Shown here: positions 1 through 61,897 of the stretch, one piece after another
How positions within the stretch are numbered: the stretch's first letter is position 1
Layout of the letters: each line of letters opens with the position of its first letter
Assembly (NCBI GenBank): GCA_021155885.1
Contig: JAJNBB010000010.1
Coordinates: 1 to 61,897, forward strand
Source: Fibrobacteria bacterium
Lineage (GTDB): Bacteria; Fibrobacterota; Fibrobacteria; UBA11236
Direction of reading: 5' to 3'
Length of the DNA stretch: 61,897 bases
Translations under genes and position numbers: made by a program
The notes under the pieces: model-generated
What the model was told of the DNA's origin: nothing
Databases searched by the model: none
The model's input: only the letters and a program-made list of their open reading frames with translations

Positions 1-1109
1 GCGAGGTGGGCAGCTCCCCGCGGTTGCGCGGGACCTCGCCGGCGCGCTTTCACGCGCGCATGGCGGCGCGGCTGCGCGATGCCCCCCTGGGGATGCTCGC
101 GACCTCGACGCACGACGCGAAGCGCGGCGAGGACGCGCGGGCGCGCCTCAACGCACTTGCCGCGCGCCCCACCGAGTGGCGGAACCTGCTGACCGGCCTC
201 ACACGGCACCTCGAGGGCCCGCGCCGCCGGGCCGGCCTCGCCGCGGCCGACGAATACTTCCTCTACCAAAGCCTGCTGGGCGCGTGGCCCCTGGCCGCCG
301 GGGGCGCGCCCGCGCCGGTGGACGAAGCCTTCCACGCCCGCGTCGAGGCGGGCTGGATCAAGGCGGTGCGCGAGGCCAAGCAACGCACCGACTGGGTGAA
401 GCCCAACGAAGAATACGAGGCGGGGTTGAAGGACTTCCTCGAGGAAATCCTGCGCGGGCCCGCCTTTCCCGCCTTCTCGACCCGGTTCTTTCCGCTGTTG
501 TCGGCCTGCGCGCGCGACGGCATGCGCTATGCGCTCGCGCAGGTCGCGGCCAAGTGCGCCGCGCCGGGCCTCCCCGACGTGTACCAGGGCGCGGAGTTCT
601 GGGATCTTTCCTTGGTGGACCCGGACAACCGCCGGCCCGTGGACTTCGAAGCGCGCGCGGCCGCGCTCGAGGCGATGGAAGCCTACATCGATCCGGACCG
701 CGAACCCGACGACCGCGCGGCGTGGGCGGCGCGCCGGCTGGAAGCGTGGCATGACGGCAGGATCAAGCAATACGTGTTGGCGCGCTGCCTGCGCTGGCGG
801 GAGAAGCACGCCGCGCTGTTCCTGCAGGGGAATTACGAGCCGCTGGAAACCACCGGCGCGGCGCGCGCGGAGACGCTGGCCTTCCGCCGCACGCTGGGGC
901 ACGGCGAACTGGTGGTGATCCTTCCCTTGCGCGCCACCCCGCCCGGCATCGGCATGGCCCTGCTGCCCCATCCGGACCGGGGCCGTCCCTTCTTGCATTT
1001 GTTCACGGGACGGCGGTTCGCCGTGCGCGCGCGCGGGCAACGCTCCGGCCTCGACCTCGCGCCGCTGTGGAAGGAATTCCCCGCGGCCTGGTTGTGGCGC
1101 GAGGCCTAG
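1..1109 (+). CDS. treY: Malto-oligosyltrehalose synthase (TreY), C-terminal ~368 aa; 5' end outside window
   Basis: Frame of ORF 6..1109 is open to the window edge. Translation carries the TreY-type motif LGMLATSTHDAKRGEDARARLNALA and the C-terminal domain. Stop TAG 1107-1109. Confidence 0.8.
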   Translation, partial: EVGSSPRLRGTSPARFHARMAARLRDAPLGMLATSTHDAKRGEDARARLNALAARPTEWRNLLTGLTRHLEGPRRRAGLAAADEYFLYQSLLGAWPLAAGGAPAPVDEAFHARVEAGWIKAVREAKQRTDWVKPNEEYEAGLKDFLEEILRGPAFPAFSTRFFPLLSACARDGMRYALAQVAAKCAAPGLPDVYQGAEFWDLSLVDPDNRRPVDFEARAAALEAMEAYIDPDREPDDRAAWAARRLEAWHDGRIKQYVLARCLRWREKHAALFLQGNYEPLETTGAARAETLAFRRTLGHGELVVILPLRATPPGIGMALLPHPDRGRPFLHLFTGRRFAVRARGQRSGLDLAPLWKEFPAAWLWREA

Positions 1110-1127
1110 CGGGCCCCGGTGGCGGGT

Positions 1128-2123
1128 TTAAAAGTCCACAGCGCCCGATGTACGGACGTGGATCACGACCGTTTTCACCGCTCCCAGGACCACTTGCAAG
1201 CGCACGGCATCCTGCGCGTTCGAATCCAGGGCGGTGCCGCGCTCCGAGGGCTGCCAGTCCAGGGCCAGCGCTTCCGTTTCGGAAGTCTGCGCCGTGTTCA
1301 AAGTATGGCTTCCCTGGAACAAAAGCCTCTCGGGCGTGACGCCCAGCGTATCGCCCTCGAGGTAGCCATAAGCCTTCAGGGTGTAGGTGCGGGCGCCGGC
1401 CGTGGCGTATTCGTGCACCAAGGCGATGCCCGGGGATTGCCCGAAGGTTCCCGGCTTGAAAAACCGCAGGCCCGCCGACTTGGACAAGCGCGTGGTATCC
1501 GCGGCGAGGAATCCCGCGCCGACGCCGGCCTGCGCGCTCGTGTCGCGCAGCACGGTTTTGCCATCCTGCAAGCGCAGGCGGGTAAAGAAGAATTTCCGGT
1601 TTTCCGGACCCTTCCCCCCGGCGAAGCGCGCTTCGGCGGGAAGAAAGAGTTGCGCGGCGTACAGGGCGAAGCGCGGTTGAAGGCTCAAGGCCACGCGTCG
1701 GTCCTCGAAGGCCTTCAGGCCCGAGACCGTCATCGAGTCGGCCTGTCGCACCGAATCCTGCGTATCATAGAGGCGGACGCGAGCCTTCCAGGTGCGGCCT
1801 GGCGCCAGCGTGTAACGCACCGAGAAGGCCTGCGCTTTCGACGGGGAGGTGAAGAGAAAAACCGGGTCGGGCGACAGCCGGCTTCCGTCGGGCGTGATGC
1901 TGTCGATCAAGGTGTCTCCCTTGTTCGAGGTCCACTCCACGAGCGCGCAGCGCAGGCGGGTTTCCGACGACTTGGAGAACGTGGTCATCGCCTCGAAGCG
2001 CATGTCCAGCGTCACCTTCGCGGGCTCCGTATCTTCGGGAACTCCGTAATCCATCAGGCACCCGGTGAAGAGAATCGCGCTCACCGTTCCGAGGATTTTG
2101 GGAAGCAGAAATTTGCAGATCAT
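1128..2123 (-). CDS. Hypothetical lipoprotein
   Basis: N-terminal signal peptide ending in lipobox LFTGC. 331-aa ORF with coding-like composition. No family recognised. Confidence 0.55.
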   Translation of the reverse strand: MICKFLLPKILGTVSAILFTGCLMDYGVPEDTEPAKVTLDMRFEAMTTFSKSSETRLRCALVEWTSNKGDTLIDSITPDGSRLSPDPVFLFTSPSKAQAFSVRYTLAPGRTWKARVRLYDTQDSVRQADSMTVSGLKAFEDRRVALSLQPRFALYAAQLFLPAEARFAGGKGPENRKFFFTRLRLQDGKTVLRDTSAQAGVGAGFLAADTTRLSKSAGLRFFKPGTFGQSPGIALVHEYATAGARTYTLKAYGYLEGDTLGVTPERLLFQGSHTLNTAQTSETEALALDWQPSERGTALDSNAQDAVRLQVVLGAVKTVVIHVRTSGAVDF

Positions 2124-2276
2124 CCAGTCCCCCCTGGTAAAAGCCCTTCAACCCCTTCTTGCTAATGCGAGAGGCGTGCCCAAATTTCATCGGGGGAATT
2201 TTGCGGAAATCGCGTGTCCACGGCGACTTAACGGCCAAAACGGCCTGAGGGCCGGGCGAAGGTGGCCGATGGGGCC

Positions 2277-2305
2277 TTGACAACGCCCGCCATTAATCGT
2301 ATATC
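2277..2305 (+). promoter_or_regulatory. Sigma70-like promoter (TTGACA - 17 nt - TATATC) for the Cys-rich micro-ORF
   Basis: Perfect TTGACA at 2277-2282, a 17-nt spacer, then TATATC at 2300-2305 overlapping the operator-like element. Confidence 0.45.
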
Positions 2306-2314
2306 TACGATATA
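2296..2314. promoter_or_regulatory. Putative ArsR-family operator, copy 1 (ATCGTATATCTACGATATA)
   Basis: Imperfect inverted repeat, 17/19 identical to the element at 2749-2767 in front of arsR. Confidence 0.5.
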
Positions 2315-2372
2315 GGAATAAAAAGCCTATACGGCCCTAAAAGCCGTCACCTTACCTCAACCAGGAGATCTC

Positions 2373-2456
2373 ATGAAACCGATTCAATCCCTCTGGAACC
2401 GTCTCACGGCCTGCAACTGCGGATCCGGCTGCGGCTGCGGCGGCGGCTGCTGCTAA
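2373..2456 (+). CDS. 27-aa Cys/Gly-rich micropeptide MKPIQSLWNRLTACNCGSGCGCGGGCC (putative metal/metalloid-thiolate binding peptide)
   Basis: ATG with AGGAGA 7 nt upstream. 6 Cys in the last 14 residues. TAA stop followed 9 nt later by a strong intrinsic terminator. Not in the supplied ORF track because it is too short. Confidence 0.5.
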   Translation: MKPIQSLWNRLTACNCGSGCGCGGGCC

Positions 2457-2465
2457 AGCCGAAGG

Positions 2466-2493
2466 GGCCCCGGCGCAAGCCGGGGCCTTTTTT
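2466..2493 (+). terminator. Rho-independent terminator
   Basis: GGCCCCGG-CGCAAG-CCGGGGCC hairpin followed by TTTTTT. Confidence 0.8.
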
Positions 2494-2748
2494 ATCGAAT
2501 GTGAACTGTCCTCATTCCCGCGGACTTTTCGCGTCTCGCGAGATCGGTGCAGCATTGAGCCGCAGCTTTTCCGCCCGAAGCGAGGCGAGGACCGGATTGC
2601 CGTATTCTGCAAATTTGCGTTGGCAGCCCGCGAAGCGGGCGGTCCCTTAAGGGCATCGGACCGCAGCCGAGCGAGGGTGGAAAAGGTGCGGCTCGTCGTA
2701 GCAAGCATTAGGGGGGTATCTCCAGGTCTCTCTCAATGCAGAAGGATT

Positions 2749-2767
2749 ATCGTATATTTGCGATATA
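2749..2767. promoter_or_regulatory. Putative ArsR-family operator, copy 2 (ATCGTATATTTGCGATATA)
   Basis: Sits 14 nt upstream of the arsR ATG and overlaps a TATATT -10-like hexamer. 17/19 identical to copy 1. Confidence 0.5.
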
Positions 2768-2780
2768 TAAAGGAATCCCC

Positions 2781-3116
2781 ATGGCCTTCCCCAAAAGCAC
2801 CGCCTTCTCCGAAGAGGACCAGCGCCTCGCCGTGATCGCCGACGCCCTCGCGCACCCGGCGCGCATTGCGATCCTGCGCATCCTCGCCAAGCGGGGAACC
2901 TGCATCTGCGGCGAGATCGTCGAGGAATTGCCCCTGGCTCAAAGCACGGTGTCGCAACATCTCAAGGCCCTCAAGGAGGCCGGCCTGATCCAGGGTGAAA
3001 TCGACGGCCCCCGCACCTGTTACTGCCTCGACCCGCGGTCCTTCCACGCGGCCCTCGCCGACCTCAACAAGCTTACCGCCGGCATGAAAAAAGACGCCGA
3101 CGCGTGCTGCGCCTGA
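2781..3116 (+). CDS. arsR: ArsR/SmtB family metalloregulator
   Basis: Winged-HTH motif [47 protein letters not shown] with a CxC metalloid site. Start moved to ATG 2781 (AAGGAA upstream), because the longer ORF from 2736 would cover the operator. Confidence 0.85.
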
Positions 3117-3117
3117 C

Positions 3118-3795
3118 GTGAAGTCCGCGCAACCGAACCTCGCGCGCGCGCTGGCGGCCGAGTTCCTGGGAACCGCCGGGCTCCTCGCGGGCGTGGTGGG
3201 ATCGGGGATCATGGCGGAACGCCTGGCGGGGGGTAACATGGCCGTTGCCCTGCTGGCGAACGCCCTCGCCACGGGATTCCTGCTGCCCGTGCTGATCCTG
3301 GGGTTCGCCTCTTTTTCGGGCGCGCACTTCAACCCCGCGGTGTCGGTCGCCGAAATGCTTTCGGGCCGCCTGCGCGGCAGGCGCGCGGCCGCCTACGGCG
3401 CCGTTCAGTTCGCGGGCGCCGTTTGCGGCGTGTGGCTGGCGCACGCGATGTTCGCGGAAGCCCTGCTGCAAACTTCCGCGCGCGCCCGCGCCGGCGCGGG
3501 ACAGTGGCTGAGCGAGGCCGGGGCCACCTTCGGGCTGGTGCTGATCGTCCTCCTGCGCCGGCGGTACCCGACGGAGGCGCTCCCCTGGATGATCGGCGCC
3601 TATATCGCCGCCGCCTACTTTTTCACCGCCTCGACCAGTTTCGCCAACCCCGCCGTGACGGCGGCCCGCTCCCTCACGAACACCTTCTCCGGCATCCGTC
3701 CCGCGGATGTCCTCGCCTTCATGGCCGCGCAAATAACGGGAATGCTGGCGGCCTGGCTCGCCGCCCGCTGGTTCGAACGAACGGAAACCGCATGA
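3118..3795 (+). CDS. MIP-family aquaglyceroporin (AqpS-like arsenite channel)
   Basis: Two NPA boxes (HFNPAVS, FANPAVT) and 6 predicted TM segments. GTG start lies 1 nt after the arsR stop. Confidence 0.85.
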   Translation: MKSAQPNLARALAAEFLGTAGLLAGVVGSGIMAERLAGGNMAVALLANALATGFLLPVLILGFASFSGAHFNPAVSVAEMLSGRLRGRRAAAYGAVQFAGAVCGVWLAHAMFAEALLQTSARARAGAGQWLSEAGATFGLVLIVLLRRRYPTEALPWMIGAYIAAAYFFTASTSFANPAVTAARSLTNTFSGIRPADVLAFMAAQITGMLAAWLAARWFERTETA

Positions 3796-4184
3796 CTCCC
3801 AAGAAACTGCTCTTCGTCTGCATCGAGAACTCCAACCGCAGCCAGATGTCGCAGGCCTTCGCGCGCATCCTGGGCGGCGACGCCGTCGAGGCCTACAGCG
3901 CGGGCTCGCGCCCCTCGGGCATCGTGAACCCCAAGGCCATCGCCTCCATGAAGGAATTGGGCTACGATCTGTCCGTCCACGACTCGAAGTCGCTCGACGA
4001 CATCCCCGACGTGGAATACGATGCGGTCGTGACCATGGGCTGCGGGGACGCCTGCCCGTTCGTCAAGGCCAAGCGCCGCGAGGACTGGCAGATCCCCGAC
4101 CCGAAGCCCCTGGAGCCGGAGGAGTTCCGCAAGGTGCGCGACCTCATCCGCGACAAGGTCGGCGCGTTGATCGCCTCGTTTTAG
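3792..4184 (+). CDS. arsC: Arsenate reductase, LMW-PTP type
   Basis: P-loop LLFVCIENSNRSQM (CX5R) plus downstream GCGDAC cysteines. ATGA start/stop overlap with the aquaglyceroporin gene. Confidence 0.85.
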   Translation: MTPKKLLFVCIENSNRSQMSQAFARILGGDAVEAYSAGSRPSGIVNPKAIASMKELGYDLSVHDSKSLDDIPDVEYDAVVTMGCGDACPFVKAKRREDWQIPDPKPLEPEEFRKVRDLIRDKVGALIASF

Positions 4185-5215
4185 ACCGTGGGCCGTTGGC
4201 TGCACGGACGGGCCTGCACGATGCAGAGCTGTCCCGTGGGCCCGTCCTTCGCCCATTCCACATCCATCGGTTGCCCGTAATGGTCCGCGATGCACCGGTA
4301 AAACTCCGCGAGCCGCAACACGTCCTCATCGGGCAGGCTGAAAGCTTCCCGTTTTTCCGGGGATGTCTCCACGCGCCGGAGGGTGGGTGCTGCATCGCCG
4401 TGGGGCTCGTAAACCAAGGTGGTCTCCTTCGACCCCAGCCGGCGCCCCACGATCATCAGGCCCTTGTCCCGGCCCGGGACCTTGGAGACCCGGAACTCAT
4501 CGGGCGTCACGGCGATGCGCGTGCCTCCGGTCCCCAGCCCCCAGGTGGAGTCAATCACGATCACCCCGCTGTTTCCCCAGCCGGTCTCGGGCGTGAACGC
4601 GATGCCCGAGGCGCCGCGGTCGCTGCGCACCATGCGCTGCACGCCCACGGACATCGCCACGCCCAAGTGGCCGAAGCCCTTCTCGGTCCGGTACCGAATG
4701 GCCTGGTCGTTGTAGAGCGAAGCGTAACAGCCCCGGCAGGCCTCCAGCAAATTCTCCAGGCCCGAGACGTGCAGAAAGTTGTCCATCTGGCGGGCGAAGG
4801 TCGCCCCGATCAGGCCTTCGCCGATGGCGCTGCTGCGCACGGCGAAGGTGGTGCCCGGCGGACAGCGCTCCACCAGCCGGTCATGCGCTTCGGCGATTTT
4901 CTGGCGGATCTCTTTGGGCCACTCTCCTTCGGCGATCAACGCGCGCACCCCGGCTCCCACCTCGCCCAGGTTCGAAAACCCCCGGTCGTCGAGGGAACGC
5001 AGGAGGACGCACAACTTCGCGTCCAGGCCGTTATGTCTCAGGAAGCGCCCGTAGGCCGGAGCCGTCAGCGCGAACCCGTCGGGAATGGGAATCCCCTCCG
5101 ATCCCAGATGCGCCGCGATCTCGCCGAGCGAAGCATTCTTGCCGCCCACCGCCCATAGCATCTTCATGCGGATATGGGTGAAGTCAAGCGTGCACGGCAC
5201 GTAAGTTCCTCTCAC
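4181..5215 (-). CDS. PEP/pyruvate-binding (PPDK_N / PpsA N-terminal ATP-grasp) domain protein, stand-alone
   Basis: VGGKNASLGE motif near the N-terminus. The 344 aa lack the phospho-His swivel and the PEP-utilising C-terminal domains. Confidence 0.7.
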   Translation of the reverse strand: MRGTYVPCTLDFTHIRMKMLWAVGGKNASLGEIAAHLGSEGIPIPDGFALTAPAYGRFLRHNGLDAKLCVLLRSLDDRGFSNLGEVGAGVRALIAEGEWPKEIRQKIAEAHDRLVERCPPGTTFAVRSSAIGEGLIGATFARQMDNFLHVSGLENLLEACRGCYASLYNDQAIRYRTEKGFGHLGVAMSVGVQRMVRSDRGASGIAFTPETGWGNSGVIVIDSTWGLGTGGTRIAVTPDEFRVSKVPGRDKGLMIVGRRLGSKETTLVYEPHGDAAPTLRRVETSPEKREAFSLPDEDVLRLAEFYRCIADHYGQPMDVEWAKDGPTGQLCIVQARPCSQRPTV

Positions 5216-5516
5216 TCGGAACTCGCGTCCGCTTTTTCCACGAGATCAGTGTATCGACCTTCGGCATGGAATCTCCGTCGTCTTCCCGGTCAAGCAATAG
5301 GCAAACCGCGTGCCAAAAAAAAGTCCGGCTATATTAAATGGATTGAACAAGAGGGGTGAACGCATCCCTGCAGGCTCGGCCAAAACGGCCGATGACGACG
5401 ACAAAATGACGAGAATGTTGCCACAATATTTTAAAGAAAGGCGGAATTTGCAGATAAGCGCTAAATTCGGAACACACGCAACGAAACTTCAAATTTCAAG
5501 GGCGCGCCAAAACGAC

Positions 5517-6884
5517 ATGATGAACCAAAGCCTTGTTATCGTCGATGATGATCAGGACGTGCTGGACTCTTTGACCCGCGCGCTCGAGGACCTCGAGTGC
5601 GATCTCCGCAGCTTCAACAACCCCATCGAGGCCCTGGAAGGCATCTGCGCGGCGCCGCCCCAGGTGGTCGTGACCGATCTCCGGATGCCCGGGATGGGCG
5701 GTCTGGCGCTGCAACAATCGCTGAAGGATCTCAACCCCGACATCCAGGTGATCCTCATCAGCGGGCACGGATCGGTGGACGAAGCCGTTTCGGCCATGAA
5801 AAAAGGCGCCTACGATTTCATTTCCAAGCCGTTCAGGACCGAGGAGATCCTCGCGGTCGTCCAGCGCGCTTTCGAGAAAACCGCCCTGTTGCGCGAGAAT
5901 TTCCTGCTGCGCGAAAAGCTCCGCGCGAGCCGCGTCCCGAATTTCGAGGTCGGAAAAAGCCGGATCATCCGGGAATTGCTGGAGGAAGCGGTCCGGGCCG
6001 CGGCCAGCGAGGCCACCATTTTGATCCTCGGGGAATCGGGCTCCGGAAAACAAATCCTGGCCAACTACATCGTCGCGAATTCGCCGCGCGCGCCATATCC
6101 CTTCATCGAGGTCAACTGCGCGGCCATCCCGGATAACCTCATCGAAGCCGAATTGTTCGGGTATAAAAAGGGAGCCTTCACGGGAGCCTACCAGGACAAG
6201 AAAGGCAAGTTCCAGGAAGCCCACAAGGGGACGATTTTCCTGGACGAGATCGGCGAGGTGCCCCTGAGCGTGCAGTCGAAGCTTCTGCGCGTTTTGCAGG
6301 AGGGCGAGGTGAGCCCGGTGGGAGGCGCGACGCAAAAGGTGGACGTGCGCATTCTCGCGGCCACCAACAAAAACCTCCGCAAGATGGTCGCGGACGGGCT
6401 GTTCCGCGAGGACCTTTTCTACCGCCTGAACGTCATTCCCCTCCAGATCCCGCCCTTGCGCCAACACCCGGAGGATCTGCCGGCCTTCATTTCTCACTTT
6501 CTGGCGAAGTACAGCGCCAAAAACCGCCGGGAAAATCTCTCCGTCAGTCCCGAGGCGATGCTGCTGATGGAGCGCTATCTATGGCCGGGCAACGTGCGCG
6601 AGCTCGAGAACGCCATGGAGCGCGCCGTCATTTTGTGCCAGGGGGACCAAATCACTCCCAAGAACCTGCCCCCGGAGCTCAGCGGGGACTTGAGCGAGAC
6701 GCAGGAATTCCTGTTCCGCAGCGGGTCCACCCTCGAGGAAATGGAATTGCTGATCATCCAGAACGCGCTCAGGCGCAATCATGGAGACCGTGGAAAAACC
6801 GCCCACGAACTGGGCATCGGGGTGCGGACGCTTTACCGCAAGGTCATGCAGATCAGCTCGCGCGACCCCGAAGCGATCGCCTAG
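5517..6884 (+). CDS. Sigma54-dependent response regulator (NtrC family)
   Basis: Receiver domain (VVTDLRMPGMGG), AAA+ domain with GESGSGK and GAFTGA, and a C-terminal Fis-type HTH. Start set at MMNQS. Confidence 0.85.
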   Translation: MMNQSLVIVDDDQDVLDSLTRALEDLECDLRSFNNPIEALEGICAAPPQVVVTDLRMPGMGGLALQQSLKDLNPDIQVILISGHGSVDEAVSAMKKGAYDFISKPFRTEEILAVVQRAFEKTALLRENFLLREKLRASRVPNFEVGKSRIIRELLEEAVRAAASEATILILGESGSGKQILANYIVANSPRAPYPFIEVNCAAIPDNLIEAELFGYKKGAFTGAYQDKKGKFQEAHKGTIFLDEIGEVPLSVQSKLLRVLQEGEVSPVGGATQKVDVRILAATNKNLRKMVADGLFREDLFYRLNVIPLQIPPLRQHPEDLPAFISHFLAKYSAKNRRENLSVSPEAMLLMERYLWPGNVRELENAMERAVILCQGDQITPKNLPPELSGDLSETQEFLFRSGSTLEEMELLIIQNALRRNHGDRGKTAHELGIGVRTLYRKVMQISSRDPEAIA

Positions 6885-8026
6885 GCGGGTTCGCCCGCCG
6901 GCAGCACGATCGTGAAACGGGTGCACCCGAACTGCGAGACGCAGTGGATCGTTCCGCCGTGCTCCTCGATGAGCTTGCGCGCCAGCGCAAGGCCCAGGCC
7001 GGTCCCCTTGGATCCGTCCTTGGTCGTGAAGAACGGCTCGAAGATATGGGCGAGCAGGTGGTCGGGAATGCCGCCCGCGTTGTCCTCGAACCGGATCTCG
7101 ATCTGGTTCTCGCGGCGCCGCGCGTAAATCGAAATCCGCTTGGCTTCCCCGGTTTCCCACTCGGAGAAGGCGTCGCGGGCGTTCGAAATCAGGTTGTGCA
7201 AGACCGACTCGATCTGGGTGTAGTTCCCCCGGATGCTCAGGCTTTCGTCGGCGTATACCGTCACCTCGATGCCGCGCGTCATCAGCTGCCGGTCCATGAA
7301 CAGGAACGCTTCTTCCAGCAGGCGCTTGACCGTGAAGTTTTCCATGCCCTGAATCGCGTCCTTGCGGGAATATTGCAAAAGGTGGTTCAGGACGCGCTGC
7401 ATGCGCTCCACGCCGCGAATCACCGATTCGGTGGCCTTGAGCCCCGCCGCCTTGTCCGCCTCTCCCTCGCGGTTGAACAACTTGCGGAGATACTCCGCCT
7501 CAAGCAGGACGCTGGCCAGGGGGTTGTTCATCTCGTGCGCGAGGCCCGCGCTGAGCGTGCCCAGCACCATGAGCTTGTTGGCGTGAAAAAGCTGCCGCTC
7601 CAGCAGCACCTGCTGCTCCCGGTTCAGCGAGAAGCCCATGTAGCCCACGATCTTCCCGTCGCGGCGGATCGGGGAGATGGTCAGGTGGATGTGGATGGCG
7701 CTGCCGTCCACGGCGCGGTTCACCAGATTGCCGCGCCAGGTTTCGCCGCGGGTGATGGTCTTCCACATGTCCTTATAGAGGCTTTCCGGCGTCGAGCTGG
7801 ACCGGATGAGCCGCTGCGTCTTCCCCAGAATCTCGCTCTCGGACTGAAACTTGTACAGACGCAGGTAGGCGTCGTTGACGCGCACCAGCCTGCCGTCCGG
7901 ATCCGTGATGTTGATGGCGTAGTCCGCCTGGGTGAAAGCGTCCAGCAGCATGGAGCGGTGTCTCCCGCCGGAGAAACCTACTCTGCGTAAATCCGCCTTC
8001 CAAGCGGTCGCGACGGAGCCTGTCAT
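6881..8026 (-). CDS. PAS-domain sensor histidine kinase
   Basis: PAS domain (INITDPDGRLVRVNDAYLRLY), H-box AGLAHEMNNPLA and HATPase_c (GTGLGLA). ATG 8026 is preceded by GGAGGT. Confidence 0.8.
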   Translation of the reverse strand: MTGSVATAWKADLRRVGFSGGRHRSMLLDAFTQADYAINITDPDGRLVRVNDAYLRLYKFQSESEILGKTQRLIRSSSTPESLYKDMWKTITRGETWRGNLVNRAVDGSAIHIHLTISPIRRDGKIVGYMGFSLNREQQVLLERQLFHANKLMVLGTLSAGLAHEMNNPLASVLLEAEYLRKLFNREGEADKAAGLKATESVIRGVERMQRVLNHLLQYSRKDAIQGMENFTVKRLLEEAFLFMDRQLMTRGIEVTVYADESLSIRGNYTQIESVLHNLISNARDAFSEWETGEAKRISIYARRRENQIEIRFEDNAGGIPDHLLAHIFEPFFTTKDGSKGTGLGLALARKLIEEHGGTIHCVSQFGCTRFTIVLPAGEPA

Positions 8027-8255
8027 GGCGTTACCTCCACGGAGCGTAAACCTCTGCCGGCGCCGGAAATCCGGCCGCCGCAAAACACATCCTCGGGAAA
8101 TCCGACCGGATGCCTCCCTGAATGATACATTTCGCAACAAAGTTATTAGAGAGACTTACAAATCTTGACAGGCAATCGTTTCAACGCACGAATTGTTCCC
8201 ATTTTAAACAAAACAAGCCATTTTACCAATCGCGCGTTGGAGGCTCTCCGGGGAA

Positions 8256-8982
8256 TTATTGCGTGAACCACCCTAGCGTCGTCCATTCCGCGAACCAGCG
8301 CGGGAGTTGCTTCGCGAGGCGGTCCAATGCCGGCGGCGCCAGGCCCTCGGCGGCCCGCGCGCAGGCGGCCTCCAGCGCCTCCCCTTCGGACAGGGCGCCG
8401 AGCAACCGAAAACGGACGCGGTCGAGGCGTTGAGGGGCCACCCCTCCCTCGACGTTCCGGTAAACCACCCAGTAACCTTTGCGCTTCACGAAGCGCGGAA
8501 CGAAATCTTCCTCCGCGTCCAGGCAAAGGCCGCGCCGGGTCATCAGGTTCCAGTCCTCCTCCAGCACGGTGACATGCGGTTGCAGCCGCAGCCTGGGCCC
8601 TCCGGCGGCCGCGAGCGTCTCGGTCCGTGGCGGCGGGGCCGCCGGGGCATGGAACGCGCGATTGAAGGCCTGATCCAGGCGGGCGATCTGCGCCGTGCGC
8701 GGGTCGTTCCAGCGCGTGTCGGCGCGCACGAAGTCCGGCAGCCGGTCGCCCAGCGCGTCGAGGTAAGGCGCGCGCGAAGGGTGGCGGGTCAGGTACGCGG
8801 AGGCCAGCCGGTTGAAAACCGGATAGGTCAGCGCGTGCGCGCGGAAGCAGGTCGGCTTCGAGGCCCGGCGCCAGCGCATCTCCCCCGCCGTCGAAACGCT
8901 CGCCCTCGAAATCATACGGAGCCCGCACCGCGGACCCGAAGGCCTCCTGCAGCGCGCGCAGCCGCGCGGGCGCGGACTTCAT
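8256..8982 (-). CDS. bufC: DUF2063 family protein (BufC/HvfC-like MNIO partner), apparently frameshifted near its 5' end
   Basis: ORF 8256..8915 has DUF2063-like sequence (TYPVFNRLASAYLTRHPS...LPDFV..., C-terminal WFAEWTTLGWF). An ATGA-coupled start at 8982 in another frame encodes MKSAPARLRALQEAF, a typical DUF2063 N-terminus. Confidence 0.7.
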
Positions 8983-9803
8983 ACCCTGCTCCGGTGTTGG
9001 CGCGCGGAGAGCGCCTCGGCATGCGCCTCGGGGAACGGCGGGATGTTCTCGTCCCACTCGAGCAAGGTGGGAAAGCCCCCGCCGGATCGCCGCCAGGCGC
9101 GGCGATAGAGTTCCCACACCGCGTCGCACACGGGGGCGTCATGGGTATCCAGCAAGGTTCCGTCGGGATTCCGGTGATGGCCCGCGAGATGGCATTGCAG
9201 CACCCGGTCCCACCGGATCGAATCCACGTAAGCTTCGGCATCGAAAAGGTGATTGACCGAGGACACGTAGATGTTGTTGAGGTCGAGCATGTAATGGCAA
9301 CCCGACAACTCGAGGACGCGGTTGTTGAACTCCCACTCCGTCATTTCGGAACTGGCGAAGGCGACGTAACTGGAAAGGTTTTCGAGGCCGAAGGGCCGCC
9401 CGATGAAATCCTGCACGCGCGCCGCCCGCTCGGCGACGTAGCGGGCGTTCTCCTCGGTGTAGGGAAACGGCAGCAAGTCGTGGTGCTGCACGTCGTGGGC
9501 CGTCGTCCAGCAAAAGTGGTCGGTGAAGTACGGCGCGTCCGTGAAATCCGCCAGCTCCTTCAGGCGGCGCAGGTAGGCCTCATCCAGCGGCGCGGCGGAG
9601 GCGATCCCCAGCGAAACTCCGTGGAGCACGACGGGATAGCGCGAGAGCACCTTCTCGAGGTTTCGTTTCGGCAGCGGGGCGTCGCCCATGAAGTTCTCCG
9701 AAATGATCTCGAAGAAATCCACCTTGGGCCACGCCTCGAAGAGGTGGCGGTAATACGGGATGCGCAGCCCCAGCCCGATGGCTTCTCGCGAAATCGTTTT
9801 CAT
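8979..9803 (-). CDS. bufB: DUF692 / MNIO (multinuclear non-heme iron oxidative) RiPP maturase
   Basis: Full-length DUF692 pattern: GLGLRIPYY...FFEIISENFM...VLHGVSLGI...FTDHFCW...LENLSSY...MLDLNNIYVS...HLAGH...DTHD...TLLEWD. Confidence 0.9.
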   Translation of the reverse strand: MKTISREAIGLGLRIPYYRHLFEAWPKVDFFEIISENFMGDAPLPKRNLEKVLSRYPVVLHGVSLGIASAAPLDEAYLRRLKELADFTDAPYFTDHFCWTTAHDVQHHDLLPFPYTEENARYVAERAARVQDFIGRPFGLENLSSYVAFASSEMTEWEFNNRVLELSGCHYMLDLNNIYVSSVNHLFDAEAYVDSIRWDRVLQCHLAGHHRNPDGTLLDTHDAPVCDAVWELYRRAWRRSGGGFPTLLEWDENIPPFPEAHAEALSARQHRSRV

Positions 9804-9864
9804 GGGTATCCGGGTCGTTCCTCAAAAGCGTTCCGGGCGGTCATGCGCCCGGAACGCCGAAGGA

Positions 9865-10242
9865 TCAATGGCCCTTGCAGCCTCCCAGCCCCTTGCACTC
9901 GTTCTGGCCCTTGCAGCCATGGGCTTCCCCGGCTTTGTCGGCCGCGATGCCGTTTTTCTTGGCGGCTTTCTTGAGATCCTTCTTCGACATGGCGCATCCG
10001 CCCTGGCCCTTGCAGGCGTTCAGGCCCTTGCATTCATGTCCCGCCTTGACCGTATCGGCGGAAGCCGAGCCGCAGCCGCCCTTGCCCTTGCACGAGCTCT
10101 TGCCCTTGCAGCCGCTTTTTTCCTTGACGGTGTCGGGGGCCGCCGGGGAGGCGTGCACGGTGGCGGTGGAGACGAGGCCCGCGGCGATGCCGGCGATGGC
10201 CAATCGGCTAAAAAACGGGGTGAGAAGAGTGGAATTTTTCAT
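9865..10242 (-). CDS. bufA: Signal-peptide-bearing Cys-rich RiPP precursor (bufferin/HvfA-like), 9 Cys in three C-x5-C-x5-C modules
   Basis: Start at MKNSTLL. Signal peptide ends VHA|SP. Modules are GCKGKSSCKGKGGCG, ECKGLNACKGQGGCA and GCKGQNECKGLGGCKGH. Lies immediately upstream of DUF692. Confidence 0.8.
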   Translation of the reverse strand: MKNSTLLTPFFSRLAIAGIAAGLVSTATVHASPAAPDTVKEKSGCKGKSSCKGKGGCGSASADTVKAGHECKGLNACKGQGGCAMSKKDLKKAAKKNGIAADKAGEAHGCKGQNECKGLGGCKGH

Positions 10243-10338
10243 ATACGTCCCTTTTTGAATTTTGAAGGTAGGTTTCCAGGTTTCCAAGGCGGCCGAACCA
10301 GGCCGCCCTCTACTTAAGTCGCGGCGAAAACGAAAGCG

Positions 10339-10797
10339 TTACGCCCTCCCCCGTTTTTTTATCAGCAGCCTGTCCAGCGAAAGGCTCCCCGCGCCCGCGA
10401 TCACCAGCCAGAGCAGCAGGAGGAGATAGAGGAACTCGGAAAATCCCGCCAGATCCGAAAATCCCCGCAGCTCTTCCCTCCGGGCCGTCAGAATGGCCAC
10501 GATCATGATGACGGACAGGGGAAGGGCGGCCAGGCGGGTGAAAAGACCGGCCAGCACGAGGATCCCGAAGGCGAACTCGCTGGTGGCGACCAGATGCGCC
10601 TGAAAGGCGGGAGCGGGCAGACCGAGGGCCGTGAAAAAGCCGATCACCTTGTCGATATGCTGCAATTTTCCCCAGCCCGCTTCGATGAAAACCACGCCCA
10701 AGGTGACCCGCGCCGCCAGCGGCGGCAGCCAGTCCAGGGTTTTCAAAAATTCCCTCAGTTGATCGAAGCGATTGCGGAAAAGAAAAAGCGTGTTCAT
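10339..10797 (-). CDS. DoxX family membrane protein
   Basis: 152 aa with 4 TM segments and the DoxX-type N-terminal motif ARVTLGVVFIEAGWGKL. Confidence 0.85.
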   Translation of the reverse strand: MNTLFLFRNRFDQLREFLKTLDWLPPLAARVTLGVVFIEAGWGKLQHIDKVIGFFTALGLPAPAFQAHLVATSEFAFGILVLAGLFTRLAALPLSVIMIVAILTARREELRGFSDLAGFSEFLYLLLLLWLVIAGAGSLSLDRLLIKKRGRA

Positions 10798-10893
10798 GAA
10801 GACTCCTGGCTGCGGGTCCGGCGAAGGCCCCGGGGGTGAAACGATAGCGGCCCTCCCGGCCGTCCGCGGTAAGTCCCCCGCCGGCTCCCGACG

Positions 10894-11208
10894 TTACGGC
10901 AAATCGGGCCCCTCGCGTTTGCCCTTCCCGGAATCTCCGGAATCCTTCGGGAGGACGCCCTCCCTTTCGAGGAAACGCAGGGTCCGGTCGAGCATCTCGG
11001 CCGGGGGCGGGGTTTCCTCGCGGAAAGCCGCCGGATTCGCCGCCATCCGGTATAACCGCACGAAACCCCGGCAGTCCTTGCAGCCCATCAAATGCACCCG
11101 AAAGCGGAGCCGGACGATCCCGGGCAGGCCGCCTTCCAGGTAATCGTAAACGAATTCCCGGATCTGCCCGCACGGATACGCGAGGGTATAAAAAATCGAA
11201 TCGGTCAT
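10894..11208 (-). CDS. Zinc-finger (zf-HC2, HxxxCxxC) anti-sigma factor, cytoplasmic
   Basis: C13...H39LMGC43KDC46 motif and no TM segment. ATGA overlap with the upstream ECF sigma gene. Confidence 0.75.
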   Translation of the reverse strand: MTDSIFYTLAYPCGQIREFVYDYLEGGLPGIVRLRFRVHLMGCKDCRGFVRLYRMAANPAAFREETPPPAEMLDRTLRFLEREGVLPKDSGDSGKGKREGPDLP

Positions 11209-11855
11209 GCCGCTCCCTTCCGATTAGTCGGTCCGGCGGCCATTTTGTTTCGGACCCATTCCACGATTTGTTTTCGGGTCCGGTGCAAAAGCACCCGGAC
11301 GTTCTCGGGGGAAATCCCCAGCATCGCCGCCACCTCTTCCCCGGAAAATCCCTCCACGTCGCGCAGGCGGTAGACCTCGCTTCCCGGCGGGACCAACAGC
11401 CGGATCGCCTCGGCGATCAGGATCTCGGCCGCGCTCTTCGCGAGAACGCGATCCGCCGAGGCCTCCCAGGGCGTCAGCGCGCTCCAGGAATCCGCGCGCG
11501 CCTCCGGATCCGCGGCGCTTTCCTCCGGTTCGAGGGCTTCTTCCCTCCGCCGGGTTTTCACGGCGATTTGATCGCAAATCTTGTGGTAGGCCAGGCTATA
11601 GATCCAGGTGGTCAGCTTCGACCCTCCCTGAAATCCGGCCAGCCCCTTATGGACGGCCAGGTAGGTCTCCTGCAGCACCTCCTGGCACTCCTCCCGGGAA
11701 GAAAAGTGCCGCCGGGCGAAGGCGAACAGGGAATCATGCGTGAGGCGGACCAGGCGGTCGAACATCCGGGATTTCATTTCCGCGTCCAGAAGCGCCGCCA
11801 AGAACTCCGGCGCGTTCAATTCCGCGAAAGCGTCCCGTCCTTGCCGTCCCTGCAT
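11205..11855 (-). CDS. ECF-type RNA polymerase sigma-70 factor
   Basis: Region 2 (QEVLQETYLAVHKGL...TWIYSLAYHKICD) and region 4 (YRLRDVEGFSGEEVAAMLGISPENVRVLLHRTRK). An alternative start at M27 is possible. Confidence 0.85.
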   Translation of the reverse strand: MQGRQGRDAFAELNAPEFLAALLDAEMKSRMFDRLVRLTHDSLFAFARRHFSSREECQEVLQETYLAVHKGLAGFQGGSKLTTWIYSLAYHKICDQIAVKTRRREEALEPEESAADPEARADSWSALTPWEASADRVLAKSAAEILIAEAIRLLVPPGSEVYRLRDVEGFSGEEVAAMLGISPENVRVLLHRTRKQIVEWVRNKMAAGPTNRKGAA

Positions 11856-11878
11856 GGCGGGAAGATAACTCGGCCCAT

Positions 11879-11905
11879 AAAAAAAGCGACTCCCCGGGAG
11901 TCGCC
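11879..11905 (-). terminator. Rho-independent terminator of ssrA
   Basis: Minus strand GGCGACTCCC-GGGGAGTCGC hairpin followed by a T-run, 13 nt after the tmRNA CCA end. Confidence 0.7.
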
Positions 11906-11917
11906 TTCTTTCATCCG

Positions 11918-12287
11918 TGGTGGAGGCGGCGGGAATCGAACCCGCGTCCGAAATGAACTTACCGATCGCTCCTACATGCTTTTCCCTTGATTTGATCTCG
12001 TCTCCGGAGTCGCCCTAAGGATCGGCTCCCCCGAAGACCAGCCCGCTGATCTCGACCCCGCATCGCAGGCGGCCTGCGGGATCCAGCCTCAGAGGTATGC
12101 CAGATCCCGCGGCGCTGAGACGCCATCCGCGAGACCCGTGGCGCCTAGTGTTTAGTTAGGCAGCCAATGCGTAAGAATTGGATTCTTCAGCATTTGTGTT
12201 TTCCCTAGAGTGATTAACGAGGCCAACTAGAGATCCTCGGCATGCGACTTTCGACTCGCCCGATCCCGTCGAAACCTTTACGCCCCC
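11918..12287 (-). ncRNA. ssrA: tmRNA (SsrA); predicted tag AEESNSYALAA
   Basis: 5' end GGGGGCGTAAAGGTTTCGACGGGA and 3' end GGACGCGGGTTCGATTCCCGCCGCCTCCACCA, with a G3:U pair in the acceptor stem. Internal reading frame GCT GAA GAA TCC AAT TCT TAC GCA TTG GCT GCC TAA. Confidence 0.9.
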
Positions 12288-12435
12288 GGAATCACGAACC
12301 ATCGAACCTTAAAGTTACAAAATTCGGGACTTCCTGGCATTCTTCATATTTTCATCTTTCCGCTTTCCGCTTTCCTTTTTGAGGCCTGTGTCGAGGACGT
12401 TCGGCCCGCCCGGCCGTCTGCGCTTTTTCTCCGTT

Positions 12436-12489
12436 TTCTAAACCTGGATTTATCCCTAGGCTCCCTTCTAAACCTCGGTTAATTCCAGG
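12436..12489. repeat. Two ~25-nt imperfect direct repeats (TTCTAAACCTsGrTTwATyCC(T)AGG) spaced 30 bp
   Basis: Copies at 12436-12460 and 12466-12489, in the ssrA / OMP intergenic region. Confidence 0.3.
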
Positions 12490-12556
12490 ATTCTCCTGCC
12501 TCCCTAACTTCGAAGCAAAGCCGCCGTTCCGGCAGGCTTCGAATCCAGGAGGCTCC

Positions 12557-13288
12557 ATGAAATACGCACGCTTGATTCTCGGCCTGGCCGCTTTCGCGGC
12601 CGTCGCGACCTCGGTATCGCACGCGCAGGAAACCCCCGCCGATTCCCTCGTCGCCTCGCCCTTCCCCGCCGCGAACGCCTCCCTCAGTTTGGATCAAAAA
12701 ATCGACCGCCTGGGCGAAGACGTCACCGAGATCAAAAAAGACGTCAAAACGATTCGCAGGGAACTGGTGGAAAGCCCCCTGGGAAACCGGGCCTGGGGCA
12801 TCGAGATCAACCCGCTCAGCGTGCTCTTCGCGAGCGAGGGAGCCGGCCTGGCGGGCACGGTGTCCAACTTTTCGTGGAGCCGCTCCGCCGAAGTCGCCTT
12901 CCCCGTATACTACAGCATGGGAAACAGCGACGACCGCACCTCCGTTTTTCAGGTGGACGCGCAATACCGCCGCTTCCTGGGGGAGGCGCAGCGGGGCTTT
13001 TACCTGAGCGGCTTTACGCGTTTTCAGCATGCCCGTTACGAATCCTATGACTATTCGGTTTTCTACGAAGAGGATTCGGAAATGCGGACGATCAACCGCC
13101 TGGGAATCGGGTTCGGCCTGGGGGGACGCATTTTCTCGCGACCCGGGTTTTATTGGGGCTGGAACCTTTCGTTCGGGCGGTTCCTGTTGGGGGACAAAAT
13201 CGGGGAAGATGAGATGCCCTCGGGCCCCTACCTTTTGGGAGACCTCATCATCGACGCGGAGCTCCTGAAAATCGGGTTCGCGTTCTGA
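12557..13288 (+). CDS. Putative outer-membrane beta-barrel protein
   Basis: Signal peptide (AVATSVSHA|QE), alternating beta-strand pattern and a C-terminal ...LLKIGFAF. Confidence 0.6.
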   Translation: MKYARLILGLAAFAAVATSVSHAQETPADSLVASPFPAANASLSLDQKIDRLGEDVTEIKKDVKTIRRELVESPLGNRAWGIEINPLSVLFASEGAGLAGTVSNFSWSRSAEVAFPVYYSMGNSDDRTSVFQVDAQYRRFLGEAQRGFYLSGFTRFQHARYESYDYSVFYEEDSEMRTINRLGIGFGLGGRIFSRPGFYWGWNLSFGRFLLGDKIGEDEMPSGPYLLGDLIIDAELLKIGFAF

Positions 13289-13392
13289 ATCGACCGGGGC
13301 GCCGCGGGGGATTTTCGGGATCGCGACTGGACTTTCGCGCGATCTCCCTGTATTGTCTTAACGGCTATCACCCCCAACGAACGGAGCCTCCC

Positions 13393-13899
13393 ATGCCGAA
13401 GACCCCCGATGCCATTACCCTGCTGAAGGCCGACCACGAAAAAGTCGCCGGGCTTTTCGAGAAATTCGAGCACGCCAAATCGGATGCCAGGAAAAAAGAA
13501 CTGGCGATGAAAATCTGCCTGGAACTCATCATCCATACCAAGATCGAAGAGGACATTTTCTACCCCGCCTGCAAGGACCACATCGAGGACGACCTGTGGC
13601 ATGAAGCCTGGGTCGAGCACGACGGCGCCAAGGTGCTGATCGCCGAAATCCGCCGGGACCACCACGGGGACACCTTCTATGACGCCAAGGTCAAGGTCCT
13701 CGCCGAAATGATCAAGCACCATGTCAAGGAAGAAGAGGAGCGCGGGGGCATGTTCGCCCAGGCCCGGAAATCGGGCGTGGACATGGAGGCGCTGGGAAAA
13801 CGCCTGGCCAACGAAAAGAAAGTCCTCATGGCCAAGTACAAAAAGGAAGGCACTCCCCTGCCGGCCACGCCCAGCTTCACGGGAACGCGGCTGGCCTGA
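13393..13899 (+). CDS. Hemerythrin (HHE cation-binding) domain protein
   Basis: LLKADHEKV...HTKIEEDIFYPA...VEHDGAKVLI...IKHHVKEEE pattern. Confidence 0.8.
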   Translation: MPKTPDAITLLKADHEKVAGLFEKFEHAKSDARKKELAMKICLELIIHTKIEEDIFYPACKDHIEDDLWHEAWVEHDGAKVLIAEIRRDHHGDTFYDAKVKVLAEMIKHHVKEEEERGGMFAQARKSGVDMEALGKRLANEKKVLMAKYKKEGTPLPATPSFTGTRLA

Positions 13900-14062
13900 C
13901 CGGGGGGCCCGGCACGGGCCACCTTCCAGCCGGCGCGGCCCCCCGCTTGAAATAAGCGTTTCAACATTCATTTGCGCATAACGTAACGAGCCTTGTAACA
14001 CAAAGGCGCCGGGTTTCGCTTACATTTTTTACGGTCTGCGTTTTTTCTTTACAAAGGAATGC

Positions 14063-14780
14063 ATGAAGCGTTATTGCGCATTTTTCTGCCTTGCTTTCGC
14101 GTGCGCGGCGACGGCCAGGGATCCCAACCAGCCCGTCAGCCGGGGCTCCGCCGAGTTCAGCGCGGGCGCGAGCTACGCACGTTTGACGGGAGGGTTCGAC
14201 GGCGACGGGAAGGCCCGCCGCCCTCGGCACTCCCCTGCGCATCCGCTGGGGCCTCGGCAACGGCTTCGAGCTGCGGACCGACTGGAGCTATGTCGCCACC
14301 AACGAGGATTATGGTAGCCGCGAAGGGTTCAGCCAGCCCATTGTCGGCCTCCGTTACTATCTCGGCAAATACACGGGGGTGTTCACCTTCGTGACCTTGC
14401 CGTTCGCCACCGGAGACCTGGACAACGGGGACCTGCATACCTTGGTGGAGATCGGCGGTTCGCTGCGCATGCGCAGCGAAAAATTCCGGGTGATCGGGTT
14501 GGCCAGCTACATCGACGATTTCGACGAAAGCGAAATCCTTCGCCTGTATGCCCGCCCGGAAATCCTGTGGACGAAGGGCTTCAGCAACTTCCTCACCGGG
14601 GAACTTCTCTATGGCCTCGGCCAGGGCGCCTGGCTGGCAAGCGTGGGCCCCGGCGCGCGGGCGGACTTTACCGAATCCGTGGCGGCGGAGCTGACGACGC
14701 CGTTTTCGGTCGCCGGGCGCAACTCCCCCATCGCCGGCTGGTCGGTGAGCCTGCGCGGGATCTGGAACCTGAAGTACTAG
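14063..14780 (+). pseudogene. Outer-membrane beta-barrel protein gene split by a +1 frameshift near 14205-14225
   Basis: ORF 14063..14317 supplies only a signal peptide plus ~30 aa. The frame of ORF 14379..14780 is open upstream to 14187 without a start and ends ...SLRGIWNLKY. Confidence 0.6.
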
Positions 14781-14812
14781 CCAGCGCCGCCGGCGGGAAA
14801 TACCTTAACGCC

Positions 14813-15352
14813 ATGGAAAAATCTCAAGAGCTGCTCAAGACGCTGAAAGCCCGTTTCGAAAAGAACAAGGCCCGCCACAAGGGGTTCGATTGGGAAAAGG
14901 TGCGGGCCCGGCTGGAGGCCCATCCCAAAAAGCTGAAGGCGCTCCAGGTGATGGAGGACAGCGGCGGCGAGCCTGACGTCGTGGGGCACGACAAAAAAAC
15001 CGGGGAGTTCGTTTTCTTCGATTGTTCCGCCGAAAGCCCCAAGGGCCGCCGCAGCGTGTGCTACGACCGCGCGGCGCTGAACGCGCGCAAGGAGCATAAG
15101 CCCAAGGACAGCGCCCTGGACATGGCCGCCGCGATGGGCATCGAGATCCTTACCGAGGAGCAAACCCGGGATCTGCAAAAACTCGGGGAGTTCGACCTGA
15201 AGACCTCGAGCTGGATCGCGACCCCTCCGGCGATCCGCAAGCTCGGGGGCGCCCTCTTCATGGACCGCCGCTACGACACCGTCTTCCTCTACCACAACGG
15301 CGCCGAATCGTACTATGGGGCCCGTGGATTCCGGGGATCCTTGCGGGTATAA
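14813..15352 (+). CDS. DUF4256 domain protein
   Basis: MEKSQELLKTLKARFEKN...LQVMEDSGGEPDVVGHD...FFDCSAESPKGRRSVCYD pattern. Start at ATG 14813. Confidence 0.75.
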   Translation: MEKSQELLKTLKARFEKNKARHKGFDWEKVRARLEAHPKKLKALQVMEDSGGEPDVVGHDKKTGEFVFFDCSAESPKGRRSVCYDRAALNARKEHKPKDSALDMAAAMGIEILTEEQTRDLQKLGEFDLKTSSWIATPPAIRKLGGALFMDRRYDTVFLYHNGAESYYGARGFRGSLRV

Positions 15353-15420
15353 TCCGGGCGGTAGGGTTTCGCCCTATACGCATTTGGGAGGACATTAGGG
15401 ATACTGTCTCTCCTGAAGCT

Positions 15421-16272
15421 ATGTTGACTCCTCATGCAGAATACCTCCCAATGAGGGCCCCCGCCCGCGTCCCGCTTCGCGAGATCGCGGCGCTGAAGAA
15501 AAAGCTGGAAAAGGAAACCGCGCGGCGCGAAGAAGCCGAAGCGGCCCTCAAGGCCAGCAAACGCCATTATGACGACCTCCTGGCGCTCGCCCAACTGGCC
15601 CGCGAACAGAAACGCCTGCTCGCCCACCAGGTCCTTTTGGCCCAAGAAGAGGAGCGCCGCCAGATCAGCCGCACCCTCCACGACGAAATCAGCCAGATTC
15701 TGACCGGCATCAACGTCCGGCTCGTGACGCTTTCGAAGGCGAACTGGTCCGACGCCCCGATGTTCCAGAAGAAAATCTCCGCCACGCGGCGCATGGTCGA
15801 AAACTCGGTCAAGATCGTGCACCGCTTCGCCCGCGAACTCCGTCCGGTGCTGCTGGACGAACTGGGGCTCATCCCGGCGCTGCATACCTTCATGAAGACG
15901 CTGACCCGGCAGACGGGGCTGCACATCCAGTTCACCGCCTTCGCGGAAGTCGAGAAACTGGGCAACGACAAGCGCACGGCCCTGTTCCGGGTAGTGCAGT
16001 CGGCCCTCAACAACGTCGCCCGTCACGCCCAGGCCACGCAGGTCCTCGTGAAGATCGAGAAACGTCCCCAAGGACTCGACCTGGTCGTCCACGACAACGG
16101 CAAGTCCTTCCAGGTGGAGCGCGTGCTGCTCTCCAAGCGCTTCAAGCGCCTCGGCCTGCTCAGCATGCGCGAGCGCGTCGAGATGTTCGGGGGCAGCCTG
16201 GAAGTCGAATCGGCTCCCGGAAAAGGCACCCTCGTGCACGCCACCCTTCCTTTCGATAAAACCAAGGATTAA
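15421..16272 (+). CDS. Cytoplasmic HisKA_3-type histidine kinase (coiled coil + DHp + HATPase)
   Basis: H-box ISRTLHDEISQIL and an ATPase domain ending APGKGTLVHATLP. No TM or sensor domain. Confidence 0.8.
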   Translation: MLTPHAEYLPMRAPARVPLREIAALKKKLEKETARREEAEAALKASKRHYDDLLALAQLAREQKRLLAHQVLLAQEEERRQISRTLHDEISQILTGINVRLVTLSKANWSDAPMFQKKISATRRMVENSVKIVHRFARELRPVLLDELGLIPALHTFMKTLTRQTGLHIQFTAFAEVEKLGNDKRTALFRVVQSALNNVARHAQATQVLVKIEKRPQGLDLVVHDNGKSFQVERVLLSKRFKRLGLLSMRERVEMFGGSLEVESAPGKGTLVHATLPFDKTKD

Positions 16273-16273
16273 C

Positions 16274-16990
16274 ATGTCCAAGCCCTCCGTCGCTCCAGCG
16301 CTTCCCACCTTCCGAAGGGCCATCCAGGTGATGATCGCCGAAGACCACATGGTCGTGCGGCAGGGCCTCAAGGCCCTGCTCGAGAGCGAAGGCGACATCA
16401 AGGTCGTGGGCGAGGCCGAGAACGGGCGGTTGGCCGTGGAATTGGCGCACAAGCTGCGTCCCGAGGTCATCATCATGGACATCGCCATGCCGCAGCTGAA
16501 CGGCCTGGAAGCCACCCGGCAAATCCTCAAGGCATATCCCCAGACCCGCATCATTTTGCTCTCGGCTTACAAGGACGATGCCTACATCGAGAAGGCGACC
16601 GCGCTGGGCGCGGTGGGTTACCTGATCAAACAGACCTCGCTCGACGCCCTCGCCAAGGTCATCCGCGAAGTCCACCGGGGACGCGTGTTCTTCAGCCCCG
16701 AAGTGGCCAAGCACCTCGTGCACCCGGGGCAGCGCCTTCCCATCCGCGAGGATTTGATCAAGAAAAAGGTGGCGCACCTGACCTCCCGCGAGGCGGAAGT
16801 GCTTCAGCTGATCGCCGAAGGGCAGTCCAACAAGCAGGCCGGGGGATCCCTGGGCATCAGCATCAAGACGGTGGAAAAACACCGGCAGCATCTCATGGAG
16901 AAGCTGGCCATCCACGATACCGCGGGCCTGACGCGCTACGCCATCTCCGCCGGCATCATCGAAAGCAGCGTGCAGCTCACCATCGTGTAA
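16274..16990 (+). CDS. NarL/LuxR family response regulator
   Basis: Receiver domain (VMIAEDH...IIMDIAMPQLNG) plus LuxR HTH (LTSREAEVLQLIAEGQSNKQ). Starts 1 nt after the kinase stop. Confidence 0.9.
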   Translation: MSKPSVAPALPTFRRAIQVMIAEDHMVVRQGLKALLESEGDIKVVGEAENGRLAVELAHKLRPEVIIMDIAMPQLNGLEATRQILKAYPQTRIILLSAYKDDAYIEKATALGAVGYLIKQTSLDALAKVIREVHRGRVFFSPEVAKHLVHPGQRLPIREDLIKKKVAHLTSREAEVLQLIAEGQSNKQAGGSLGISIKTVEKHRQHLMEKLAIHDTAGLTRYAISAGIIESSVQLTIV

Positions 16991-17018
16991 AGGGAAGTCC
17001 CGCTCCCCCCCGGCATGC

Positions 17019-17050
17019 GCCCCGCGGATTTCCTCCGCGGGGCTTTTTTT
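17019..17050 (+). terminator. Rho-independent terminator
   Basis: GCCCCGCGGA-TTTCC-TCCGCGGGGC hairpin followed by T7. Confidence 0.75.
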
Positions 17051-17159
17051 GTGGAAATCTTGCCCGCCTACGGTGTTCATCCCATGCGGGCCCCTCCGGA
17101 TCCGAGGTATTCTCCCTCCTGAAGAACAAAGCACATAACCGAAACACCTCGGAAACCCC

Positions 17160-18191
17160 ATGAAAACAACAACCCCCCTTCTCCATACCTTGCTGGCAAC
17201 CTTGCTCCTGACCGCCGCCTCTTCGCGGGCCCAGGCGCTTCAGCCCGTGAACCTGCGCTCCACGGCGGGCTTCGCCGTGCTGGCGGGGTCGCTGGTCTCC
17301 AACATCCCGACCTCGGCGGTGACCGGAGACATCGGCCTCAGCCCCGCCACCGGCGGCAACATCACCGGCTTCGGCCCCACGGAAGTCATTGGCACCATTT
17401 ATACGGTGGACGCCTCCGGCCCGGCCGGCTCGGTGCCCGCGGCCTCGCTGCTCACCACCGCCAAGGGCGATCTCACCCTCGCCTACAACGACGCCGCCGG
17501 CCGCACGCCCGTTCCCTCAGGCCCCTTCCTGAACCCCGGCTCGGGCTCCGGCAATATCGGCGGGCTGACCCTCGGCCCGGGCCTGTACAAGTTCACCAGC
17601 TCGGCCTCCATCACCGGATCCAACCTGACGCTGGCGGGAACCGCCTCCGACGTCTGGATCTTCCAGATCGCCTCGGGACTCACCGTGGGCAACGGCATCC
17701 AGGTGATTCTCACGGGCGGAGCGCGGGCCGCCAACGTATTCTGGCAGGTGGGCACCTCGGCCATGCTGGGCACCACCTCGGTGTTCAAGGGCACCATCCT
17801 GGCCGACCAGTCGATTTCCCTCAACACCGGCGCAAGCCTCGAGGGCCGGGCCCTGGCGAGCGTCGCCGCGGTCACGCTGGCCTCCAACGCCATCACCCAG
17901 CCGGGCGCGGCGACTTCCCTCTCGGGCGCCGCCGACCGTGACTCCCGGTTTGATTTCCAGCCGTCCAAGAACGGGGGCTTCGAGTTCGTGGTCCCCACTT
18001 CGGGCCCGGCGACCCTCACGCTGCTCAACGCCTACGGCAGGGAACTCGCGGTGTTGTTCCGCGGCTACGCCCAGGCCGGCAAGCATTACGAAATCCAGTT
18101 CAGCCGCCTGCGCATTTCCAAGGGCCTGTATTTCGCGAAGCTGGAAACCAGCGGCGAGATCCGGATCGGAAGGATGCTGCTGGGTCTTTAA
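17160..18191 (+). CDS. DUF3494 (ice-binding-like beta-solenoid) secreted protein with Por/T9SS-like C-terminal tail
   Basis: Signal peptide, then AGFAVLAGSLVSN...VTGDIGLSP...GLYKF...VFWQVG...GTILA...GRALA pattern. C-terminus ...KGLYFAKLETSGEIRIGRMLLGL. Confidence 0.7.
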   Translation: MKTTTPLLHTLLATLLLTAASSRAQALQPVNLRSTAGFAVLAGSLVSNIPTSAVTGDIGLSPATGGNITGFGPTEVIGTIYTVDASGPAGSVPAASLLTTAKGDLTLAYNDAAGRTPVPSGPFLNPGSGSGNIGGLTLGPGLYKFTSSASITGSNLTLAGTASDVWIFQIASGLTVGNGIQVILTGGARAANVFWQVGTSAMLGTTSVFKGTILADQSISLNTGASLEGRALASVAAVTLASNAITQPGAATSLSGAADRDSRFDFQPSKNGGFEFVVPTSGPATLTLLNAYGRELAVLFRGYAQAGKHYEIQFSRLRISKGLYFAKLETSGEIRIGRMLLGL

Positions 18192-18296
18192 GTCCTTTGT
18201 GGGGCGAAAACCCCATAGGGTCGCCCCGATTCTCGCGTTACATCTAACCCACTACGGAAGGCAAGGCCTTCCGTCCCCTCCCCTGAAAGAGACCCC

Positions 18297-19784
18297 ATGA
18301 AAAATTCAGCCAACCTCCTCCGCTCCCTTCCGGTACTGGCCGCGCTCGCGCTGTCGGCGCAGGGCCAAAGCATGGAACCGACCCGCTCCCCCTCGCAAAG
18401 CCCCTACGGCGTGCTCGGCATGTCCAGCGTGACCTCGTCCGAGGCCATGGGCCAGGGCGTGATGAACCTCAACCTGCGCGCGAAGTTCTACGAGCAGAAC
18501 ACCAACGTGCCCGGCGTGACCAGCGGCACCCAGATCACCACCGTGAGCGGCGGCGCCGCCCTCGGCGTCAACAGCTACATGGACGTCTTCCTGGGCATGA
18601 ATATCTATAACTGGAACGACAACTCCTCCTCCGGTTCCGGCTTCGGCAGCCTCGCGCTCGGCGCGAAGGGAACCCTGCCCGCCGCCAAGGGCGCGCCGAT
18701 CCGCATGGGCCTGCAGATGATGGGCATCTTCGGAACCGGCAATAACCAGTTCAACACCAACCGCGTCGACGGCTACAACTACGTGGAATCGCGCAGCGAG
18801 GGCAGCAACGATCTGCTCGTGCGCGTGACCCAGTCGTACCTCGGCACCGACAAGGAAAACGGCGGCGTGGGCTTTAACGTTCACTTGAACGAAGGCGTGA
18901 TCTCCTCCTTCGAGGCCGAGAAGGGCATCGCCCTCATCGCGGGCGTCGGCGTCGAAATCATCCCCATCTCCCAGCTGATCCTCGGGCTCGAAGGCAACTG
19001 GCGCTCGCTCATCGCGAGCACCAGCATGGGCGATCCCCTGTGGATCACGCCGTCGGTCACCTGGCGCACCCCCAAGTTCGTCAACGTGAACCTGGGCGTG
19101 GACATCTCCGTGTCCGCGGACCGCGCCGCCCCCTCGCCCGAAGCCCTGGCTCCGTGGAGACTTTTCGGCGGCATCTCCGGCTCGATCGACACGCAAAAGG
19201 CCAGAAGGAACCGCGGCTTGCGCAATGCCCGCCGCGACTCCGTGGAACGCGCCGACCTCATGCGCCGCGCCGCCCGCGGCGACGGAAAGTCCGACAGCCT
19301 GGACCGGGCCATGGACGAACGTCATCGCAATGACTCGCTCGCCCTGGCCGATGCCAACAGAAGGCTGCAGGAATTGCGCGACAACCTTCCCCGCGTCGAA
19401 AAGGAATTCCTGAGCTCGGGCCTGCTCGTGCTGGACGCCGTGTACTTCGAAACCGGCAAGACCGACATCTCCATCAACTCGGAGCCCTACCTCGAGCTCA
19501 TCTCCAAGATGCTGACCAAGTACCCCAAGCTGCAGATCTCGGTTGACGGCCACGCCGACAACGTGGGCGGGGCGGAATACAACCAGCAGCTCAGCCGCGA
19601 TCGCTCGGTGGCCGTGGCCAATTACATGGTCAAGATGGCCCCTTCGCTTGACGGGCGCCTGACCGCCCGCGGCTACGGCTACACCCAGCCCAAGGCCAGC
19701 AATGAAACCGTGGCCGGACGCGAGCAGAATCGCCGCACCGAGCTCAGCGTCACGAACAAGGACGCCCTCAGGGAATATCGCTAA
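18297..19784 (+). CDS. OmpA-family outer-membrane protein (N-terminal barrel, coiled linker, C-terminal OmpA domain)
   Basis: C-terminal VYFETGKTDI...VDGHADNVGGAEYNQQLSRDRSVAV...NRRTEL. Confidence 0.85.
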   Translation: MKNSANLLRSLPVLAALALSAQGQSMEPTRSPSQSPYGVLGMSSVTSSEAMGQGVMNLNLRAKFYEQNTNVPGVTSGTQITTVSGGAALGVNSYMDVFLGMNIYNWNDNSSSGSGFGSLALGAKGTLPAAKGAPIRMGLQMMGIFGTGNNQFNTNRVDGYNYVESRSEGSNDLLVRVTQSYLGTDKENGGVGFNVHLNEGVISSFEAEKGIALIAGVGVEIIPISQLILGLEGNWRSLIASTSMGDPLWITPSVTWRTPKFVNVNLGVDISVSADRAAPSPEALAPWRLFGGISGSIDTQKARRNRGLRNARRDSVERADLMRRAARGDGKSDSLDRAMDERHRNDSLALADANRRLQELRDNLPRVEKEFLSSGLLVLDAVYFETGKTDISINSEPYLELISKMLTKYPKLQISVDGHADNVGGAEYNQQLSRDRSVAVANYMVKMAPSLDGRLTARGYGYTQPKASNETVAGREQNRRTELSVTNKDALREYR

Positions 19785-19811
19785 GCCTTCGCGAAGCTTC
19801 GGCTCTACGAA

Positions 19812-19847
19812 AGAAGGCCGGCCCGCAAGGGCCGGCCTTCTTGTTTT
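19812..19847. terminator. Bidirectional hairpin terminator between convergent genes
   Basis: AGAAGGCCGGCCC-GCAA-GGGCCGGCCTTCT hairpin followed by TGTTTT. Confidence 0.6.
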
Positions 19848-19865
19848 CGGAACCGGGAGGGGCCG

Positions 19866-21779
19866 TTAAACCGCCGGTCCCCGCCTACCCACCGGCGCGC
19901 GAACCAGGTCGAGCACGGTTTGAACCACCCGCTCTTCGGACACTCGCGACTTCAACAGGACCGCCGCCACCCGCTTGCGGATCGATTCGTCGATCTCTTC
20001 GCTGGCGGAGAGAATCAACACGGGAAGGGGCCGCCCGGTGGACCCGCTCAATTCTTCCAGCAGCGACAAACCGCTCCCGTCGGGCAGGCCCACATCGAGC
20101 ACCAGCAGGTCGAACGGTTCTCTTTTGATCAAATCCCGGGCTTCCTTTAACGTGCCCGCGCCCACCCATTCCACCTGGCCCTGAAAAAACTTGGCGAGAA
20201 TGTCCCGCAAGTCCGCGTTATCCTCCACGTGCAAGATGCGTGGATTAGGGCTCTGGATGTGGCGGGTCGCCCATTCCAGGGAACGCATCAAGGTGCTTTC
20301 ATCGAGCGGCTTGCTGACCCAATCCACCAGTTCAACCCCGTCCCCGGCCTTTTCCCGGCGACCTTGCTCGGCCTTGGCAGAAATCACCACCACGGGAAGG
20401 GTCTTCCATTTGGGGTCCGCGCGCAGTTCGGTCAGAAAAGCCAGCCCGTCCCCATCCGGCAGCATCAGATCCAGCGTGAGGGCCGCGTAGGATTGCCCGT
20501 TCAACTTGTCGCGCGCCTCCGCGAGGGTATGGGCCACATCCGTCGGGAAACCGGCCTTTTCCAGGAGGAGCTTCAGCAAGGTGGCGACATCCACGTCATC
20601 CTCGCAAACCAGGAGGCGGGGACCGCCCGGCTCGGTCGTTTCGGCCGCGAGCCGGATGGCCTCGGACTCCTCGAACGCCTGCGGCAGGCTGAAGTGGAAG
20701 GTCGTGCCCTTGCCTTCCTCGGTTTCAAAGCCGATGGCTCCGCCCATGGCTTCCACCATTTTTTGGGTAATGCTCAACCCCAGCCCCGTTCCCTCGTTGT
20801 GCCCCGAGTCCGTATTGTCGCTTTGCGCGAACTTCTCGAAAACATGGGCGCGAAAGGCCTCGGGAATGCCGCGTCCGAAATCACGCACCGAAAAACGGAC
20901 GGCGCTTCCCCCATCCTCGACCGTGATCCATACTTCCGACTCGCGGGGCGAGAATTTGGCCGCATTGGAAAGCAGATTCGCCAACACCTGCAGAAAGCGG
21001 TCCGGATCGGCCTGCGCCCGGATGCCCGGAGGCAGGGCTTTCAGGACGTAGGTAACCCCGTATTTTTCCCCGTAGGCCCGGTTCTCGTCCATGCTTTGGC
21101 GCACCAAATCCTCGACGTTGAAAGGCCGGACATCAAACGCGAATTTACCGGAATCGACCTTATCCATGTCGAGGATGTCGTTGATGATGCGCACCAGCCG
21201 TTCGCTGTTGCGGTAAGCGAGGGTGGCCAGGTCGGCGGCGACCTTCGGCAATGCGCCCGCCGCGCCGCCGACCATCAGGCCGAGGGCGCCGCGAATGGAG
21301 GTCAGGGGCGTTCTCAGTTCATGGCTGACGGTGGAAATGAATTCGTTTTTCATGCGCTCGAGCTTCTTGCGTTCCGAAATATCCTGGGAGAAACTCAAAA
21401 ACCCGACGATCTGCCCCGCCTCGTCTTTTACGGCCGTCACCGAAACCTGTATCTGGATTTTCGTGCCGTCCGCGCGCGTGGCGTGCCGTTCGGTCTCGTA
21501 AATCTGGTGCCTCTCGACGTAGACCTTCATCACGTCTCCCATCGGGACTGCCGTCCCGACTTCCACGCTGAGCCGGTCCATCTCCGCCTTCACTTCGGCG
21601 GGGTCGTAGATTTCCTTCCTGAATTGGGAAAGGTGCTTGCCGACAAAATGCTCCGCGGGGTAGCCGTACAGGCGCTCCGCGGCGCGGTTCATGAACCGTA
21701 TCACGCCGTCGGCATACATCACGATAATGCTATGCCGGCCCCCGTCCATGACGGCCTTGAGTATCATCTCGTCTTCCAC
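19866..21779 (-). CDS. Hybrid sensor histidine kinase (PAS - HisKA - HATPase - two receiver domains)
   Basis: PAS domain, H-box VSHELRTPLTSI, GTGLGLSI, then two receiver-like domains (LVCEDD..., ILHVEDN...). Confidence 0.85.
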   Translation of the reverse strand: MEDEMILKAVMDGGRHSIIVMYADGVIRFMNRAAERLYGYPAEHFVGKHLSQFRKEIYDPAEVKAEMDRLSVEVGTAVPMGDVMKVYVERHQIYETERHATRADGTKIQIQVSVTAVKDEAGQIVGFLSFSQDISERKKLERMKNEFISTVSHELRTPLTSIRGALGLMVGGAAGALPKVAADLATLAYRNSERLVRIINDILDMDKVDSGKFAFDVRPFNVEDLVRQSMDENRAYGEKYGVTYVLKALPPGIRAQADPDRFLQVLANLLSNAAKFSPRESEVWITVEDGGSAVRFSVRDFGRGIPEAFRAHVFEKFAQSDNTDSGHNEGTGLGLSITQKMVEAMGGAIGFETEEGKGTTFHFSLPQAFEESEAIRLAAETTEPGGPRLLVCEDDVDVATLLKLLLEKAGFPTDVAHTLAEARDKLNGQSYAALTLDLMLPDGDGLAFLTELRADPKWKTLPVVVISAKAEQGRREKAGDGVELVDWVSKPLDESTLMRSLEWATRHIQSPNPRILHVEDNADLRDILAKFFQGQVEWVGAGTLKEARDLIKREPFDLLVLDVGLPDGSGLSLLEELSGSTGRPLPVLILSASEEIDESIRKRVAAVLLKSRVSEERVVQTVLDLVRAPVGRRGPAV

Positions 21780-21917
21780 GTCGACCCCTATCCCGCAGGA
21801 TCACCGAGGCCGCATGCCCCTGTCCCAGGTACTCTATTGTACTCTGTTTTGGCACGTTTGGCGCGGGACATTGCTCCCGGGAGTATTCGGAGAGGAAAAA
21901 GGCGGCAGGGCGCCGCC

Positions 21918-23324
21918 TTATGCATGCCGCAGGATGGAGAGGGTGACCGAAAAACCGCCTTGAAGATTTTTCCTTTCGAAGGAAAATCGCAGAACCTGGA
22001 TGCCCCGCAATTCCAGCAACGACTCCGGAACGGCGAGGACCGCCACTTGGGGAGAATCCGTTCGTCCGGCGCAGGAACGTCTTCCCGTCAGGACCCCCAG
22101 CGTGAGGCCGGGAGCCAGAACGGTGCAGACGAAGGGTTCCTCGCCCCACCCGTTCGTCCCGGAGACCTTCACCCGCACGAGGATCCGGCCCGCTTGGTCC
22201 AGCGGGGAAGGCAACCGGAGCGCGCACATCCGGTGAAGCGCCTTTAATTCCAGGGAGCAGGTTTTGAGAAGTCGCGTGCGCCGCGCGCCCGGGGTCTCGC
22301 GAAGGGACCGTTGCGCCGAAGCCCTCACCCGCCGGACCGCCATGAACAAGGCGTTAGAAACCTGCCGCCCCGTGAACGGGAGCACGGTGCCGGCGTATTG
22401 TTCGCGCTCGGCCTGTTGTTCCCGGGTTATCCCCGACTGCAAGGCGTCCAGCACGTCCCGCGGCACGGGCTTGCGCAGTACGGAGCGCAGGAACGTCAGG
22501 CCTGGCAGCACCACGGCCTGCAACAGGCGGGCACGGGTCTCCGCGAGGAAAACGTCCCAATTCACGGCGCCCGCGTCCAGAAGCGCCGAAGCGTCCACCA
22601 CCCAATCCGCGGAGCCCTCCTGCGACCAGCGCGCGCCGTGAACGAGCGCGAGCAGGAGCGCATCGGCGGGCGCGGGCACCCGGACGGGGACTCCCCGCCA
22701 CTCCAGCGCCCGCGACCGCGCCCACAAGCCCTCGTCGTCCCCGCGGAGGCGATTCAAATGGTTGGAGAAATGATGCAAATCGATCTCGGACCGCCCCTTG
22801 TTCAGGGACCAGGCATGATGCGCGGCCACGGGCGCCCACCGATGCCATTGCCTTTGCCAGTTCTCCGGGCCCAGCGACCAACCCTCGCCGCGAAGCGCCT
22901 CGAACGCCGGCCGCTGCCTGTCCAGGGGGACCAGCACGTCCACGTCCCGGATCAGGCGCTCCTGCGCGCTGGCGGGATCGGCCGCGATGCGCGCCGCCCC
23001 TTTCATCAGCAGGACGGGGATATTCGCCCGGTGGAGCGCCGCCAGACCCCCGGCGGCGTGCTGCAGGCCTATCTGACTTTGCGTCCACAAAAACTTGCGG
23101 ATGCCCGCGAGGCGAGGTCGTATCGGGGCATCCGGCTCCAGGCGCGAGATGCGGGCCGCGACCGCCCCCAGCATCCGCACGGCGGGCCACGGCGTCGTGT
23201 CGATGTCATGGGACGCGCGCCACGCGCGCCAGGCCGCGATCGCCTGGTCCTCCGGCGCCAGCGCCGCTTGCGCCAGCAGGTCCAACGAAAGTTCGCGAAT
23301 CGCGGGGAGGGGCGTCCTATCCAT
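21918..23324 (-). CDS. Uncharacterised nucleotidyltransferase family protein (NTP_transf_5-like)
   Basis: LLMKGAA...RLIRDVDVLV...EIDLHH pattern in the N-terminal half. 8-nt overlap with the upstream GT2 gene. Confidence 0.65.
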   Translation of the reverse strand: MDRTPLPAIRELSLDLLAQAALAPEDQAIAAWRAWRASHDIDTTPWPAVRMLGAVAARISRLEPDAPIRPRLAGIRKFLWTQSQIGLQHAAGGLAALHRANIPVLLMKGAARIAADPASAQERLIRDVDVLVPLDRQRPAFEALRGEGWSLGPENWQRQWHRWAPVAAHHAWSLNKGRSEIDLHHFSNHLNRLRGDDEGLWARSRALEWRGVPVRVPAPADALLLALVHGARWSQEGSADWVVDASALLDAGAVNWDVFLAETRARLLQAVVLPGLTFLRSVLRKPVPRDVLDALQSGITREQQAEREQYAGTVLPFTGRQVSNALFMAVRRVRASAQRSLRETPGARRTRLLKTCSLELKALHRMCALRLPSPLDQAGRILVRVKVSGTNGWGEEPFVCTVLAPGLTLGVLTGRRSCAGRTDSPQVAVLAVPESLLELRGIQVLRFSFERKNLQGGFSVTLSILRHA

Positions 23325-24012
23325 GACTTTCTCCCCGCCGGCGCGCCAGCGCCCGCTTGACCGCTTCCAGCATGCCTGCGTTCTCCTGTTCCCGGGCGCG
23401 GACGCTCAACGACTCGGGGTGCAGGCGGCGGCGCAGCACGACTTCATCGATCACGCCGAAATGCACGCCCGCCCGCCGCGCCCGCGCCATCCAGTCGATC
23501 CAGGCGCGGCTGCGCAACGCGGCATCGAACGGACCCGCGCGATCGAAACCGCGGCGGCGCACCACGGTCGCCCCGCTCAGCCAACCCGTTTGCGCGAGAC
23601 GCGGCTGAAACCGGGCCGCCTCCGCGGGAGTCAAGGAGGGACAAACAAATTCCGCGACCCGCCCTACCGAAGCATCCAGCCCCGGCGCGCGCTCGAGATG
23701 GGCCAGATGGACCTCCAGGCAGCGCGCATCCCACACGTCGTCCGCGTCCAGCAAGGCGATGACCGGGTGGATCGCGGCGCGCAGGCCCGCGTTCAGGGCG
23801 CCGCCGGTGCCGGCGTTTCCTTGCCGCACGACGCGCACGCCCGCCGCCTCCGCCGCCCTGTCCGCCGTGGCGTCCGTGGACCCGTCGTCGACCACGATGA
23901 TTTCATCGGCGGCACGGGTTTGCGCGGCGATGCTGCGCAAGGTCTCCGGCAGGGTTTTCTCCGCATTGAAGGCGGGCACGACGACGGAGACGCGATTCAA
24001 GGGAAACCCCAC
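23317..24012 (-). CDS. Glycosyltransferase family 2
   Basis: VSVVVPAFNAEKTL...IIVVDDGSTD...LLDADD. Proposed GTG start at 24012, because the longer ORF to 24204 would overlap the sulfotransferase gene by 208 nt. Confidence 0.75.
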   Translation of the reverse strand: MGFPLNRVSVVVPAFNAEKTLPETLRSIAAQTRAADEIIVVDDGSTDATADRAAEAAGVRVVRQGNAGTGGALNAGLRAAIHPVIALLDADDVWDARCLEVHLAHLERAPGLDASVGRVAEFVCPSLTPAEAARFQPRLAQTGWLSGATVVRRRGFDRAGPFDAALRSRAWIDWMARARRAGVHFGVIDEVVLRRRLHPESLSVRAREQENAGMLEAVKRALARRRGESHG

Positions 24013-24749
24013 CGGCCGATGTCGATCCCGTACTCCCGCTGAAGATGTTTCATATCGGGAGCCAGCGTTCGCCAGGCCTGATCCCGGTTTTTTCCCATCA
24101 GGGTATAGCGGTCCGGCGAGGCGGCCGAGGGGTACTCCTCCTCGCTGACGTGCACCTTTCCCAGGGACAACCCGGGCGACCCGGGGAGGTTCAGATGATC
24201 GCAAATCCTGGACAGCGTGTGGGCCGGACGGGCGCTCAGATCCGCCAGGTCGAGGACGAGAAGGGCTTCCCGGCGAAAATACTCCCGGTAGCGTCGCAGC
24301 TGGGAGTCATACAGGCTTATCGCCAGGGCATAGGGGTCGACGCCCCGGTCGAGGGGAGTGAGATTCCAGCCCAGGGCCAGGGACATCCGGTAGTGGCTTT
24401 GAAGGCGCTCGAAAGGATCGCGAACGAGATAGATCAGCCGGGCCGCGGGATTGAACGCCTGGATGCGCGCCGGCGAGCGGGGGAACCAGGGGAACTTCGT
24501 GTGGCTAGTGGTGGCGTCCAGGGCCACCTGGTGGACGTCCGGATTCCAGTCCGGCCATTGATCAAGGTACCAGTCGGGGCCCCGGCGGAAGATTTTTTCG
24601 TGGGAAAAGAATTGGGGTTCCTTGACGCGGGAACGGCATACCCCGGGATGGGACTTCAGGGAGACATACAGGGAAGAGGTCCCGCACTTCATCGCGCCGA
24701 GGAGAAAGTGAACCTGGCCGGCCGGCAAGCGTGCATGCGCAGGGTTCAT
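23997..24749 (-). CDS. Sulfotransferase family protein
   Basis: PAPS-binding motifs LLGAMKCGTSSL (5'-PSB) and YLVRDPFERLQSHY (3'-PB). ATGA overlap with the upstream GT2 gene at 24746-24749. Confidence 0.75.
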   Translation of the reverse strand: MNPAHARLPAGQVHFLLGAMKCGTSSLYVSLKSHPGVCRSRVKEPQFFSHEKIFRRGPDWYLDQWPDWNPDVHQVALDATTSHTKFPWFPRSPARIQAFNPAARLIYLVRDPFERLQSHYRMSLALGWNLTPLDRGVDPYALAISLYDSQLRRYREYFRREALLVLDLADLSARPAHTLSRICDHLNLPGSPGLSLGKVHVSEEEYPSAASPDRYTLMGKNRDQAWRTLAPDMKHLQREYGIDIGRWGFP

Positions 24750-25510
24750 TCGCGCTCCGGCTCCAGATAGCTGGCGAAGGCGCGCAGGGGAACGTCCAAG
24801 GTGCCGGCGGCGCGGCGCCGGAGAAGGGATTTGCGGACGGCGTTCCGAAAAGCGCCGTGCTTGCGGGGATCGTTCTGCGCCATCATCGAGGCGGGATGCT
24901 GCCGGTAGTAGAGTTCGATGCTGCGCAGGATGGTGAAGGGAACGTCCGCCTCGCGCAAGCGCAGCAGCAAATCCGTGTCCTCGCCGGTATAAAGAAAATC
25001 CTCGTCGAAGGCGCCTCCGATCTTCGCGAACGTTTCCCGGCGATAGACGCAGGCGCCCGCGAAAACATGGAACAAACGTTCGGTGCGCGACCCGGGCGCG
25101 GGCTCCAGCCCGTCCTCCCCCGCCTCCTCGAAATAGCAGGCGTACCCCGTGACCATTTGCACGGCGGGACGCGCCCGCAGCCGTGCGAGCTGGCGTTCCA
25201 GTTTGCCCGCGGGCCAGAGATCGTCCGCATCGAGAAAGGCGATCAGGTCGCCCTCGGCCGCCGCGATCCCCAGGTTGCGCGCCGGGCCCGCGCCCCTTCG
25301 CGGGCACTCCAGCACCTTGAGGTTCAGCGCGCCACCCCGATGCCTTGCCACCACCTCGAACGTCCCGTCCGTGGAACCGTTGTCCACCAGAATCACCTCA
25401 TGCACGGGCGCGCTTTGCCGGGCGATCGAGCGCAGGGCCGCGTCCAGGAAAGCGCCCATGTTCAGATTGGGAATGATAACCGAGACCCGTTCACGCATCG
25501 CGTTCTCCAT
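24746..25510 (-). CDS. Glycosyltransferase family 2
   Basis: VSVIIPNLNMGAFL...ILVDNGSTDGT...FLDADD. Confidence 0.8.
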   Translation of the reverse strand: MENAMRERVSVIIPNLNMGAFLDAALRSIARQSAPVHEVILVDNGSTDGTFEVVARHRGGALNLKVLECPRRGAGPARNLGIAAAEGDLIAFLDADDLWPAGKLERQLARLRARPAVQMVTGYACYFEEAGEDGLEPAPGSRTERLFHVFAGACVYRRETFAKIGGAFDEDFLYTGEDTDLLLRLREADVPFTILRSIELYYRQHPASMMAQNDPRKHGAFRNAVRKSLLRRRAAGTLDVPLRAFASYLEPERE

Positions 25511-26651
25511 ACGGACAGTTTTCCAGCCAGTTCTTCAGCAGCGCCGCGGCTTCGGCGGGATCGCCGCCCAGCTCCAGGCGCAGGCCGGGCAGCGTCCGGA
25601 CCAGCGCGCTTACTTCCCCGAGAATGTGCGCCTCGCGGCCCCGCAGAAAAAACACCGTCGGCGGACCGATGGCCTTGAGCATCTCCGCGGGCGCGACGGG
25701 AACCAGCCGCGAAGCCGGGTTCTTCGCGACGCGGCAATGCAGGAGCGCCCGCAAGGGTGCCGTGCGCACCAGGAGGCCGGGCGCGGCATCGCTGTAGCGA
25801 ACGAACCGTTTGTCGCCGCAGGCGCCCCAGGGCGCGTCCCTCAGCCGGGAGGGAATGGCGACGGCCGGGTTCGGCAAGAGCTTGATCGAGTCGTGCAGGG
25901 CGTGCACGCGCCAGTCCCGCGCGGAACGGTCCACCACCACTAGGTCATCGCCGCACGCGCCCAGTCCCGCCTGCAAGCAGGCGGCCACCGTCGTGGATTT
26001 TCCGGAACCGCTCGGGCCGACCAGCAGCACGGCATGACGCGCGTGGACCACCGCGCCGCCATGCACCACCGACAGGGCCGTTCCCGCCAGGGACCATTGC
26101 AGGAATTGCCGGAAGGGCGCCACCGTCTCCCATACGGGCAAATCCCCGGCATCCGCGATCCACAACAAGGCGCGCCGCGTCGACAAGTCGAGAATCATCC
26201 AGCAACGGCGGGCGGGATCGTAAGACGCGCTGACCCTCCCCGCAGGATCCAGATGCAAATTTTCCAGATGCCGGAGGTCCGTACGGGGAAGGTTCCAGGC
26301 CGGCGGGCGGACGAAGGGCGCCGCGCTGCCGGCGCAGACGAATACCCGCAGGTGCGGCGCGACCGCGGGTTGCAGGTTGGCCGGCAGCAGGCAGCGGGTG
26401 AGAAGCGCGGCCGCGGAGGCGTCGTTCGCCGCGACGGTAAACACCCGGTCGCCCAGCGCGTGCGCGGAGAACCAGCACAGCGACGTTTGCATCCCCGCGA
26501 CGGCGTCGGCGAGCACGTCGAGGAGCCAGGCGGTGGATCGATCGTGGCTCACGGCCGCCGCTGCCGCCGAGGGATCGCGCGGCACGGGCTCAGTCCGCAT
26601 CGGGAAAATGGGCCGGCCTGACCGGCCAACCCGTGGCGGCGTCCACTTCAT
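25491..26651 (-). CDS. HPr-kinase-related (HprK-like) P-loop kinase
   Basis: VHGGAVVHARHAVLLVGPSGSGKSTTV...GDDLVVVD in the C-terminal half. An alternative start at ATG 26600 gives an 11-nt overlap with the PqqD gene. Confidence 0.7.
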   Translation of the reverse strand: MKWTPPRVGRSGRPIFPMRTEPVPRDPSAAAAAVSHDRSTAWLLDVLADAVAGMQTSLCWFSAHALGDRVFTVAANDASAAALLTRCLLPANLQPAVAPHLRVFVCAGSAAPFVRPPAWNLPRTDLRHLENLHLDPAGRVSASYDPARRCWMILDLSTRRALLWIADAGDLPVWETVAPFRQFLQWSLAGTALSVVHGGAVVHARHAVLLVGPSGSGKSTTVAACLQAGLGACGDDLVVVDRSARDWRVHALHDSIKLLPNPAVAIPSRLRDAPWGACGDKRFVRYSDAAPGLLVRTAPLRALLHCRVAKNPASRLVPVAPAEMLKAIGPPTVFFLRGREAHILGEVSALVRTLPGLRLELGGDPAEAAALLKNWLENCPYGERDA

Positions 26652-27036
26652 GCACCGGATCGATCGCGATCAGATCCGCCAGGTCGCTGAACGCTTCCAC
26701 CACGGGCGGAAGGAAGATCCCGGCGGCGGCCGGGATCGGCGGGCGCGCTCCGGAATCCGGGTCGCCGGAGGCCGCGGGCAGAAGCAATTGGTGGTCGCGC
26801 ATGCCGTCGATCGCGTTCATCAGCGCCGCGCGGTCGGCGCCCGCCTGCCGCGCGCACAGGGCATCCACCACCTCGAGGGCAGCCCGGGCCTCGCCGAAGG
26901 CGCGCCACAAGTCAACGGCCGCGCCGCCCAAGCTGAAATAAAGGCCGCGCACCACGTCCAATAACACGATTTCTTCTTCGAACTCTTCCGCCGCCAGGCG
27001 GGTGTTGATCCTCAGCAAGGGGTCGTCGGCCATCAT
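26590..27036 (-). CDS. PqqD-family (RRE-type) peptide chaperone with C-terminal extension
   Basis: EEIVLLDVVRGLYFSLGGAAVDLWRAF...ALMNAIDGMRDHQLL, followed by a tail ...LIAIDPVHEVDAATGWP. Confidence 0.7.
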   Translation of the reverse strand: MMADDPLLRINTRLAAEEFEEEIVLLDVVRGLYFSLGGAAVDLWRAFGEARAALEVVDALCARQAGADRAALMNAIDGMRDHQLLLPAASGDPDSGARPPIPAAAGIFLPPVVEAFSDLADLIAIDPVHEVDAATGWPVRPAHFPDAD

Positions 27037-27358
27037 GTTCCATCCGTTCGGTGTAAAAGGCGCCGGGGCGAACCCCGTGAGGCCTATCTTACTTTCGACG
27101 CGCGCCCGGTCGCCATGGGTTTTCTAGTACCCAAATGGCGGCATGCGGGATGGAAAGCCGTTCCGGAGGATTTCGGCGACTATCGGGTGTTTCGGGAAGA
27201 GAGATGGCGCGACGCGGGCGACCGCGGAAGTAGTGGGCGGACGCCCCCCAAACACGCCGGCGAGGGAAAACGAACGGTCCGAGGGGTCCTGAAACCGGGG
27301 CGGCCCAGCGACTTGACGCTGGGAACCCTCCCCGGCGCGGGCGGATGAAACGTCCGAC

Positions 27359-28147
27359 TTACGGTACGGCTACCCGGCGCACCCACGAACGCGTCGAGGT
27401 GCTGGCCCGCACGAAGTAGGCCCCGCTTTTCTCGGGAAGAGCCAACGACAGCGACCCGTTCCCCCGCCCCGTCGCGGAGGCCAAAGTGATCCCGCGAAGA
27501 TCCACCAGTTCCGCCTTCCAGTCCTCCGCGGCGCCTTCGCCCAGGGAAACAACGAGGTTACCCGCTTCCCGCCTTATCCGGAGAGCCTGGCCCGGGGAAG
27601 AACCCCCGCGCACTCCCGCGGTCAGGGCCGTCAAGGTAAAGTCGTCGAAGTTATAGCCATTTACGGCTTCCCCCACGTAGACATGGAAGCGCACCGCGGC
27701 CGACCCCTCGGCTTCCGAAACGTGGCTGAGGGAATACTCCGTCCATTCGGGGGTGAGCCCGAAACTCGTGCCGGTAAGGTAGGTGTAGTCGCCGCCCTGG
27801 ACCGAGACATGGATGTTCGCGGCGGAATCGCTCTTGGCCCAGAACTTGAACTCGTACGTGGCCCCGATTCCCGCGGTCCAGTTCGAAGGCGGCTGGAACT
27901 GGACGTGCCAGTTTTCAGAGGCCGACGCCGCGGGCGTCGTGACTACGACGCGAGCATACCGCGTGCCGGTGCGCGCTCCGGTAGTGGGATAGGTCACCGA
28001 GGCGACCGCCGGGCTGCCGCCCTGCGTGAACAGGGTCCAGCCCGTGCCCCCCGACTCGAAGCCGGGATTCGTGATCAGGTTCTGGCCCAGGGCCGTGGCG
28101 GCAAGACAAAGCGTGATGGCTGTCGTGACTTTAAACATTCGATTCAT
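27359..28147 (-). CDS. Secreted CBM_4_9-like carbohydrate-binding protein with Por/T9SS-like C-terminal tail
   Basis: Signal peptide MNRMFKVTTAITLCLAATALG, NLITNPGFESGGTGW, and C-terminus ...SGAYFVRASTSTRSWVRRVAVP. Confidence 0.65.
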   Translation of the reverse strand: MNRMFKVTTAITLCLAATALGQNLITNPGFESGGTGWTLFTQGGSPAVASVTYPTTGARTGTRYARVVVTTPAASASENWHVQFQPPSNWTAGIGATYEFKFWAKSDSAANIHVSVQGGDYTYLTGTSFGLTPEWTEYSLSHVSEAEGSAAVRFHVYVGEAVNGYNFDDFTLTALTAGVRGGSSPGQALRIRREAGNLVVSLGEGAAEDWKAELVDLRGITLASATGRGNGSLSLALPEKSGAYFVRASTSTRSWVRRVAVP

Positions 28148-28256
28148 ATCCCCTCCAAAGTGTTCTACCGGGAATATAGGGCATTTAAGGCGGGATGGCA
28201 TGGCATCTCCGCTTTCAGTTCCGCGGACCCGGCTTCCCGGGATCCTGTCCGGCCGG

Positions 28257-28559
28257 CTATTCGCCCGGGCGGGTGGAGGACTTGTCGTCCACTCCCGGCA
28301 CCGGGGCGCCGGCGCCCTTCTTCCGCTTGCTCGGGGGCACGGGGATTTCGGGGGGATGCGCCGTATCGACGCGCGGACGCAGGGTATCGGAGGGCGAGGC
28401 GGTGTATTCTTCGTGGTGCGCGCCGGGGCCGGTCAACTCGCGGCCGGTGGAGGTTTTCGGTTCGGGCGTGGTCTTGACGCCGTTGGCGAAAACCGTGTCG
28501 GTGGACATGCCCGCCGCCGCCATCAAAGCGGCGCCGGCGAGGCTGTGGATTCTGGACAT
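28257..28559 (-). CDS. Small secreted hypothetical protein
   Basis: AAGGAGG 6 nt upstream of ATG 28559. Signal peptide MSRIHSLAGAALMAAAGMSTDTVFA. Pro/Thr-rich mature part. Confidence 0.5.
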   Translation of the reverse strand: MSRIHSLAGAALMAAAGMSTDTVFANGVKTTPEPKTSTGRELTGPGAHHEEYTASPSDTLRPRVDTAHPPEIPVPPSKRKKGAGAPVPGVDDKSSTRPGE

Positions 28560-28704
28560 GACATCCTCCTTGATTAAAGGCTTCTTCCCCAATCAGCATA
28601 CAAGGCTGCGGAAAAAAAGTTCATCTCCACGAGTTTCAGATAAAATCCTCAACAAACCCGTAACAAAGTTTTACCGGATGCCTTACGGCGGCTATTTTCC
28701 CTAA

Positions 28705-31395
28705 ATGGAATCCTGGCATATCTTCGACGCCGCCGAGACCCTCCGTCGTCTCCGAACCGACCCTTCGCTAGGACTTGGCCTCGATGAATCCCGCCGGAGG
28801 CTGGAAAAGGAAGGCCCCAATGCCCTGCGCGAAGCCCGGCCCGTCCGCCCGTGGAGGTTGTTTCTCGGGCAGTTCAAAAGCCCCCTGGTGACTTTACTAC
28901 TCGCCGCCGCCCTGGTGGCCGGGCTGCTCGGCGAATGGATCGACAGCATCGCCATCGCCGTCATCGTCTTCCTCAACGCCCTGGTCGGATTCATCCAGGA
29001 GTACCACGCCGAAAAGGCCATCGCCGGCCTTCAGCGGCTCACCGCTCCCCGCGCCCGCATCCTGCGCGGCGGGCGCGACCTCCAGGTGCCCGCCGCCGAG
29101 GTCGTGCCCGGGGATATCCTGTTGCTGGAGGCCGGAGACTTGGTGGCCGCCGACGCGCGCCTCTTGCAGGCCGCCGACCTGCGGGTGCGCGAGGCCGCGT
29201 TGACCGGGGAATCCGAGGCCGTTGCCAAGGACCCGGCAGCCGTGGTGAACGCAAGCACCCCCTTGGGCGACCGCGTGAATCTCGTGTTCATGGGCACCGC
29301 AGTCACCGCCGGCACGGGCCGCGCGGTGGTCACCGTCACGGGGATGAACACCGAGATCGGCCGCATCGCGACGTTGCTAGAAACCGGCGCCGACACGGCG
29401 ACACCCCTGCAGCGGCAGCTCGCGGACTTTGGGACCTGGATCCTGCGGGCGAGCCTGGCGCTGGTGGCCTTGGTTTTTCTTCTCGGCCTGCTGCGCGGCC
29501 AAGGCGCGGGGCCGATGTTCCTCGTGGCGGTGAGCATGGCCGTGGCTGCCGTCCCCGAAGGAATGCCCGCGGTGGTCACCATCGCGCTGGCGCTGGGGGT
29601 CCGGCGCATGGCGCGCCGCCGCGCGCTGATCCGCAGGCTTCCCGCCGCGGAGACCTTGGGGGGCACCACGGTGATTTGCACCGACAAGACCGGAACCCTC
29701 ACCCGCGGCGAGATGGCCGTGCGCGAGTTGTACGTCGCGGGCGCGCCGTTCCGGGTGACGGCCACCGGGGTGGAACCCTGCGGTGACGCGCCGCACGCGG
29801 GCGCCTATGCAAATGCGCTGCGGGAGCAGGCCCTCGTCCACCTCGGGTCGAACAACGCCACCTTGTATCGGGAGGGAACGCTCTGGAAGGCTTCCGGGGA
29901 TCCCACCGAGGCCGCGCTCCTGGTCTCCGCCCGCAAGGCCGCGCCCGGACTGCCCGACGAAGGCGCGGGCGGTGAGGTCCTGCGCGAGTACCCCTTTGAC
30001 TCCGACGTCAAGCGCCACGGCGTCCTGCGCCGCCTGCCCGACGGCCGCGTCCGGCTCCTCGTGAACGGGGCTCCCGACCTGCTGCTGGACCTTTGCTCCC
30101 GCGAGCTCGGTCCGGACGGGCCGCGTCCGTTGACCGCGGATGATCACCGGCGCATCCTGGAGGCCAACGCCGCCATGGCGGAGCGGGCCCTGCGCGTCCT
30201 CGGCTCGGCTTATCGCGACTTCGAGGGCGACTTCAAGGACTTCGCGCCGGGAGAGGCCCTGCCGACGCGCGCCGAGGCGGAACGCGACCTGGTGTTCGCC
30301 GGCCTGGCGGGCATGCAGGACCCGCCGCGCCCGGAGGCGGCCGAGGCGGCGGCGCGCTGCCGCGAGGCGGGCATCCACGTAGTCATGATCACCGGTGACC
30401 ACCCGGGCACGGCGGCGGCCATCGCGCGCGAGCTCGAGATCGCGGGACCCGGAGCGGAGGCCGTCCGGGGAGAGGACCTCGACGCCCTCGACGACGAAGC
30501 GTTGCGCGCGCGCGTGCGGGACGTGCGCGTCTTCGCCCGCGTCACGGCGGCGCACAAGCTGCGCATCGTGAACGCCTGGCGCGCCCATGGAGCCGTGGTG
30601 GCCATGACCGGGGACGGGGTGAACGACGCGCCCGCCCTCAAGGGCGCCGACATCGGCATCGCCATGGGGATCGCGGGCACCGAGGTGACCAAGCAGGCCG
30701 CCGATCTCGTGCTCGCCGACGACAACTTCGCCACCATCGTCTCGGCCGTGGAGGAGGGACGCCGCGTCTACTTCAACATCCGCAAGACCTTGCAGTACCT
30801 GCTGGCTGGCAACGCGGGAGAGCTGCTGGTCATGATCGCCGCGCTGGCCGCGGGCCTGCCCCTTCCCCTGTTGCCCATCCACCTCCTGTGGATCAACCTC
30901 ATCACCGACGGCCTGCCCGCGCTCGTGCTGGCCGCCGACAAGGCCTCTCCGGGATTGATGCGGCGCGGGCCCCGCCCGTCCGGAGAGGCCCTGGTGAACA
31001 AGTCCTTCCTTTGGGGACTTCTTGGCACGGGACTGCTGACGGCCGGAACCTCGCTCACGGCCTACCTGCTCGTGCTCCAAGGTGGGGACGTGGCGGCCGC
31101 GCGCAGCGCCGCCTTCGATACCCTCGTGCTCTCCGAGGTGTTCCGGGCCCTGGCCTACCGCAACAATGAGCAACCTTTCTGGCATGCCGGCTTCCGCGAG
31201 CTGTTCCCGCTCCTGGCGGTGGCGGCCGGCGTGCTGGCGCTTCAGGCCGCCTGCCATGAGATCGGATTCTTGAAGACCGTGCTGCACTTGCGTCCATGGA
31301 CGGGGTCGTCGTTTCTGATGGTGCTCGGCTTGAGCGTGATTCCCCTGATCGTATTGGAAAGCCGGAAGTGGATCCGGAACGCCGGACGCGCTTGA
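28705..31395 (+). CDS. Cation-transporting P-type ATPase (type II, Ca2+/Mg2+-like)
   Basis: TGES, CTDKTGTLT, MITGDH and TGDGVNDAPALK motifs, with 10 predicted TM segments. Confidence 0.9.
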   Translation: MESWHIFDAAETLRRLRTDPSLGLGLDESRRRLEKEGPNALREARPVRPWRLFLGQFKSPLVTLLLAAALVAGLLGEWIDSIAIAVIVFLNALVGFIQEYHAEKAIAGLQRLTAPRARILRGGRDLQVPAAEVVPGDILLLEAGDLVAADARLLQAADLRVREAALTGESEAVAKDPAAVVNASTPLGDRVNLVFMGTAVTAGTGRAVVTVTGMNTEIGRIATLLETGADTATPLQRQLADFGTWILRASLALVALVFLLGLLRGQGAGPMFLVAVSMAVAAVPEGMPAVVTIALALGVRRMARRRALIRRLPAAETLGGTTVICTDKTGTLTRGEMAVRELYVAGAPFRVTATGVEPCGDAPHAGAYANALREQALVHLGSNNATLYREGTLWKASGDPTEAALLVSARKAAPGLPDEGAGGEVLREYPFDSDVKRHGVLRRLPDGRVRLLVNGAPDLLLDLCSRELGPDGPRPLTADDHRRILEANAAMAERALRVLGSAYRDFEGDFKDFAPGEALPTRAEAERDLVFAGLAGMQDPPRPEAAEAAARCREAGIHVVMITGDHPGTAAAIARELEIAGPGAEAVRGEDLDALDDEALRARVRDVRVFARVTAAHKLRIVNAWRAHGAVVAMTGDGVNDAPALKGADIGIAMGIAGTEVTKQAADLVLADDNFATIVSAVEEGRRVYFNIRKTLQYLLAGNAGELLVMIAALAAGLPLPLLPIHLLWINLITDGLPALVLAADKASPGLMRRGPRPSGEALVNKSFLWGLLGTGLLTAGTSLTAYLLVLQGGDVAAARSAAFDTLVLSEVFRALAYRNNEQPFWHAGFRELFPLLAVAAGVLALQAACHEIGFLKTVLHLRPWTGSSFLMVLGLSVIPLIVLESRKWIRNAGRA

Positions 31396-31433
31396 ATACG
31401 ATCGAGGAGTCCGCCGGGCAATCCGCGCTATTC

Positions 31434-32810
31434 ATGCTATACTTGGCCGCTATGCTTCGCCTTCATTTTTTCGGCGCCGCGGGGACCGTGACCGGCTCCC
31501 GCTACCTCGTGGAAACGGACTCCGCCAAAGTGCTGGTGGACTGCGGCCTGTTCCAGGGCTGGAAGGGCCTCCGGGAACGCAACTGGAAGCCCTTCGCGGT
31601 GGACCCGGCCTCCCTTTCCTGCGTGATCCTCACGCATGCCCATCTGGATCATTCCGGGTACCTGCCGCGCCTGCGTCGCCAGGGCTTTCGCGGACGCGTT
31701 TTCTGCACGCACGGCACGCGCGAGCTGCTGGAGATCCTATTGCCCGATTCCGCGCATCTTCAGGAAGAACAGGCCCGGCACGCCAACAAGCGGGGCTATA
31801 GCAAACACCGGCCCGCGGAGCCTTTATATACCCTCGAGGAGGCCGAAGCCTCCCTGGAGCAGGTCGAAAGCGTGGACTATTACCGGACTTTCGCGCCCGC
31901 GCCGGGGTTCGAGGCGCGCTACACGCGCGCCGGTCATATCCTGGGTTCCGGATCGCTGGAGTTGCGGGTCGGAGACCGTTCGATTCTTTTTTCCGGAGAC
32001 CTCGGCCGTCCCTCCGATCCGGTGATGAAACCCGCGGACCCGCCTCCCCAGGCCGACTACATCGTGATGGAATCGACCTACGGGGACCGCCTGCATCCCC
32101 GCGAGGACGTTCTGGAGGCCTTGGAAGGCCTGGTGCGCGACGTCAAGGAGCGGCGCGGGATTCTCATGGTGCCCGCCTTCGCCGTCGGGCGCGCCCAGCA
32201 CCTGCTCCACCTGCTGGCCCAATTGCGGACGGCGCGGCGCATCCCCCAGGTTCCGGTCTACCTCAACAGCCCGATGGGGATCAGCGCCACGGATGCGTTT
32301 CTCCGTCACCCCGAGGATCACAAGCTCTCTGCGAAGGAATGCGCGGCCATGGCCGAGGGCGTGAACTTCGTTCGCACGATCGAGGAGTCCAAGGCGCTGG
32401 ACGCTCTGGACGGCCCTTTGATCGTGATCGCGGGGAGCGGCATGGCCACGGGAGGCCGCATCCTGCATCATTTCGCGCGTCACCTGCCCGATCCGGAAGC
32501 CACCGTGCTGTTCGTGGGCTATCAATCCCCCGGCACGCGCGGCCATGCCATGCTTTCCGGGGCCGGGGAGGTCAAGCTCCAGGGACGTTACGTGCCGGTG
32601 CGGGCTCGTGTGGTCCAGATCGGCGGCCTCTCGGCGCACGCCGACTACCGGGAACTCCTCGCCTGGCTCGAAAAGGGCGCCGCGCCGCGCCGCGTCTTCG
32701 TGACGCACGGGGAACCGGCCGCCGCGGACGCCCTGCGCCTGCGCATACACGACAAGTTCGGTTGGGATGCCGTCGTGCCCGCCGACGGGGAATCCTTCGA
32801 TCTGGATTAA
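31434..32810 (+). CDS. MBL-fold beta-CASP hydrolase (RNA-specificity domain type)
   Basis: LHFFGAAGTVTGSRYLVE...VDCGLFQG...ILTHAHLDHSG...ESTYGDR...HADY motifs. Start at ATG 31434 or 31452. Confidence 0.8.
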   Translation: MLYLAAMLRLHFFGAAGTVTGSRYLVETDSAKVLVDCGLFQGWKGLRERNWKPFAVDPASLSCVILTHAHLDHSGYLPRLRRQGFRGRVFCTHGTRELLEILLPDSAHLQEEQARHANKRGYSKHRPAEPLYTLEEAEASLEQVESVDYYRTFAPAPGFEARYTRAGHILGSGSLELRVGDRSILFSGDLGRPSDPVMKPADPPPQADYIVMESTYGDRLHPREDVLEALEGLVRDVKERRGILMVPAFAVGRAQHLLHLLAQLRTARRIPQVPVYLNSPMGISATDAFLRHPEDHKLSAKECAAMAEGVNFVRTIEESKALDALDGPLIVIAGSGMATGGRILHHFARHLPDPEATVLFVGYQSPGTRGHAMLSGAGEVKLQGRYVPVRARVVQIGGLSAHADYRELLAWLEKGAAPRRVFVTHGEPAAADALRLRIHDKFGWDAVVPADGESFDLD

Positions 32811-32817
32811 GGTTCCG

Positions 32818-33600
32818 TCAAAAGTCCTTCCGGGCCAACCGCCCCAGAAACGCAAGCGCAGGCAAGGCCACCCAAAGCACCAGGGCGCCGAGCGCGGTGA
32901 AGATCCCGAACCCCGTGCCGAAGAAGCGCCTGAAAATGGCGCCCGTGTACCCGAGCATGACCGAGGCGTCCAGTTGCATGAGCACGAGGATGCGCTCCAA
33001 ATCAATCGGATTCAGCAGGATGGCGGTTATGATAAACCGATCCAGGGGGTAGTCGGCCAGGAAGGTCAAAAGAAACAGCAAAAGGCCGTCGTAGAGAAAG
33101 GCCATGGAGAGCCAGAGAAACAACGCGGCCGCGAAACCGCGCAGGGGATCCTCGATCGTGACGGCGATGAGGAAGGCCATCGAAAGAAAGGAAAGGTGGA
33201 GCAAGAGGCCCCCGCCGAGAAACAGGCCCAGCAAGCGCGCGTCTCCCCCATCCTGAAAGCCGAACCAAAGGGTGGGGATGCCGAGGCCGAACGCGAAAGC
33301 GGCGCACAAGGCGATTCCCAAGGCCACCCCCTGCCCCGCCAACAGCGATCTTCGCCCGATGGGCTGGGCCAGCATCAGTTCGTGGAAGCCGCGAGACTGG
33401 TGAAAATAAAGAACGCCGAAGACCAGCGAGCACAAGGGGACGAGGAACAGTACGAGGCTCAAAAGCGCGCCGAGACCCGCGGAAACGCTGGGCGCATAGT
33501 TCATCAGGCCGTAACCGGCCGCGAGATAAAACAGGAAGTACGCCGCGATGAAGCGGCTGCGCAGCAAATCGCGCAGGCAGAAGCGCAGCACCGTCATCAT
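32818..33600 (-). CDS. nosY: ABC-2 type permease NosY
   Basis: 6-TM ABC-2 permease. ATGA-type 4-nt overlap with nosF. Lies within the nos cluster. Confidence 0.75.
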   Translation of the reverse strand: MMTVLRFCLRDLLRSRFIAAYFLFYLAAGYGLMNYAPSVSAGLGALLSLVLFLVPLCSLVFGVLYFHQSRGFHELMLAQPIGRRSLLAGQGVALGIALCAAFAFGLGIPTLWFGFQDGGDARLLGLFLGGGLLLHLSFLSMAFLIAVTIEDPLRGFAAALFLWLSMAFLYDGLLLFLLTFLADYPLDRFIITAILLNPIDLERILVLMQLDASVMLGYTGAIFRRFFGTGFGIFTALGALVLWVALPALAFLGRLARKDF

Positions 33601-34337
33601 ACCGCGGCCTCCGCATCGCTCTCGTGCACCGTTTCTTCCAGATATCCAGCCACATGACGCTCAAACAAGGACGGATTGCTTCCCATTCCCGGGACATCGA
33701 TCGCCGCGACGCATTCCGCCTTGCCCTCGCGCAAGAAGACCAGGCGATCGGAGATTTCCCATAGATCGTCGAGCCGGTGCGTGGTCAGGAGAATGGCCTT
33801 TCCCCGCGCTTTTTCCTCGCGCAAGGCCTCCATCAACCGCAGTCGGGAAGCCGGGTCGAGGCTCGCGGTGGGCTCATCCAGCACCAGCAGGCTCGCATCG
33901 AAGGCAAGCGCCAGCGCGGCGTTGACCTTCTGCTTCATGCCGCCCGAGAGGGTCTTCCATTTCTGGTCGAGGAAGGCGGTGATCCCCAGCCGTTCGCCAT
34001 GCCCGAAACGGGCGCGAACGCTCCGTATGCTTTCCACCAGCCGGGTAATCTCGCGCACGGTCAGGTTTTCGGGGAAGCCGGGAACCTGCGGCATGTAGCC
34101 GATGTGGCGGCGGTAGGCGGGCCCAAGGCGGACGTCCTCGCTCATGACGTGAATCTTCCCGCCATCGGGCACGTGCAAGCCGAGCAGGCAGCGCATGAGG
34201 GTCGTCTTTCCGGACCCGTTGGGCCCCAGGATGGCGGTCACCGTACCCGGCAACGCCTCGAGATTCACTCCCCGTAAAACTTCTTTTTTCCCGTAAGCCT
34301 TGCGAAGGCCCGCGATGCTAAGCGATGCCGTGTTCAT
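33597..34337 (-). CDS. nosF: ABC transporter ATP-binding protein NosF
   Basis: Walker A GPNGSGKTT, signature LSGGMKQK and Walker B LLVLDEP. 4-nt overlaps on both sides. Confidence 0.85.
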   Translation of the reverse strand: MNTASLSIAGLRKAYGKKEVLRGVNLEALPGTVTAILGPNGSGKTTLMRCLLGLHVPDGGKIHVMSEDVRLGPAYRRHIGYMPQVPGFPENLTVREITRLVESIRSVRARFGHGERLGITAFLDQKWKTLSGGMKQKVNAALALAFDASLLVLDEPTASLDPASRLRLMEALREEKARGKAILLTTHRLDDLWEISDRLVFLREGKAECVAAIDVPGMGSNPSLFERHVAGYLEETVHESDAEAAV

Positions 34338-35602
34338 GTTTGCTTTCTGGTTACGCTCGCGCGACCCCGCGGAAGCGGCATGCGGGGCTCCGCATCCTCC
34401 AGGGAGGCCGGCGAAAGCGTGGGGAAAAGTCGTTCCAGGGCGTTTAGCAAGGTCACGAAATGACTTCGCAACAGGGAGGCTGCCTGGGGATGACGCAGCA
34501 TCAGGGCGGGAAAAAGTTCAACCGGGCGGTGCGGAACGTCTCCCGTTCCGTCCCGGTCCAGGTCCCAGCCCGCGTACCGATCCCACGTATTGCGACGAAA
34601 AATGTTGCTGTTACCCATGCTGGGATTGTAGGCCACGTCGAACGTGTTGCTTTCGAAGCGATTGTTTTCGAAAAGGTTCCGGTCGCAATCCGCCAGGATG
34701 CGCAACGCCCAGCCATTGCGGCGAAAATCGTTTCCCGAAACCACCAGGTCGCTGCTGCCTTCCTGAAAGACGGCTACGGTATTATGGGAGAAGGTGTTCC
34801 GCTCGATCCGGCTGTCCCGCAGGGACTTGAGCAGGAGCCCATAGCTGGCCGGCCCCCAGTTCCGCTCGAAGCGATTATCCCGCATGTCCACGCGATCGGA
34901 GTACATCACCGCCACGCCCGCCCCGTTCTCGCGAAAGACGTTGCGCTGGTAGCTGTTTCCGTTGGAGTACATGAAATGCAATCCGTAACGTGCATTACCT
35001 TCGCAGACGTTTCCGCTCACGAAAGTGTTCCCGGTGAATTCGAGGTAAATCCCGTCCCGGTGTCCCTGAACATGATTGTCGGTGATGGTCAGGCTGTCGC
35101 TTTTCCAGAAATGCAGGCCGTTTCCGTTGGAAAGCTCCCCGCTGCGCAGTCCCTCGAAGCGATTCCCCCGGATGACCGCGCCGACCGCCTGAAGGCCGTA
35201 CACGCCGAAGAATGCCCGCTCGAACCGGTTTTTCTCGATATGGACGCCGCGTACCCGGGAGATCCAGATGGCGCCGCTTTCCCGGAGATGATTCACGCCG
35301 ACATTGCGAAAGGTAAGCCCGATGACGGCGACCCCGTCGGCCCGGATGTCGAGGATGGTTTGCCCGCCACGGGCATCGAGAACGGCGCCGGGTTCTCCCA
35401 GAAGGGTGACCTGCCGGCTCGCGACAAGGCCGGATTCATGGTAAAGTCCGGCCGTCACGAGCAAGGTATCGCCCGGTTCGGCCGCGGCGAGGGCCGCGGC
35501 GACGGTTCGATAAGCCTGCCCCGCCCCAACGTGAAGAGACTCGGCGCCTGATGCCTGCGCCAAGAACGCCGCCGCGAACGGGAGGAGATGCGGTAAGCGC
35601 AT
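34334..35602 (-). CDS. nosD: Periplasmic beta-helix copper-binding protein NosD
   Basis: Signal peptide MRLPHLLPFAAAFLAQASGA and repeated right-handed beta-helix units (N.F..N..G....S..N....N). Start at ATG 35602 rather than 35635. Confidence 0.85.
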   Translation of the reverse strand: MRLPHLLPFAAAFLAQASGAESLHVGAGQAYRTVAAALAAAEPGDTLLVTAGLYHESGLVASRQVTLLGEPGAVLDARGGQTILDIRADGVAVIGLTFRNVGVNHLRESGAIWISRVRGVHIEKNRFERAFFGVYGLQAVGAVIRGNRFEGLRSGELSNGNGLHFWKSDSLTITDNHVQGHRDGIYLEFTGNTFVSGNVCEGNARYGLHFMYSNGNSYQRNVFRENGAGVAVMYSDRVDMRDNRFERNWGPASYGLLLKSLRDSRIERNTFSHNTVAVFQEGSSDLVVSGNDFRRNGWALRILADCDRNLFENNRFESNTFDVAYNPSMGNSNIFRRNTWDRYAGWDLDRDGTGDVPHRPVELFPALMLRHPQAASLLRSHFVTLLNALERLFPTLSPASLEDAEPRMPLPRGRASVTRKQT

Positions 35603-35610
35603 GCGTGACC

Positions 35611-36693
35611 TCAGCGGTTTGCCAGATCCGGCCATGTCATGATTTCCCCGCCCAGGCCTTCCTGGAACGCGCGCACGGAATCCGCCGAGGCAAAAGCCGC
35701 GAGTCCGCCGCCCATGGGACTGGCAACGTTCTCACCGGAGAGGAAGAATGCCTCCTCGGCGGACAGGAAGGGCGTCTCGGGACGGCTCCAGTCCGAAACA
35801 TATACCCGCTCCCCGGCGCGGAGGGGCGCCGTTTTTTCGTCCTGCAGCAGGCATTCGATGGCGTCGTACTTGAGTACCTTGCCGGTCGTGCTCACGCGTT
35901 GCGCGGCGAAGCCTTTCTGAACCAGCGTCATCTTGCAGTAATGGCAGGCGTCTTCGCCCCAAAAGATGGGGGCCGCTTCCTGCCCGCCGCAAGCCAGGAT
36001 CAAGAACGCCGAAGCAAGCACCAAACCGGAACGCTTGCCAGCGGCCGGGCCGCGGGTCAAACGCCGGTCGCGCCATGTCCACAGCACGGCGCCGAAGATC
36101 AGCAGGCCCGCGGCGAGCAGGAACCAACCGCCGGATGCCGGCCACGAAGCGGATTCGAAATTGAGCACGCTACCCGGGCCGATGAGGGGCGGCTGAAAGC
36201 TCGCACCCGGCACCTTGATGGCGGCCTTCGGGTCGAGATTGTGGCCATAGTCGTAGCCCCAATGCCACATGTCGGCAATCCCGACAATCCCGGCAAGCGC
36301 GAAGACCCCCAACAACGATGTGGCGGACCAAAACCTGGGGCGAAAGGCGACGAGCAGGCACAGGACGCCGAGCGCCTGGATCAGCGGGCGCATGAAACCG
36401 AGCTCCGGGATGGAGTCAGGAACGATTTCCCGCATCCCGATGTAATGATTAAGCTGGTTGATAATGGTGAGATCGTGGGGATTCTCGCCGGTGATGGTGT
36501 GCGCCCAGATCAGCATGCCCATGCCCTCGGGATACTGGGGGGCGTCCAGGGTGATGCGCCAGATCGGCAGGAAGGGGGCGGCCAACAAGGCCGCCGCCGC
36601 CAGCACCAGCAATAGGGAGGGTATGCGAATCCTGAGACGCGCGGGCGCTTCTTCCGCCGTCCTTACCGACCGTCTCCCGAGACTCAGCAGCAT
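35611..36693 (-). CDS. nosL: NosB-like polytopic membrane domain fused in frame to a NosL copper-chaperone domain
   Basis: N-terminal ~210 aa are membrane-embedded (PQYPEGMGMLIW...). C-terminal ~150 aa start with a lipoprotein-like signal LVLASAFLILAC, followed by the NosL motif EDACHYCKMTL...KYDAIECLL. Confidence 0.7.
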   Translation of the reverse strand: MLLSLGRRSVRTAEEAPARLRIRIPSLLLVLAAAALLAAPFLPIWRITLDAPQYPEGMGMLIWAHTITGENPHDLTIINQLNHYIGMREIVPDSIPELGFMRPLIQALGVLCLLVAFRPRFWSATSLLGVFALAGIVGIADMWHWGYDYGHNLDPKAAIKVPGASFQPPLIGPGSVLNFESASWPASGGWFLLAAGLLIFGAVLWTWRDRRLTRGPAAGKRSGLVLASAFLILACGGQEAAPIFWGEDACHYCKMTLVQKGFAAQRVSTTGKVLKYDAIECLLQDEKTAPLRAGERVYVSDWSRPETPFLSAEEAFFLSGENVASPMGGGLAAFASADSVRAFQEGLGGEIMTWPDLANR

Positions 36694-36703
36694 ACCACCC
36701 CCC

Positions 36704-38698
36704 TTACTTCTTCTTGCCGGAAGGCTTCACTCCACCCGTAGAGTAGGTGATGGGCACGCGCTCGCCCGGCGGGGAGACCCGCAAGTAGCCCTGCATTTCC
36801 TGATGCAAAGCCGAGCAGAAGTCGGTGCAGTAAAACGGGATGATGCCTGCCCGGTTTGCCACGGTCATAAGGGTCCTTGTTTGGCCCGGCATGATCAAAA
36901 GCTCGGAGGTTTGGGCGCCCATTACCGAGAACCCATGCGGAACGTCCCAGTCCTGCTCAAGGTTGGTTACGTGCCAATAGATCGTGTCCCCCACGTTGAT
37001 CCCCTCGATGTTATCCGGCATAAAATGGCTCCGGATGCTGCTCATGTAAACGTGGATGGTCCGCCCCTTACGCTCGACGCGCGCTTCGTCTTCCTTCTTG
37101 ATGGCATGCGGGTGGTGGTTGTCCGCCAGGGCATACATTTTCAGGCTATTCGGCGCGACCTTCTCCGCGGGAATCGCCTGCGCATAGTGCGGCTCGCCGT
37201 GCGTCGGGAAGTCGAGCAGCATTTTCATCTTCTCGCCGGAAATGTCGATCAACTGGGCCGAATGGGCGAGCTCGGGACCGGTGGGAAGGTATCGATCCTT
37301 AGTGATCTTGTTCAGGGCGATGACGTACTTTCCATACGGCTTGCGCGTGTCGCCTCCGGGTATCATCAAGTGACCGATGCTGTAGTACACGGGAATGCGA
37401 TCCACAATCTCCCAGGTGCCCAGCTTCCACTTCACGATTTCCGAGGAAAGAAACATCGACGTGTAGGCGTTTCCCCTGCCGTCGAACTCGGTGTGAAGGG
37501 GCCCGAGGCCCGGTTGGTCCACGACACCGGCCAGCACGGCCTCGTACTTGAGGACGGGAATTCCCTCGACGTCACCGTCGAACGTCCTGCTCTTGATGGC
37601 CTGGATCATTTTTTTGAACGAGTGGACCGGAATTGAGCTGGAGAGCTTGCCTCCGGCGACGATGTACTCGCCGGTGGGGTCAACATCGACGCCATGGGGA
37701 GATTTCGGGGTGGGAAGGTAAAACACGACATCCGGACAGTCCGCGGGCGCCAACATGGTGACCTTGCGGCGGATTTCGCTCTTCGCGGTCTGGGCGGATT
37801 CGTCCATAAGATTGCTGTAGTGCAAGCCGTCCACCTGTTGGCCCTTGCCCTGGGCGACGCATTCCTCCGCCCGTTTCCAATGGACCGCGGTGACGAAATC
37901 CTTGTCCAGCTGGGACGCGTTCACTTCCTTGAGCGTGTGGGCGCGTTCGGCATTGTAGGTCGAGAAGAAGGACCACTCGCGGGAAGGTCCCTTGCCGGAG
38001 CGCGTCTTGTCGTAGTCGAGGCCGGGAAGCAACAACTGGAAGGCCACCGCCATGCGCCCGGTCTTCTTGTCGACGGAAATGTAGGACAGGGCGCCGCGGA
38101 AGGTCTTTCCGTGCGTCTCGATGGGAACGCTGGCCTGGGGGATGGGCACGGAGAAGCGGGTACCGGCCACAAGGTACTCCGTATTTTCGGTCAGGTAGGG
38201 AGAGCTGTGATTGCCCGCGCTATTTGGAATTTCAATCGTCTCCACCGTTTCGAAGGTGCGCAGATCGATGCGGGCGATGCGCGGCGTATTGTTCCCGTTG
38301 ATAAAGAGCCAGCGGCCGTCCTGCTCGCCATCGGTAAGGGACAACTGGGGGTGATGCGCGTCGTCCCAGGGGATGAAGCCATAACTGGTGTTCATGAGCG
38401 GCTTGGTCTCCTCGGAGTATCCATAACCGTTTTCCGCATTCTGGGAAAACACGGGAATGACGCGCAGCGTGCGGCCGGAAGGCAGGCCGACCACTGAAAC
38501 CTGCCCGCTGAAGCCGCCCGAAAAGAATCCGTACAACTCGTCATGTTTGCCGGGAGCGACGTAAACCCGCTCCGCGGCGTCCTCCGCCAAGCCGGGAACG
38601 TCCTTGCCTTCGCGCTTGTTGCACGCTGTAAAAAGGCCCGCCGTCAGGCTGAGTACGAGAAGCGACATCCGTGCCGCCTTGGGGATCGACCTGCTCAT
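36704..38698 (-). CDS. nosZ: Nitrous-oxide reductase NosZ, clade II (Sec/lipoprotein signal)
   Basis: 664 aa. Signal peptide with lipobox LFTAC and no twin-arginine motif. Seven-bladed propeller His ligands and the C-terminal CuA site FYCTDFCSALHQEMQGY. Confidence 0.92.
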   Translation of the reverse strand: MSRSIPKAARMSLLVLSLTAGLFTACNKREGKDVPGLAEDAAERVYVAPGKHDELYGFFSGGFSGQVSVVGLPSGRTLRVIPVFSQNAENGYGYSEETKPLMNTSYGFIPWDDAHHPQLSLTDGEQDGRWLFINGNNTPRIARIDLRTFETVETIEIPNSAGNHSSPYLTENTEYLVAGTRFSVPIPQASVPIETHGKTFRGALSYISVDKKTGRMAVAFQLLLPGLDYDKTRSGKGPSREWSFFSTYNAERAHTLKEVNASQLDKDFVTAVHWKRAEECVAQGKGQQVDGLHYSNLMDESAQTAKSEIRRKVTMLAPADCPDVVFYLPTPKSPHGVDVDPTGEYIVAGGKLSSSIPVHSFKKMIQAIKSRTFDGDVEGIPVLKYEAVLAGVVDQPGLGPLHTEFDGRGNAYTSMFLSSEIVKWKLGTWEIVDRIPVYYSIGHLMIPGGDTRKPYGKYVIALNKITKDRYLPTGPELAHSAQLIDISGEKMKMLLDFPTHGEPHYAQAIPAEKVAPNSLKMYALADNHHPHAIKKEDEARVERKGRTIHVYMSSIRSHFMPDNIEGINVGDTIYWHVTNLEQDWDVPHGFSVMGAQTSELLIMPGQTRTLMTVANRAGIIPFYCTDFCSALHQEMQGYLRVSPPGERVPITYSTGGVKPSGKKK

Positions 38699-38731
38699 GA
38701 TCTTTTTCTCCTTTTTCCTGGTTGGTTTGTC

Positions 38732-39211
38732 CTACTGTCCGTCAACTTTTCTGAAGTACTCGAGGATCGCGCGGGCCTCCTCCTCGCTTACGCTCACCGA
38801 CATTTGGGTCATGTATTCAGCCAGCAACGCCTTCGCCACCGGATCCTTTTGGGTCATCTCGGTCGGATTCATGACCATGTTCATGATCCATTCCGGGGTG
38901 CGACGCTGGGTGACGCCGGCCAGGCCGGGTCCCACGTACCGCTGATCCAGCTTGTGACAGGCGGCGCAGGTTCCCGAAAAGATTTTTTCGCCCTTGGCCG
39001 CGAGACCCTCATCGAGCGCCCCCAGCGTGACCTTCTTGACCGGGCCGACGCCGCTCGCGCTTGCCGCCTCGGATTGGCCGGACTTTGCCTGGTTGTCTCC
39101 CCCACCCGCCTCGTCGGATTTGCCGCACGCCACGAGGAGGAAAGCCATCGCGAACAGGAAGGCTGCCGCGGCCGCTCTGGGTGATTTTTCGTACACGTTC
39201 CTGGTTTTCAT
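38732..39211 (-). CDS. Lipoprotein c-type monoheme cytochrome (nos-cluster cytochrome c)
   Basis: Lipobox LLVAC and heme motif CAACHKL with a distal Met region (MNMVMNPTEM). Lies directly upstream of nosZ. Confidence 0.8.
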   Translation of the reverse strand: MKTRNVYEKSPRAAAAAFLFAMAFLLVACGKSDEAGGGDNQAKSGQSEAASASGVGPVKKVTLGALDEGLAAKGEKIFSGTCAACHKLDQRYVGPGLAGVTQRRTPEWIMNMVMNPTEMTQKDPVAKALLAEYMTQMSVSVSEEEARAILEYFRKVDGQ

Positions 39212-39231
39212 GCTTCCCCCTTGGTGATGTT

Positions 39232-39257
39232 TTCTATGGACTAATTTATCTATTAAT
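39232..39257. promoter_or_regulatory. Motif site S1: TTCTATGGAC-TAATTT-ATCTATTAAT upstream of the cytochrome c/nosZ operon
   Basis: Lies 21-46 nt upstream of the cytochrome c start. Shares the 11-mer TTTATCTATTA with site S4. Confidence 0.45.
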
Positions 39258-39381
39258 ATGCGTTCGTGTTGGAGTTTATTTTGTTTTTTTTCAGTTTTTA
39301 CAAACTTTTTCCAGAAACCTGGATTCAGGACGTGTAAAGCCCCACCCCTTTCTTCCGGATTCCCGAAGGGGATGCCAATTT

Positions 39382-39407
39382 TTCAATGGATTTATATATC
39401 CAGTGAA
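39382..39407. promoter_or_regulatory. Motif site S2: near-perfect palindrome TTCAATGGAT-TTATAT-ATCCAGTGAA upstream of the Rrf2 gene
   Basis: Ends 25 nt upstream of ATG 39432. 9/10 arm complementarity. Confidence 0.55.
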
Positions 39408-39431
39408 AATGCCTCCCGGGACGCCCCTACC

Positions 39432-39860
39432 ATGCTCTCCCTTTCACTCAAAAAAACTTCCGAATACGCGCTTCGCGCGATGACCGTGCTGGCGCTGGGA
39501 GCCGGCGACAGCGCCAGCAACGCCCGCACCCTTTCGGAAAAAACCGGCGTGCCGATCCCCTACCTGAGCAAGATCATGGCGCGCCTCGTTGAGGCGGGAC
39601 TGGTGTCCAGCGCCAAAGGCCACGGGGGAGGATTCCAATTGGGCCGTTCAGCCCGCCTCATCTCCTATCTCGACATACTCAATGTGATGGGGTACAACTT
39701 CGAGTCGAGGCGGTGCGTGTTCGGGTGGGCGGCCTGCCGCAATGATCGGCCCTGCCCCATGCATCATTCCTGGAGCCAGGCCAACGACAACTTCGTGGCC
39801 TGGGCGCGCGAAACCACCCTCGCCTCGCTGCGTCAGGAATCTTCAGCCTTGCCCCTCTAA
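39432..39860 (+). CDS. Rrf2-family transcriptional regulator (NsrR/IscR-like, putative Fe-S ligands C-x7-C-x5-C-x2-H)
   Basis: N-terminal wHTH (SEYALRAMTVLA...RTLSEKTGVPIPYLSKIMARLVEAGLV) and the Cys cluster RRCVFGWAACRNDRPCPMH. Confidence 0.85.
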   Translation: MLSLSLKKTSEYALRAMTVLALGAGDSASNARTLSEKTGVPIPYLSKIMARLVEAGLVSSAKGHGGGFQLGRSARLISYLDILNVMGYNFESRRCVFGWAACRNDRPCPMHHSWSQANDNFVAWARETTLASLRQESSALPL

Positions 39861-40246
39861 GCCGACGCGTTCGTTTTCAGAGCCAAAAAAAAGCGAAAGA
39901 TGGCGTCGGTTAAATCCTTTGGACGGCCGATCACGCTAAGCTGATGGGGCGCGAACGCATGCGTGATGATGCCCTTTTCCAGCGCCTCTCCGAAAGGCCT
40001 TTTTTAGTCCTGGATCCCGTAGCGGCCTTCGTAGGTGTCGTAATCGCAAGGACGGCCGTCGGTTATCAGCAGGATCGCCTTTTCCCTTCCCGGTTGGCGC
40101 TCCAGCAACCGCGTTGCGTGGCGCAGGACGGGACCCATCCTCGTCAGAGGGCGACCCGTCCGTGCGCATGCGCACCTTGGCTTCGTCCGGTCGGAAAGGC
40201 ATCGCCATGCCTTCCGATTCGGTAAATCGCGACGGAAGGGCCGGTC
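39857..40246 (-). pseudogene. Relic of a NorD/CbbO-like vWA protein gene (C-terminal ~125 codons, one frameshift, one in-frame TAA)
   Basis: Minus-strand translation reads ...TGRPLTRMGPVLRHATRLLERQPGREKAILLITDGRPCDYDTYEGRYGIQD*KRPFGEALEKGIITHAF... There is no N-terminal part, because the radical SAM gene ends at 40247. Confidence 0.45.
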
Positions 40247-41179
40247 CTAGCGGGCCCCATCCCGGGTCCGGGAGCCCTGGCGGGAGCCCCTCCCCTGGAA
40301 TTCAAGGTTCAAGGCGTTTAAAACGCCATTTTTGTCGCGACACCAAGCGGGGGCGACGAGCAAATTCAAGGGCGCGTCCGCCGTGAACCGTTGGACCCCT
40401 ACCGTAGCGGGAATCCGCTCCAAAACATCGGCCAGTCCGGAGACGTACTCGTCGCGGGTCAGGGGAACGTACTTCCCCGACGCGTATTCCGCTTCCAAGC
40501 GCGTCCCCCTCACGACGTGGAGGGGGTGGATCTTGATGGACTGATAGCGCCAACGCTCGAGCGCGAGCGCGGTGGCCCGATAATGCTCCGGGCCTTCGCC
40601 GGGCAGGCCCAGTATCAGGTGAACGCACAAGTCGAATCCCCGGCCGGCGCACAGGTCCATGGTGGCCGCGAACTCGTCGAAGGTATGGGCGCGGTTGATG
40701 CGTCGCAGCGTTTCGTCGAACGCCGATTGCAGCCCGAGCTCGAGGGTCACGAACGCGCCGCGGGACAACTCCTCGAGCAGGTCGATCGTGGCCGGGGTCA
40801 CACAGTCGGGCCGGGTGCCGATCGAGATGCCGACCACGGAAGGCGCCGCGAGCGCCTCCCGATAAAGGGTTTCCAGGCGCTCGATCGGCGCGTAGGTTCC
40901 GGAGAAGGCCTGGAAGTAAGCGATGAAGCGGTCCGCCCCGATATGATCGCGCATGAAGGCGGAACCTTCCGCGAGCTGGCGGGACACCGGTACGGTCCGG
41001 CTTCCCGCTACCGGCGAGAAACTGCGGTTGTCGCAGTAGGTGCATCCCCCGCGGGCCTTGGTGCCGTCGAGATTGGGGCAGGTGAAGCCGCCATGGAGCG
41101 GTACTTTGCGGACGCGCAGGTTGGCGAAGCCTCTTTCGGCCAGCAGACGCGCATACGGCTTGTGGTACGCTGCCCTCAC
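40247..41179 (-). CDS. TIGR01212-family radical SAM protein
   Basis: GGFTCPNLDGTKARGGCTYCDN cluster motif and the overall 310-aa architecture. Confidence 0.85.
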   Translation of the reverse strand: MRAAYHKPYARLLAERGFANLRVRKVPLHGGFTCPNLDGTKARGGCTYCDNRSFSPVAGSRTVPVSRQLAEGSAFMRDHIGADRFIAYFQAFSGTYAPIERLETLYREALAAPSVVGISIGTRPDCVTPATIDLLEELSRGAFVTLELGLQSAFDETLRRINRAHTFDEFAATMDLCAGRGFDLCVHLILGLPGEGPEHYRATALALERWRYQSIKIHPLHVVRGTRLEAEYASGKYVPLTRDEYVSGLADVLERIPATVGVQRFTADAPLNLLVAPAWCRDKNGVLNALNLEFQGRGSRQGSRTRDGAR

Positions 41180-41189
41180 GCGGCGTCGT

Positions 41190-42374
41190 TCATTTCCGGC
41201 CGCCCGGGAACCGGAACAGCATCGGGCCGAAGCGGCGCGCCCACAACGCCATCCCGCACAGCGCGAATGCCGAGGCCAGCGCGAGATGGAAGCTCCGCGC
41301 GCCCGTCCAGATCTCCGTGGAGACGCGCGTGGCGGCGGCGAGAGCCACGAGACCGCCGAACGCCAGCACCGTCTTGCGGGAGGACCCCAGCAGATCGACC
41401 CGTCCGCCGTGGGCGGCGATTACGCGCGAGGCTACGGACAGGGTCAGCCACAGCACGCCGGTGATAAAGACGATATGCTCCCAGGCCAGCAGGTAACGGG
41501 GTAGGAACACCGGCATCAGCATGCCCAATCCCATCAGCCAAAGCGCCCAGCGGGCCGCCGCGAGATAGGCAGGAAGGCCGCCGGGCACGCGGTGCAATCG
41601 AATTTGCGTGAACAGGAACCAGAGCCACACCGCGGCGCGCAGGCCGGAACCCAGCCGGACGGAAAGGGGGTAAACGGACACGTAAGCCTCCAGGCCGAAA
41701 CCCGCCAGAAAGAGCGCGGCCGCCGCGAGCAGCCCCCGCGTCCTGGTACCGTCCGACTTGAGCCGCTGCGGGTCGATGATTTCATTCGCGAACAATTTGG
41801 GCAACAGAAAGCCGCCGACCCCAAGGACCAGCATCAGCGGAAAGGCCTGGAATTGCAGCAAGGCACCCAGGCGGAAGGTCGGTCCCGAGACGTACCCCGC
41901 GAGACTCGCGAGGCGCAGCAAAGTCCCCGTCGTGTCGGCCAGCAGGGCGGCCGCGATGAACACGAAGAACGACGGCGGGTTTCCGCGCCTCTGGGGCCAT
42001 CGCCTCAGCATGAACACGGCGAAGTTCGCCAGGAGCGCCAGATGCATCCACTGCGCGACGAGGGGCGCGTTCGCCAGCGCCGCGGTCATCATCGCGAGCA
42101 AGCCGGCGGGAAACAACAGGAATTGCACGGGGCCCAGCGGGGCGACGCCATGCACCTTCGGCAACATGGTCCCCAAAAACCCGAAGACGAAGCACGACAA
42201 AAAGCCTTGTATTTGAAGGGTGGCGTGACTTTGGCCGGGGTAGGCGAAGGATTCAGGCCAAAAGAAGTGCGGAATCCATACTCCCAGCCCCACGGCGGCC
42301 CCCAGGAGCCCGAGGGGAAACAACACGCGATAGGGTTCCGCGCAGGCGGCCTTGAGCATCCACGGGTTACGCAT
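41190..42374 (-). CDS. nnrS: NnrS family membrane protein (NO-response heme-copper protein)
   Basis: 394 aa with ~12 TM segments and the N-terminal EPYRVLFPLG motif. Confidence 0.8.
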   Translation of the reverse strand: MRNPWMLKAACAEPYRVLFPLGLLGAAVGLGVWIPHFFWPESFAYPGQSHATLQIQGFLSCFVFGFLGTMLPKVHGVAPLGPVQFLLFPAGLLAMMTAALANAPLVAQWMHLALLANFAVFMLRRWPQRRGNPPSFFVFIAAALLADTTGTLLRLASLAGYVSGPTFRLGALLQFQAFPLMLVLGVGGFLLPKLFANEIIDPQRLKSDGTRTRGLLAAAALFLAGFGLEAYVSVYPLSVRLGSGLRAAVWLWFLFTQIRLHRVPGGLPAYLAAARWALWLMGLGMLMPVFLPRYLLAWEHIVFITGVLWLTLSVASRVIAAHGGRVDLLGSSRKTVLAFGGLVALAAATRVSTEIWTGARSFHLALASAFALCGMALWARRFGPMLFRFPGGRK

Positions 42375-42485
42375 AGCTTGTCCTTCCAGACGACCCTTCC
42401 CGGGAGCGGCGCAGACCCTGCGAGGCTCGGCGAATCGTCCCGGGAGAAAGCTTAAAACCTTCTCTCAATATCTGTCTACCTTTTT

Positions 42486-42495
42486 ATCCATTGAA
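42486..42495. promoter_or_regulatory. Motif site S3: ATCCATTGAA (exact complement of TTCAATGGAT) inside palindrome CCATTGAATGG
   Basis: Lies 112 nt upstream of the nnrS start on the minus strand. Confidence 0.4.
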
Positions 42496-42789
42496 TGGGC
42501 GCGGCGGAACGGCAAACGCCTCCTTTTCGCCGATTTCGGCCATTGATCCAGGCGCAAGGTGAAGGTTTCGAACTTCCGTCGTTCCCGACAAGGTGGACGC
42601 GGGTCCTCCCCGGCACATGCCAAGCGTCGTCGGGCAAATCGCGTTTCCAGCGACAAACGTTCAGTCGTTTCAGCGGAATTCACCCGTGGCCGCGCCGGGC
42701 CTTCCCCGCCTCCGGCCAGGCCTGAGAGACCTCGATTTCGAGCGAAACTTCAAGATCCACCGTGACACCTCCCTAAAAGCGCCCACAGG

Positions 42790-42815
42790 TTTCAATGGAT
42801 GTTTTTATCTATTAT
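42790..42815. promoter_or_regulatory. Motif site S4: TTCAATGGAT-GTTTTT-ATCTATTATA upstream of the RIC gene
   Basis: Lies 58-83 nt upstream of ATG 42873. The left arm is identical to that of site S2. Confidence 0.5.
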
Positions 42816-42872
42816 ATGTACTCGCGTCGAAACATGCCCACAATCGCCTTCGAGCGGAAAAGGACGGATACA

Positions 42873-43589
42873 ATGAGCACCTTTCAAGTCACGGACACCA
42901 TAGCGCGCATTCTGAAGGTCTGTCCGGAGACTTCGCGCGTTTTTGAAAAAGCGGGGATGGACTATTGCTGCGGCGGCGGGGTATCGCTGGAAGCGGCGTG
43001 CAAGGAAAGAAGACTCGACACCGCCGCCCTATTGACCGAACTGGAAGCGTGCGCGGGAATCGAGCACGCTTCGGAGGACGTCTCGACTCTATCCCTTGCC
43101 GGGCTCGCCGACCACATCGAAAGCACCCACCACGCCTACCTCAGGGCCGAGCTCCCCAGGCTCCTCGCCATGACGGAGAAGGTGGCGATGGTGCACGGCG
43201 GCAAGGAATCCCGCCTCCTGCGGGTGCACGACACTTTTACGTTGCTGGCTCGCGAGCTTTCGGAACATCTGGACAAGGAGGAACAAATCCTGTTCCCCAT
43301 GGTGCGCCAGCTTGACGGTGGCGCCGAGGCCTCCGCCTTCCACTGCGGTAGCGTCGCGAATCCCGTCGCGCAAATGGAGAGGGAGCACGACGAGGCGGAG
43401 TCGTCCATCAGCGAGTTGCGCGCGCTCACCGACGGGTACGTGCCGCCGAAATGGGCGTGCGGAACCTACAGGGCAATGCTCTCCGGGCTTGCGCGGTTTG
43501 AGGGAGACCTGCTGATTCATATCTACAAGGAAAGCACTTTGCTCTTCCCCCGCGCGGTTTTCAGGGAACAGGCGTTGTCCGCGCGCTGA
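42873..43589 (+). CDS. ric: Iron-sulfur cluster repair di-iron protein (RIC; YtfE/ScdA family)
   Basis: ScdA_N motif GMDYCCGGG plus hemerythrin-like His/Glu motifs (HHAYLR..., EEQILFP, EHDE). Start at MSTFQV, with AAGGA upstream. Confidence 0.85.
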   Translation: MSTFQVTDTIARILKVCPETSRVFEKAGMDYCCGGGVSLEAACKERRLDTAALLTELEACAGIEHASEDVSTLSLAGLADHIESTHHAYLRAELPRLLAMTEKVAMVHGGKESRLLRVHDTFTLLARELSEHLDKEEQILFPMVRQLDGGAEASAFHCGSVANPVAQMEREHDEAESSISELRALTDGYVPPKWACGTYRAMLSGLARFEGDLLIHIYKESTLLFPRAVFREQALSAR

Positions 43590-44039
43590 GCGAAGGGTAA
43601 GGGCGGCTTCGGCACCGATGACCGAGGACCATTCCTGTTGTCCCGGTGGAGAATCCAAGGCCGTCCAATCCGAAACTCCCGTGCCCAAGATGCCCAAGGT
43701 CCCCGGTCAAGTTGCGGCATGGAGATGAAAAGCCATCGCTCGGTGTGCTGTCAGGAGGCAAGTCCCCCGTTGAGGCGACTTCCACTTCCAATTTTTCTTT
43801 CGCGAAAATCGTTCTCATTACCCTTGCATTATCGGACTTCCGGGCAGAAAACCTTTCCGCACTTCATCCGAAATCGTTCGCTCTCTCCGCTTCATCCGGG
43901 CCCCCGCGCTATTTGTCTTTGCGGCGCATTCTGATTTAGGCCTCCGCGCGGTTTCGCCGCCACCCCCTTTCCATTTTCGCTTGCCGAATCACGTCTGAGT
44001 CTTTATAAGGCCGGCACCTTGGTTCGGTAGTCCCGCCGC

Positions 44040-44477
44040 ATGTACCTGAACACCCGGAGCCCGGCCCGCACGCCCCTGGTCCTCTGCGCCGTCCCCTTTT
44101 CCCGGGTGGGAGCGATATGGATGCTCTACGTCCTGGATTTTAACATGAGCGTGGCGGTATGGGTCGGGCTGATCGCCCTCGCCGGGCTCGATGCGGAAAC
44201 GGGAACGATCATGCTTCTCTACCTGGATCGCGCGGTCGATAGATTCATAGCCGAAGGAAGGCTCCGAAATCCCGAGGACCTTAAGGAAGCCATTCGCCAT
44301 GGAGCCGTGCAGCGCGTGCGGCCCAAGATCATGACGGCAGCCGTCATTCTCGCGGGACTGATCCCGATCCTCTGGAGTCATGGAGCGGGATCGGATGTGA
44401 TGAAGCGTATCGCGGCGCCCATGGAAAAAATGCAGCGGCCTGGTCGTTCGCCGGCACAGCGAACAGGACCTCTTTAA
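44040..44477 (+). pseudogene. C-terminal fragment of a CusA/CzcA-type heavy-metal RND efflux pump
   Basis: YLNTRS...PFSRVGAIWMLYVLDFNMSVAVWVGLIALAGLDAETGTIMLLYL...VRPKIMTAAVILAGLIPILW matches TM10-12 of CusA-like pumps. The ~880 upstream codons are absent and the last ~17 codons diverge. Confidence 0.65.
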
Positions 44478-44891
44478 TTTTTTTGCCGAAGGTGTGAAGC
44501 CGCTTTGAAGCGGGCGCGTCATTCACCACGCTCCCGGAGGAACCGAGCAGCGATTCGTGACCGTATTGATGCAAAATCAGTAGGGTATCGAGCTGGCCGA
44601 ACGGCGGCCCGCGTTGCTCTTTTGTTTTTGGTTCCAGCTACCCTAAAGGCCTCAAAAACGAAGAAACAGCCTTTTGAGCTTCGTTCCTAGGGATTAATAA
44701 TCGCTTATCATTCTAATACTGCCGTGATTTCTTCCCGTATCGTGGAATAGCATGGCTTAATGGTCCTATCGGGTTATGGCTTGGCATTATTACCGATTTC
44801 TTTGCTATTTAGTCAAGATGAGGGAAAAGCCTAAAAACCGTGCCGAGGCAACCCTCCTGTTGAACGTTCCTTCCGAACGCAGTGGTTCGCA

Positions 44892-45335
44892 ATGATCCGG
44901 ACGATCGGCACAAGGGACCTGGCCGAACGCCTGATAGCCTATGAGGCGAGGACAAGCAAACCCTCAAAAAAGACCGGCCCCGGAACGAATTTCTCCCCGT
45001 TCGAAAAGCTTCGCCCGCATCTGGCGACCCTGATGGGCAATGCGGGCTTCCACGCGCTTCTTGCGCGCGCCTGCACGTTGGCGGGCCCGGAAGTCGCCTG
45101 GCTGCGCGAAATCAAAGTCGAGGCCGACGGATCCCTGGAAGGCCTGGGCAAACTCGAATCGCGATGGGGCCCGAAGGCGATTACCGAGGGAAAAATCGTG
45201 CTCCTCGCGCAATTGCTCGGGCTGCTGGTGGCTTTCATCGGTGAAGTTTTAACGCTGCATTTGGTGCGCGAGGCGTGGCCGAAGCTGCCCCTCGATGCAT
45301 TGGACTTCGGCAGAGGAAATAAAAATGAAACGTAA
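44892..45335 (+). CDS. Hypothetical protein, translationally coupled to kaiC
   Basis: 147-aa ORF whose stop overlaps the kaiC start by 11 nt. No family recognised. Confidence 0.5.
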   Translation: MIRTIGTRDLAERLIAYEARTSKPSKKTGPGTNFSPFEKLRPHLATLMGNAGFHALLARACTLAGPEVAWLREIKVEADGSLEGLGKLESRWGPKAITEGKIVLLAQLLGLLVAFIGEVLTLHLVREAWPKLPLDALDFGRGNKNET

Positions 45336-46893
45336 AAGCGGCGCGGCTTCACGCAAGGCAGAAAAAAAGAACCCGGGCCAGCCGGCCAAGGTCACGATCC
45401 GCAAGCTGCCGACCGGCGTGCGCGGCCTGGACGACATCCTCGGCGGCGGCATCCCGGAATTCTCCTTCAACATTATCGCGGGCACGCCCGGTTGCGGCAA
45501 AACCACCCTGGCCCATCAGATCGTCTTCGCCAACGCCACCGTGAAAAAACCCGCGCTTTACTTCACCGTCCTGGGCGAACCCGCGATGAAAATGCTGCGT
45601 TATCAGCAGCAGTACTCCTTTTTCGACGCCTCCAAGCTGGGCGCCGCCATCCGCTTCATCAACCTGGCGGACGTGGTGCTGGAACAAGATCTGAACACCG
45701 TCTTCGAGGAGATCACCAAACAGGTGACGGCGATCGGTCCCGCCTTCGTGGTGGTGGATTCCTTCCGCACCGTGGTGCGCAGGATGGCGGCCGGCGCGAG
45801 TGAAGTGGAAATGCAGTCCTTCATTCAACGTCTCGCCCAGTTTCTCACCAGCTGGCAGGCCACCACCTTCCTGGTCGGGGAATACGTGCAGGAGGAGGTT
45901 CGGGACAATCCGGTCTTCACCATCGCCGACGGCCTTCTGTGGCTTTCGCAAGTGCCCGAAAGAAATTCCGTGGTGCGAAAACTGCAGATCATGAAACTGC
46001 GCGGGCAGGCCTCGGTGCCGGGACTGCACACCATCCGCATTTCCGATGGCGGCCTGCAGGCATTCTCGCGCACCCTGGGATTCGTGCGCAAAATGTCAAG
46101 CCCGTCCAGACGGCGGAGGCTTTCCACCGGAATTCCCGAGCTGGACAAGATGATGGGCGGCGGCATCCGTGAAGGAGACAGCCTCCTCGTGGCCGGACCC
46201 TCGGGAACGGGGAAATCGGCGCTGGCCTCGCAGTTCATCGCCGAGGGAATTCGCAAGGGAGAGCCGGGAATCCTGGCGCTTTTCGAGGAACGTCCGCGGG
46301 GCTATACCGACCGCGCCGACAGCTTCGGCTTGAACCTTAAGACGCCGCAGGAAAAAGGAAGCCTGGAGATCCTTTACCTGCGCCCGCTCGACCTTTCGGT
46401 GGACGAGACCATGCAGGAGATTTTGGACGCCATCGACAGAATCGGGGCGAAACGGCTCGCGATCGATTCGCTGGTCGGCTTCGAAATGGCGCTGGCGCCC
46501 GGGTTCCGCGCGGATTTCCGCGAGTCCCTCTACCGGATGATCGTTGCGCTGACCGGCGCCGGAGTCACCATCGTGAGCACCGTCGAGGTCGAGGATACTT
46601 TCACCGCGCTGCCCTTCAGCCACTACGCCATCTCGTTCCTCACCGACGACATCATCCGCATGCGTTACGTCGAGATCGACGGGCAACTTCGGAAAATCAT
46701 TGTCGTCATCAAGATGCGCGGCGGCAATCATAGCAAGGACATTCGGGAGTATATCATCACGGACAAGGGTTTGGTCGTCATCCTGCCGCGCGTCACCCAA
46801 TATGACGGGTTGATCACGGGAATCCCCACGCGCGCCGGCCCCCGCCCGCCGCAAAAGGATGAACCCGCGCCGGAACCGAAGGCGAAGAAGTAG
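45325..46893 (+). CDS. kaiC: KaiC-family double RecA-like ATPase
   Basis: CI domain (TGVRGLDDILGGGIPEFSFNIIAGTPGCGKTT) and CII domain (TGIPELDKMMGGGIREGDSLLVAGPSGTGKSA), plus the C-terminal KMRGGNHSKDIREYIITDKGL. Confidence 0.85.
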   Translation: MKRKSGAASRKAEKKNPGQPAKVTIRKLPTGVRGLDDILGGGIPEFSFNIIAGTPGCGKTTLAHQIVFANATVKKPALYFTVLGEPAMKMLRYQQQYSFFDASKLGAAIRFINLADVVLEQDLNTVFEEITKQVTAIGPAFVVVDSFRTVVRRMAAGASEVEMQSFIQRLAQFLTSWQATTFLVGEYVQEEVRDNPVFTIADGLLWLSQVPERNSVVRKLQIMKLRGQASVPGLHTIRISDGGLQAFSRTLGFVRKMSSPSRRRRLSTGIPELDKMMGGGIREGDSLLVAGPSGTGKSALASQFIAEGIRKGEPGILALFEERPRGYTDRADSFGLNLKTPQEKGSLEILYLRPLDLSVDETMQEILDAIDRIGAKRLAIDSLVGFEMALAPGFRADFRESLYRMIVALTGAGVTIVSTVEVEDTFTALPFSHYAISFLTDDIIRMRYVEIDGQLRKIIVVIKMRGGNHSKDIREYIITDKGLVVILPRVTQYDGLITGIPTRAGPRPPQKDEPAPEPKAKK

Positions 46894-46906
46894 AAACCAT
46901 GCCCCC

Positions 46907-48235
46907 ATGAACGCCCGCGACGAACTTTCCGAAAAGATGCGGGCGATGAATGAAGCCCTGCTGCTGGGATCGTTGCGCCAGCATGAACTTGCCGAGGCGG
47001 CCGAGAATCTGAACGCGCAACTGCGAATGGAAATCGCCGAACGCGAGCAGATCCAGGCGGCGTTGCGCGAAACCGAGGGACGTTTCCGCACCCTGTTCGA
47101 GCTGGGCCCCGCGGCGATCCAAACCTGCGACGCTTCGGGCGCCATCCGGGATTTCAACCGCCGCGCGGTGGAGCTATGGGGGCGGGAGCCGGTGCCCGGC
47201 GGCGAAGAGCGATTTTGCGGATCATTCAAGTTGTTCCGGCCGGACGGCCGCCCTATGGGTCACGAGCAATGCCCGATGGCCAAGGTGATCTCCGGCGAAA
47301 CCCCGGCGGTGACCGACGGGGAGGTGCTCATCGAGCGGCCCGACGGCTCGCGCATTTCCGTTATCGTGAATATCAAGCCCCTAAAAAACGAGCGAGGAGA
47401 AATCACGGGGGCCATCAACTGCTTTTACGACATCACCGGGCGCAAACTGGAAGAAGAGGTGCGGCGGCGATTGGAGGTGCTAGGCGCCTCCAACCGGAAG
47501 CTGGAACAGGAGATTGTCCACCGTGAGGCCGTGGAGGAAACCCTTCGAAAGAGCGAGAAGCATCAAAAACAGGTGCAGGAACGCATGAAGCAATTAGCCC
47601 ATCAGGTCCTGCACGCCCAAGAGGAGGAACGCTTGCGCATCAGCCGCGACCTGCATGATCAAATCGCCCAAACCTTGATCGGCATCAACGTCCGGCTCGC
47701 CTTATTGACCAAGGGAACGGAGGTTCCGGGTCCGGATTTTCGAAGGCAGCTTAGGCTCACCCAACGTCTCGTGAAAAAATCGGTGGAGATCGTGGCCCAG
47801 TTTTCGCACGATCTGCGCCCGACCCTCCTGGACGATCTGGGCCTGATTCCGACCTTGCACACTTTTTTGAAAAGGTTCATGCGGGATACCGGCATCCGCG
47901 CCAGCCTCGTTGTTTTCGCGGAGGTGGAAAAGCTGGACCACAACCTGCTTACGGTTCTGTATCGCGTCGCTCAGGAAGCGCTCAATAACGTCATTCGACA
48001 CGCGAAAGCCAACGCCGTGGAAATAAACATCCAAAAGGTATCCGGCCAGATTTACATGACCATCAAGGACAATGGCGAGGGCTTCAAGACGGACACCTTG
48101 CACAAGGCGAAGGGAAAACGTCTCGGATTGGTCGGCATGCAAGAGCGCCTGGAAATGATCGGGGGCACTTTCGACATTCGGTGCGCGGACGGGCGGGGGA
48201 CCACCGTGACGGCTAAAATTCCACTCGCGGATTAA
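46907..48235 (+). CDS. PAS-domain HisKA_3 histidine kinase
   Basis: Coiled coil, PAS domain (FRTLFELGPAAIQTCDASGAI...), H-box ISRDLHDQIAQTL and HATPase_c. Starts 14 nt after the kaiC stop. Confidence 0.85.
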   Translation: MNARDELSEKMRAMNEALLLGSLRQHELAEAAENLNAQLRMEIAEREQIQAALRETEGRFRTLFELGPAAIQTCDASGAIRDFNRRAVELWGREPVPGGEERFCGSFKLFRPDGRPMGHEQCPMAKVISGETPAVTDGEVLIERPDGSRISVIVNIKPLKNERGEITGAINCFYDITGRKLEEEVRRRLEVLGASNRKLEQEIVHREAVEETLRKSEKHQKQVQERMKQLAHQVLHAQEEERLRISRDLHDQIAQTLIGINVRLALLTKGTEVPGPDFRRQLRLTQRLVKKSVEIVAQFSHDLRPTLLDDLGLIPTLHTFLKRFMRDTGIRASLVVFAEVEKLDHNLLTVLYRVAQEALNNVIRHAKANAVEINIQKVSGQIYMTIKDNGEGFKTDTLHKAKGKRLGLVGMQERLEMIGGTFDIRCADGRGTTVTAKIPLAD

Positions 48236-48254
48236 TTGGGAACGCCGCCCGGCT

Positions 48255-48608
48255 CTATTTGAGTTTTTTCTTTCGGGAAACCGCGGCCTTCGCCCGGCCG
48301 TTATAATCCAGGGCCCTACCGACCCACCCCGCCAATTCCTTGTCGGACTTCGTTCCGGCGGGCCCGACGAAGACAAATCCCTTCATCGGTCTTCCGGTAA
48401 AATCCATCTCCCGGCAGCCTTTCCGCTTCAAGGCTTGATCATGCAGGTCGGGATCGATGCGCGCCATGAGGTCATCCCCCAGAATGCCGACGCACATTTT
48501 TCCGTTCACCATGTAGGTCAATCCGCCCATCATTTTTTTGGCCTCGACTTTCAGGCCTTTTCCAAAAATCCGGCGAACGCGGTCCGCCAGGATTTCGTTG
48601 TATGCCAT
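48255..48608 (-). CDS. TfoX N-terminal domain family protein
   Basis: LADRVRRIF...VEAKKMMGGLTYMVNGKMCVGI...LMARIDP pattern. Confidence 0.75.
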   Translation of the reverse strand: MAYNEILADRVRRIFGKGLKVEAKKMMGGLTYMVNGKMCVGILGDDLMARIDPDLHDQALKRKGCREMDFTGRPMKGFVFVGPAGTKSDKELAGWVGRALDYNGRAKAAVSRKKKLK

Positions 48609-48638
48609 ATTCGCCCCCGATTAAATGCCACCTTCAAT

Positions 48639-48656
48639 GTAGTTGCAGTTTGCAAG
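48639..48656. promoter_or_regulatory. Operator-like 18-mer GTAGTTGCAGTTTGCAAG (inverted copy of 49326-49343)
   Basis: Its reverse complement CTTGCAAACTGCAACTAC is 17/18 identical to CTTGCAAATTGCAACTAC at 49326-49343. Lies 22 nt upstream of the hxlR-type gene. Confidence 0.5.
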
Positions 48657-48677
48657 CCATTTGTGTATACTAAAACC

Positions 48678-49139
48678 ATGGGAAAGGCGCTACACGACTG
48701 CCGGCATTCGGGATGCGGCCTGGCCTACAGCCTGGATATTTTCGGCGACAAATGGACACTCATTATCGTTCGTGACATGGTCATGGGGGGCAAGCGCCAT
48801 TTCGGCGAGTTCATGGCCTCCCCGGAAAAAATGGCGAGCAACATTCTGTCCGATCGCCTGAAGCGCCTCGAAGAATCCTGCATCGTCTCCAGGACCCAGG
48901 ATCCCGCGAACGAATCGAAGTTCATTTACGAGCTCACCCCGAAGGGGAAGGAACTAATTCCGCTGGTCCTCGACCTCCTTGTTTGGGGCTCCCGGCATGA
49001 CCCGAATTCCAATACCCCCGCGGCGCTTCTGCGCTGGCTCAATAAAGACCGTGATGGGGCGATCAAGGCCATACTCAAGTCCCTGAAGGATAAAGAGTCC
49101 TTCGTTCACGCCTACGGATTCGCGCCCAAGGTTTCCTAA
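48678..49139 (+). CDS. HxlR-family transcriptional regulator
   Basis: CGLAYSLDIFGDKWTLIIVRDM...FGEF...ASNILSDRLKRLEESCIVSR...YELTPKGKEL pattern. Start at ATG 48678. Confidence 0.85.
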   Translation: MGKALHDCRHSGCGLAYSLDIFGDKWTLIIVRDMVMGGKRHFGEFMASPEKMASNILSDRLKRLEESCIVSRTQDPANESKFIYELTPKGKELIPLVLDLLVWGSRHDPNSNTPAALLRWLNKDRDGAIKAILKSLKDKESFVHAYGFAPKVS

Positions 49140-49294
49140 AAGCTCCTACGACTTCCTGGATCGCCGCTTTTCGTATCCTCGTTTCTCCCCTTCCCTGAAA
49201 AAAATCGTTCCGTTTTAAAACGCGATCTTCCGAACCGGGGAGGAATCGCGGTTTAAGACCTTGCGAAAAAATTCCCGCTTCGCGAAAAAAAGGA

Positions 49295-49343
49295 CTTGCA
49301 ACTTGCAATTCGATTACCTAATCTACTTGCAAATTGCAACTAC
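49295..49343. promoter_or_regulatory. TTGCAA-rich operator-like elements upstream of the MMPL gene
   Basis: CTTGCAACTTGCAA at 49295-49308 and CTTGCAAATTGCAACTAC at 49326-49343, abutting the AAGGAGG RBS. Confidence 0.5.
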
Positions 49344-49354
49344 AAGGAGGCATC

Positions 49355-51754
49355 GTGGGCGATAGAAAAGCGTTTTTGGCTCGATATGCGGAGTGGACCA
49401 TCCGGCACAGGAAAAGCGTGATCGTGGCGGTTCTGCTCGTCACCGCGTTCCTGATCACCCGTTTGGGCCACCTGCAAATAGACAGTAATCCCGACCTGTG
49501 GGCGCCGCAAAAGCACCCCTATGTCGTGACGACGAATCGCATCGAAAAGATCTTTGGCGGACGGAACGTAACCGTCATCGCCGTCGTGCCCAAGCAGGGG
49601 GACATCTACCAGCCCTTCGTCCTGGCGAAGATCAAGCGCCTCCAGGACAAGATCGAGCTCTTGCCCCACGCGGTCCGGCACAACATCACGAGCCTGGCGG
49701 CGAACAAGGTGAAGGTGATCAAGGGCACCGAGGAGGGCATGGAGGTCCGGCCCATGCTGGAGAAGGTCCCCGAAACGCCCGAGGAAATGGAAAAGTTCAG
49801 GGCGGAGGTAGGCTCCATGCCGGTCTACAAGAACGCCCTCGTTTCGGCCGACCAGAGAGCGGCCGCCGTGATCGCGGATTTCAAGCAGGACTCGACCACC
49901 CCGAATTTCATCGCCATGAACGCGGGGCTTCGGAAAATCGTGGAGGAAGAGCGAGACGGTTCGGTGGACATTTACATGGCCGGGCTTCCCATCATCGGCG
50001 AGGCGGCTGATCGCGAGTTCATGAAAATGCCGATTTTCTTCGGCCTCGCGCTTCTCGTCATCATGCTGATTCAATTCTGGTCGTTCCGAAGCGTCCAGGG
50101 AATGATCCTGCCCATGGTGACGGGAATACTCAGCGTCCTTTGGAGCCTGGGCCTCATGGGCCTGTTCAATGTGCACCTGGACCCGCTGAACACGACGACG
50201 CCCATTTTGATCATGGCGATCGCCGCCGGCCATGCCATTCAGATTCTCAAGCGGTATTACGAGGAGTACGGCCGGCTGGTGGCGCAGGGACTCGACCCCA
50301 AGGCGGCGAACCAGGCCGCGGTGATCGAGTCCATGGTACGCGTCGGCCCGGTCATGGCGGTCGCCGGAGCGATCGCCGCGATCACCTTTTTCTCCCTGGC
50401 GGGATCGGGCGTTTCGATGGTGCAACATTTCGGGATCTTCGCCGGCTTTGGGGTGCTCTCGGCCCTGGTACTCGAAATGACGATCATTCCCGCGGTACGC
50501 TCCCTCCTTCGTCCTCCCCGGAAACATGAAACGGCTCGCGAAAGCAAGGTCGGGGTTCTGGATAGAATCCTGACCACCCTCGCGAATAACCTCGTGGGAG
50601 GCCGGGCCCCCTGGTTCGTGGGCGGCGGCTTGGCGGCCATCGTCCTGATCGGGGCCGGTGTTTTCTTCCTGCGCGTCGATAACAACTTCAGACTGTACCA
50701 CAAACCCAGCAGTGAAGTGAGGGTGCACGACAAAATCCTGAACGAAAAGTTCGGCGGCACGAACTCCATTCAGTTCCTGATTCAAACGCCCGGCCAGGAC
50801 GGCATTAAGGATCCGGCCGTGCTGCAGGCCATGGACAAGCTGCAAACCTTCCTGGATCGCCAGCCCACGGTCGGGAAGACCCAATCGCTGGCCGACATGA
50901 TGAAGCGAATGAACCAGGCCATGCATGCCGACGACCCGAAGTACTACGTGATACCGGAGAGCCGCGATCTCATCGCCCAATACCTTTTCTTGTATTCGAC
51001 TTCGGGCGGCCCGCAGGATTTTGAAAGCTTCGTCGACAACGACTACCGAAGCGCGTCCGTCTGGGTCTACCTGAAGGACGACGGCACGACGAACGCCGAC
51101 CGCATCGCGAAAGCGGCGCAGGTGGTGATCCGCGAAAACTTCCCGCCGGGCGTCACGGTGCAAATGGGCGGAAGCCTGGGACAGGTCATCGCCCTCAACG
51201 ACGTCATCGTCCAGGACAAGACCAAAAACATGGTGCAAATGGCGATCGTGGTGTTCCTCCTGGGAGCCTTGGTGTTCCGCTCCCTGGTCGGAGGCCTCTT
51301 CGTCGTGATCCCGCTGTTCGCCGTCATGCTGACCAATTTCGGCCTCATGGGCTGGCTGGGCACTCCGCTCGACATCACGGCGATGTCCACGGCCGCCATG
51401 GCCATCGGCATCGGGGCCGACTATGAGATTTATCTCCTGTTCCGGTTCAGGGAGGAGTTGAAACGCACCGGGGATGTACTGGCGGCCACGCGAAACTCGA
51501 TGCTGACCTCCGGAAAGGCGATTTTGTTCGTCGCGATCTCGGTTTTCGGAGGCTACGCGGTCCTGCAGATGTCGAGTTTCGCGTTCTACAACCAGCTCTC
51601 GAACATGGTCACGGCCACCATGGTGATCAGCGCCTTCATCGCCCTGTTCTTCCTGCGGGCGCTCATGATGGTTTTTAAGCCGAAATTCATCTTCGGGGAG
51701 CAAAGAGAAGCCCTTTTCCTTAAAGCACGGCAAGCCGTGAGAGGTGACGTATGA
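49355..51754 (+). CDS. MMPL/RND-superfamily exporter
   Basis: ~800 aa with two 6-TM bundles, each preceded by a large periplasmic loop. GTG 49355 lies 5 nt after AAGGAGG. Confidence 0.8.
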   Translation: MGDRKAFLARYAEWTIRHRKSVIVAVLLVTAFLITRLGHLQIDSNPDLWAPQKHPYVVTTNRIEKIFGGRNVTVIAVVPKQGDIYQPFVLAKIKRLQDKIELLPHAVRHNITSLAANKVKVIKGTEEGMEVRPMLEKVPETPEEMEKFRAEVGSMPVYKNALVSADQRAAAVIADFKQDSTTPNFIAMNAGLRKIVEEERDGSVDIYMAGLPIIGEAADREFMKMPIFFGLALLVIMLIQFWSFRSVQGMILPMVTGILSVLWSLGLMGLFNVHLDPLNTTTPILIMAIAAGHAIQILKRYYEEYGRLVAQGLDPKAANQAAVIESMVRVGPVMAVAGAIAAITFFSLAGSGVSMVQHFGIFAGFGVLSALVLEMTIIPAVRSLLRPPRKHETARESKVGVLDRILTTLANNLVGGRAPWFVGGGLAAIVLIGAGVFFLRVDNNFRLYHKPSSEVRVHDKILNEKFGGTNSIQFLIQTPGQDGIKDPAVLQAMDKLQTFLDRQPTVGKTQSLADMMKRMNQAMHADDPKYYVIPESRDLIAQYLFLYSTSGGPQDFESFVDNDYRSASVWVYLKDDGTTNADRIAKAAQVVIRENFPPGVTVQMGGSLGQVIALNDVIVQDKTKNMVQMAIVVFLLGALVFRSLVGGLFVVIPLFAVMLTNFGLMGWLGTPLDITAMSTAAMAIGIGADYEIYLLFRFREELKRTGDVLAATRNSMLTSGKAILFVAISVFGGYAVLQMSSFAFYNQLSNMVTATMVISAFIALFFLRALMMVFKPKFIFGEQREALFLKARQAVRGDV

Positions 51755-52554
51755 AAAGCAAAATCCTGCCTGCGCTCGCTTTGGGCGCGGCCCTGTTCCT
51801 TCCGGGCTCGGCGTCGGCCGAAGCCCCGGATCCGGTCGAAATCATGACGAAGAATTTCTTCGTCTCCAAAGTGTCGGGCTCGAGCCAAACCGTGACCATG
51901 GTCTTGACAACCGGGTCTGGAGAAACCCGGGTCCGCAAAACGACCGGTTATACCAAGCTGCAGAAGAACGGACGGGACAACACCCAGGTTGTCCGGTTTC
52001 TCTCCCCTCCGGACGTGAAGAACGTGGCGAACCTCCTGATCCAGCATTCGGACAGGGACGACGACATCTGGATTTACCTGCCGGCGCTCAAAAAAGTCCG
52101 AAAGATCGTGGCTTCAAACAAGAAAGACAGCTTCGTCGGATCCGACTTCTCCTACGGGGACGTTATTGGCCCGAAGGTCGAAGACTGGAATCACAAGCTC
52201 CTGAAAGAAGGTACCGTCGACGGCGCAAAGGTCTACATCATCGAATCGACCCCGAAGAACGAGGATGTGCGCAGCTCCAGCGGCTATTCGAAGGTGAATT
52301 ATGCGATCCGGCAGGACTGCCATGCCACCGTGAAAGCCGATTACTGGGACCTGGGGGGAAGGCCCTTCAAGACGATTACCTATTCGGACCTCAAGGAAGT
52401 CGATCCCGTCCATCACAAGTGGCTGGCCATGAAGGTCCAGGCGAAAAATCTTCAGACACAGCATCGGACCGACCTTATTTTCGACAGCTACAAACTCGAT
52501 CCCGGCCTGAAGGACGACTATTTCTCAACGCGTTATCTTGAAAAAGAGCAGTAG
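51751..52554 (+). CDS. Outer-membrane lipoprotein-sorting (LolA-like) protein
   Basis: Signal peptide, DDDIWIYLPALKKVRKI...SFVGSDFSYGDV pattern, and a 4-nt overlap with the MMPL gene. Confidence 0.75.
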   Translation: MKSKILPALALGAALFLPGSASAEAPDPVEIMTKNFFVSKVSGSSQTVTMVLTTGSGETRVRKTTGYTKLQKNGRDNTQVVRFLSPPDVKNVANLLIQHSDRDDDIWIYLPALKKVRKIVASNKKDSFVGSDFSYGDVIGPKVEDWNHKLLKEGTVDGAKVYIIESTPKNEDVRSSSGYSKVNYAIRQDCHATVKADYWDLGGRPFKTITYSDLKEVDPVHHKWLAMKVQAKNLQTQHRTDLIFDSYKLDPGLKDDYFSTRYLEKEQ

Positions 52555-52556
52555 CC

Positions 52557-53822
52557 ATGCGGAGCGTCTTACCTTGGACTCCCCTGGCTTTCGCGGCTGC
52601 CTTCGTTTTTGTCCCGGATGCGTGGGGAGATGGAGAGGGTTCCAGTCCTCCCGATCCTCCACGTCCCAGCGGGTCCATTGAAAGCGGCTATTGGTCCGGC
52701 TCGAGAAACCTCGATGACCGGGATAATTTGTGGGTCACGCGCTTCGCCGGGAAATTGGATAGCCGCGTGACCGACTATTTTCGATTTCATCTCGAAGCCA
52801 GAGTCTGGAACCAGAATTCCATGAGCGGTGCTCAGACCAGCCATGGGGAATTCCGGGAGCTCTGGTTTAACCTGGAACTCGATGAATCCACCGAGATTCG
52901 CGCGGGGAAGCAGCTTGTCACCTGGGGACGGGCGGATGGGCTCAATCCGACGGACCTAATCAATCCCAAGGACCTGACCCGCCTGGTCTCCGAAGAGAGC
53001 GACCAGAAGTTGGGCACATGGCTGCTGGGAGGGACCCGGTACTTCGGCCACCTCTCGATCACGGGTCTCTGGATCACGGACTTCGAGCCCTCCGTGTTTC
53101 CCCTTCCCCCGCTGGCGTCCGGGGCGGCCTTGGCCCGGGAACTTCCGGACCATCGCGCCGCGCAAGGCGCCCTGAAGGTGGAAACCACCGGCGGCCGCCT
53201 CGACGCTTCGATTTCCTATTTCGACGGCTACGATCACCTTCCGGATCTCACCTTCTCGGGTTCCACCATCACCCTTTTCTTCCCCCGGATCCGGGTTGTG
53301 GGAGCCGACGCTGCCGGGAATTTGGGCCGGTTTGGGGCGCGAGCGGAAGCCAGCTATACCTTCCAGGACAAGAGCGTGGGCGGTCCCCTGCCTCCACGCC
53401 GAAACGTGCTTTCCGTGGTGGCGGGAGCCGACAGAAGCTTTTTTGAATACTTGAACGTGAACGTTCAATACCTGGGGCGCTATGTCCCGGGATTCAAGGA
53501 TCCTGATGGCATTTCGGATTCCACGACCCGAGAGTTTGCGCATCTGCGTGCGCTCCTGATCCAGGAGCAAGCTCGGATTCAAAACGGGATGTCGGCTCGC
53601 GTGTCTTACAAGTGGCTTCATGAAACCCTCGAAACCGAGGTGAGAGGCGTGACCTGGTTTAAAGGGGGCGATTACCTCCTCTCTCCCCGGGCGAGCTATG
53701 CACTGAGCGACTTTGTGAAGGTCTCCCTCGGGGCCGACTTTTACAACGGACCCGCGAGGTCCATTTTAGGGTTCCAGGAGCGAAACAGCCTGGGCTTCGC
53801 CGAACTGAAGTACGGGTTTTAG
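52557..53822 (+). CDS. Putative outer-membrane beta-barrel protein
   Basis: Signal peptide, alternating beta-strand pattern and C-terminal ...FAELKYGF. Starts 2 nt after the previous stop. Confidence 0.55.
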   Translation: MRSVLPWTPLAFAAAFVFVPDAWGDGEGSSPPDPPRPSGSIESGYWSGSRNLDDRDNLWVTRFAGKLDSRVTDYFRFHLEARVWNQNSMSGAQTSHGEFRELWFNLELDESTEIRAGKQLVTWGRADGLNPTDLINPKDLTRLVSEESDQKLGTWLLGGTRYFGHLSITGLWITDFEPSVFPLPPLASGAALARELPDHRAAQGALKVETTGGRLDASISYFDGYDHLPDLTFSGSTITLFFPRIRVVGADAAGNLGRFGARAEASYTFQDKSVGGPLPPRRNVLSVVAGADRSFFEYLNVNVQYLGRYVPGFKDPDGISDSTTREFAHLRALLIQEQARIQNGMSARVSYKWLHETLETEVRGVTWFKGGDYLLSPRASYALSDFVKVSLGADFYNGPARSILGFQERNSLGFAELKYGF

Positions 53823-53921
53823 ATCTTCTGTTCTTTGAAAACGATTCGATCCCGGAAATCGGCAGGCGGTCACCGCTAGGCTTGCTCCACCTCGCGGCGA
53901 CGCCGAGCACAAGAAAAGGAT

Positions 53922-54377
53922 TTATCCTTTGGAGCCTGTTTCGGCGTAGTTCTTCAACCCCGCAAAGAATTTCTTAATCCCGCGATCGGTTTGGCCGCGA
54001 AGCATCAGCTTGTCCATGAGTTGTCCAAAGAAACCCCACTTCACCCGGTATTCCATCTCCTGCGAGACCTTGGTATGATTCCCAAGACGCTCGAAGCTGT
54101 AGCTGTGCCGCAAACCATCGATGGGAAAATTGCAGTCCGTGAGCTCGTAGGCTAAAGCTTCCTGAGGCTTGCAAACGGTCATCTTTTCCTTGAACCAGTG
54201 TTTGCCGTCCTTCATGTCCACTTTTCGACTTGCGCCGACGCCGTCCCGATTCGAGGAGGTTACCGTGGATCTCAGGACCGTGGGGTCATACCGATCCAAC
54301 TCGCCCGGGTTCGCGAGGATTTTCCAAATCTTCTCAAGAGGGGCATCGATCATTATTTCGTTGTGCAGTTTGGTCAT
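53922..54377 (-). CDS. SRPBCC (polyketide cyclase/START-like) family protein
   Basis: MTKLHNEIMIDAPLEKIWKILANPGELDRYDP pattern, 151 aa. Confidence 0.75.
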   Translation of the reverse strand: MTKLHNEIMIDAPLEKIWKILANPGELDRYDPTVLRSTVTSSNRDGVGASRKVDMKDGKHWFKEKMTVCKPQEALAYELTDCNFPIDGLRHSYSFERLGNHTKVSQEMEYRVKWGFFGQLMDKLMLRGQTDRGIKKFFAGLKNYAETGSKG

Positions 54378-54515
54378 GGTGGATAGAGGGGGTTGGCGCG
54401 CTTTCGGTGATCCCGCTGTTCGAGTTTATGAGCCCTATCGACCCCTGCCGTGATCCGGATCGACTTCGGCCCGAGCGTACGGTTCGGGGTTGAACCGTAC
54501 GCGGGAAAATTGAGG

Positions 54516-54887
54516 CTAGGCCATGGAATGGAAGGCCACCCGGTTCCCCTCCGGGTCGATGAACTGGGCCATGAACCCGTTCTTGCCGATGGAGGTCTTG
54601 GGCATCACGATTTTTCCACCTGCCGCCTCCACCCGCGAGAGGGGAACGCTCAAGTCCTCGCCCCCGTTTAGATAAACCAACGGTCCCTTGTCCGAGGGCT
54701 CATATCCGGGCCCGCTTACCACGGCGCCGCCCACTGAATCCGGTTGGTATCCCGGGAGGACGCCCATTTTGTGCCCATTGGGCATGTCGACTCCCTGCAT
54801 CTCCCCTCCCAAAACTTTTCCATAAAATTCGCACGCGCGCTCGAAGTTTTTTGCGGGGATGTCGAACCAGTTGATCACATTGGCCAT
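54516..54887 (-). CDS. VOC/glyoxalase family protein
   Basis: INWFDIPAKNFERACEFYGKVLG...FIDPEGNRVAFHS pattern. Confidence 0.8.
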   Translation of the reverse strand: MANVINWFDIPAKNFERACEFYGKVLGGEMQGVDMPNGHKMGVLPGYQPDSVGGAVVSGPGYEPSDKGPLVYLNGGEDLSVPLSRVEAAGGKIVMPKTSIGKNGFMAQFIDPEGNRVAFHSMA

Positions 54888-55063
54888 GATTTTTCTCCGT
54901 GAAAGGGTGATTAAAGCAGCGCATCCAATTTATCACGTCGAGCCCATTAATCCAGCTGAATAAATGCATTTTCCGTAGGTTTATAAGTCGGCCATAAATG
55001 CGATAAAACGTGTTTTTTTGTTAGTTTATCCTAATTTTTCACCATAAATCGTAGGTTTTATAG

Positions 55064-56491
55064 ATGAAAAAAGAGGCTCTCTTTGACTTGATCGGATCCC
55101 TAAGCGCCGGAGAGAAAAAATATTTCCGGCTGAGTTCGACTCACCCGGGAAAAAGCACGCGGTATCTCGAACTTTTTGACGCGATTGAATCCGGGCGGGC
55201 CAGGAACGACAAGGAATTGCGTTCCCAATTTTCCGCCGGATCCGAGGAAAGCCAATTCCATGTTTTAAAAAATTACCTGGCGGAATCCCTCTTGAAACGC
55301 CTGAGGGAACTCAACGCCGAAGGGTCGCCGACGGCCCGCATCTTGTCTCTTCTGGGGGAAGTCGAAATTCTTTTCGACAAAGAATTGTTCGACCTCTGCC
55401 TTGAACGCCTGCGCAAGGCCGAGACATTGGCTGTGCGCCATGAATGTCTCGCCCTGCTTTGTGAAATTGCTTCCTGGAAGCGGGCGCTGGCGCTGTCCCA
55501 TCCGGAACAGGGGTTAATGGAGGCCGTAGATCTGGAGACCAAGACCCTGTCGGACCTCAAGGCCGTGAATCGCTACTGGGGATTGTCGGCGATAATGGCC
55601 GCCGATCCCGTGGGGGCGACGGACCTCGTCGGCCTTGCCCTCCGACGGCGGCCGGACCGGCTCGAGCCGGACAAGGCCACGGTCCTGAGGCATCACCTGA
55701 CTTACGCGCATCACCTGATGCGCGGCCAGGTTACCCAGGCGGAGACGGGATTGGAAAGCCTCATCGCGTTCATGGAATCCCGGCCCGACCGGATCGCGGA
55801 AGACCCGGGGTCTTACGCCACGGCCCTCAGCAACCTGATCGCGCTGCGCCTTCAAGAGCGGCGGTGGGAAGGAATCGCGGACCTTTTCGCCAAAATCCCC
55901 CGGCTGGCGGACGGAACGGCGGCCCGTAAATTCAGCAGACGCACAAGACTTCGCCTCTATAATCTGGAACTGGAATATTATCGGGACCGCGGGCTTCCCG
56001 CGGAGGCCCGGGCATTGATGGGCGAGATCGTAGACTACCTGGAAACACCCGGGGCTCGCTTCCCGAACGACTACCGTATTTTGTTCCATTATCAGTTTGC
56101 CTGCCTCCATTATATGGACGGTGACCGGAAGGAAGCCTTGCGCTGGATAAACGCAATCCTGTCGGAAGAATACGGGGGCAACCGCACGGAACTGCAAGCC
56201 CATGCCCGCCTCCTCTCATTGGCCCTGCATTACGAGTTGGGAAACTTGACGGTGCTTCGTTATGCGGTGGACGGCTATCGCCGCTACCTGAAAAAGAACG
56301 GCATGCTGGACGCGCCCGCAATCCGGATACTTCGATTGTTCGCCAATATCGGCGCCGCCGTTCCCAAAAAACATGGGGAGATTTTTTCCAAGGCGCGAGA
56401 GCATCTCTCCAGGGATCCGGAGGCCCGGACCTTCAAGAAATGGGCGGATTATTTTGATTGGCCTGCCTGGCTCACCAAACAGGCCCCGTGA
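55064..56491 (+). CDS. Hypothetical alpha-helical repeat protein
   Basis: 475-aa ORF with helical-repeat-like composition and no Shine-Dalgarno sequence. No family recognised. Confidence 0.5.
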   Translation: MKKEALFDLIGSLSAGEKKYFRLSSTHPGKSTRYLELFDAIESGRARNDKELRSQFSAGSEESQFHVLKNYLAESLLKRLRELNAEGSPTARILSLLGEVEILFDKELFDLCLERLRKAETLAVRHECLALLCEIASWKRALALSHPEQGLMEAVDLETKTLSDLKAVNRYWGLSAIMAADPVGATDLVGLALRRRPDRLEPDKATVLRHHLTYAHHLMRGQVTQAETGLESLIAFMESRPDRIAEDPGSYATALSNLIALRLQERRWEGIADLFAKIPRLADGTAARKFSRRTRLRLYNLELEYYRDRGLPAEARALMGEIVDYLETPGARFPNDYRILFHYQFACLHYMDGDRKEALRWINAILSEEYGGNRTELQAHARLLSLALHYELGNLTVLRYAVDGYRRYLKKNGMLDAPAIRILRLFANIGAAVPKKHGEIFSKAREHLSRDPEARTFKKWADYFDWPAWLTKQAP

Positions 56492-56648
56492 GGGTGCCGG
56501 AATTATGCGTTTCGATCCAGCTAACGTGGCCACGCGTGAAATTTCCTCCTTCGCGGAGTGCGGGCACGAATCCATATCGCCCCCCTGTCCGGTTGGGACG
56601 GGCGTAGAACCCGATACCTGAGCCTGCTTGCGCCCTAGGGGAATCAAG

Positions 56649-58928
56649 CTATATCTCGCAGGCTCCACCGGCGCAAGCGAGCTCCCTCTTCTGTTCGGTT
56701 TCGTCGGTGCGCTCGTAGGCAACCAGTTTTGAATAGTCAATCTCGGGGAAGGCGGCCGCTAACTCCTCGTAGCGCTTTTTGTCGATGGACTCGTATGGAG
56801 CGAGCCGGTACACATGGTCGAACCGCGGCAGGAAGGAGAGCCCACCGATAATGTCCCAGTTTTTTTGCAACCAGTCGACGACTCCTATCCACTCGTCCTC
56901 GCCGACCGAGATGGTCGCCGACGGGTTGTGCTCGGTGTAGTTGAGCTTGACCACCTTCCAGTACTCGAGCTGCTGCAGCGCCGTTATATCGTCCTTAAAG
57001 GCAGTGCTCTTTGGAGAAGCAACGGGGAAATCCAGGACGAACGTGGTCGCGTTCTCATCACTCTGTCCCACCTCGGGATGGTAAGGAATACCCTGGTCTT
57101 TAAGCATTTTAAACAGCGAGTCGGTGGCCGAGATGCGCACGCGGCGTATGTAGTAGGCGCTGTGGCGCGGATGTATGCCAGAGGAGCAGTTGAACGTCTG
57201 TGAAACTGTACCCGATGGCTTGATCGCAGTAACCGACATCGACGGCTTGATGCCGAAGCGCTTGGCATACAGCGCGTTGGTCTTGACCGCGGCGTCCCGA
57301 ACGGCCCGCAGCACCTCAGGCTGGCGCGCGGCTTCGCAGTCCCACTGTCCCGTAATCGAGACGCCAAGAAGTGACTCGTCGCGGCAGTGTTTTGCCCAAT
57401 CCTTTGATATGTAGTTGAACTTGGTCAACGATGCCTGGTACGTTCCCAGGAGCGCCGCGAGCCGCGCCTTACGCACCAAACTTTCCTTTGTGTCATTCTC
57501 ACGCGCAATAACCTCAGAGAGATTGCAAAACTGCTTGGACTGCAGGATTATCTCGCCGCATGGGTTGGTGCCGATGGGGCCGCGCACGATACCGTCCTCG
57601 CCTATGAAGCCCGATTTTTTAAAGTACGTCTCCCTACGCTTGGGCAGGGTGTGGTTGAGAGCGCTGCGGTTAAAGATGCCGCGCTCGCCCGAGCCGCTCT
57701 TCATAAGCGCGACCCACTCCTCCATAAGCTCCGTGTTGGAGGGTCGCACCTCATACACCGCCGAGTTGTTGGCGATCGAGCGATGTGGCTCGGTAAGGTA
57801 AAACTGCCCCTTTTTAGCGTCGCGCAGTTCCGTGTCGTCCAGGTCCGAGAGGCTGATCATCGCAGTGCGGCGCACACCGCCGGCCACAACGCACTCCCCT
57901 ATCTTGCAGATAATGTCGTGCGCGTCGATGCTGCGCAGCCGCCGGCCTTGGCGGCGCATTATTTTTTCGCGCGCAAAGGCCAGGAGTGCGCGCAGAGGCT
58001 CCGGGCCCGATGCCTTGCCGCCCATCACTTTAAGCCGGGCACCTGCGGCGCGTATAAGCGAGTAGTCGAATTCCACGTCATGACCGGCGTACCAGGTAGC
58101 AAGCCCCAGAGTAAGCGCGTCGCACCAGCCCTCTTTTGAGTCGGCCACGGTATGCGTTGGCAGCTTTTTGCCGGACTGCTTCCGAATCTGTGGCAACTGC
58201 TCAATGTTTTGGGATTCGACCGAGAACCCAACCCCACATCCCTGCATGGAGAGGTACATGACTTCGGAAAAGTCCTCAATTCTTGAAGGCGCGGTAAAGG
58301 TGCAGTTGTAGGCGCAGGTGTTGCATCGGCGCGCCGGTTCGCCCGCAAACTGCATGAGCCGCATGGACGGCATCACCTCTTGCCGAAGTATTGCCTCGCG
58401 TACTTCGGCATACTCTTTATCCGAAAGCTTTTCGCCAAGGTTTTCGCGCATAAAATCGACGTAACGGTCGACTGTTTCCACCCATGTCTCGCGGCGGCCT
58501 TGGGCCTCTATCCATCGCGCATAAGTACGCAGGTAGACAAACTGCCCGAGCAAGTTTCCCTCAAAATACTGCCGGCTCTCCGCGGCAAGCACGCGTAAGC
58601 GCTCGGGCACAACGCCGAGTCGCGCGCGCATAGTGGTTCGTTCGGCGCGATAGAGGATATAGGCCTTGGCGGAGGCGGGAAACCCCAAGAGCATGAGCTC
58701 TTTTTCGACCTCGTCTTGCACGCCCTCGACAGAGGGCACGAATGCACGGTTGCCTGCCTGCTTGGCGCGTAGAGTCTTCTCGACCGCTCCGGCAACGAGC
58801 TCGGGTCCCTTGGGGCGGTACTCGCCGGTAGCATGCATCGCCTTCTCTACTGCGCGGGCAATTTTTTCCTTATCAAAGGGAACGCGGGAACCGTCGCGTT
58901 TTATGATGCTCTTCGACTGGGGTTTCAT
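56649..58928 (-). CDS. nrdJ: Class II (adenosylcobalamin-dependent) ribonucleotide reductase with N-terminal ATP-cone
   Basis: ATP-cone (IIKRDGSRVPFDKEKIARAV), GCGVGFS, GGKASGPEPL, active-site TNPCGEI and C-terminal redox pair CAGGACEI. No nrdB nearby. Confidence 0.85.
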   Translation of the reverse strand: MKPQSKSIIKRDGSRVPFDKEKIARAVEKAMHATGEYRPKGPELVAGAVEKTLRAKQAGNRAFVPSVEGVQDEVEKELMLLGFPASAKAYILYRAERTTMRARLGVVPERLRVLAAESRQYFEGNLLGQFVYLRTYARWIEAQGRRETWVETVDRYVDFMRENLGEKLSDKEYAEVREAILRQEVMPSMRLMQFAGEPARRCNTCAYNCTFTAPSRIEDFSEVMYLSMQGCGVGFSVESQNIEQLPQIRKQSGKKLPTHTVADSKEGWCDALTLGLATWYAGHDVEFDYSLIRAAGARLKVMGGKASGPEPLRALLAFAREKIMRRQGRRLRSIDAHDIICKIGECVVAGGVRRTAMISLSDLDDTELRDAKKGQFYLTEPHRSIANNSAVYEVRPSNTELMEEWVALMKSGSGERGIFNRSALNHTLPKRRETYFKKSGFIGEDGIVRGPIGTNPCGEIILQSKQFCNLSEVIARENDTKESLVRKARLAALLGTYQASLTKFNYISKDWAKHCRDESLLGVSITGQWDCEAARQPEVLRAVRDAAVKTNALYAKRFGIKPSMSVTAIKPSGTVSQTFNCSSGIHPRHSAYYIRRVRISATDSLFKMLKDQGIPYHPEVGQSDENATTFVLDFPVASPKSTAFKDDITALQQLEYWKVVKLNYTEHNPSATISVGEDEWIGVVDWLQKNWDIIGGLSFLPRFDHVYRLAPYESIDKKRYEELAAAFPEIDYSKLVAYERTDETEQKRELACAGGACEI

Positions 58929-59156
58929 TCGTGCTCCCGGGTTATCTCAATAGATATAATTATCCATTATAAAATCACCTGTCAAGCGTTTTTATTGGGC
59001 GACACAAGCATTAGAATGTAAAGATTACCTGGATATACCTGATAATTGTAAAGGGCGGGCTAAACCTAACCCTTTGTTGCATACAGGTTTAGGGCCTGTT
59101 TTTTGCACCTCTCGGTTTTCATCGACCCGTTCAATTGGACTAAAACGACATCGACT

Positions 59157-59648
59157 TCAAATCGTTTTACGATCAAAACTCCGGTACTGGATCGCCTCCG
59201 CCACGTGCCGCTCCTTCAGGGAATCCACCCCCTCGAGGTCGGCCAACGTCCGCGCCACCTTGAGGATACGGTCATAGGCGCGCGCGGAGAGCCCCAGCGA
59301 TTCCACCGCGGTGCGCAGCAAGTCGGCGCAGGAGGCCGATAAGGCGCAGTACCGCCGGATTTCCCGCGTGGCCATTTGCGCGTTGCAGTAAATGCCGACA
59401 TCCGCGCGGAACCGTTCCTGCTGGATGGCGCGCGCCGCGCAGACGCGGTTCCGGATCGACTCCGAAGATTCCTCCAGCCTGTCGGCGAGGATTTCCTCCA
59501 CGCCGAGGGAGGGCACCTCGAGATGCAGGTCGATCCGGTCCAGCAGCGGCCCCGAAATCCGCGCACGGTAGCGGCGCAGCATGTCGGGGCTGCACGTGCA
59601 ACGACCCTTCAAGTCAAAGAGCATTCCACAAAAACATGATTGCGTTGC
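59157..59648 (-). pseudogene. comM: 3' fragment of comM/yifB (Mg-chelatase-like AAA+ protein), last ~160 codons only
   Basis: SCFCG-x8-CTCSP...RISGPLLDRIDLHLEV...LSARAYDRILKVARTLADLEG...HVAEAIQYR. An in-frame TAA at 59649-59651 marks the point where similarity ends. Confidence 0.75.
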
Positions 59649-59658
59649 TTATTTGTTT

Positions 59659-60135
59659 TTGGTCCCAGTTACGTACCCGCTGCCCCGGACGACCCTCCGG
59701 CAACGCCTTTATTCCATCCGGCGGGCGCTCGGCCTGGACTGCAAAAAGATGGGCCGTCTTTATGGGATGAACCAGAAAACATGGTGGTGGGAGACGGGGA
59801 AGCATTCACCCCTAAGCACTCGGATCCAACACTTGAAGCGCTTCCTTGAGGTGTCTTATACCGAGGCTATGAAGATTTGGCCGGGGAGCCCACCTGAAGA
59901 TTCAAGGGCAGTTCCGGCCACATTCAGGTTCAAGCAAGGGAAGCCAGTCGAGGTGAAATGGAGTGGACCTTCCACTAATCCCGGGGGAAGTTCACAAGGG
60001 TATATCCAATGTTCGGCCCTCGACATGACCACAATCCTCGGATTTGAGCGTGACCCATTCTGTCGCAAACACCACGGAATCGTTGTCATAAACCAAAACA
60101 CGTTGCCCGCCCTTCTTTTCGGAAAAGCATCTTGA
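59659..60135 (+). CDS. Possible XRE/Cro-like HTH protein (boundaries uncertain)
   Basis: LYSIRRALGLDCKKMGRLYGMNQKTWWWETGKHSPLSTRIQHLKRFLEV resembles an XRE HTH. The track ORF starts at 59581, inside the comM fragment. TTG 59659 is a possible start. The 3' part overlaps the lipoprotein gene on the other strand. Confidence 0.3.
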   Translation: MVPVTYPLPRTTLRQRLYSIRRALGLDCKKMGRLYGMNQKTWWWETGKHSPLSTRIQHLKRFLEVSYTEAMKIWPGSPPEDSRAVPATFRFKQGKPVEVKWSGPSTNPGGSSQGYIQCSALDMTTILGFERDPFCRKHHGIVVINQNTLPALLFGKAS

Positions 60136-60390
60136 TGAGGGCCATTGTAGCGTATCCCTAAAGCCATTCTGCATTTCACGTATGTAGAGAAGACTGTCAG
60201 GAAGGTCCGTACTTCCGGAAACTGTGAGGCAGAAATTAAACCTCACATTTGCCGCGGATGAGCAACCGGTGTCCCATAATTCACAACTGGTCAGCAGCCA
60301 AGAAATACCTGTCGCGAACAGAATAATGGGCAATCTATGGAATGGCTGGTTACTCCACAATTGGTTTGTCATTTGGTCACCAAGATACAA
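59992..60390 (-). CDS. Small Cys-containing lipoprotein, paralog 2
   Basis: Lipobox LLTSC. Shares CLTVSGS..LPDSLLY.RE...DTL...CF.E..G.QR..VYD.DS...TEW.TLKSE.C..VE.RT.D with ORF 60546..60932. Confidence 0.6.
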   Translation of the reverse strand: MYLGDQMTNQLWSNQPFHRLPIILFATGISWLLTSCELWDTGCSSAANVRFNFCLTVSGSTDLPDSLLYIREMQNGFRDTLQWPSSRCFSEKKGGQRVLVYDNDSVVFATEWVTLKSEDCGHVEGRTLDIPL

Positions 60391-60545
60391 AACATTGCCT
60401 GTAATCTACCGGTACCGCATAACCATGAAGGTAGTAGCATTGTACGCCCAGCGTTTCGGCGACCCAACAAAGTGCGATAGGAACCTGGAGTCGAATTTCC
60501 AACACGAGACAGAAAGATCCCTTCCCATCTCAGGGCTTCTCCTCC

Positions 60546-60932
60546 TTATAGCGCCAGATCCACGGTCCGGTCTTCAACTTCGTCGCAGCCCTCAGATTTA
60601 AGCGTAATCCATTCCGTCGTCAACAGCAAAGAGTCACCGTCATAAACAAAGAACCGTTGTGTCCCTCGCCTTTCAGGAAAGCATTTCGCTTGAAAGGGCT
60701 CGCGCCTAAGGGTATCCAGCAGCCCGCCTTGCCTTTCGCGCACATATAGAAGGCTATCCGGAAGCTCCTCGCTTCCGGAAACCGTGAGGCAGGGGTTGAA
60801 TCGCTCCTGGGCCGTGGACCGACAGCCTGTTTGAAAAAAGTCGCAGGCATTCAGGCTGCAGCCGATGGCTGCCACCAATAGGAGAACGACCTTCCCGCGG
60901 GGTGGACTTCGTAAGGTTGGTACGTTAGGCAT
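60546..60932 (-). CDS. Small Cys-containing lipoprotein, paralog 1
   Basis: Signal peptide with AIGC/LNAC lipobox candidates. Starts 3 nt after the protease stop. Paralogous to ORF 59992..60390. Confidence 0.65.
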   Translation of the reverse strand: MPNVPTLRSPPRGKVVLLLVAAIGCSLNACDFFQTGCRSTAQERFNPCLTVSGSEELPDSLLYVRERQGGLLDTLRREPFQAKCFPERRGTQRFFVYDGDSLLLTTEWITLKSEGCDEVEDRTVDLAL

Positions 60933-60935
60933 AGA

Positions 60936-61897
60936 TCACCAGGTTGCAAAACATTGTCTGTAGTCGACGGGATCAGCGTAGCCTGTAAGATAGTAGCAAT
61001 CGGTATCCAGCACATCCTCGATCCAATCCACCTTGGAACTAAGGCGCGTCGACCATTCTTTGCCACCTTGTTTCGCGCAAAGTTGGCTACCGGTGTAAGC
61101 CTTTTCAAACCAGCTCGCATGGCCCAGCGTAAAATTTCCACCCTCGCGGAATTGCGGTCCGCCGGAGTCTCCCCTGCACACTCGATGATTGTAGGCTTCG
61201 GTGTAATAGGCGTACGCACCATACGATTCGATGTACATGTATTCAAACCGTAGTGTTCCCGCGCCGTATCCGGAATACCCGTCCACGCCACGCCCATAGA
61301 GGTAATTGTACCTTGCGTCACTAAAGGTATCATTATAAATGCGTACCAGGTCATAAATGGTAATGTCGTACCAGCTTGTGTTGCTGCGGATAATAGCGAT
61401 ATCGCTTTCCGCGTCCAAGCCGCCGGCATAGGTTGGCGCAATCCAAACCTCACCGGATGTCCCAAAGGCTATGTCCCTTGGAGCACTTGGAGAATTCGAA
61501 CTGTTTGGATCGAAATATTCAATGAAGATGTTGCTAACGTAAGCGTGGTCTTCTGAGGTGACAATACCGTATAGACAGTGAGCTGCCGTGACAATAGCAT
61601 TAAGGGTGATCATGTAGCCGGTACACCCAATTGATTCCCCGTTTATTCCCGTAATCTGAACCACCCCCTGCCTGTTTTCGGATCCGGCCGCATTTCGAAT
61701 GTTTGCCTTTTCCAGAGGCGCTGGTTTTACTTGAGATTGCTGCATTTCTGCGCTATCGCGAGAAATCGGATGGACTCGGACTGCGTGCGGCGTTTCTGGA
61801 ATTTCAAAAAGAGCCTCAAGTCCCGGATTATTCCGCATGTGCTCGATGAAAGCCCGCGCCTGTTCGCACGTTTTAACCTCGCTGAACCCCAATGCAA
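60936..61897 (-). CDS. Trypsin-like (S1 family) serine protease; 5' end outside window
   Basis: Catalytic motifs VTAAHC, DIAIIR and GDSGGP. The frame is open to the window edge. Confidence 0.8.
   Translation of the reverse strand, partial: ALGFSEVKTCEQARAFIEHMRNNPGLEALFEIPETPHAVRVHPISRDSAEMQQSQVKPAPLEKANIRNAAGSENRQGVVQITGINGESIGCTGYMITLNAIVTAAHCLYGIVTSEDHAYVSNIFIEYFDPNSSNSPSAPRDIAFGTSGEVWIAPTYAGGLDAESDIAIIRSNTSWYDITIYDLVRIYNDTFSDARYNYLYGRGVDGYSGYGAGTLRFEYMYIESYGAYAYYTEAYNHRVCRGDSGGPQFREGGNFTLGHASWFEKAYTGSQLCAKQGGKEWSTRLSSKVDWIEDVLDTDCYYLTGYADPVDYRQCFATW

Follow-up and report, generated by a model that had tools for sequence, protein, structure and literature searches.

Bufferins are a bacterial copper defence that has been recognised only recently and is very widespread; their regulation and precursor diversity are still being mapped. 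In Bufferin 2 of Caulobacter vibrioides (BufA2B2C2, BUF_6/12Cys family; PMC11626156, PMC12452194) a Cys-rich precursor with a Sec signal peptide and modules of the form C-x5-C-x5-C (CxGxNxCKGxGxC) is encoded adjacent to an MNIO and a DUF2063 partner, and the predicted product is periplasmic. There BufB and BufC are both necessary, and together suffice, for the modification, DoxX can be dispensed with, and in Buf2 four Cys residues are modified at −4 Da each and one disulphide is present (PMC11626156). The hvfXABC (oxazolin) operon of non-typeable Haemophilus influenzae has the gene order DoxX-A-B-C and a signal-peptide precursor, HvfA, whose Cys residues are modified only when both the MNIO, HvfB, and its partner, HvfC, are present (PMC11252979). 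The locus described here shares the type of precursor, the adjacent MNIO, the partner gene and the predicted location of the product with the former system, and the gene order and signal peptide with the latter. Bufferin 1 clusters of Caulobacter and Cupriavidus lie, as this locus does, beside an ECF sigma/anti-sigma pair, there SigF/NrsF, which mediates metal-stress induction; NrsF is a membrane protein (DUF1109) and the DUF2282 precursor has 4 Cys, whereas here the anti-sigma factor is a soluble zf-HC2 protein of 104 aa and the precursor is Buf2-like. With methanobactin (MbnABC) the locus would have in common that an MNIO and a partner turn Cys into copper-binding heterocycle/thio groups.

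The window, i.e. the whole stretch of DNA that was analysed, comprised 61,897 nt of a Fibrobacteria bacterium (GCA_021155885.1 JAJNBB010000010.1:1-61897), and the locus occupies positions 8256-11855 on the minus strand. We read it, with a probability of about 70%, as a bufferin-type (Buf2-related, Hvf-ordered) RiPP metallophore cluster whose product would be matured to a periplasmic copper buffer, placed behind an ECF/ZAS pair and with a broken copy of bufC. The features, in the direction of transcription, are the following.

11886..12287, minus: upstream boundary, tmRNA gene (11918-12287) and terminator hairpin (11886-11904)
11205..11855, minus: ECF sigma factor, 216 aa (Pfam Sigma70_r2 and r4_2, NCBIfam sigma70-ECF)
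10894..11208, minus: soluble zinc-binding (ZAS) anti-sigma factor, 104 aa (Pfam zf-HC2)
10339..10797, minus: DoxX-family membrane protein, BufD/HvfX-like (Pfam DoxX)
9865..10242, minus: precursor, bufA-like, 125 aa, signal peptide, 9 Cys
10072-10110, minus: precursor module A, C45-C57
9994-10032, minus: precursor module B, C71-C83
9916-9993, minus: precursor linker helix, residues 84-109
9877-9915, minus: precursor module C, C110-C122
9827..9858, minus: GC-rich hairpin of 13 bp directly 3' of the precursor stop codon (folding)
8979..9803, minus: MNIO (DUF692) maturase, bufB-like, 274 aa (PF05114)
8841..8982, minus: bufC (DUF2063/HvfC_N) 5' fragment, 47 native codons
8256..8840, minus: bufC 3' fragment, 194 native codons in another reading frame

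HMM matches in Pfam and NCBIfam identified all six genes, strongly for five and partially for DUF2063/bufC, and the intergenic gaps within the locus are 96, 96 and 61 nt. For the sigma factor, the anti-sigma factor, DoxX, the precursor and the MNIO, the coordinates, strand and HMM or sequence features given in a first-pass annotation were borne out, as were the ATGA overlaps that it placed between the sigma and anti-sigma genes (11205-11208) and between the MNIO and bufC genes (8979-8982). Its core call of a bufferin/Hvf-type MNIO RiPP metallophore cluster also holds, since the order precursor, MNIO, DUF2063 is kept in most of ~130 related loci from many phyla, and with it the conserved linkage of a Cys-rich ORF to DUF692 and DUF2063 on which the call had been made to depend. 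The profile searches that it proposed gave strong Pfam matches for DUF692 and DoxX, but DUF2063 matched only in part and the precursor fell short of the BufA2 model (see below). The label "little-characterised" had to be dropped: bufferins and oxazolin were biochemically characterised in 2024-2026, NCBIfam holds BufA2, BufB, HvfC and HvfX models, and the locus is a modest variant of a kind of cluster characterised since 2024.

The MNIO passed the model check on which its identity hinged, with a PF05114 score of 319 bits (E 2e-95) over profile positions 2-260 of 263, and its conserved motifs HGVSL, DHF, EN, DLNN, HLAGH, DTH and EWD align to 3BWW. The best NCBIfam match was MNIO_BufB at 307.3 bits, 2.7 bits under the cut-off of 310, and the MbnB (43.3 versus 325) and HvfB (245 versus 360) models were both below cut-off. 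DoxX scored 80 bits in Pfam and 74.7 bits with the NCBIfam HvfX model, marginally below the cut-off of 80, and its gene lies upstream of the precursor gene as in the hvf operon (PMC11252979). The presence of DoxX in this position is a difference from Bufferin 2. The locus thus has three marks of a Buf2-type cluster, i.e. an adjacent BufB-type MNIO (PF05114), a Sec-signal precursor whose Cys modules are conserved, and a DoxX gene, the last being frequent but not essential. Identity with oxazolin/HvfA was rejected: the precursor has no EGKCG motif, and HvfB (245 versus 360) and HvfC (27-40 versus 142) scores are not those of equivalogs. Identity with methanobactin was likewise rejected on the MbnB score, on the Sec-signal precursor in place of a leader-type MbnA, and on the lack of MbnC and of export/uptake genes; unlike methanobactin, the predicted product is not secreted.

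In the precursor, the n, h and c regions of the signal peptide (residues 1-31, ending VHA|S) are readable, and the 9 Cys residues are arranged in three CKGxxxCKGxGGC modules with a helical linker. In an alignment of 51 precursor sequences modules B and C were invariant in their Cys and Gly residues, as were G105 and H108, and module A was variable; the orthologues in the lineages L064, L065 and L070 also have 9 Cys. In contrast to Bufferin 2, modules B and C are parted by a ~25-aa helix (KDLKKAAKKxGxxxDKAGxAH) and not by a short GDNG turn. The precursor had no match in Pfam and reached 37.7 bits with the BufA2 model NF050166, below the cut-off of 60; its clade mates scored 36.9-40.0, whereas two classical Buf2 controls (L039 and L005) passed with 64.6 and 70.1. 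Such linker-type precursors are rare: a search of 1.84 billion representatives gave ~40 representative clusters at E<=1e-10. The hairpin that follows the precursor gene (13 bp, then UUUU; −34.5 kcal/mol, z −5.3) has counterparts of 10-13 bp at the same place in L070, with the same stem sequence, and in L064 and L065, with other stem sequences; a hairpin at this place is present in all four lineages with the six-gene order (see below). It probably acts as a partial terminator or as a stabiliser and so fixes the ratio of precursor to enzyme.

The DUF2063 gene annotated at 8256-8982 could not be upheld: the interval is 727 nt long, which is not a multiple of 3, and it spans a frameshift and contains no open reading frame of that extent. 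The first 47 codons are in the frame of the ATG at 8982 and the last 194 in that of the ORF 8256-8915. An intact BufC of 273 aa is encoded on L069, a metagenomic contig of 99.7-100% identity to the window, and base-by-base comparison with this contig showed that exactly 95 nt are missing at 8840/8841, the 5' stretch 8841..8982 being 100% identical. The deletion removes BufC residues ~48-79, (R)GPLRGRDRLVVYNRQYWYRLFTILQEEFPLL, which form the most conserved block of the BufC alignment. Consistent with this, the Pfam DUF2063 match covers only profile positions 49-83 here, compared with 1/2-83 in the intact L001 and L002 and 15-83 in L003, and tblastn with intact BufC proteins aligned residues 17-70 in frame −2 at the 5' fragment. 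The HvfC model gave 27 bits for the window against a cut-off of 142, and even the intact BufC of the clade only 40. The "207-aa DUF2063 protein" called on the window's contig is therefore a truncated remnant, and the intact partner gene expected of a Buf2-type cluster is absent from the window and present in L069 and P0377. Given that a BufC-type partner is required in both published systems, the window's copy is predicted by analogy to be defective and the precursor to stay unmodified, provided that the deletion is not an assembly error and that no partner acts in trans.

There is somewhat less than an even chance that the deletion arose in assembly or consensus calling from a metagenome bin of mixed strains and that the organism itself carries an intact L069-type cluster. 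Apart from the deletion, 8.1 kb of the window match L069 at 99.7-100% identity, the only other differences being 12 SNPs clustered within ~400 nt of the MNIO gene, as is typical of a mixed-strain consensus, and both other members of the 90% cluster (P0121 and P0377, on two JGI contigs) are intact at 273 aa, the truncated product being confined to the window's contig. However, microhomology at the junction is limited to 1 nt, there is no repeat whose collapse in assembly could explain the loss, 95 nt is far too long for a homopolymer miscall, and the neighbouring genes checked for frameshifts were intact, which argues against a generally indel-ridden contig.

In several Fibrobacteria MAGs (L079-L081, L083 and L089) the linker-type precursor is accompanied by a convergent MNIO, and BufC was not detected; linker-type precursors are also often orphans with no MNIO within 5 kb, as in L075, L076 and L077. 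The need for BufC, or even modification as such, may therefore not extend to the whole linker-type subfamily. Together with the bufC-deleted allele, the convergent-MNIO relatives would hint at a class that can be matured without a DUF2063 partner or can function unmodified. We tentatively suggest, while considering it rather unlikely, that the linker-type three-module proteins are a separate bufferin class, whose defining unit is a helix that joins two invariant CKGxNxCKGxGGC modules and which is wired to a cytoplasmic RsrA-like thiol/zinc switch in one Fibrobacterota subclade. The orphans, and the many bufferin precursors that are not linked to MNIO genes (PMC12452194), would also fit a Cys-rich protein acting mainly as an unmodified, metallothionein-like periplasmic thiolate metal-binder, for which the MNIO would be optional and the loss of bufC minor. 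This is improbable given that MNIO and BufC genes come straight after the precursor gene in the window's clade and most related loci, that free periplasmic thiols are expected to form disulphides and that Caulobacter pathway mutants with unmodified product lose copper protection (PMC11626156).

The sigma gene is the first of the locus. It is preceded by a tmRNA gene (ARAGORN prediction; Rfam RF00023 at 167.7 bits) with a terminator-like ssrA hairpin at 11886-11904 followed by T7, identified by a terminator scan and by direct reading of the sequence, and only ~25 nt separate the end of this terminator from the sigma ATG. The start at 11855 is supported by close orthologues, which align over their full length. 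The protein scored 37 bits (Sigma70_r2), 42 bits (r4_2) and 83 bits (NCBIfam sigma70-ECF), and ~110 orthologues were found at 45-76% identity, the named ones in Fibrobacterota MAGs. The anti-sigma factor matched zf-HC2 at 37 bits as its sole Pfam match above threshold. Its ligand set C13/H39xxxC43xxC46 (C-x25-H-x3-C-x2-C) is invariant in 11 orthologues or analogues, and a TM-like stretch is absent here and in all 11, in agreement with the cytoplasmic HxxxCxxC anti-sigma factor of the first-pass annotation. HxxxCxxC with an upstream Cys, no TM segment and coupling to an ECF sigma gene are what characterises a soluble ZAS anti-sigma factor. It resembles RsrA of the Streptomyces SigR-RsrA thiol-oxidative-stress switch in solubility, in size (104 aa), in ligand spacing and in translational coupling to the ECF sigma gene, but scored only 16.1 bits against a cut-off of 62.5 with the RsrA equivalog model TIGR03988 and belongs to another phylum, and redox sensing is putative. 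An anti-sigma factor of the NrsF type (DUF1109 membrane protein, as in Buf1 BGCs) was rejected, only zf-HC2 being matched in Pfam and no TM segment being present.

The pair distinguishes the locus from the hvf operon, which has none, and from Buf2 BGCs, in which sigma genes are reported to be absent, and its adjacency suggests that the buf cluster is regulated by the sigma factor. The order sigma-ZAS-DoxX-A-B-C is found in four lineages of one Fibrobacterota subclade, L069 (99.7% identical), L070, L064 and L065, whose sigma factors are 66-100% identical. The earlier claim that the cluster has its "own" sigma/anti-sigma pair thus stands as far as linkage in this subclade is concerned. No buf genes lie near the sigma/ZAS orthologues at 47-57% identity, whose downstream neighbours are DUF547, RapA or oxidoreductase genes, so that "own" is something we infer from adjacency; judging by these comparisons, the pair is an older Fibrobacterota module. 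It is accordingly possible, though on balance doubtful, that the pair is merely a neighbour with a thiol or redox regulon of its own, downstream of which a DoxX-buf cassette with a separate promoter or regulator was inserted. Outside the clade, the loci with the most closely related MNIOs (L001, L002 and L034) lack sigma, ZAS and DoxX genes, no motif was found to be shared between the region upstream of sigma and those upstream of DoxX or bufA, and the terminator scan placed a weak terminator-like hairpin in the gap from ZAS to DoxX. Against this, the six-gene order is kept with gaps of at most ~140 nt in all four lineages although the intergenic DNA has diverged, and a precursor or buf cluster is linked to a soluble-ZAS pair in two other arrangements: in L078 an orthologous pair (48% and 57% identity) comes directly after a linker-type precursor, and in L007 a second, independent soluble-ZAS/ECF pair follows bufABC.

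A nosZ-nosL-nosD cluster for the multicopper N2O reductase is located at 34334-38698, ~25 kb from the buf locus. A peptide serving copper supply, for instance to this enzyme, and not detoxification would be in line with related MNIO products, the methanobactins, which are copper-acquisition chalkophores. We regard such a role as very improbable, given that the cluster has no exporter, TonB-dependent receptor or leader protease, that a product with a Sec signal peptide is expected to stay in the periplasm as bufferins do, that the MbnB score is far below cut-off and that a distance of 25 kb is not linkage.

Under the preferred reading of a bufferin-type cluster, and by analogy with the described systems, BufB and BufC would together oxidise several Cys residues of the precursor in the cytoplasm to 5-thiooxazole-type heterocycles (−4 Da each), the modified product would be exported by Sec with cleavage of the signal peptide, and the peptide retained in the periplasm would buffer Cu(I)/Cu(II) with high affinity. 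Owing to the strong hairpin behind the precursor gene, precursor mRNA is probably in excess over that of the enzymes. The conserved adjacency suggests that the cassette, placed behind a lineage-conserved ECF sigma gene, is probably co-transcribed with it or controlled by its product, that the sigma factor would be held by the small cytoplasmic RsrA-like zinc/thiol anti-sigma factor, and that thiol-reactive stress (oxidants, electrophiles, cytoplasmic Cu(I)) would switch the cluster on.

These findings extend the bufferin family into Fibrobacterota and widen it by a precursor architecture that escapes the curated models now in use. They also add a reproducible link to a cytoplasmic ZAS-type switch, sigma genes having been found only with Buf1 and NrsF in the published survey, and, if the proposed control is true, this would be the first periplasmic RiPP metallophore under the control of a soluble ZAS anti-sigma factor. 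The intact and the deleted bufC allele, being nearly identical, offer a natural control for the need of the partner protein in this subfamily.

The bufferin-type cluster consists of six co-directional units on the minus strand, running from 11855 to 8256, and five of these are intact genes according to the ORF listing and direct reading.

Units of the cluster, from 11855 to 8256
11205-11855, minus: ECF sigma factor, matches Sigma70_r2 and r4_2
10894-11208, minus: zf-HC2 anti-sigma factor (ZAS), 104 aa, ATGA overlap with the sigma stop codon
10339-10797, minus: DoxX, 80 bits
9865-10242, minus: Cys-rich precursor, 125 aa
8979-9803, minus: MNIO (DUF692) maturase, PF05114, 319 bits, E 2e-95
from ATG 8982, minus: 5' part of bufC, 47 codons, ATG overlapping the MNIO stop codon by ATGA
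in the frame of ORF 8256-8915, minus: 3' part of bufC, last 194 codons

The gaps between genes are 96, 96 and 61 nt. The first-pass annotation had listed the ECF sigma, anti-sigma, DoxX, precursor and MNIO genes as they were found here, all with strong family matches. It had also given DUF2063 (8256-8982) as one gene; this span is 727 nt long and is divided over two reading frames without forming an ORF, and the break in this sixth gene had been overlooked.

Among the NCBIfam models the MNIO was closest to MNIO_BufB (307.3 bits against a cut-off of 310), with scores for HvfB (245), ApyH, ChrH and MbnB (43) well below this value, and every conserved MNIO motif could be aligned with the DUF692 structure 3BWW. 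In the 57 loci recovered with the MNIO and the 80 recovered with the precursor profile, the usual arrangement is precursor, MNIO, DUF2063, with examples in Acidobacteriota, Planctomycetota, Verrucomicrobiota, Myxococcota and other groups; the linkage of the Cys-rich ORF with DUF692 and DUF2063 is therefore conserved, and the refutation test set on this point at first reading does not refute it. In characterised bufferin systems BufB and BufC are necessary and sufficient for conversion of Cys to thiooxazole (−4 Da each), DoxX is dispensable, and Buf2, with four modified Cys and one disulphide, protects against copper (PMC11626156). Modification of HvfA likewise requires both HvfB and HvfC, and its operon, hvf, shares the DoxX-A-B-C order with the window cluster (PMC11252979). 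The locus is a bufferin cluster related to Buf2, its genes standing in an Hvf-like order, and represents a variant of an already known system; the type of system had been correctly identified at first reading, and how little is known of it had been overstated. Going beyond homology, we infer thiooxazole formation, copper binding, thiol-stress induction and attenuation at this locus.

The nature of the bufC lesion became apparent when the frame-joined BufC was used as query, which recovered P0121, an intact BufC of 273 aa (89% identity over the joined query), compared to which the joined window protein is exactly 31 residues shorter. P0121 is encoded on L069, an 8178-nt contig from a JGI metagenome, which shares gene order and flanking genes with the window and aligns to it with 99.7% identity over 4564 nt and 99.97% over 3521 nt; between these two blocks, at 8840/8841, the window lacks 95 nt that L069 has. 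These 95 nt encode (R)GPLRGRDRLVVYNRQYWYRLFTILQEEFPLL, which is the most conserved part of the alignment with the intact BufC proteins of the related loci L034, L001, L002 and L003. In the Pfam DUF2063 profile this segment falls in the N-terminal part; profile positions 49-83 are matched in the window, 1/2-83 in L001 and L002, and 15-83 in L003. The deletion junction has a microhomology of 1 nt and no repeat was found at it. Within the cluster the window and L069 otherwise differ by only 12 substitutions, all at 9444-9841, 11 of which are inside the MNIO gene and mostly synonymous (two amino-acid changes, E75M and E83G), a pattern suggestive of recombination in this patch or of a consensus built from mixed strains.

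Given that 31 conserved residues are physically absent, a programmed frameshift in bufC was ruled out. A generally frameshift-ridden assembly was also rejected, since the suspect overlapping MIP and LMWPc ORFs in the neighbourhood proved to be separate genes, both intact, and the two NPA motifs are there. The bufC deletion thus reflects either genuine loss of function in an allele of a strain population or a mistake in local assembly. The 90%-identity protein cluster of BufC includes two intact JGI members of 273 aa; truncation is seen in one member alone, the 207-aa product of the window's own 61,897-nt contig.

Dependence on BufC may not extend to the whole subfamily. Five loci from Fibrobacteria MAGs (L079-L081, L083 and L089) carry a linker-type precursor gene convergent with an MNIO gene whose product is 53-54% identical to that of the window, with no DUF2063 detectable nearby, and orphan precursors were found in three further loci (L075, L076 and L077). 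In the loci lacking BufC it is possible that the partner is encoded elsewhere, that the MNIO is partner-independent or that the function is an unmodified one. These loci lower the confidence that the deleted bufC allele of the window is functionally dead.

The precursor has a typical Sec signal peptide, with cleavage at VHA|S, and three modules, A (C45-C57), B (C71-C83) and C (C110-C122), each with C-x5-C-x5-C spacing and the consensus CKGxxxCKGxGGC, with a helix predicted between modules B and C. By analogy to Buf2, modification would be expected at the inner Cys of modules B and C. In an AlphaFold2 model based on a 51-sequence alignment (mean pLDDT 51.6) this linker helix (87-97) was the sole confident element. 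The invariant unit in the same alignment comprises module B, a helix of about 25 aa ending in KAGxAH, and module C, while the N-terminal module A is variable, giving rise to proteins with 6, 9 or 11 Cys; nine were present in 15 of 120 precursor homologues. According to a published survey, Buf2 precursors have six Cys (90% of cases) or 12 Cys (PMC12452194), and the window precursor differs from these in being of a distinct linker type with nine. With the BufA2 model (cut-off 60) it scored 37.7, its clade mates 37-40 and other linker-type proteins 22-29, whereas two classical Buf2 controls exceeded the cut-off (64.6 and 70.1). Pfam gave no significant match to the precursor family, and PF24646/DUF7640 touched only the tandem 12-Cys type, below its cut-off. 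Linker-type precursors are a small subfamily: an exhaustive phmmer search of 1.84 billion representatives with the 60-residue core returned 42 representative clusters at E<=1e-10 and 199 at E<=1e-3. A different precursor lies beside the closest out-of-clade MNIO relatives (70-74% identity) in L001 (2664-2966), L002 (4988-5287) and L034 (4410-4709); this precursor combines a lipobox signal peptide (…TGC/…TAC) with six further Cys arranged as HDCxGxNxCKG…HDCQGxSSCxGGSC, and none of the NCBIfam models match it.

Directly after the precursor stop codon lies a perfect GC-rich hairpin of 13 bp with UUUU behind it (9827-9858; −34.5 kcal/mol, z −5.3). A hairpin is found at the equivalent position in the related loci L070, L064 and L065, with different stem sequences in the latter two. 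Elements that partly terminate or stabilise the transcript are common behind RiPP structural genes, and the hairpin is probably one of these.

On the other side, the sigma gene is immediately preceded by a tmRNA gene (11918-12287, minus strand; tag AEESNSYALAA, Rfam 167.7 bits), and only about 25 nt separate the end of its terminator from the sigma ATG, leaving no room for a conventional promoter. A genomic island at ssrA was ruled out for the window contig, as the window has no second tmRNA 3' end and no integrase. In L070, phage-type integrase, AlpA and HTH genes (2514-4324) lie just upstream of sigma, with the terminator and the spacer before the ATG kept, and may represent an island inserted at the ssrA-side boundary. 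In two clade members, L064 (5504-5959) and L065 (747-1229), ssrA is replaced directly upstream of sigma by a Cys-free MerR-family gene preceded by plsY.

Several other genes in the window were noted. A PAS-HisKA-HATPase kinase gene (6881-8140, minus) is arranged tail-to-tail, with a 4-nt overlap, with a sigma-54 response regulator gene (5310-6884, plus); both neighbours are also present in L069, a gene occupies the kinase position in L070, and the pair appears to be ancestral synteny outside the buf cluster. An intact MIP/aquaglyceroporin-like gene followed by a low-molecular-weight phosphatase/ArsC-type gene (3118-4184, plus) forms an arsenic-type resistance pair. About 25 kb from the bufferin cluster there is a nitrous-oxide reductase cluster (34334-38698, minus), a copper-demanding periplasmic enzyme system encoding a NosZ-like protein (nos_propeller, 36704-38698), a NosL-domain protein (35611-36693) and NosD (34334-35635).

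Further genes in the window
4181-5215, minus: stand-alone PPDK_N (PEP/pyruvate-binding) domain protein
13393-13899, plus: hemerythrin; in L067 and L073 a hemerythrin likewise lies near the sigma orthologue
17160-18191, plus: ice-binding-like protein
28705-31395, plus: type II P-type cation ATPase

In the anti-sigma factor C13, H39, C43 and C46, which 11 relatives share without exception, have RsrA-type spacing; the protein is not an RsrA equivalog (16 against a cut-off of 62.5). [quoted passage not shown] About 110 sigma orthologues were found at 45-76% identity, the named ones all from Fibrobacteres, Fibrobacteria or Fibrobacterota MAGs.

Gene context of sigma orthologues
66-100% identity (L069, L070, L064, L065/L066): sigma, ZAS, DoxX, precursor (9 Cys), MNIO, BufC
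47-57% identity (L067, L068, L071, L072, L073, L074): sigma and a soluble ZAS of about 100 aa, then DUF547, RapA or oxidoreductase genes; without buf genes

Conversely, L001, L002 and L034 encode intact BufC and lack sigma, ZAS and DoxX. Together with the orthologues lacking buf genes, this indicated that the sigma/ZAS pair is an older lineage module and that the DoxX-buf cassette was recruited to it in one subclade. That the pair is the cluster's own regulator is suggested by gene adjacency, kept in one subclade, and is weakened by the 47-57% orthologues and by the promoter comparison. A shared ECF promoter was rejected because by-eye comparison of the window and eight related loci revealed no common −35/−10 motif upstream of sigma, DoxX and bufA; a GTAAC...CGGAC-like motif was seen only upstream of the non-buf orthologues, and no sigma-54 motif was found upstream of bufA. 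This result and the short gap after the tmRNA terminator count against direct control by the sigma factor. In the Fibrobacteria locus L078 (182-1966) a linker-type 11-Cys precursor gene lies directly upstream of an orthologous sigma (48%) and soluble ZAS (57%) pair; this precursor sits at the contig start and no MNIO was found in the 5.6 kb covered. A Burkholderiales MAG (L007) has, after bufABC, genes for an ECF sigma factor unrelated to that of the window and for a 94-aa soluble ZAS. These two arrangements support a functional tie of sigma/ZAS with the cluster rather than chance. The variant is marked by the linker-type 9-Cys precursor, the conserved post-precursor hairpin and the subclade-specific linkage to a soluble ZAS/ECF pair.

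Follow-up and report, generated by a model that had tools for sequence, protein, structure and literature searches.

Bufferins, also termed captophorins, form a very large class of modified peptides that bind copper and were recognized recently. Thiooxazoles are present in Buf1 and Buf2, both of which are induced by copper; Buf1 binds copper, and buf clusters protect growth under copper stress (PMC11626156). BufB and BufC are both required and together sufficient for the modification of Buf1, the DoxX protein being dispensable (PMC11626156). Buf2 proteins have been described as having 6 or 12 Cys (PMC12452194), and in the Buf2 of Caulobacter modification is confined to the four central Cys, the first and the last remaining unmodified (PMC11626156). 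A survey found sigma and anti-sigma genes in Buf1 clusters and reported them absent from Buf2 clusters (PMC12452194). Odd numbers of modified residues also occur: fontiphorin has seven modified Cys (PMC13097082).

The 61.9-kb stretch of DNA analyzed here (the window) holds a group of minus-strand genes that, judging from its gene content, is a bufferin (captophorin) biosynthetic cluster (Table 1). A first-pass annotation had already assigned its precursor to the bufferin type, and this assignment holds: an MNIO maturase gene adjoins the precursor, and the precursor core is homologous to Buf2. In the direction of transcription the precursor gene, bufA (10242..9865), is followed by bufB (9803..8979) and by bufC, which starts at 8982 and overlaps the bufB stop codon. 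BufB scores 307.3 bits on the NCBIfam model MNIO_BufB (NF050167), 3 under the cut-off of 310, and 245 bits on the HvfB model against a cut-off of 360; the DoxX-family protein likewise stays below the NCBIfam HvfX cut-off (74.7 bits vs 80). The anti-sigma factor has H39-x3-C43-x2-C46 in an HLMGCKDC motif and lacks a membrane segment (maximum 19-aa hydropathy 0.49). We found no second precursor and no second MNIO in the 61.9-kb window. The window also contains a nos cluster, which demands copper.

Table 1. Features of the bufferin cluster and its surroundings, in window coordinates.
Feature	Coordinates	Strand	Evidence or remark
ssrA tmRNA gene	12287..11918	(-)	upstream of sigma gene
ECF sigma factor, 216 aa	11205..11855	(-)	Sigma70_r2 + Sigma70_r4_2; TIGR02937 83 bits
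Promoter-like motif, third copy, GAAAC-N17-GACTAA	11224..11251	(-)	in sigma gene 3' end; 16 nt before anti-sigma ATG
Soluble ZAS-type anti-sigma factor, 104 aa	10894..11208	(-)	Pfam zf-HC2 37.1 bits
Promoter-like motif, second copy	10870..10897	(-)	ends 73 nt before doxX ATG
DoxX/HvfX-family membrane protein, 152 aa	10339..10797	(-)	Pfam DoxX 80 bits
Promoter-like motif GTAAC-N17-GACTTA	10315..10342	(-)	ends 73 nt before bufA ATG; overlaps doxX stop
7-bp hairpin GGCGGCC-TGGTTC-GGCCGCC	10288..10307	(-)	predicted 5' end of bufA transcript; read from sequence
bufA-like precursor gene, 125 aa, nine Cys	9865..10242	(-)	ORF and translation; stop codon within range
Sec-type signal peptide, residues 1-31	10150..10242	(-)	rule-based prediction; cleavage after V-H-A
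Accessory N-terminal module 1 GCKGKSSCKGKGGCG (C45, C51, C57), residues 44-58	10069..10113	(-)	absent or variable in relatives
Buf2-type core: module 2 (C71, C77, C83), 26-residue linker, module 3 (C110, C116, C122)	9868..10035	(-)	profile-profile alignment
Conserved 26-residue linker AMSKKDLKKAAKKNGIAADKAGEAHG (the earlier "Lys-rich spacer")	9916..9993	(-)	fixed length, conserved sequence
13-bp G+C-rich hairpin	9827..9858	(-)	right after precursor stop, then UUUU and bufB ribosome-binding site
bufB, MNIO (DUF692) maturase, 274 aa	8979..9803	(-)	Pfam PF05114 319 bits
bufC (DUF2063/HvfC-type partner), frame broken by deletion	8256..8982	(-)	comparison with L001, L093, L095

Translation of the minus-strand frame yields the same 125-aa protein that had been described before, with nine Cys (positions 45, 51, 57, 71, 77, 83, 110, 116, and 122) grouped in three C-x5-C-x5-C modules. 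The earlier statement that KG follows seven of the nine Cys is also borne out; the K-C-G motif, in contrast, occurs 0 times. The modules had been called equally spaced, which is true inside each module, where a Cys falls at every sixth residue, but not between them: the distance is 14 residues from C57 to C71 and 27 residues from C83 to C110. The seven plus-strand copies of CCTTGCA that had been reported are present (at 9873, 9891, 9909, 10008, 10026, 10086, and 10104), and the window as a whole contains 12. The signal peptide, predicted by rule, has a basic n-region (K2, R13) and a maximum 15-aa hydropathy of 1.83 from residue 10, with V-H-A at positions -3 to -1 of the predicted cleavage site. 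Relatives keep xHA there and open with the same N-terminus, MKxxxLLxxLAIAGIAAGL. The mature region of 94 aa has a net charge of +11 and 19 Lys.

Long open frames also run along the plus strand across the precursor region, and gene callers chose the opposite strand in two related loci (L093 and L097), as would be expected if the frame were no real gene and its Cys pattern a by-product of a GC-rich DNA repeat. Against this stand the substitution rates: compared with two syntenic orthologs, defined by synteny and by BufB identity (L093, 96%; L094/95, 86%), the whole gene has a dN/dS of 0.15 and 0.22 at a dS of 0.42-0.57, with values of 0.05-0.40 for the region of the N-terminal module. Moreover, more than 100 homologs retain the signal peptide and the Cys columns, and AAGGGA, which resembles a ribosome-binding site, stands 5 nt upstream of the ATG at 10242. 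The non-gene reading is thus effectively refuted, and we regard its probability as negligible. The Cys pattern is not a chance one, to judge from the invariant core Cys of the relatives and the nine Cys kept in the orthologs. Because both orthologs retain all nine Cys, in three modules, at low dN/dS, we conclude from the comparison that the nine-Cys form is translated, selected, and stable in the lineage of the window.

The three Cys triplets of the first-pass annotation exist, but they are not equivalent units; only module 1 is extra. When the profile of the core was aligned with that of canonical six-Cys Buf2 proteins using hhalign, all six Cys aligned with a probability of 99.3% (E 1.9e-20), and the alignment required only one insertion, of 20 residues, between core Cys three and four. 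Because hhalign matches all six Cys with this one insertion, modules 2 and 3 together with the stretch between them are, by homology, one conserved Buf2-type (Cys-Lys) domain spanning residues 70-125. The six core Cys are invariant in alignments of 53 and of 73 relatives. The Lys-rich stretch had been taken for a spacer separating two modules; it is instead an integral part of the Buf2 domain. Its length of 26 Cys-free residues is constant and its sequence conserved among members selected by pattern (consensus xMSxKDLxxAAKKxGxxxxKAGKAH), so that it is no loose spacer.

Structure prediction bears mainly on this linker. AlphaFold2 gave a mean pLDDT of 53 for the whole precursor and 61 for the core alone with 73 sequences, and the linker was the sole part to exceed 70 (moderately confident), being modeled as a strand, a helix (residues 87-97), a short helix, and a strand. 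The 20-residue insertion is therefore predicted to be largely helical; fold and Cys pairing, in contrast, are unsupported by models with so poor a pLDDT. A Foldseek search of the PDB with the core model returned no match below E 0.75, and a sequence search of the PDB with the precursor returned nothing meaningful.

Current family models pass over the precursor as well. Pfam contains no family matching it at E <= 0.01, and none that is relevant even at E <= 10. On the NCBIfam BufA2 model (NF050166) it scores 37.7 bits, under the cut-off of 60, and the seven other 26-residue-linker members that we scanned score 21-45 bits, all below the cut-off. Two canonical Buf2 proteins were scanned as well: P0058 reached 64.7 bits, and the short P0118 only 37.8. 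Because their scores fall below the BufA2 cut-off, members with the 26-residue linker are labeled hypothetical. They are, on this evidence, a conserved Buf2 branch that has a structured insertion and is overlooked by current annotation models.

A database search with the precursor returned 140 relatives (best identity 57%), about half of which show the 26-residue-linker pattern. We defined the subfamily by the pattern C-x5-C-x5-C-x26-C-x5-C-x5-C, so that the 26-residue length is itself a selection criterion; 56 proteins fitted the pattern initially and 95 after an exhaustive profile search. The loci that encode them have been assigned to Fibrobacterota, Myxococcota, and Planctomycetota; by the source names of its nearest precursor and BufB relatives, the window locus has Fibrobacterota affinity. 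Of the 95, those with one core have no N-terminal Cys in 67 cases, one in 5, two in 3, three in 10, four in 2, and five in 4; two further proteins have extra Cys C-terminal to the core, and in another two (P0241 and P0242) the whole core is duplicated, giving 12 Cys. Module 1 is thus an N-terminal accessory that varies in copy number across these relatives, with 0-5 Cys. The nine-Cys form had been described as a variant. It does depart from the published Cys numbers, but it is not unique: it accounts for roughly 10% of the subfamily (10/56 in the first set, 10/95 in the extended set) and is found in both syntenic orthologs. As far as the published literature was accessible to us, it lists no nine-Cys class of bufferins.

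A (T/K)EKSGCK start at a conserved position is common to most of the members that have N-terminal Cys, and it points to one ancestral gain of N-terminal Cys, with later expansion (P0001, P0009, L008) and decay; we read the single N-terminal Cys retained in P0006 and P0007 as decay. The nine-Cys forms in P0047 and in the canonical, three-module Buf2 protein P0087 are of independent origin. The earlier proposal that a module was gained through internal DNA repeats is plausible as far as duplication goes: the window gene contains three 66-nt copies with about 70% identity, the flank DTVK-x4-C is common to modules 1 and 2, and module 1 looks like a duplicate of module 2. Recent slippage is unsupported here, since nothing beyond a weak period-6 signal was picked up in the window gene by Tandem Repeats Finder; period-18 (six-residue) tandem arrays are clear in the relatives L008 and L083. 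The N-terminal Cys of relatives come in odd as well as even numbers, which makes a role as structural disulfide partners unlikely for them, and we infer that they serve as ligands, either modified or as thiolates.

Compared with Buf2/BufA2, whose founder is CCNA_03001 of Caulobacter vibrioides, the precursor agrees in its Sec signal peptide, which is a predicted one here, in a pair of C-x5-C-x5-C modules with abundant C-K-G/G-G-C, in a gene position directly upstream of an MNIO and its DUF2063 partner, and in having an MNIO whose catalytic Asp is followed by an acidic residue (PMC11626156, PMC13097082). It differs in the insertion that produces the fixed linker, in the added N-terminal three-Cys module, and in its sub-cut-off BufA2 score; the window cluster differs in having doxX upstream of the precursor and an ECF sigma factor with a soluble ZAS anti-sigma factor. 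As in the 12-Cys Buf2 proteins, the number of Cys was raised by internal duplication of C-x5-C-x5-C units; unlike them, the window protein gained half a domain (one module) at its N-terminus rather than a whole six-Cys domain. Buf1 (DUF2282) has the same enzyme set and the same presumed copper-buffering role, often with sigma and anti-sigma genes nearby, but it belongs to a different fold family and has four Cys. Its anti-sigma factor, NrsF, is a membrane protein (PMC12452194), whereas that of the window is a soluble ZAS protein. We rejected Buf1 membership, the precursor having no PF10048 match.

Oxazolin (HvfA), fontiphorin (FonA), and gonophorin resemble the window system in their MNIO and DUF2063 partner, often with DoxX, and in a Sec signal peptide (a predicted one in the window precursor), and the Lys-Cys captophorins have repeated Cys motifs that become 5-thiooxazoles. 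Their motif is K-C-G (EGKCG), however, whereas that of the window precursor is C-K-G. The maturases differ in the same way. In the Lys-Cys-type MNIO structure 3BWW the catalytic Asp is followed by Phe (ERDF), whereas in the window BufB the catalytic Asp251 is followed by the acidic Glu252 (EWDE). Cys-Lys-type MNIOs have Asp at this position, a rule linking the acidic residue to Cys-Lys substrates was proposed from BufB2 modeling and FonB mutagenesis, and FonBC did not process C-K-type motifs (PMC13097082). E252 after D251 fits this substrate rule. HvfA, which had been suggested as a comparator for the precursor, is of the wrong type (EGKCG, Lys-Cys), and membership in the HvfA/oxazolin group is ruled out by the motif (no K-C-G) and by the MNIO residue (Glu vs Phe).

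The bufC frame of the window is interrupted by a 95-nt frameshifting deletion at the 8841|8840 junction, and tblastn places BufC in two frames. A metagenome contig that is 99.7% identical to the window (L001) has the 95 extra nt and encodes an intact 273-aa BufC. This protein reaches 57.8 bits on PF09836, whereas the remnant in the window, with 26.6, falls short of the cut-off. The segment is present in L093 and L095 too, and because all three contigs carry it, the deletion in the window is, by this comparison, the derived state. It takes out BufC residues ~48-79, which form the conserved DUF2063 core. If the deletion is biological and not an assembly artifact, the window strain may make unmodified precursor, given that Buf1 modification needs BufC (PMC11626156).

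The bufA-bufB-bufC order recurs in both orthologous loci and in two others, L012 (Phycisphaerales) and L015 (Myxococcales), where a precursor of the same type immediately precedes bufB-bufC. Other relatives have different surroundings. Many Fibrobacterota copies are located downstream of metH, and no MNIO was found within 6 kb of the Fibrobacterota precursors L003, L004, L006, L007, L089, and L092. At five loci (L009-L011, L013, and L020) a solo MNIO gene converges on the precursor gene and no neighboring DUF2063 gene was detected, and in L087 an ECF sigma/anti-sigma pair follows the precursor. A cusCBA-like operon for heavy-metal RND efflux has a lipoprotein member, L091, as its fifth and last gene, a position that we take to be comparable to that of CusF and that lends independent support to a metal role. 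Below 86% identity, the closest BufB relatives are L096 and L097 (71-73%), which are paired with a different, seven-Cys lipoprotein precursor. No tmRNA gene was found beside the orthologous loci.

We think it probable that the precursor is a Sec-exported bufferin (captophorin) of the Buf2 type that is thiooxazole-modified via BufB and BufC and buffers periplasmic copper. We favor copper buffering because the composition of the cluster and the order bufA-bufB-bufC match those of bufferin sets, with further support from the homology of the core to Buf2, the acidic E252 of BufB, the same gene order in L012 and L015, the orthologs that keep nine Cys under purifying selection, and the efflux-operon relative L091; counting against this explanation are the sub-cut-off BufA2 and MNIO_BufB scores, the lack of a Pfam hit, the broken bufC, and the orphan relatives. 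We infer the chemistry, the choice of modified Cys, copper binding, and the regulatory logic as follows. Specific Cys would be oxidized in the cytoplasm to copper-binding 5-thiooxazoles by BufB with its DUF2063 partner BufC, and Sec would then export the product as a small periplasmic copper-buffering protein. If the Caulobacter Buf2 is a guide, C71 and C122, the outermost core Cys, would be disulfide-bonded to each other, and C77, C83, C110, and C116 would be the ones converted to thiooxazoles; C45, C51, and C57 could add up to three more ligands.

The lesion in bufC would also fit a protein that binds metal through unmodified Cys thiolates, a periplasmic metal-binding protein or chaperone of the metallothionein or CusF kind for which modification is dispensable or has been lost in the window strain. 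So would the many orphan Fibrobacterota relatives at their conserved place downstream of metH without an MNIO nearby, the relative that ends the cusCBA-like operon about where a metal chaperone gene is expected, and the copper-demanding nos cluster in the window. Yet the window, L093, L094/95, L012, and L015 all put the precursor directly upstream of bufB-bufC, and bufC is intact in L001, L093, and L095. Furthermore, copper binding by Buf1 needed the heterocycles (PMC11626156), and surveys find many orphan bufferin genes without concluding that their products are unmodified (PMC12452194). We therefore judge a thiolate protein, the main rival reading, to be rather unlikely. We also consider unlikely a more specific scheme in which the N-terminal C-x5-C tail of a distinct, unannotated Buf2 branch, altered in copy number by duplication and slippage, tunes metal capacity, and in which the Fibrobacterota proteins, largely without a DUF2063 partner, are left unmodified or are modified via a solo MNIO and might store or chaperone copper in the periplasm, NosZ being one possible recipient, instead of acting purely as a detoxifying buffer. 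Finally, the small size, strong positive charge, and Cys richness of the mature region are what one would expect of a secreted antimicrobial or defensin-like peptide; this we find very improbable, given that the cluster has no immunity, dedicated export, or protease genes, that a predicted Sec signal peptide is combined with a bufferin-type enzyme set, that the homology to Buf2 is clear, and that one relative is tied to a metal efflux operon. The thiooxazole-modified bufferin remains our preferred reading.

The basic picture of bufferins is left unchanged by these data; the window protein is a real but modest variant and no new kind of system. What the subfamily offers is a natural series in which the proteins are alike in other respects but have 6, 7, 8, 9, 10, or 11 Cys, suited to two questions: the local rules by which an MNIO modifies Cys, and how metal stoichiometry relates to the number of modules.

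The cluster also contains putative regulatory elements. Matches to G(T/A)AAC-N17-GACTNA number three in the window, where 0.07 are expected and 0/100 shuffles reach three, and all three are on the minus strand within the bufferin cluster. L093 and L094 share all three sites, with diverged spacers; conservation of the third copy is weaker evidence because it lies inside coding sequence. Elsewhere, one match precedes the sigma gene in L008 and one precedes the precursor in L087. We read the motifs as candidate promoters of the adjacent ECF sigma factor. The sigma factor probably drives expression of the cluster, restrained by the cytoplasmic zinc/thiol (ZAS) anti-sigma factor, and would act via the GTAAC-N17-GACTTA promoters before the anti-sigma gene, doxX, and bufA. 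The conserved ECF/ZAS motifs make this a testable circuit, unlike SigF-NrsF in Caulobacter.

A generic scan of positions 8000-12500 for sigma-70 promoters and terminators gave background levels and missed the features at issue. The 7-bp hairpin ahead of bufA is presumed to lie where it does relative to the -10 element of the candidate promoter. The hairpin after bufA has a minimum free energy of -35.3 kcal/mol (z -5.7), and 0/200 shuffles fold as well. It would attenuate read-through into bufB-bufC, leaving the precursor in excess. By eye, L093, L094, and L012 each have a hairpin at this position, near-identical in sequence in L093 but different in the other two.

The sequence motif G(T/A)AAC-N17-GACTNA was observed three times against an expectation of 0.07, and all three copies lie within the bufferin cluster. 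The orthologous loci keep copies of this motif although their spacers have diverged; judging from sequence, these are probably ECF-sigma promoters of bufA, doxX, and the anti-sigma gene. The cluster also contains a hairpin just downstream of the precursor gene. There is a hairpin at the matching position in L093, a syntenic ortholog, with a sequence near-identical to that in the window, and in two further related loci, L094 and L012, with sequences that differ from it. As a predicted element, this hairpin is likely an attenuator that would set the ratio of precursor to enzyme.

Features in and around the bufferin cluster and the nitrous-oxide reductase genes (window coordinates)
Feature	Position	Strand	Details
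Very stable 13-bp hairpin	9827-9858	minus	z -5.7; between precursor stop and bufB
G(T/A)AAC-N17-GACTNA, three copies	10315-10342, 10870-10897, 11224-11251	minus	motif count
Nitrous-oxide reductase cluster (cytochrome c, nosZ, NosL-domain protein, nosD, nosF) plus NnrS gene	33597-39211, 41190-42374	minus	
95-nt deletion in bufC	8840-8841	minus	relative to L001 (99.7% identical), L093, L095
tmRNA gene (ssrA)	11918-12287	minus	tag AEESNSYALAA

In the window, the bufferin cluster begins directly after the tmRNA gene. In L093, whose BufB is a 96% ortholog, similarity to the window ends at the start of the cluster beside the tmRNA gene, and an AlpA/HTH/phage-integrase block (L093 2335-4145) lies upstream instead; at L094, plsY and merR-like genes occupy the upstream side. 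Given these differences among the three loci, the ssrA-side flank is variable, as expected for an integration hotspot.

Compared with L001, L093, and L095, BufC in the window has lost its DUF2063 core and is shifted in frame through the deletion in its gene. With the shifted frame open as far as 8146, gene-calling software would nonetheless predict a full-length protein. The neighboring bufB gene also differs from its L001 counterpart: the window is set apart from L001 by 13 substitutions, 11 of which crowd into a single 180-nt stretch of this gene (9444-9621) near the region of the bufC deletion, which suggests either strain-level recombination or a chimeric assembly.

A distance of about 24 kb separates the bufferin locus from the nitrous-oxide reductase cluster and the NnrS gene. 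As NosZ is a copper enzyme, this organism has a stake in how copper is managed in its periplasm.

Relatives of the precursor are found in other gene neighborhoods. In five loci from Fibrobacteria MAGs (L009, L010, L011, L013, and L020), metH is followed by the precursor gene and then by a convergent solo MNIO of the BufB type (318 bits, EWDD motif). Because no DUF2063 partner gene was detected near these pairs, this layout hints at partner-independent maturation or at a partner encoded elsewhere. In L091, a lipoprotein of the 26-residue-linker subfamily (6001-6327) is the last gene of a cusCBA-type operon (OEP / CusB-like / CzcB-like / RND-pump), starting 25 nt past the pump gene.

Among BufB relatives below 86% identity, the nearest (71-73%) are paired with a different precursor type (L096 4362-4709 and L097 6639-6938). 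This precursor is a lipoprotein that has six additional Cys and contains H-x-C-x-G-x-N-x-C-K-G-H-S-Y-Q-E-G-K-G-V as a motif. In two 12-Cys proteins, P0241 and P0242, the complete 26-residue-linker domain occurs twice in tandem, with an amphipathic VDxAKLxxLKAxL tail after each; these proteins are this branch's counterpart of the published 12-Cys Buf2 proteins. Period-18 tandem DNA arrays encoding (CKGKDG)n-like N-terminal repeats occur in L083 (5611-5811), L017, and L008 (308-394). Since these carriers comprise Opitutaceae canonical Buf2 as well as one Fibrobacteria relative, the C-x5 repeats at the N-terminus have expanded as a recurring theme within the family. The spacer between the precursor and sigma genes of L008 (about 740-920) is filled by a long run of ~7-nt GCTGACC-like tandem repeats.
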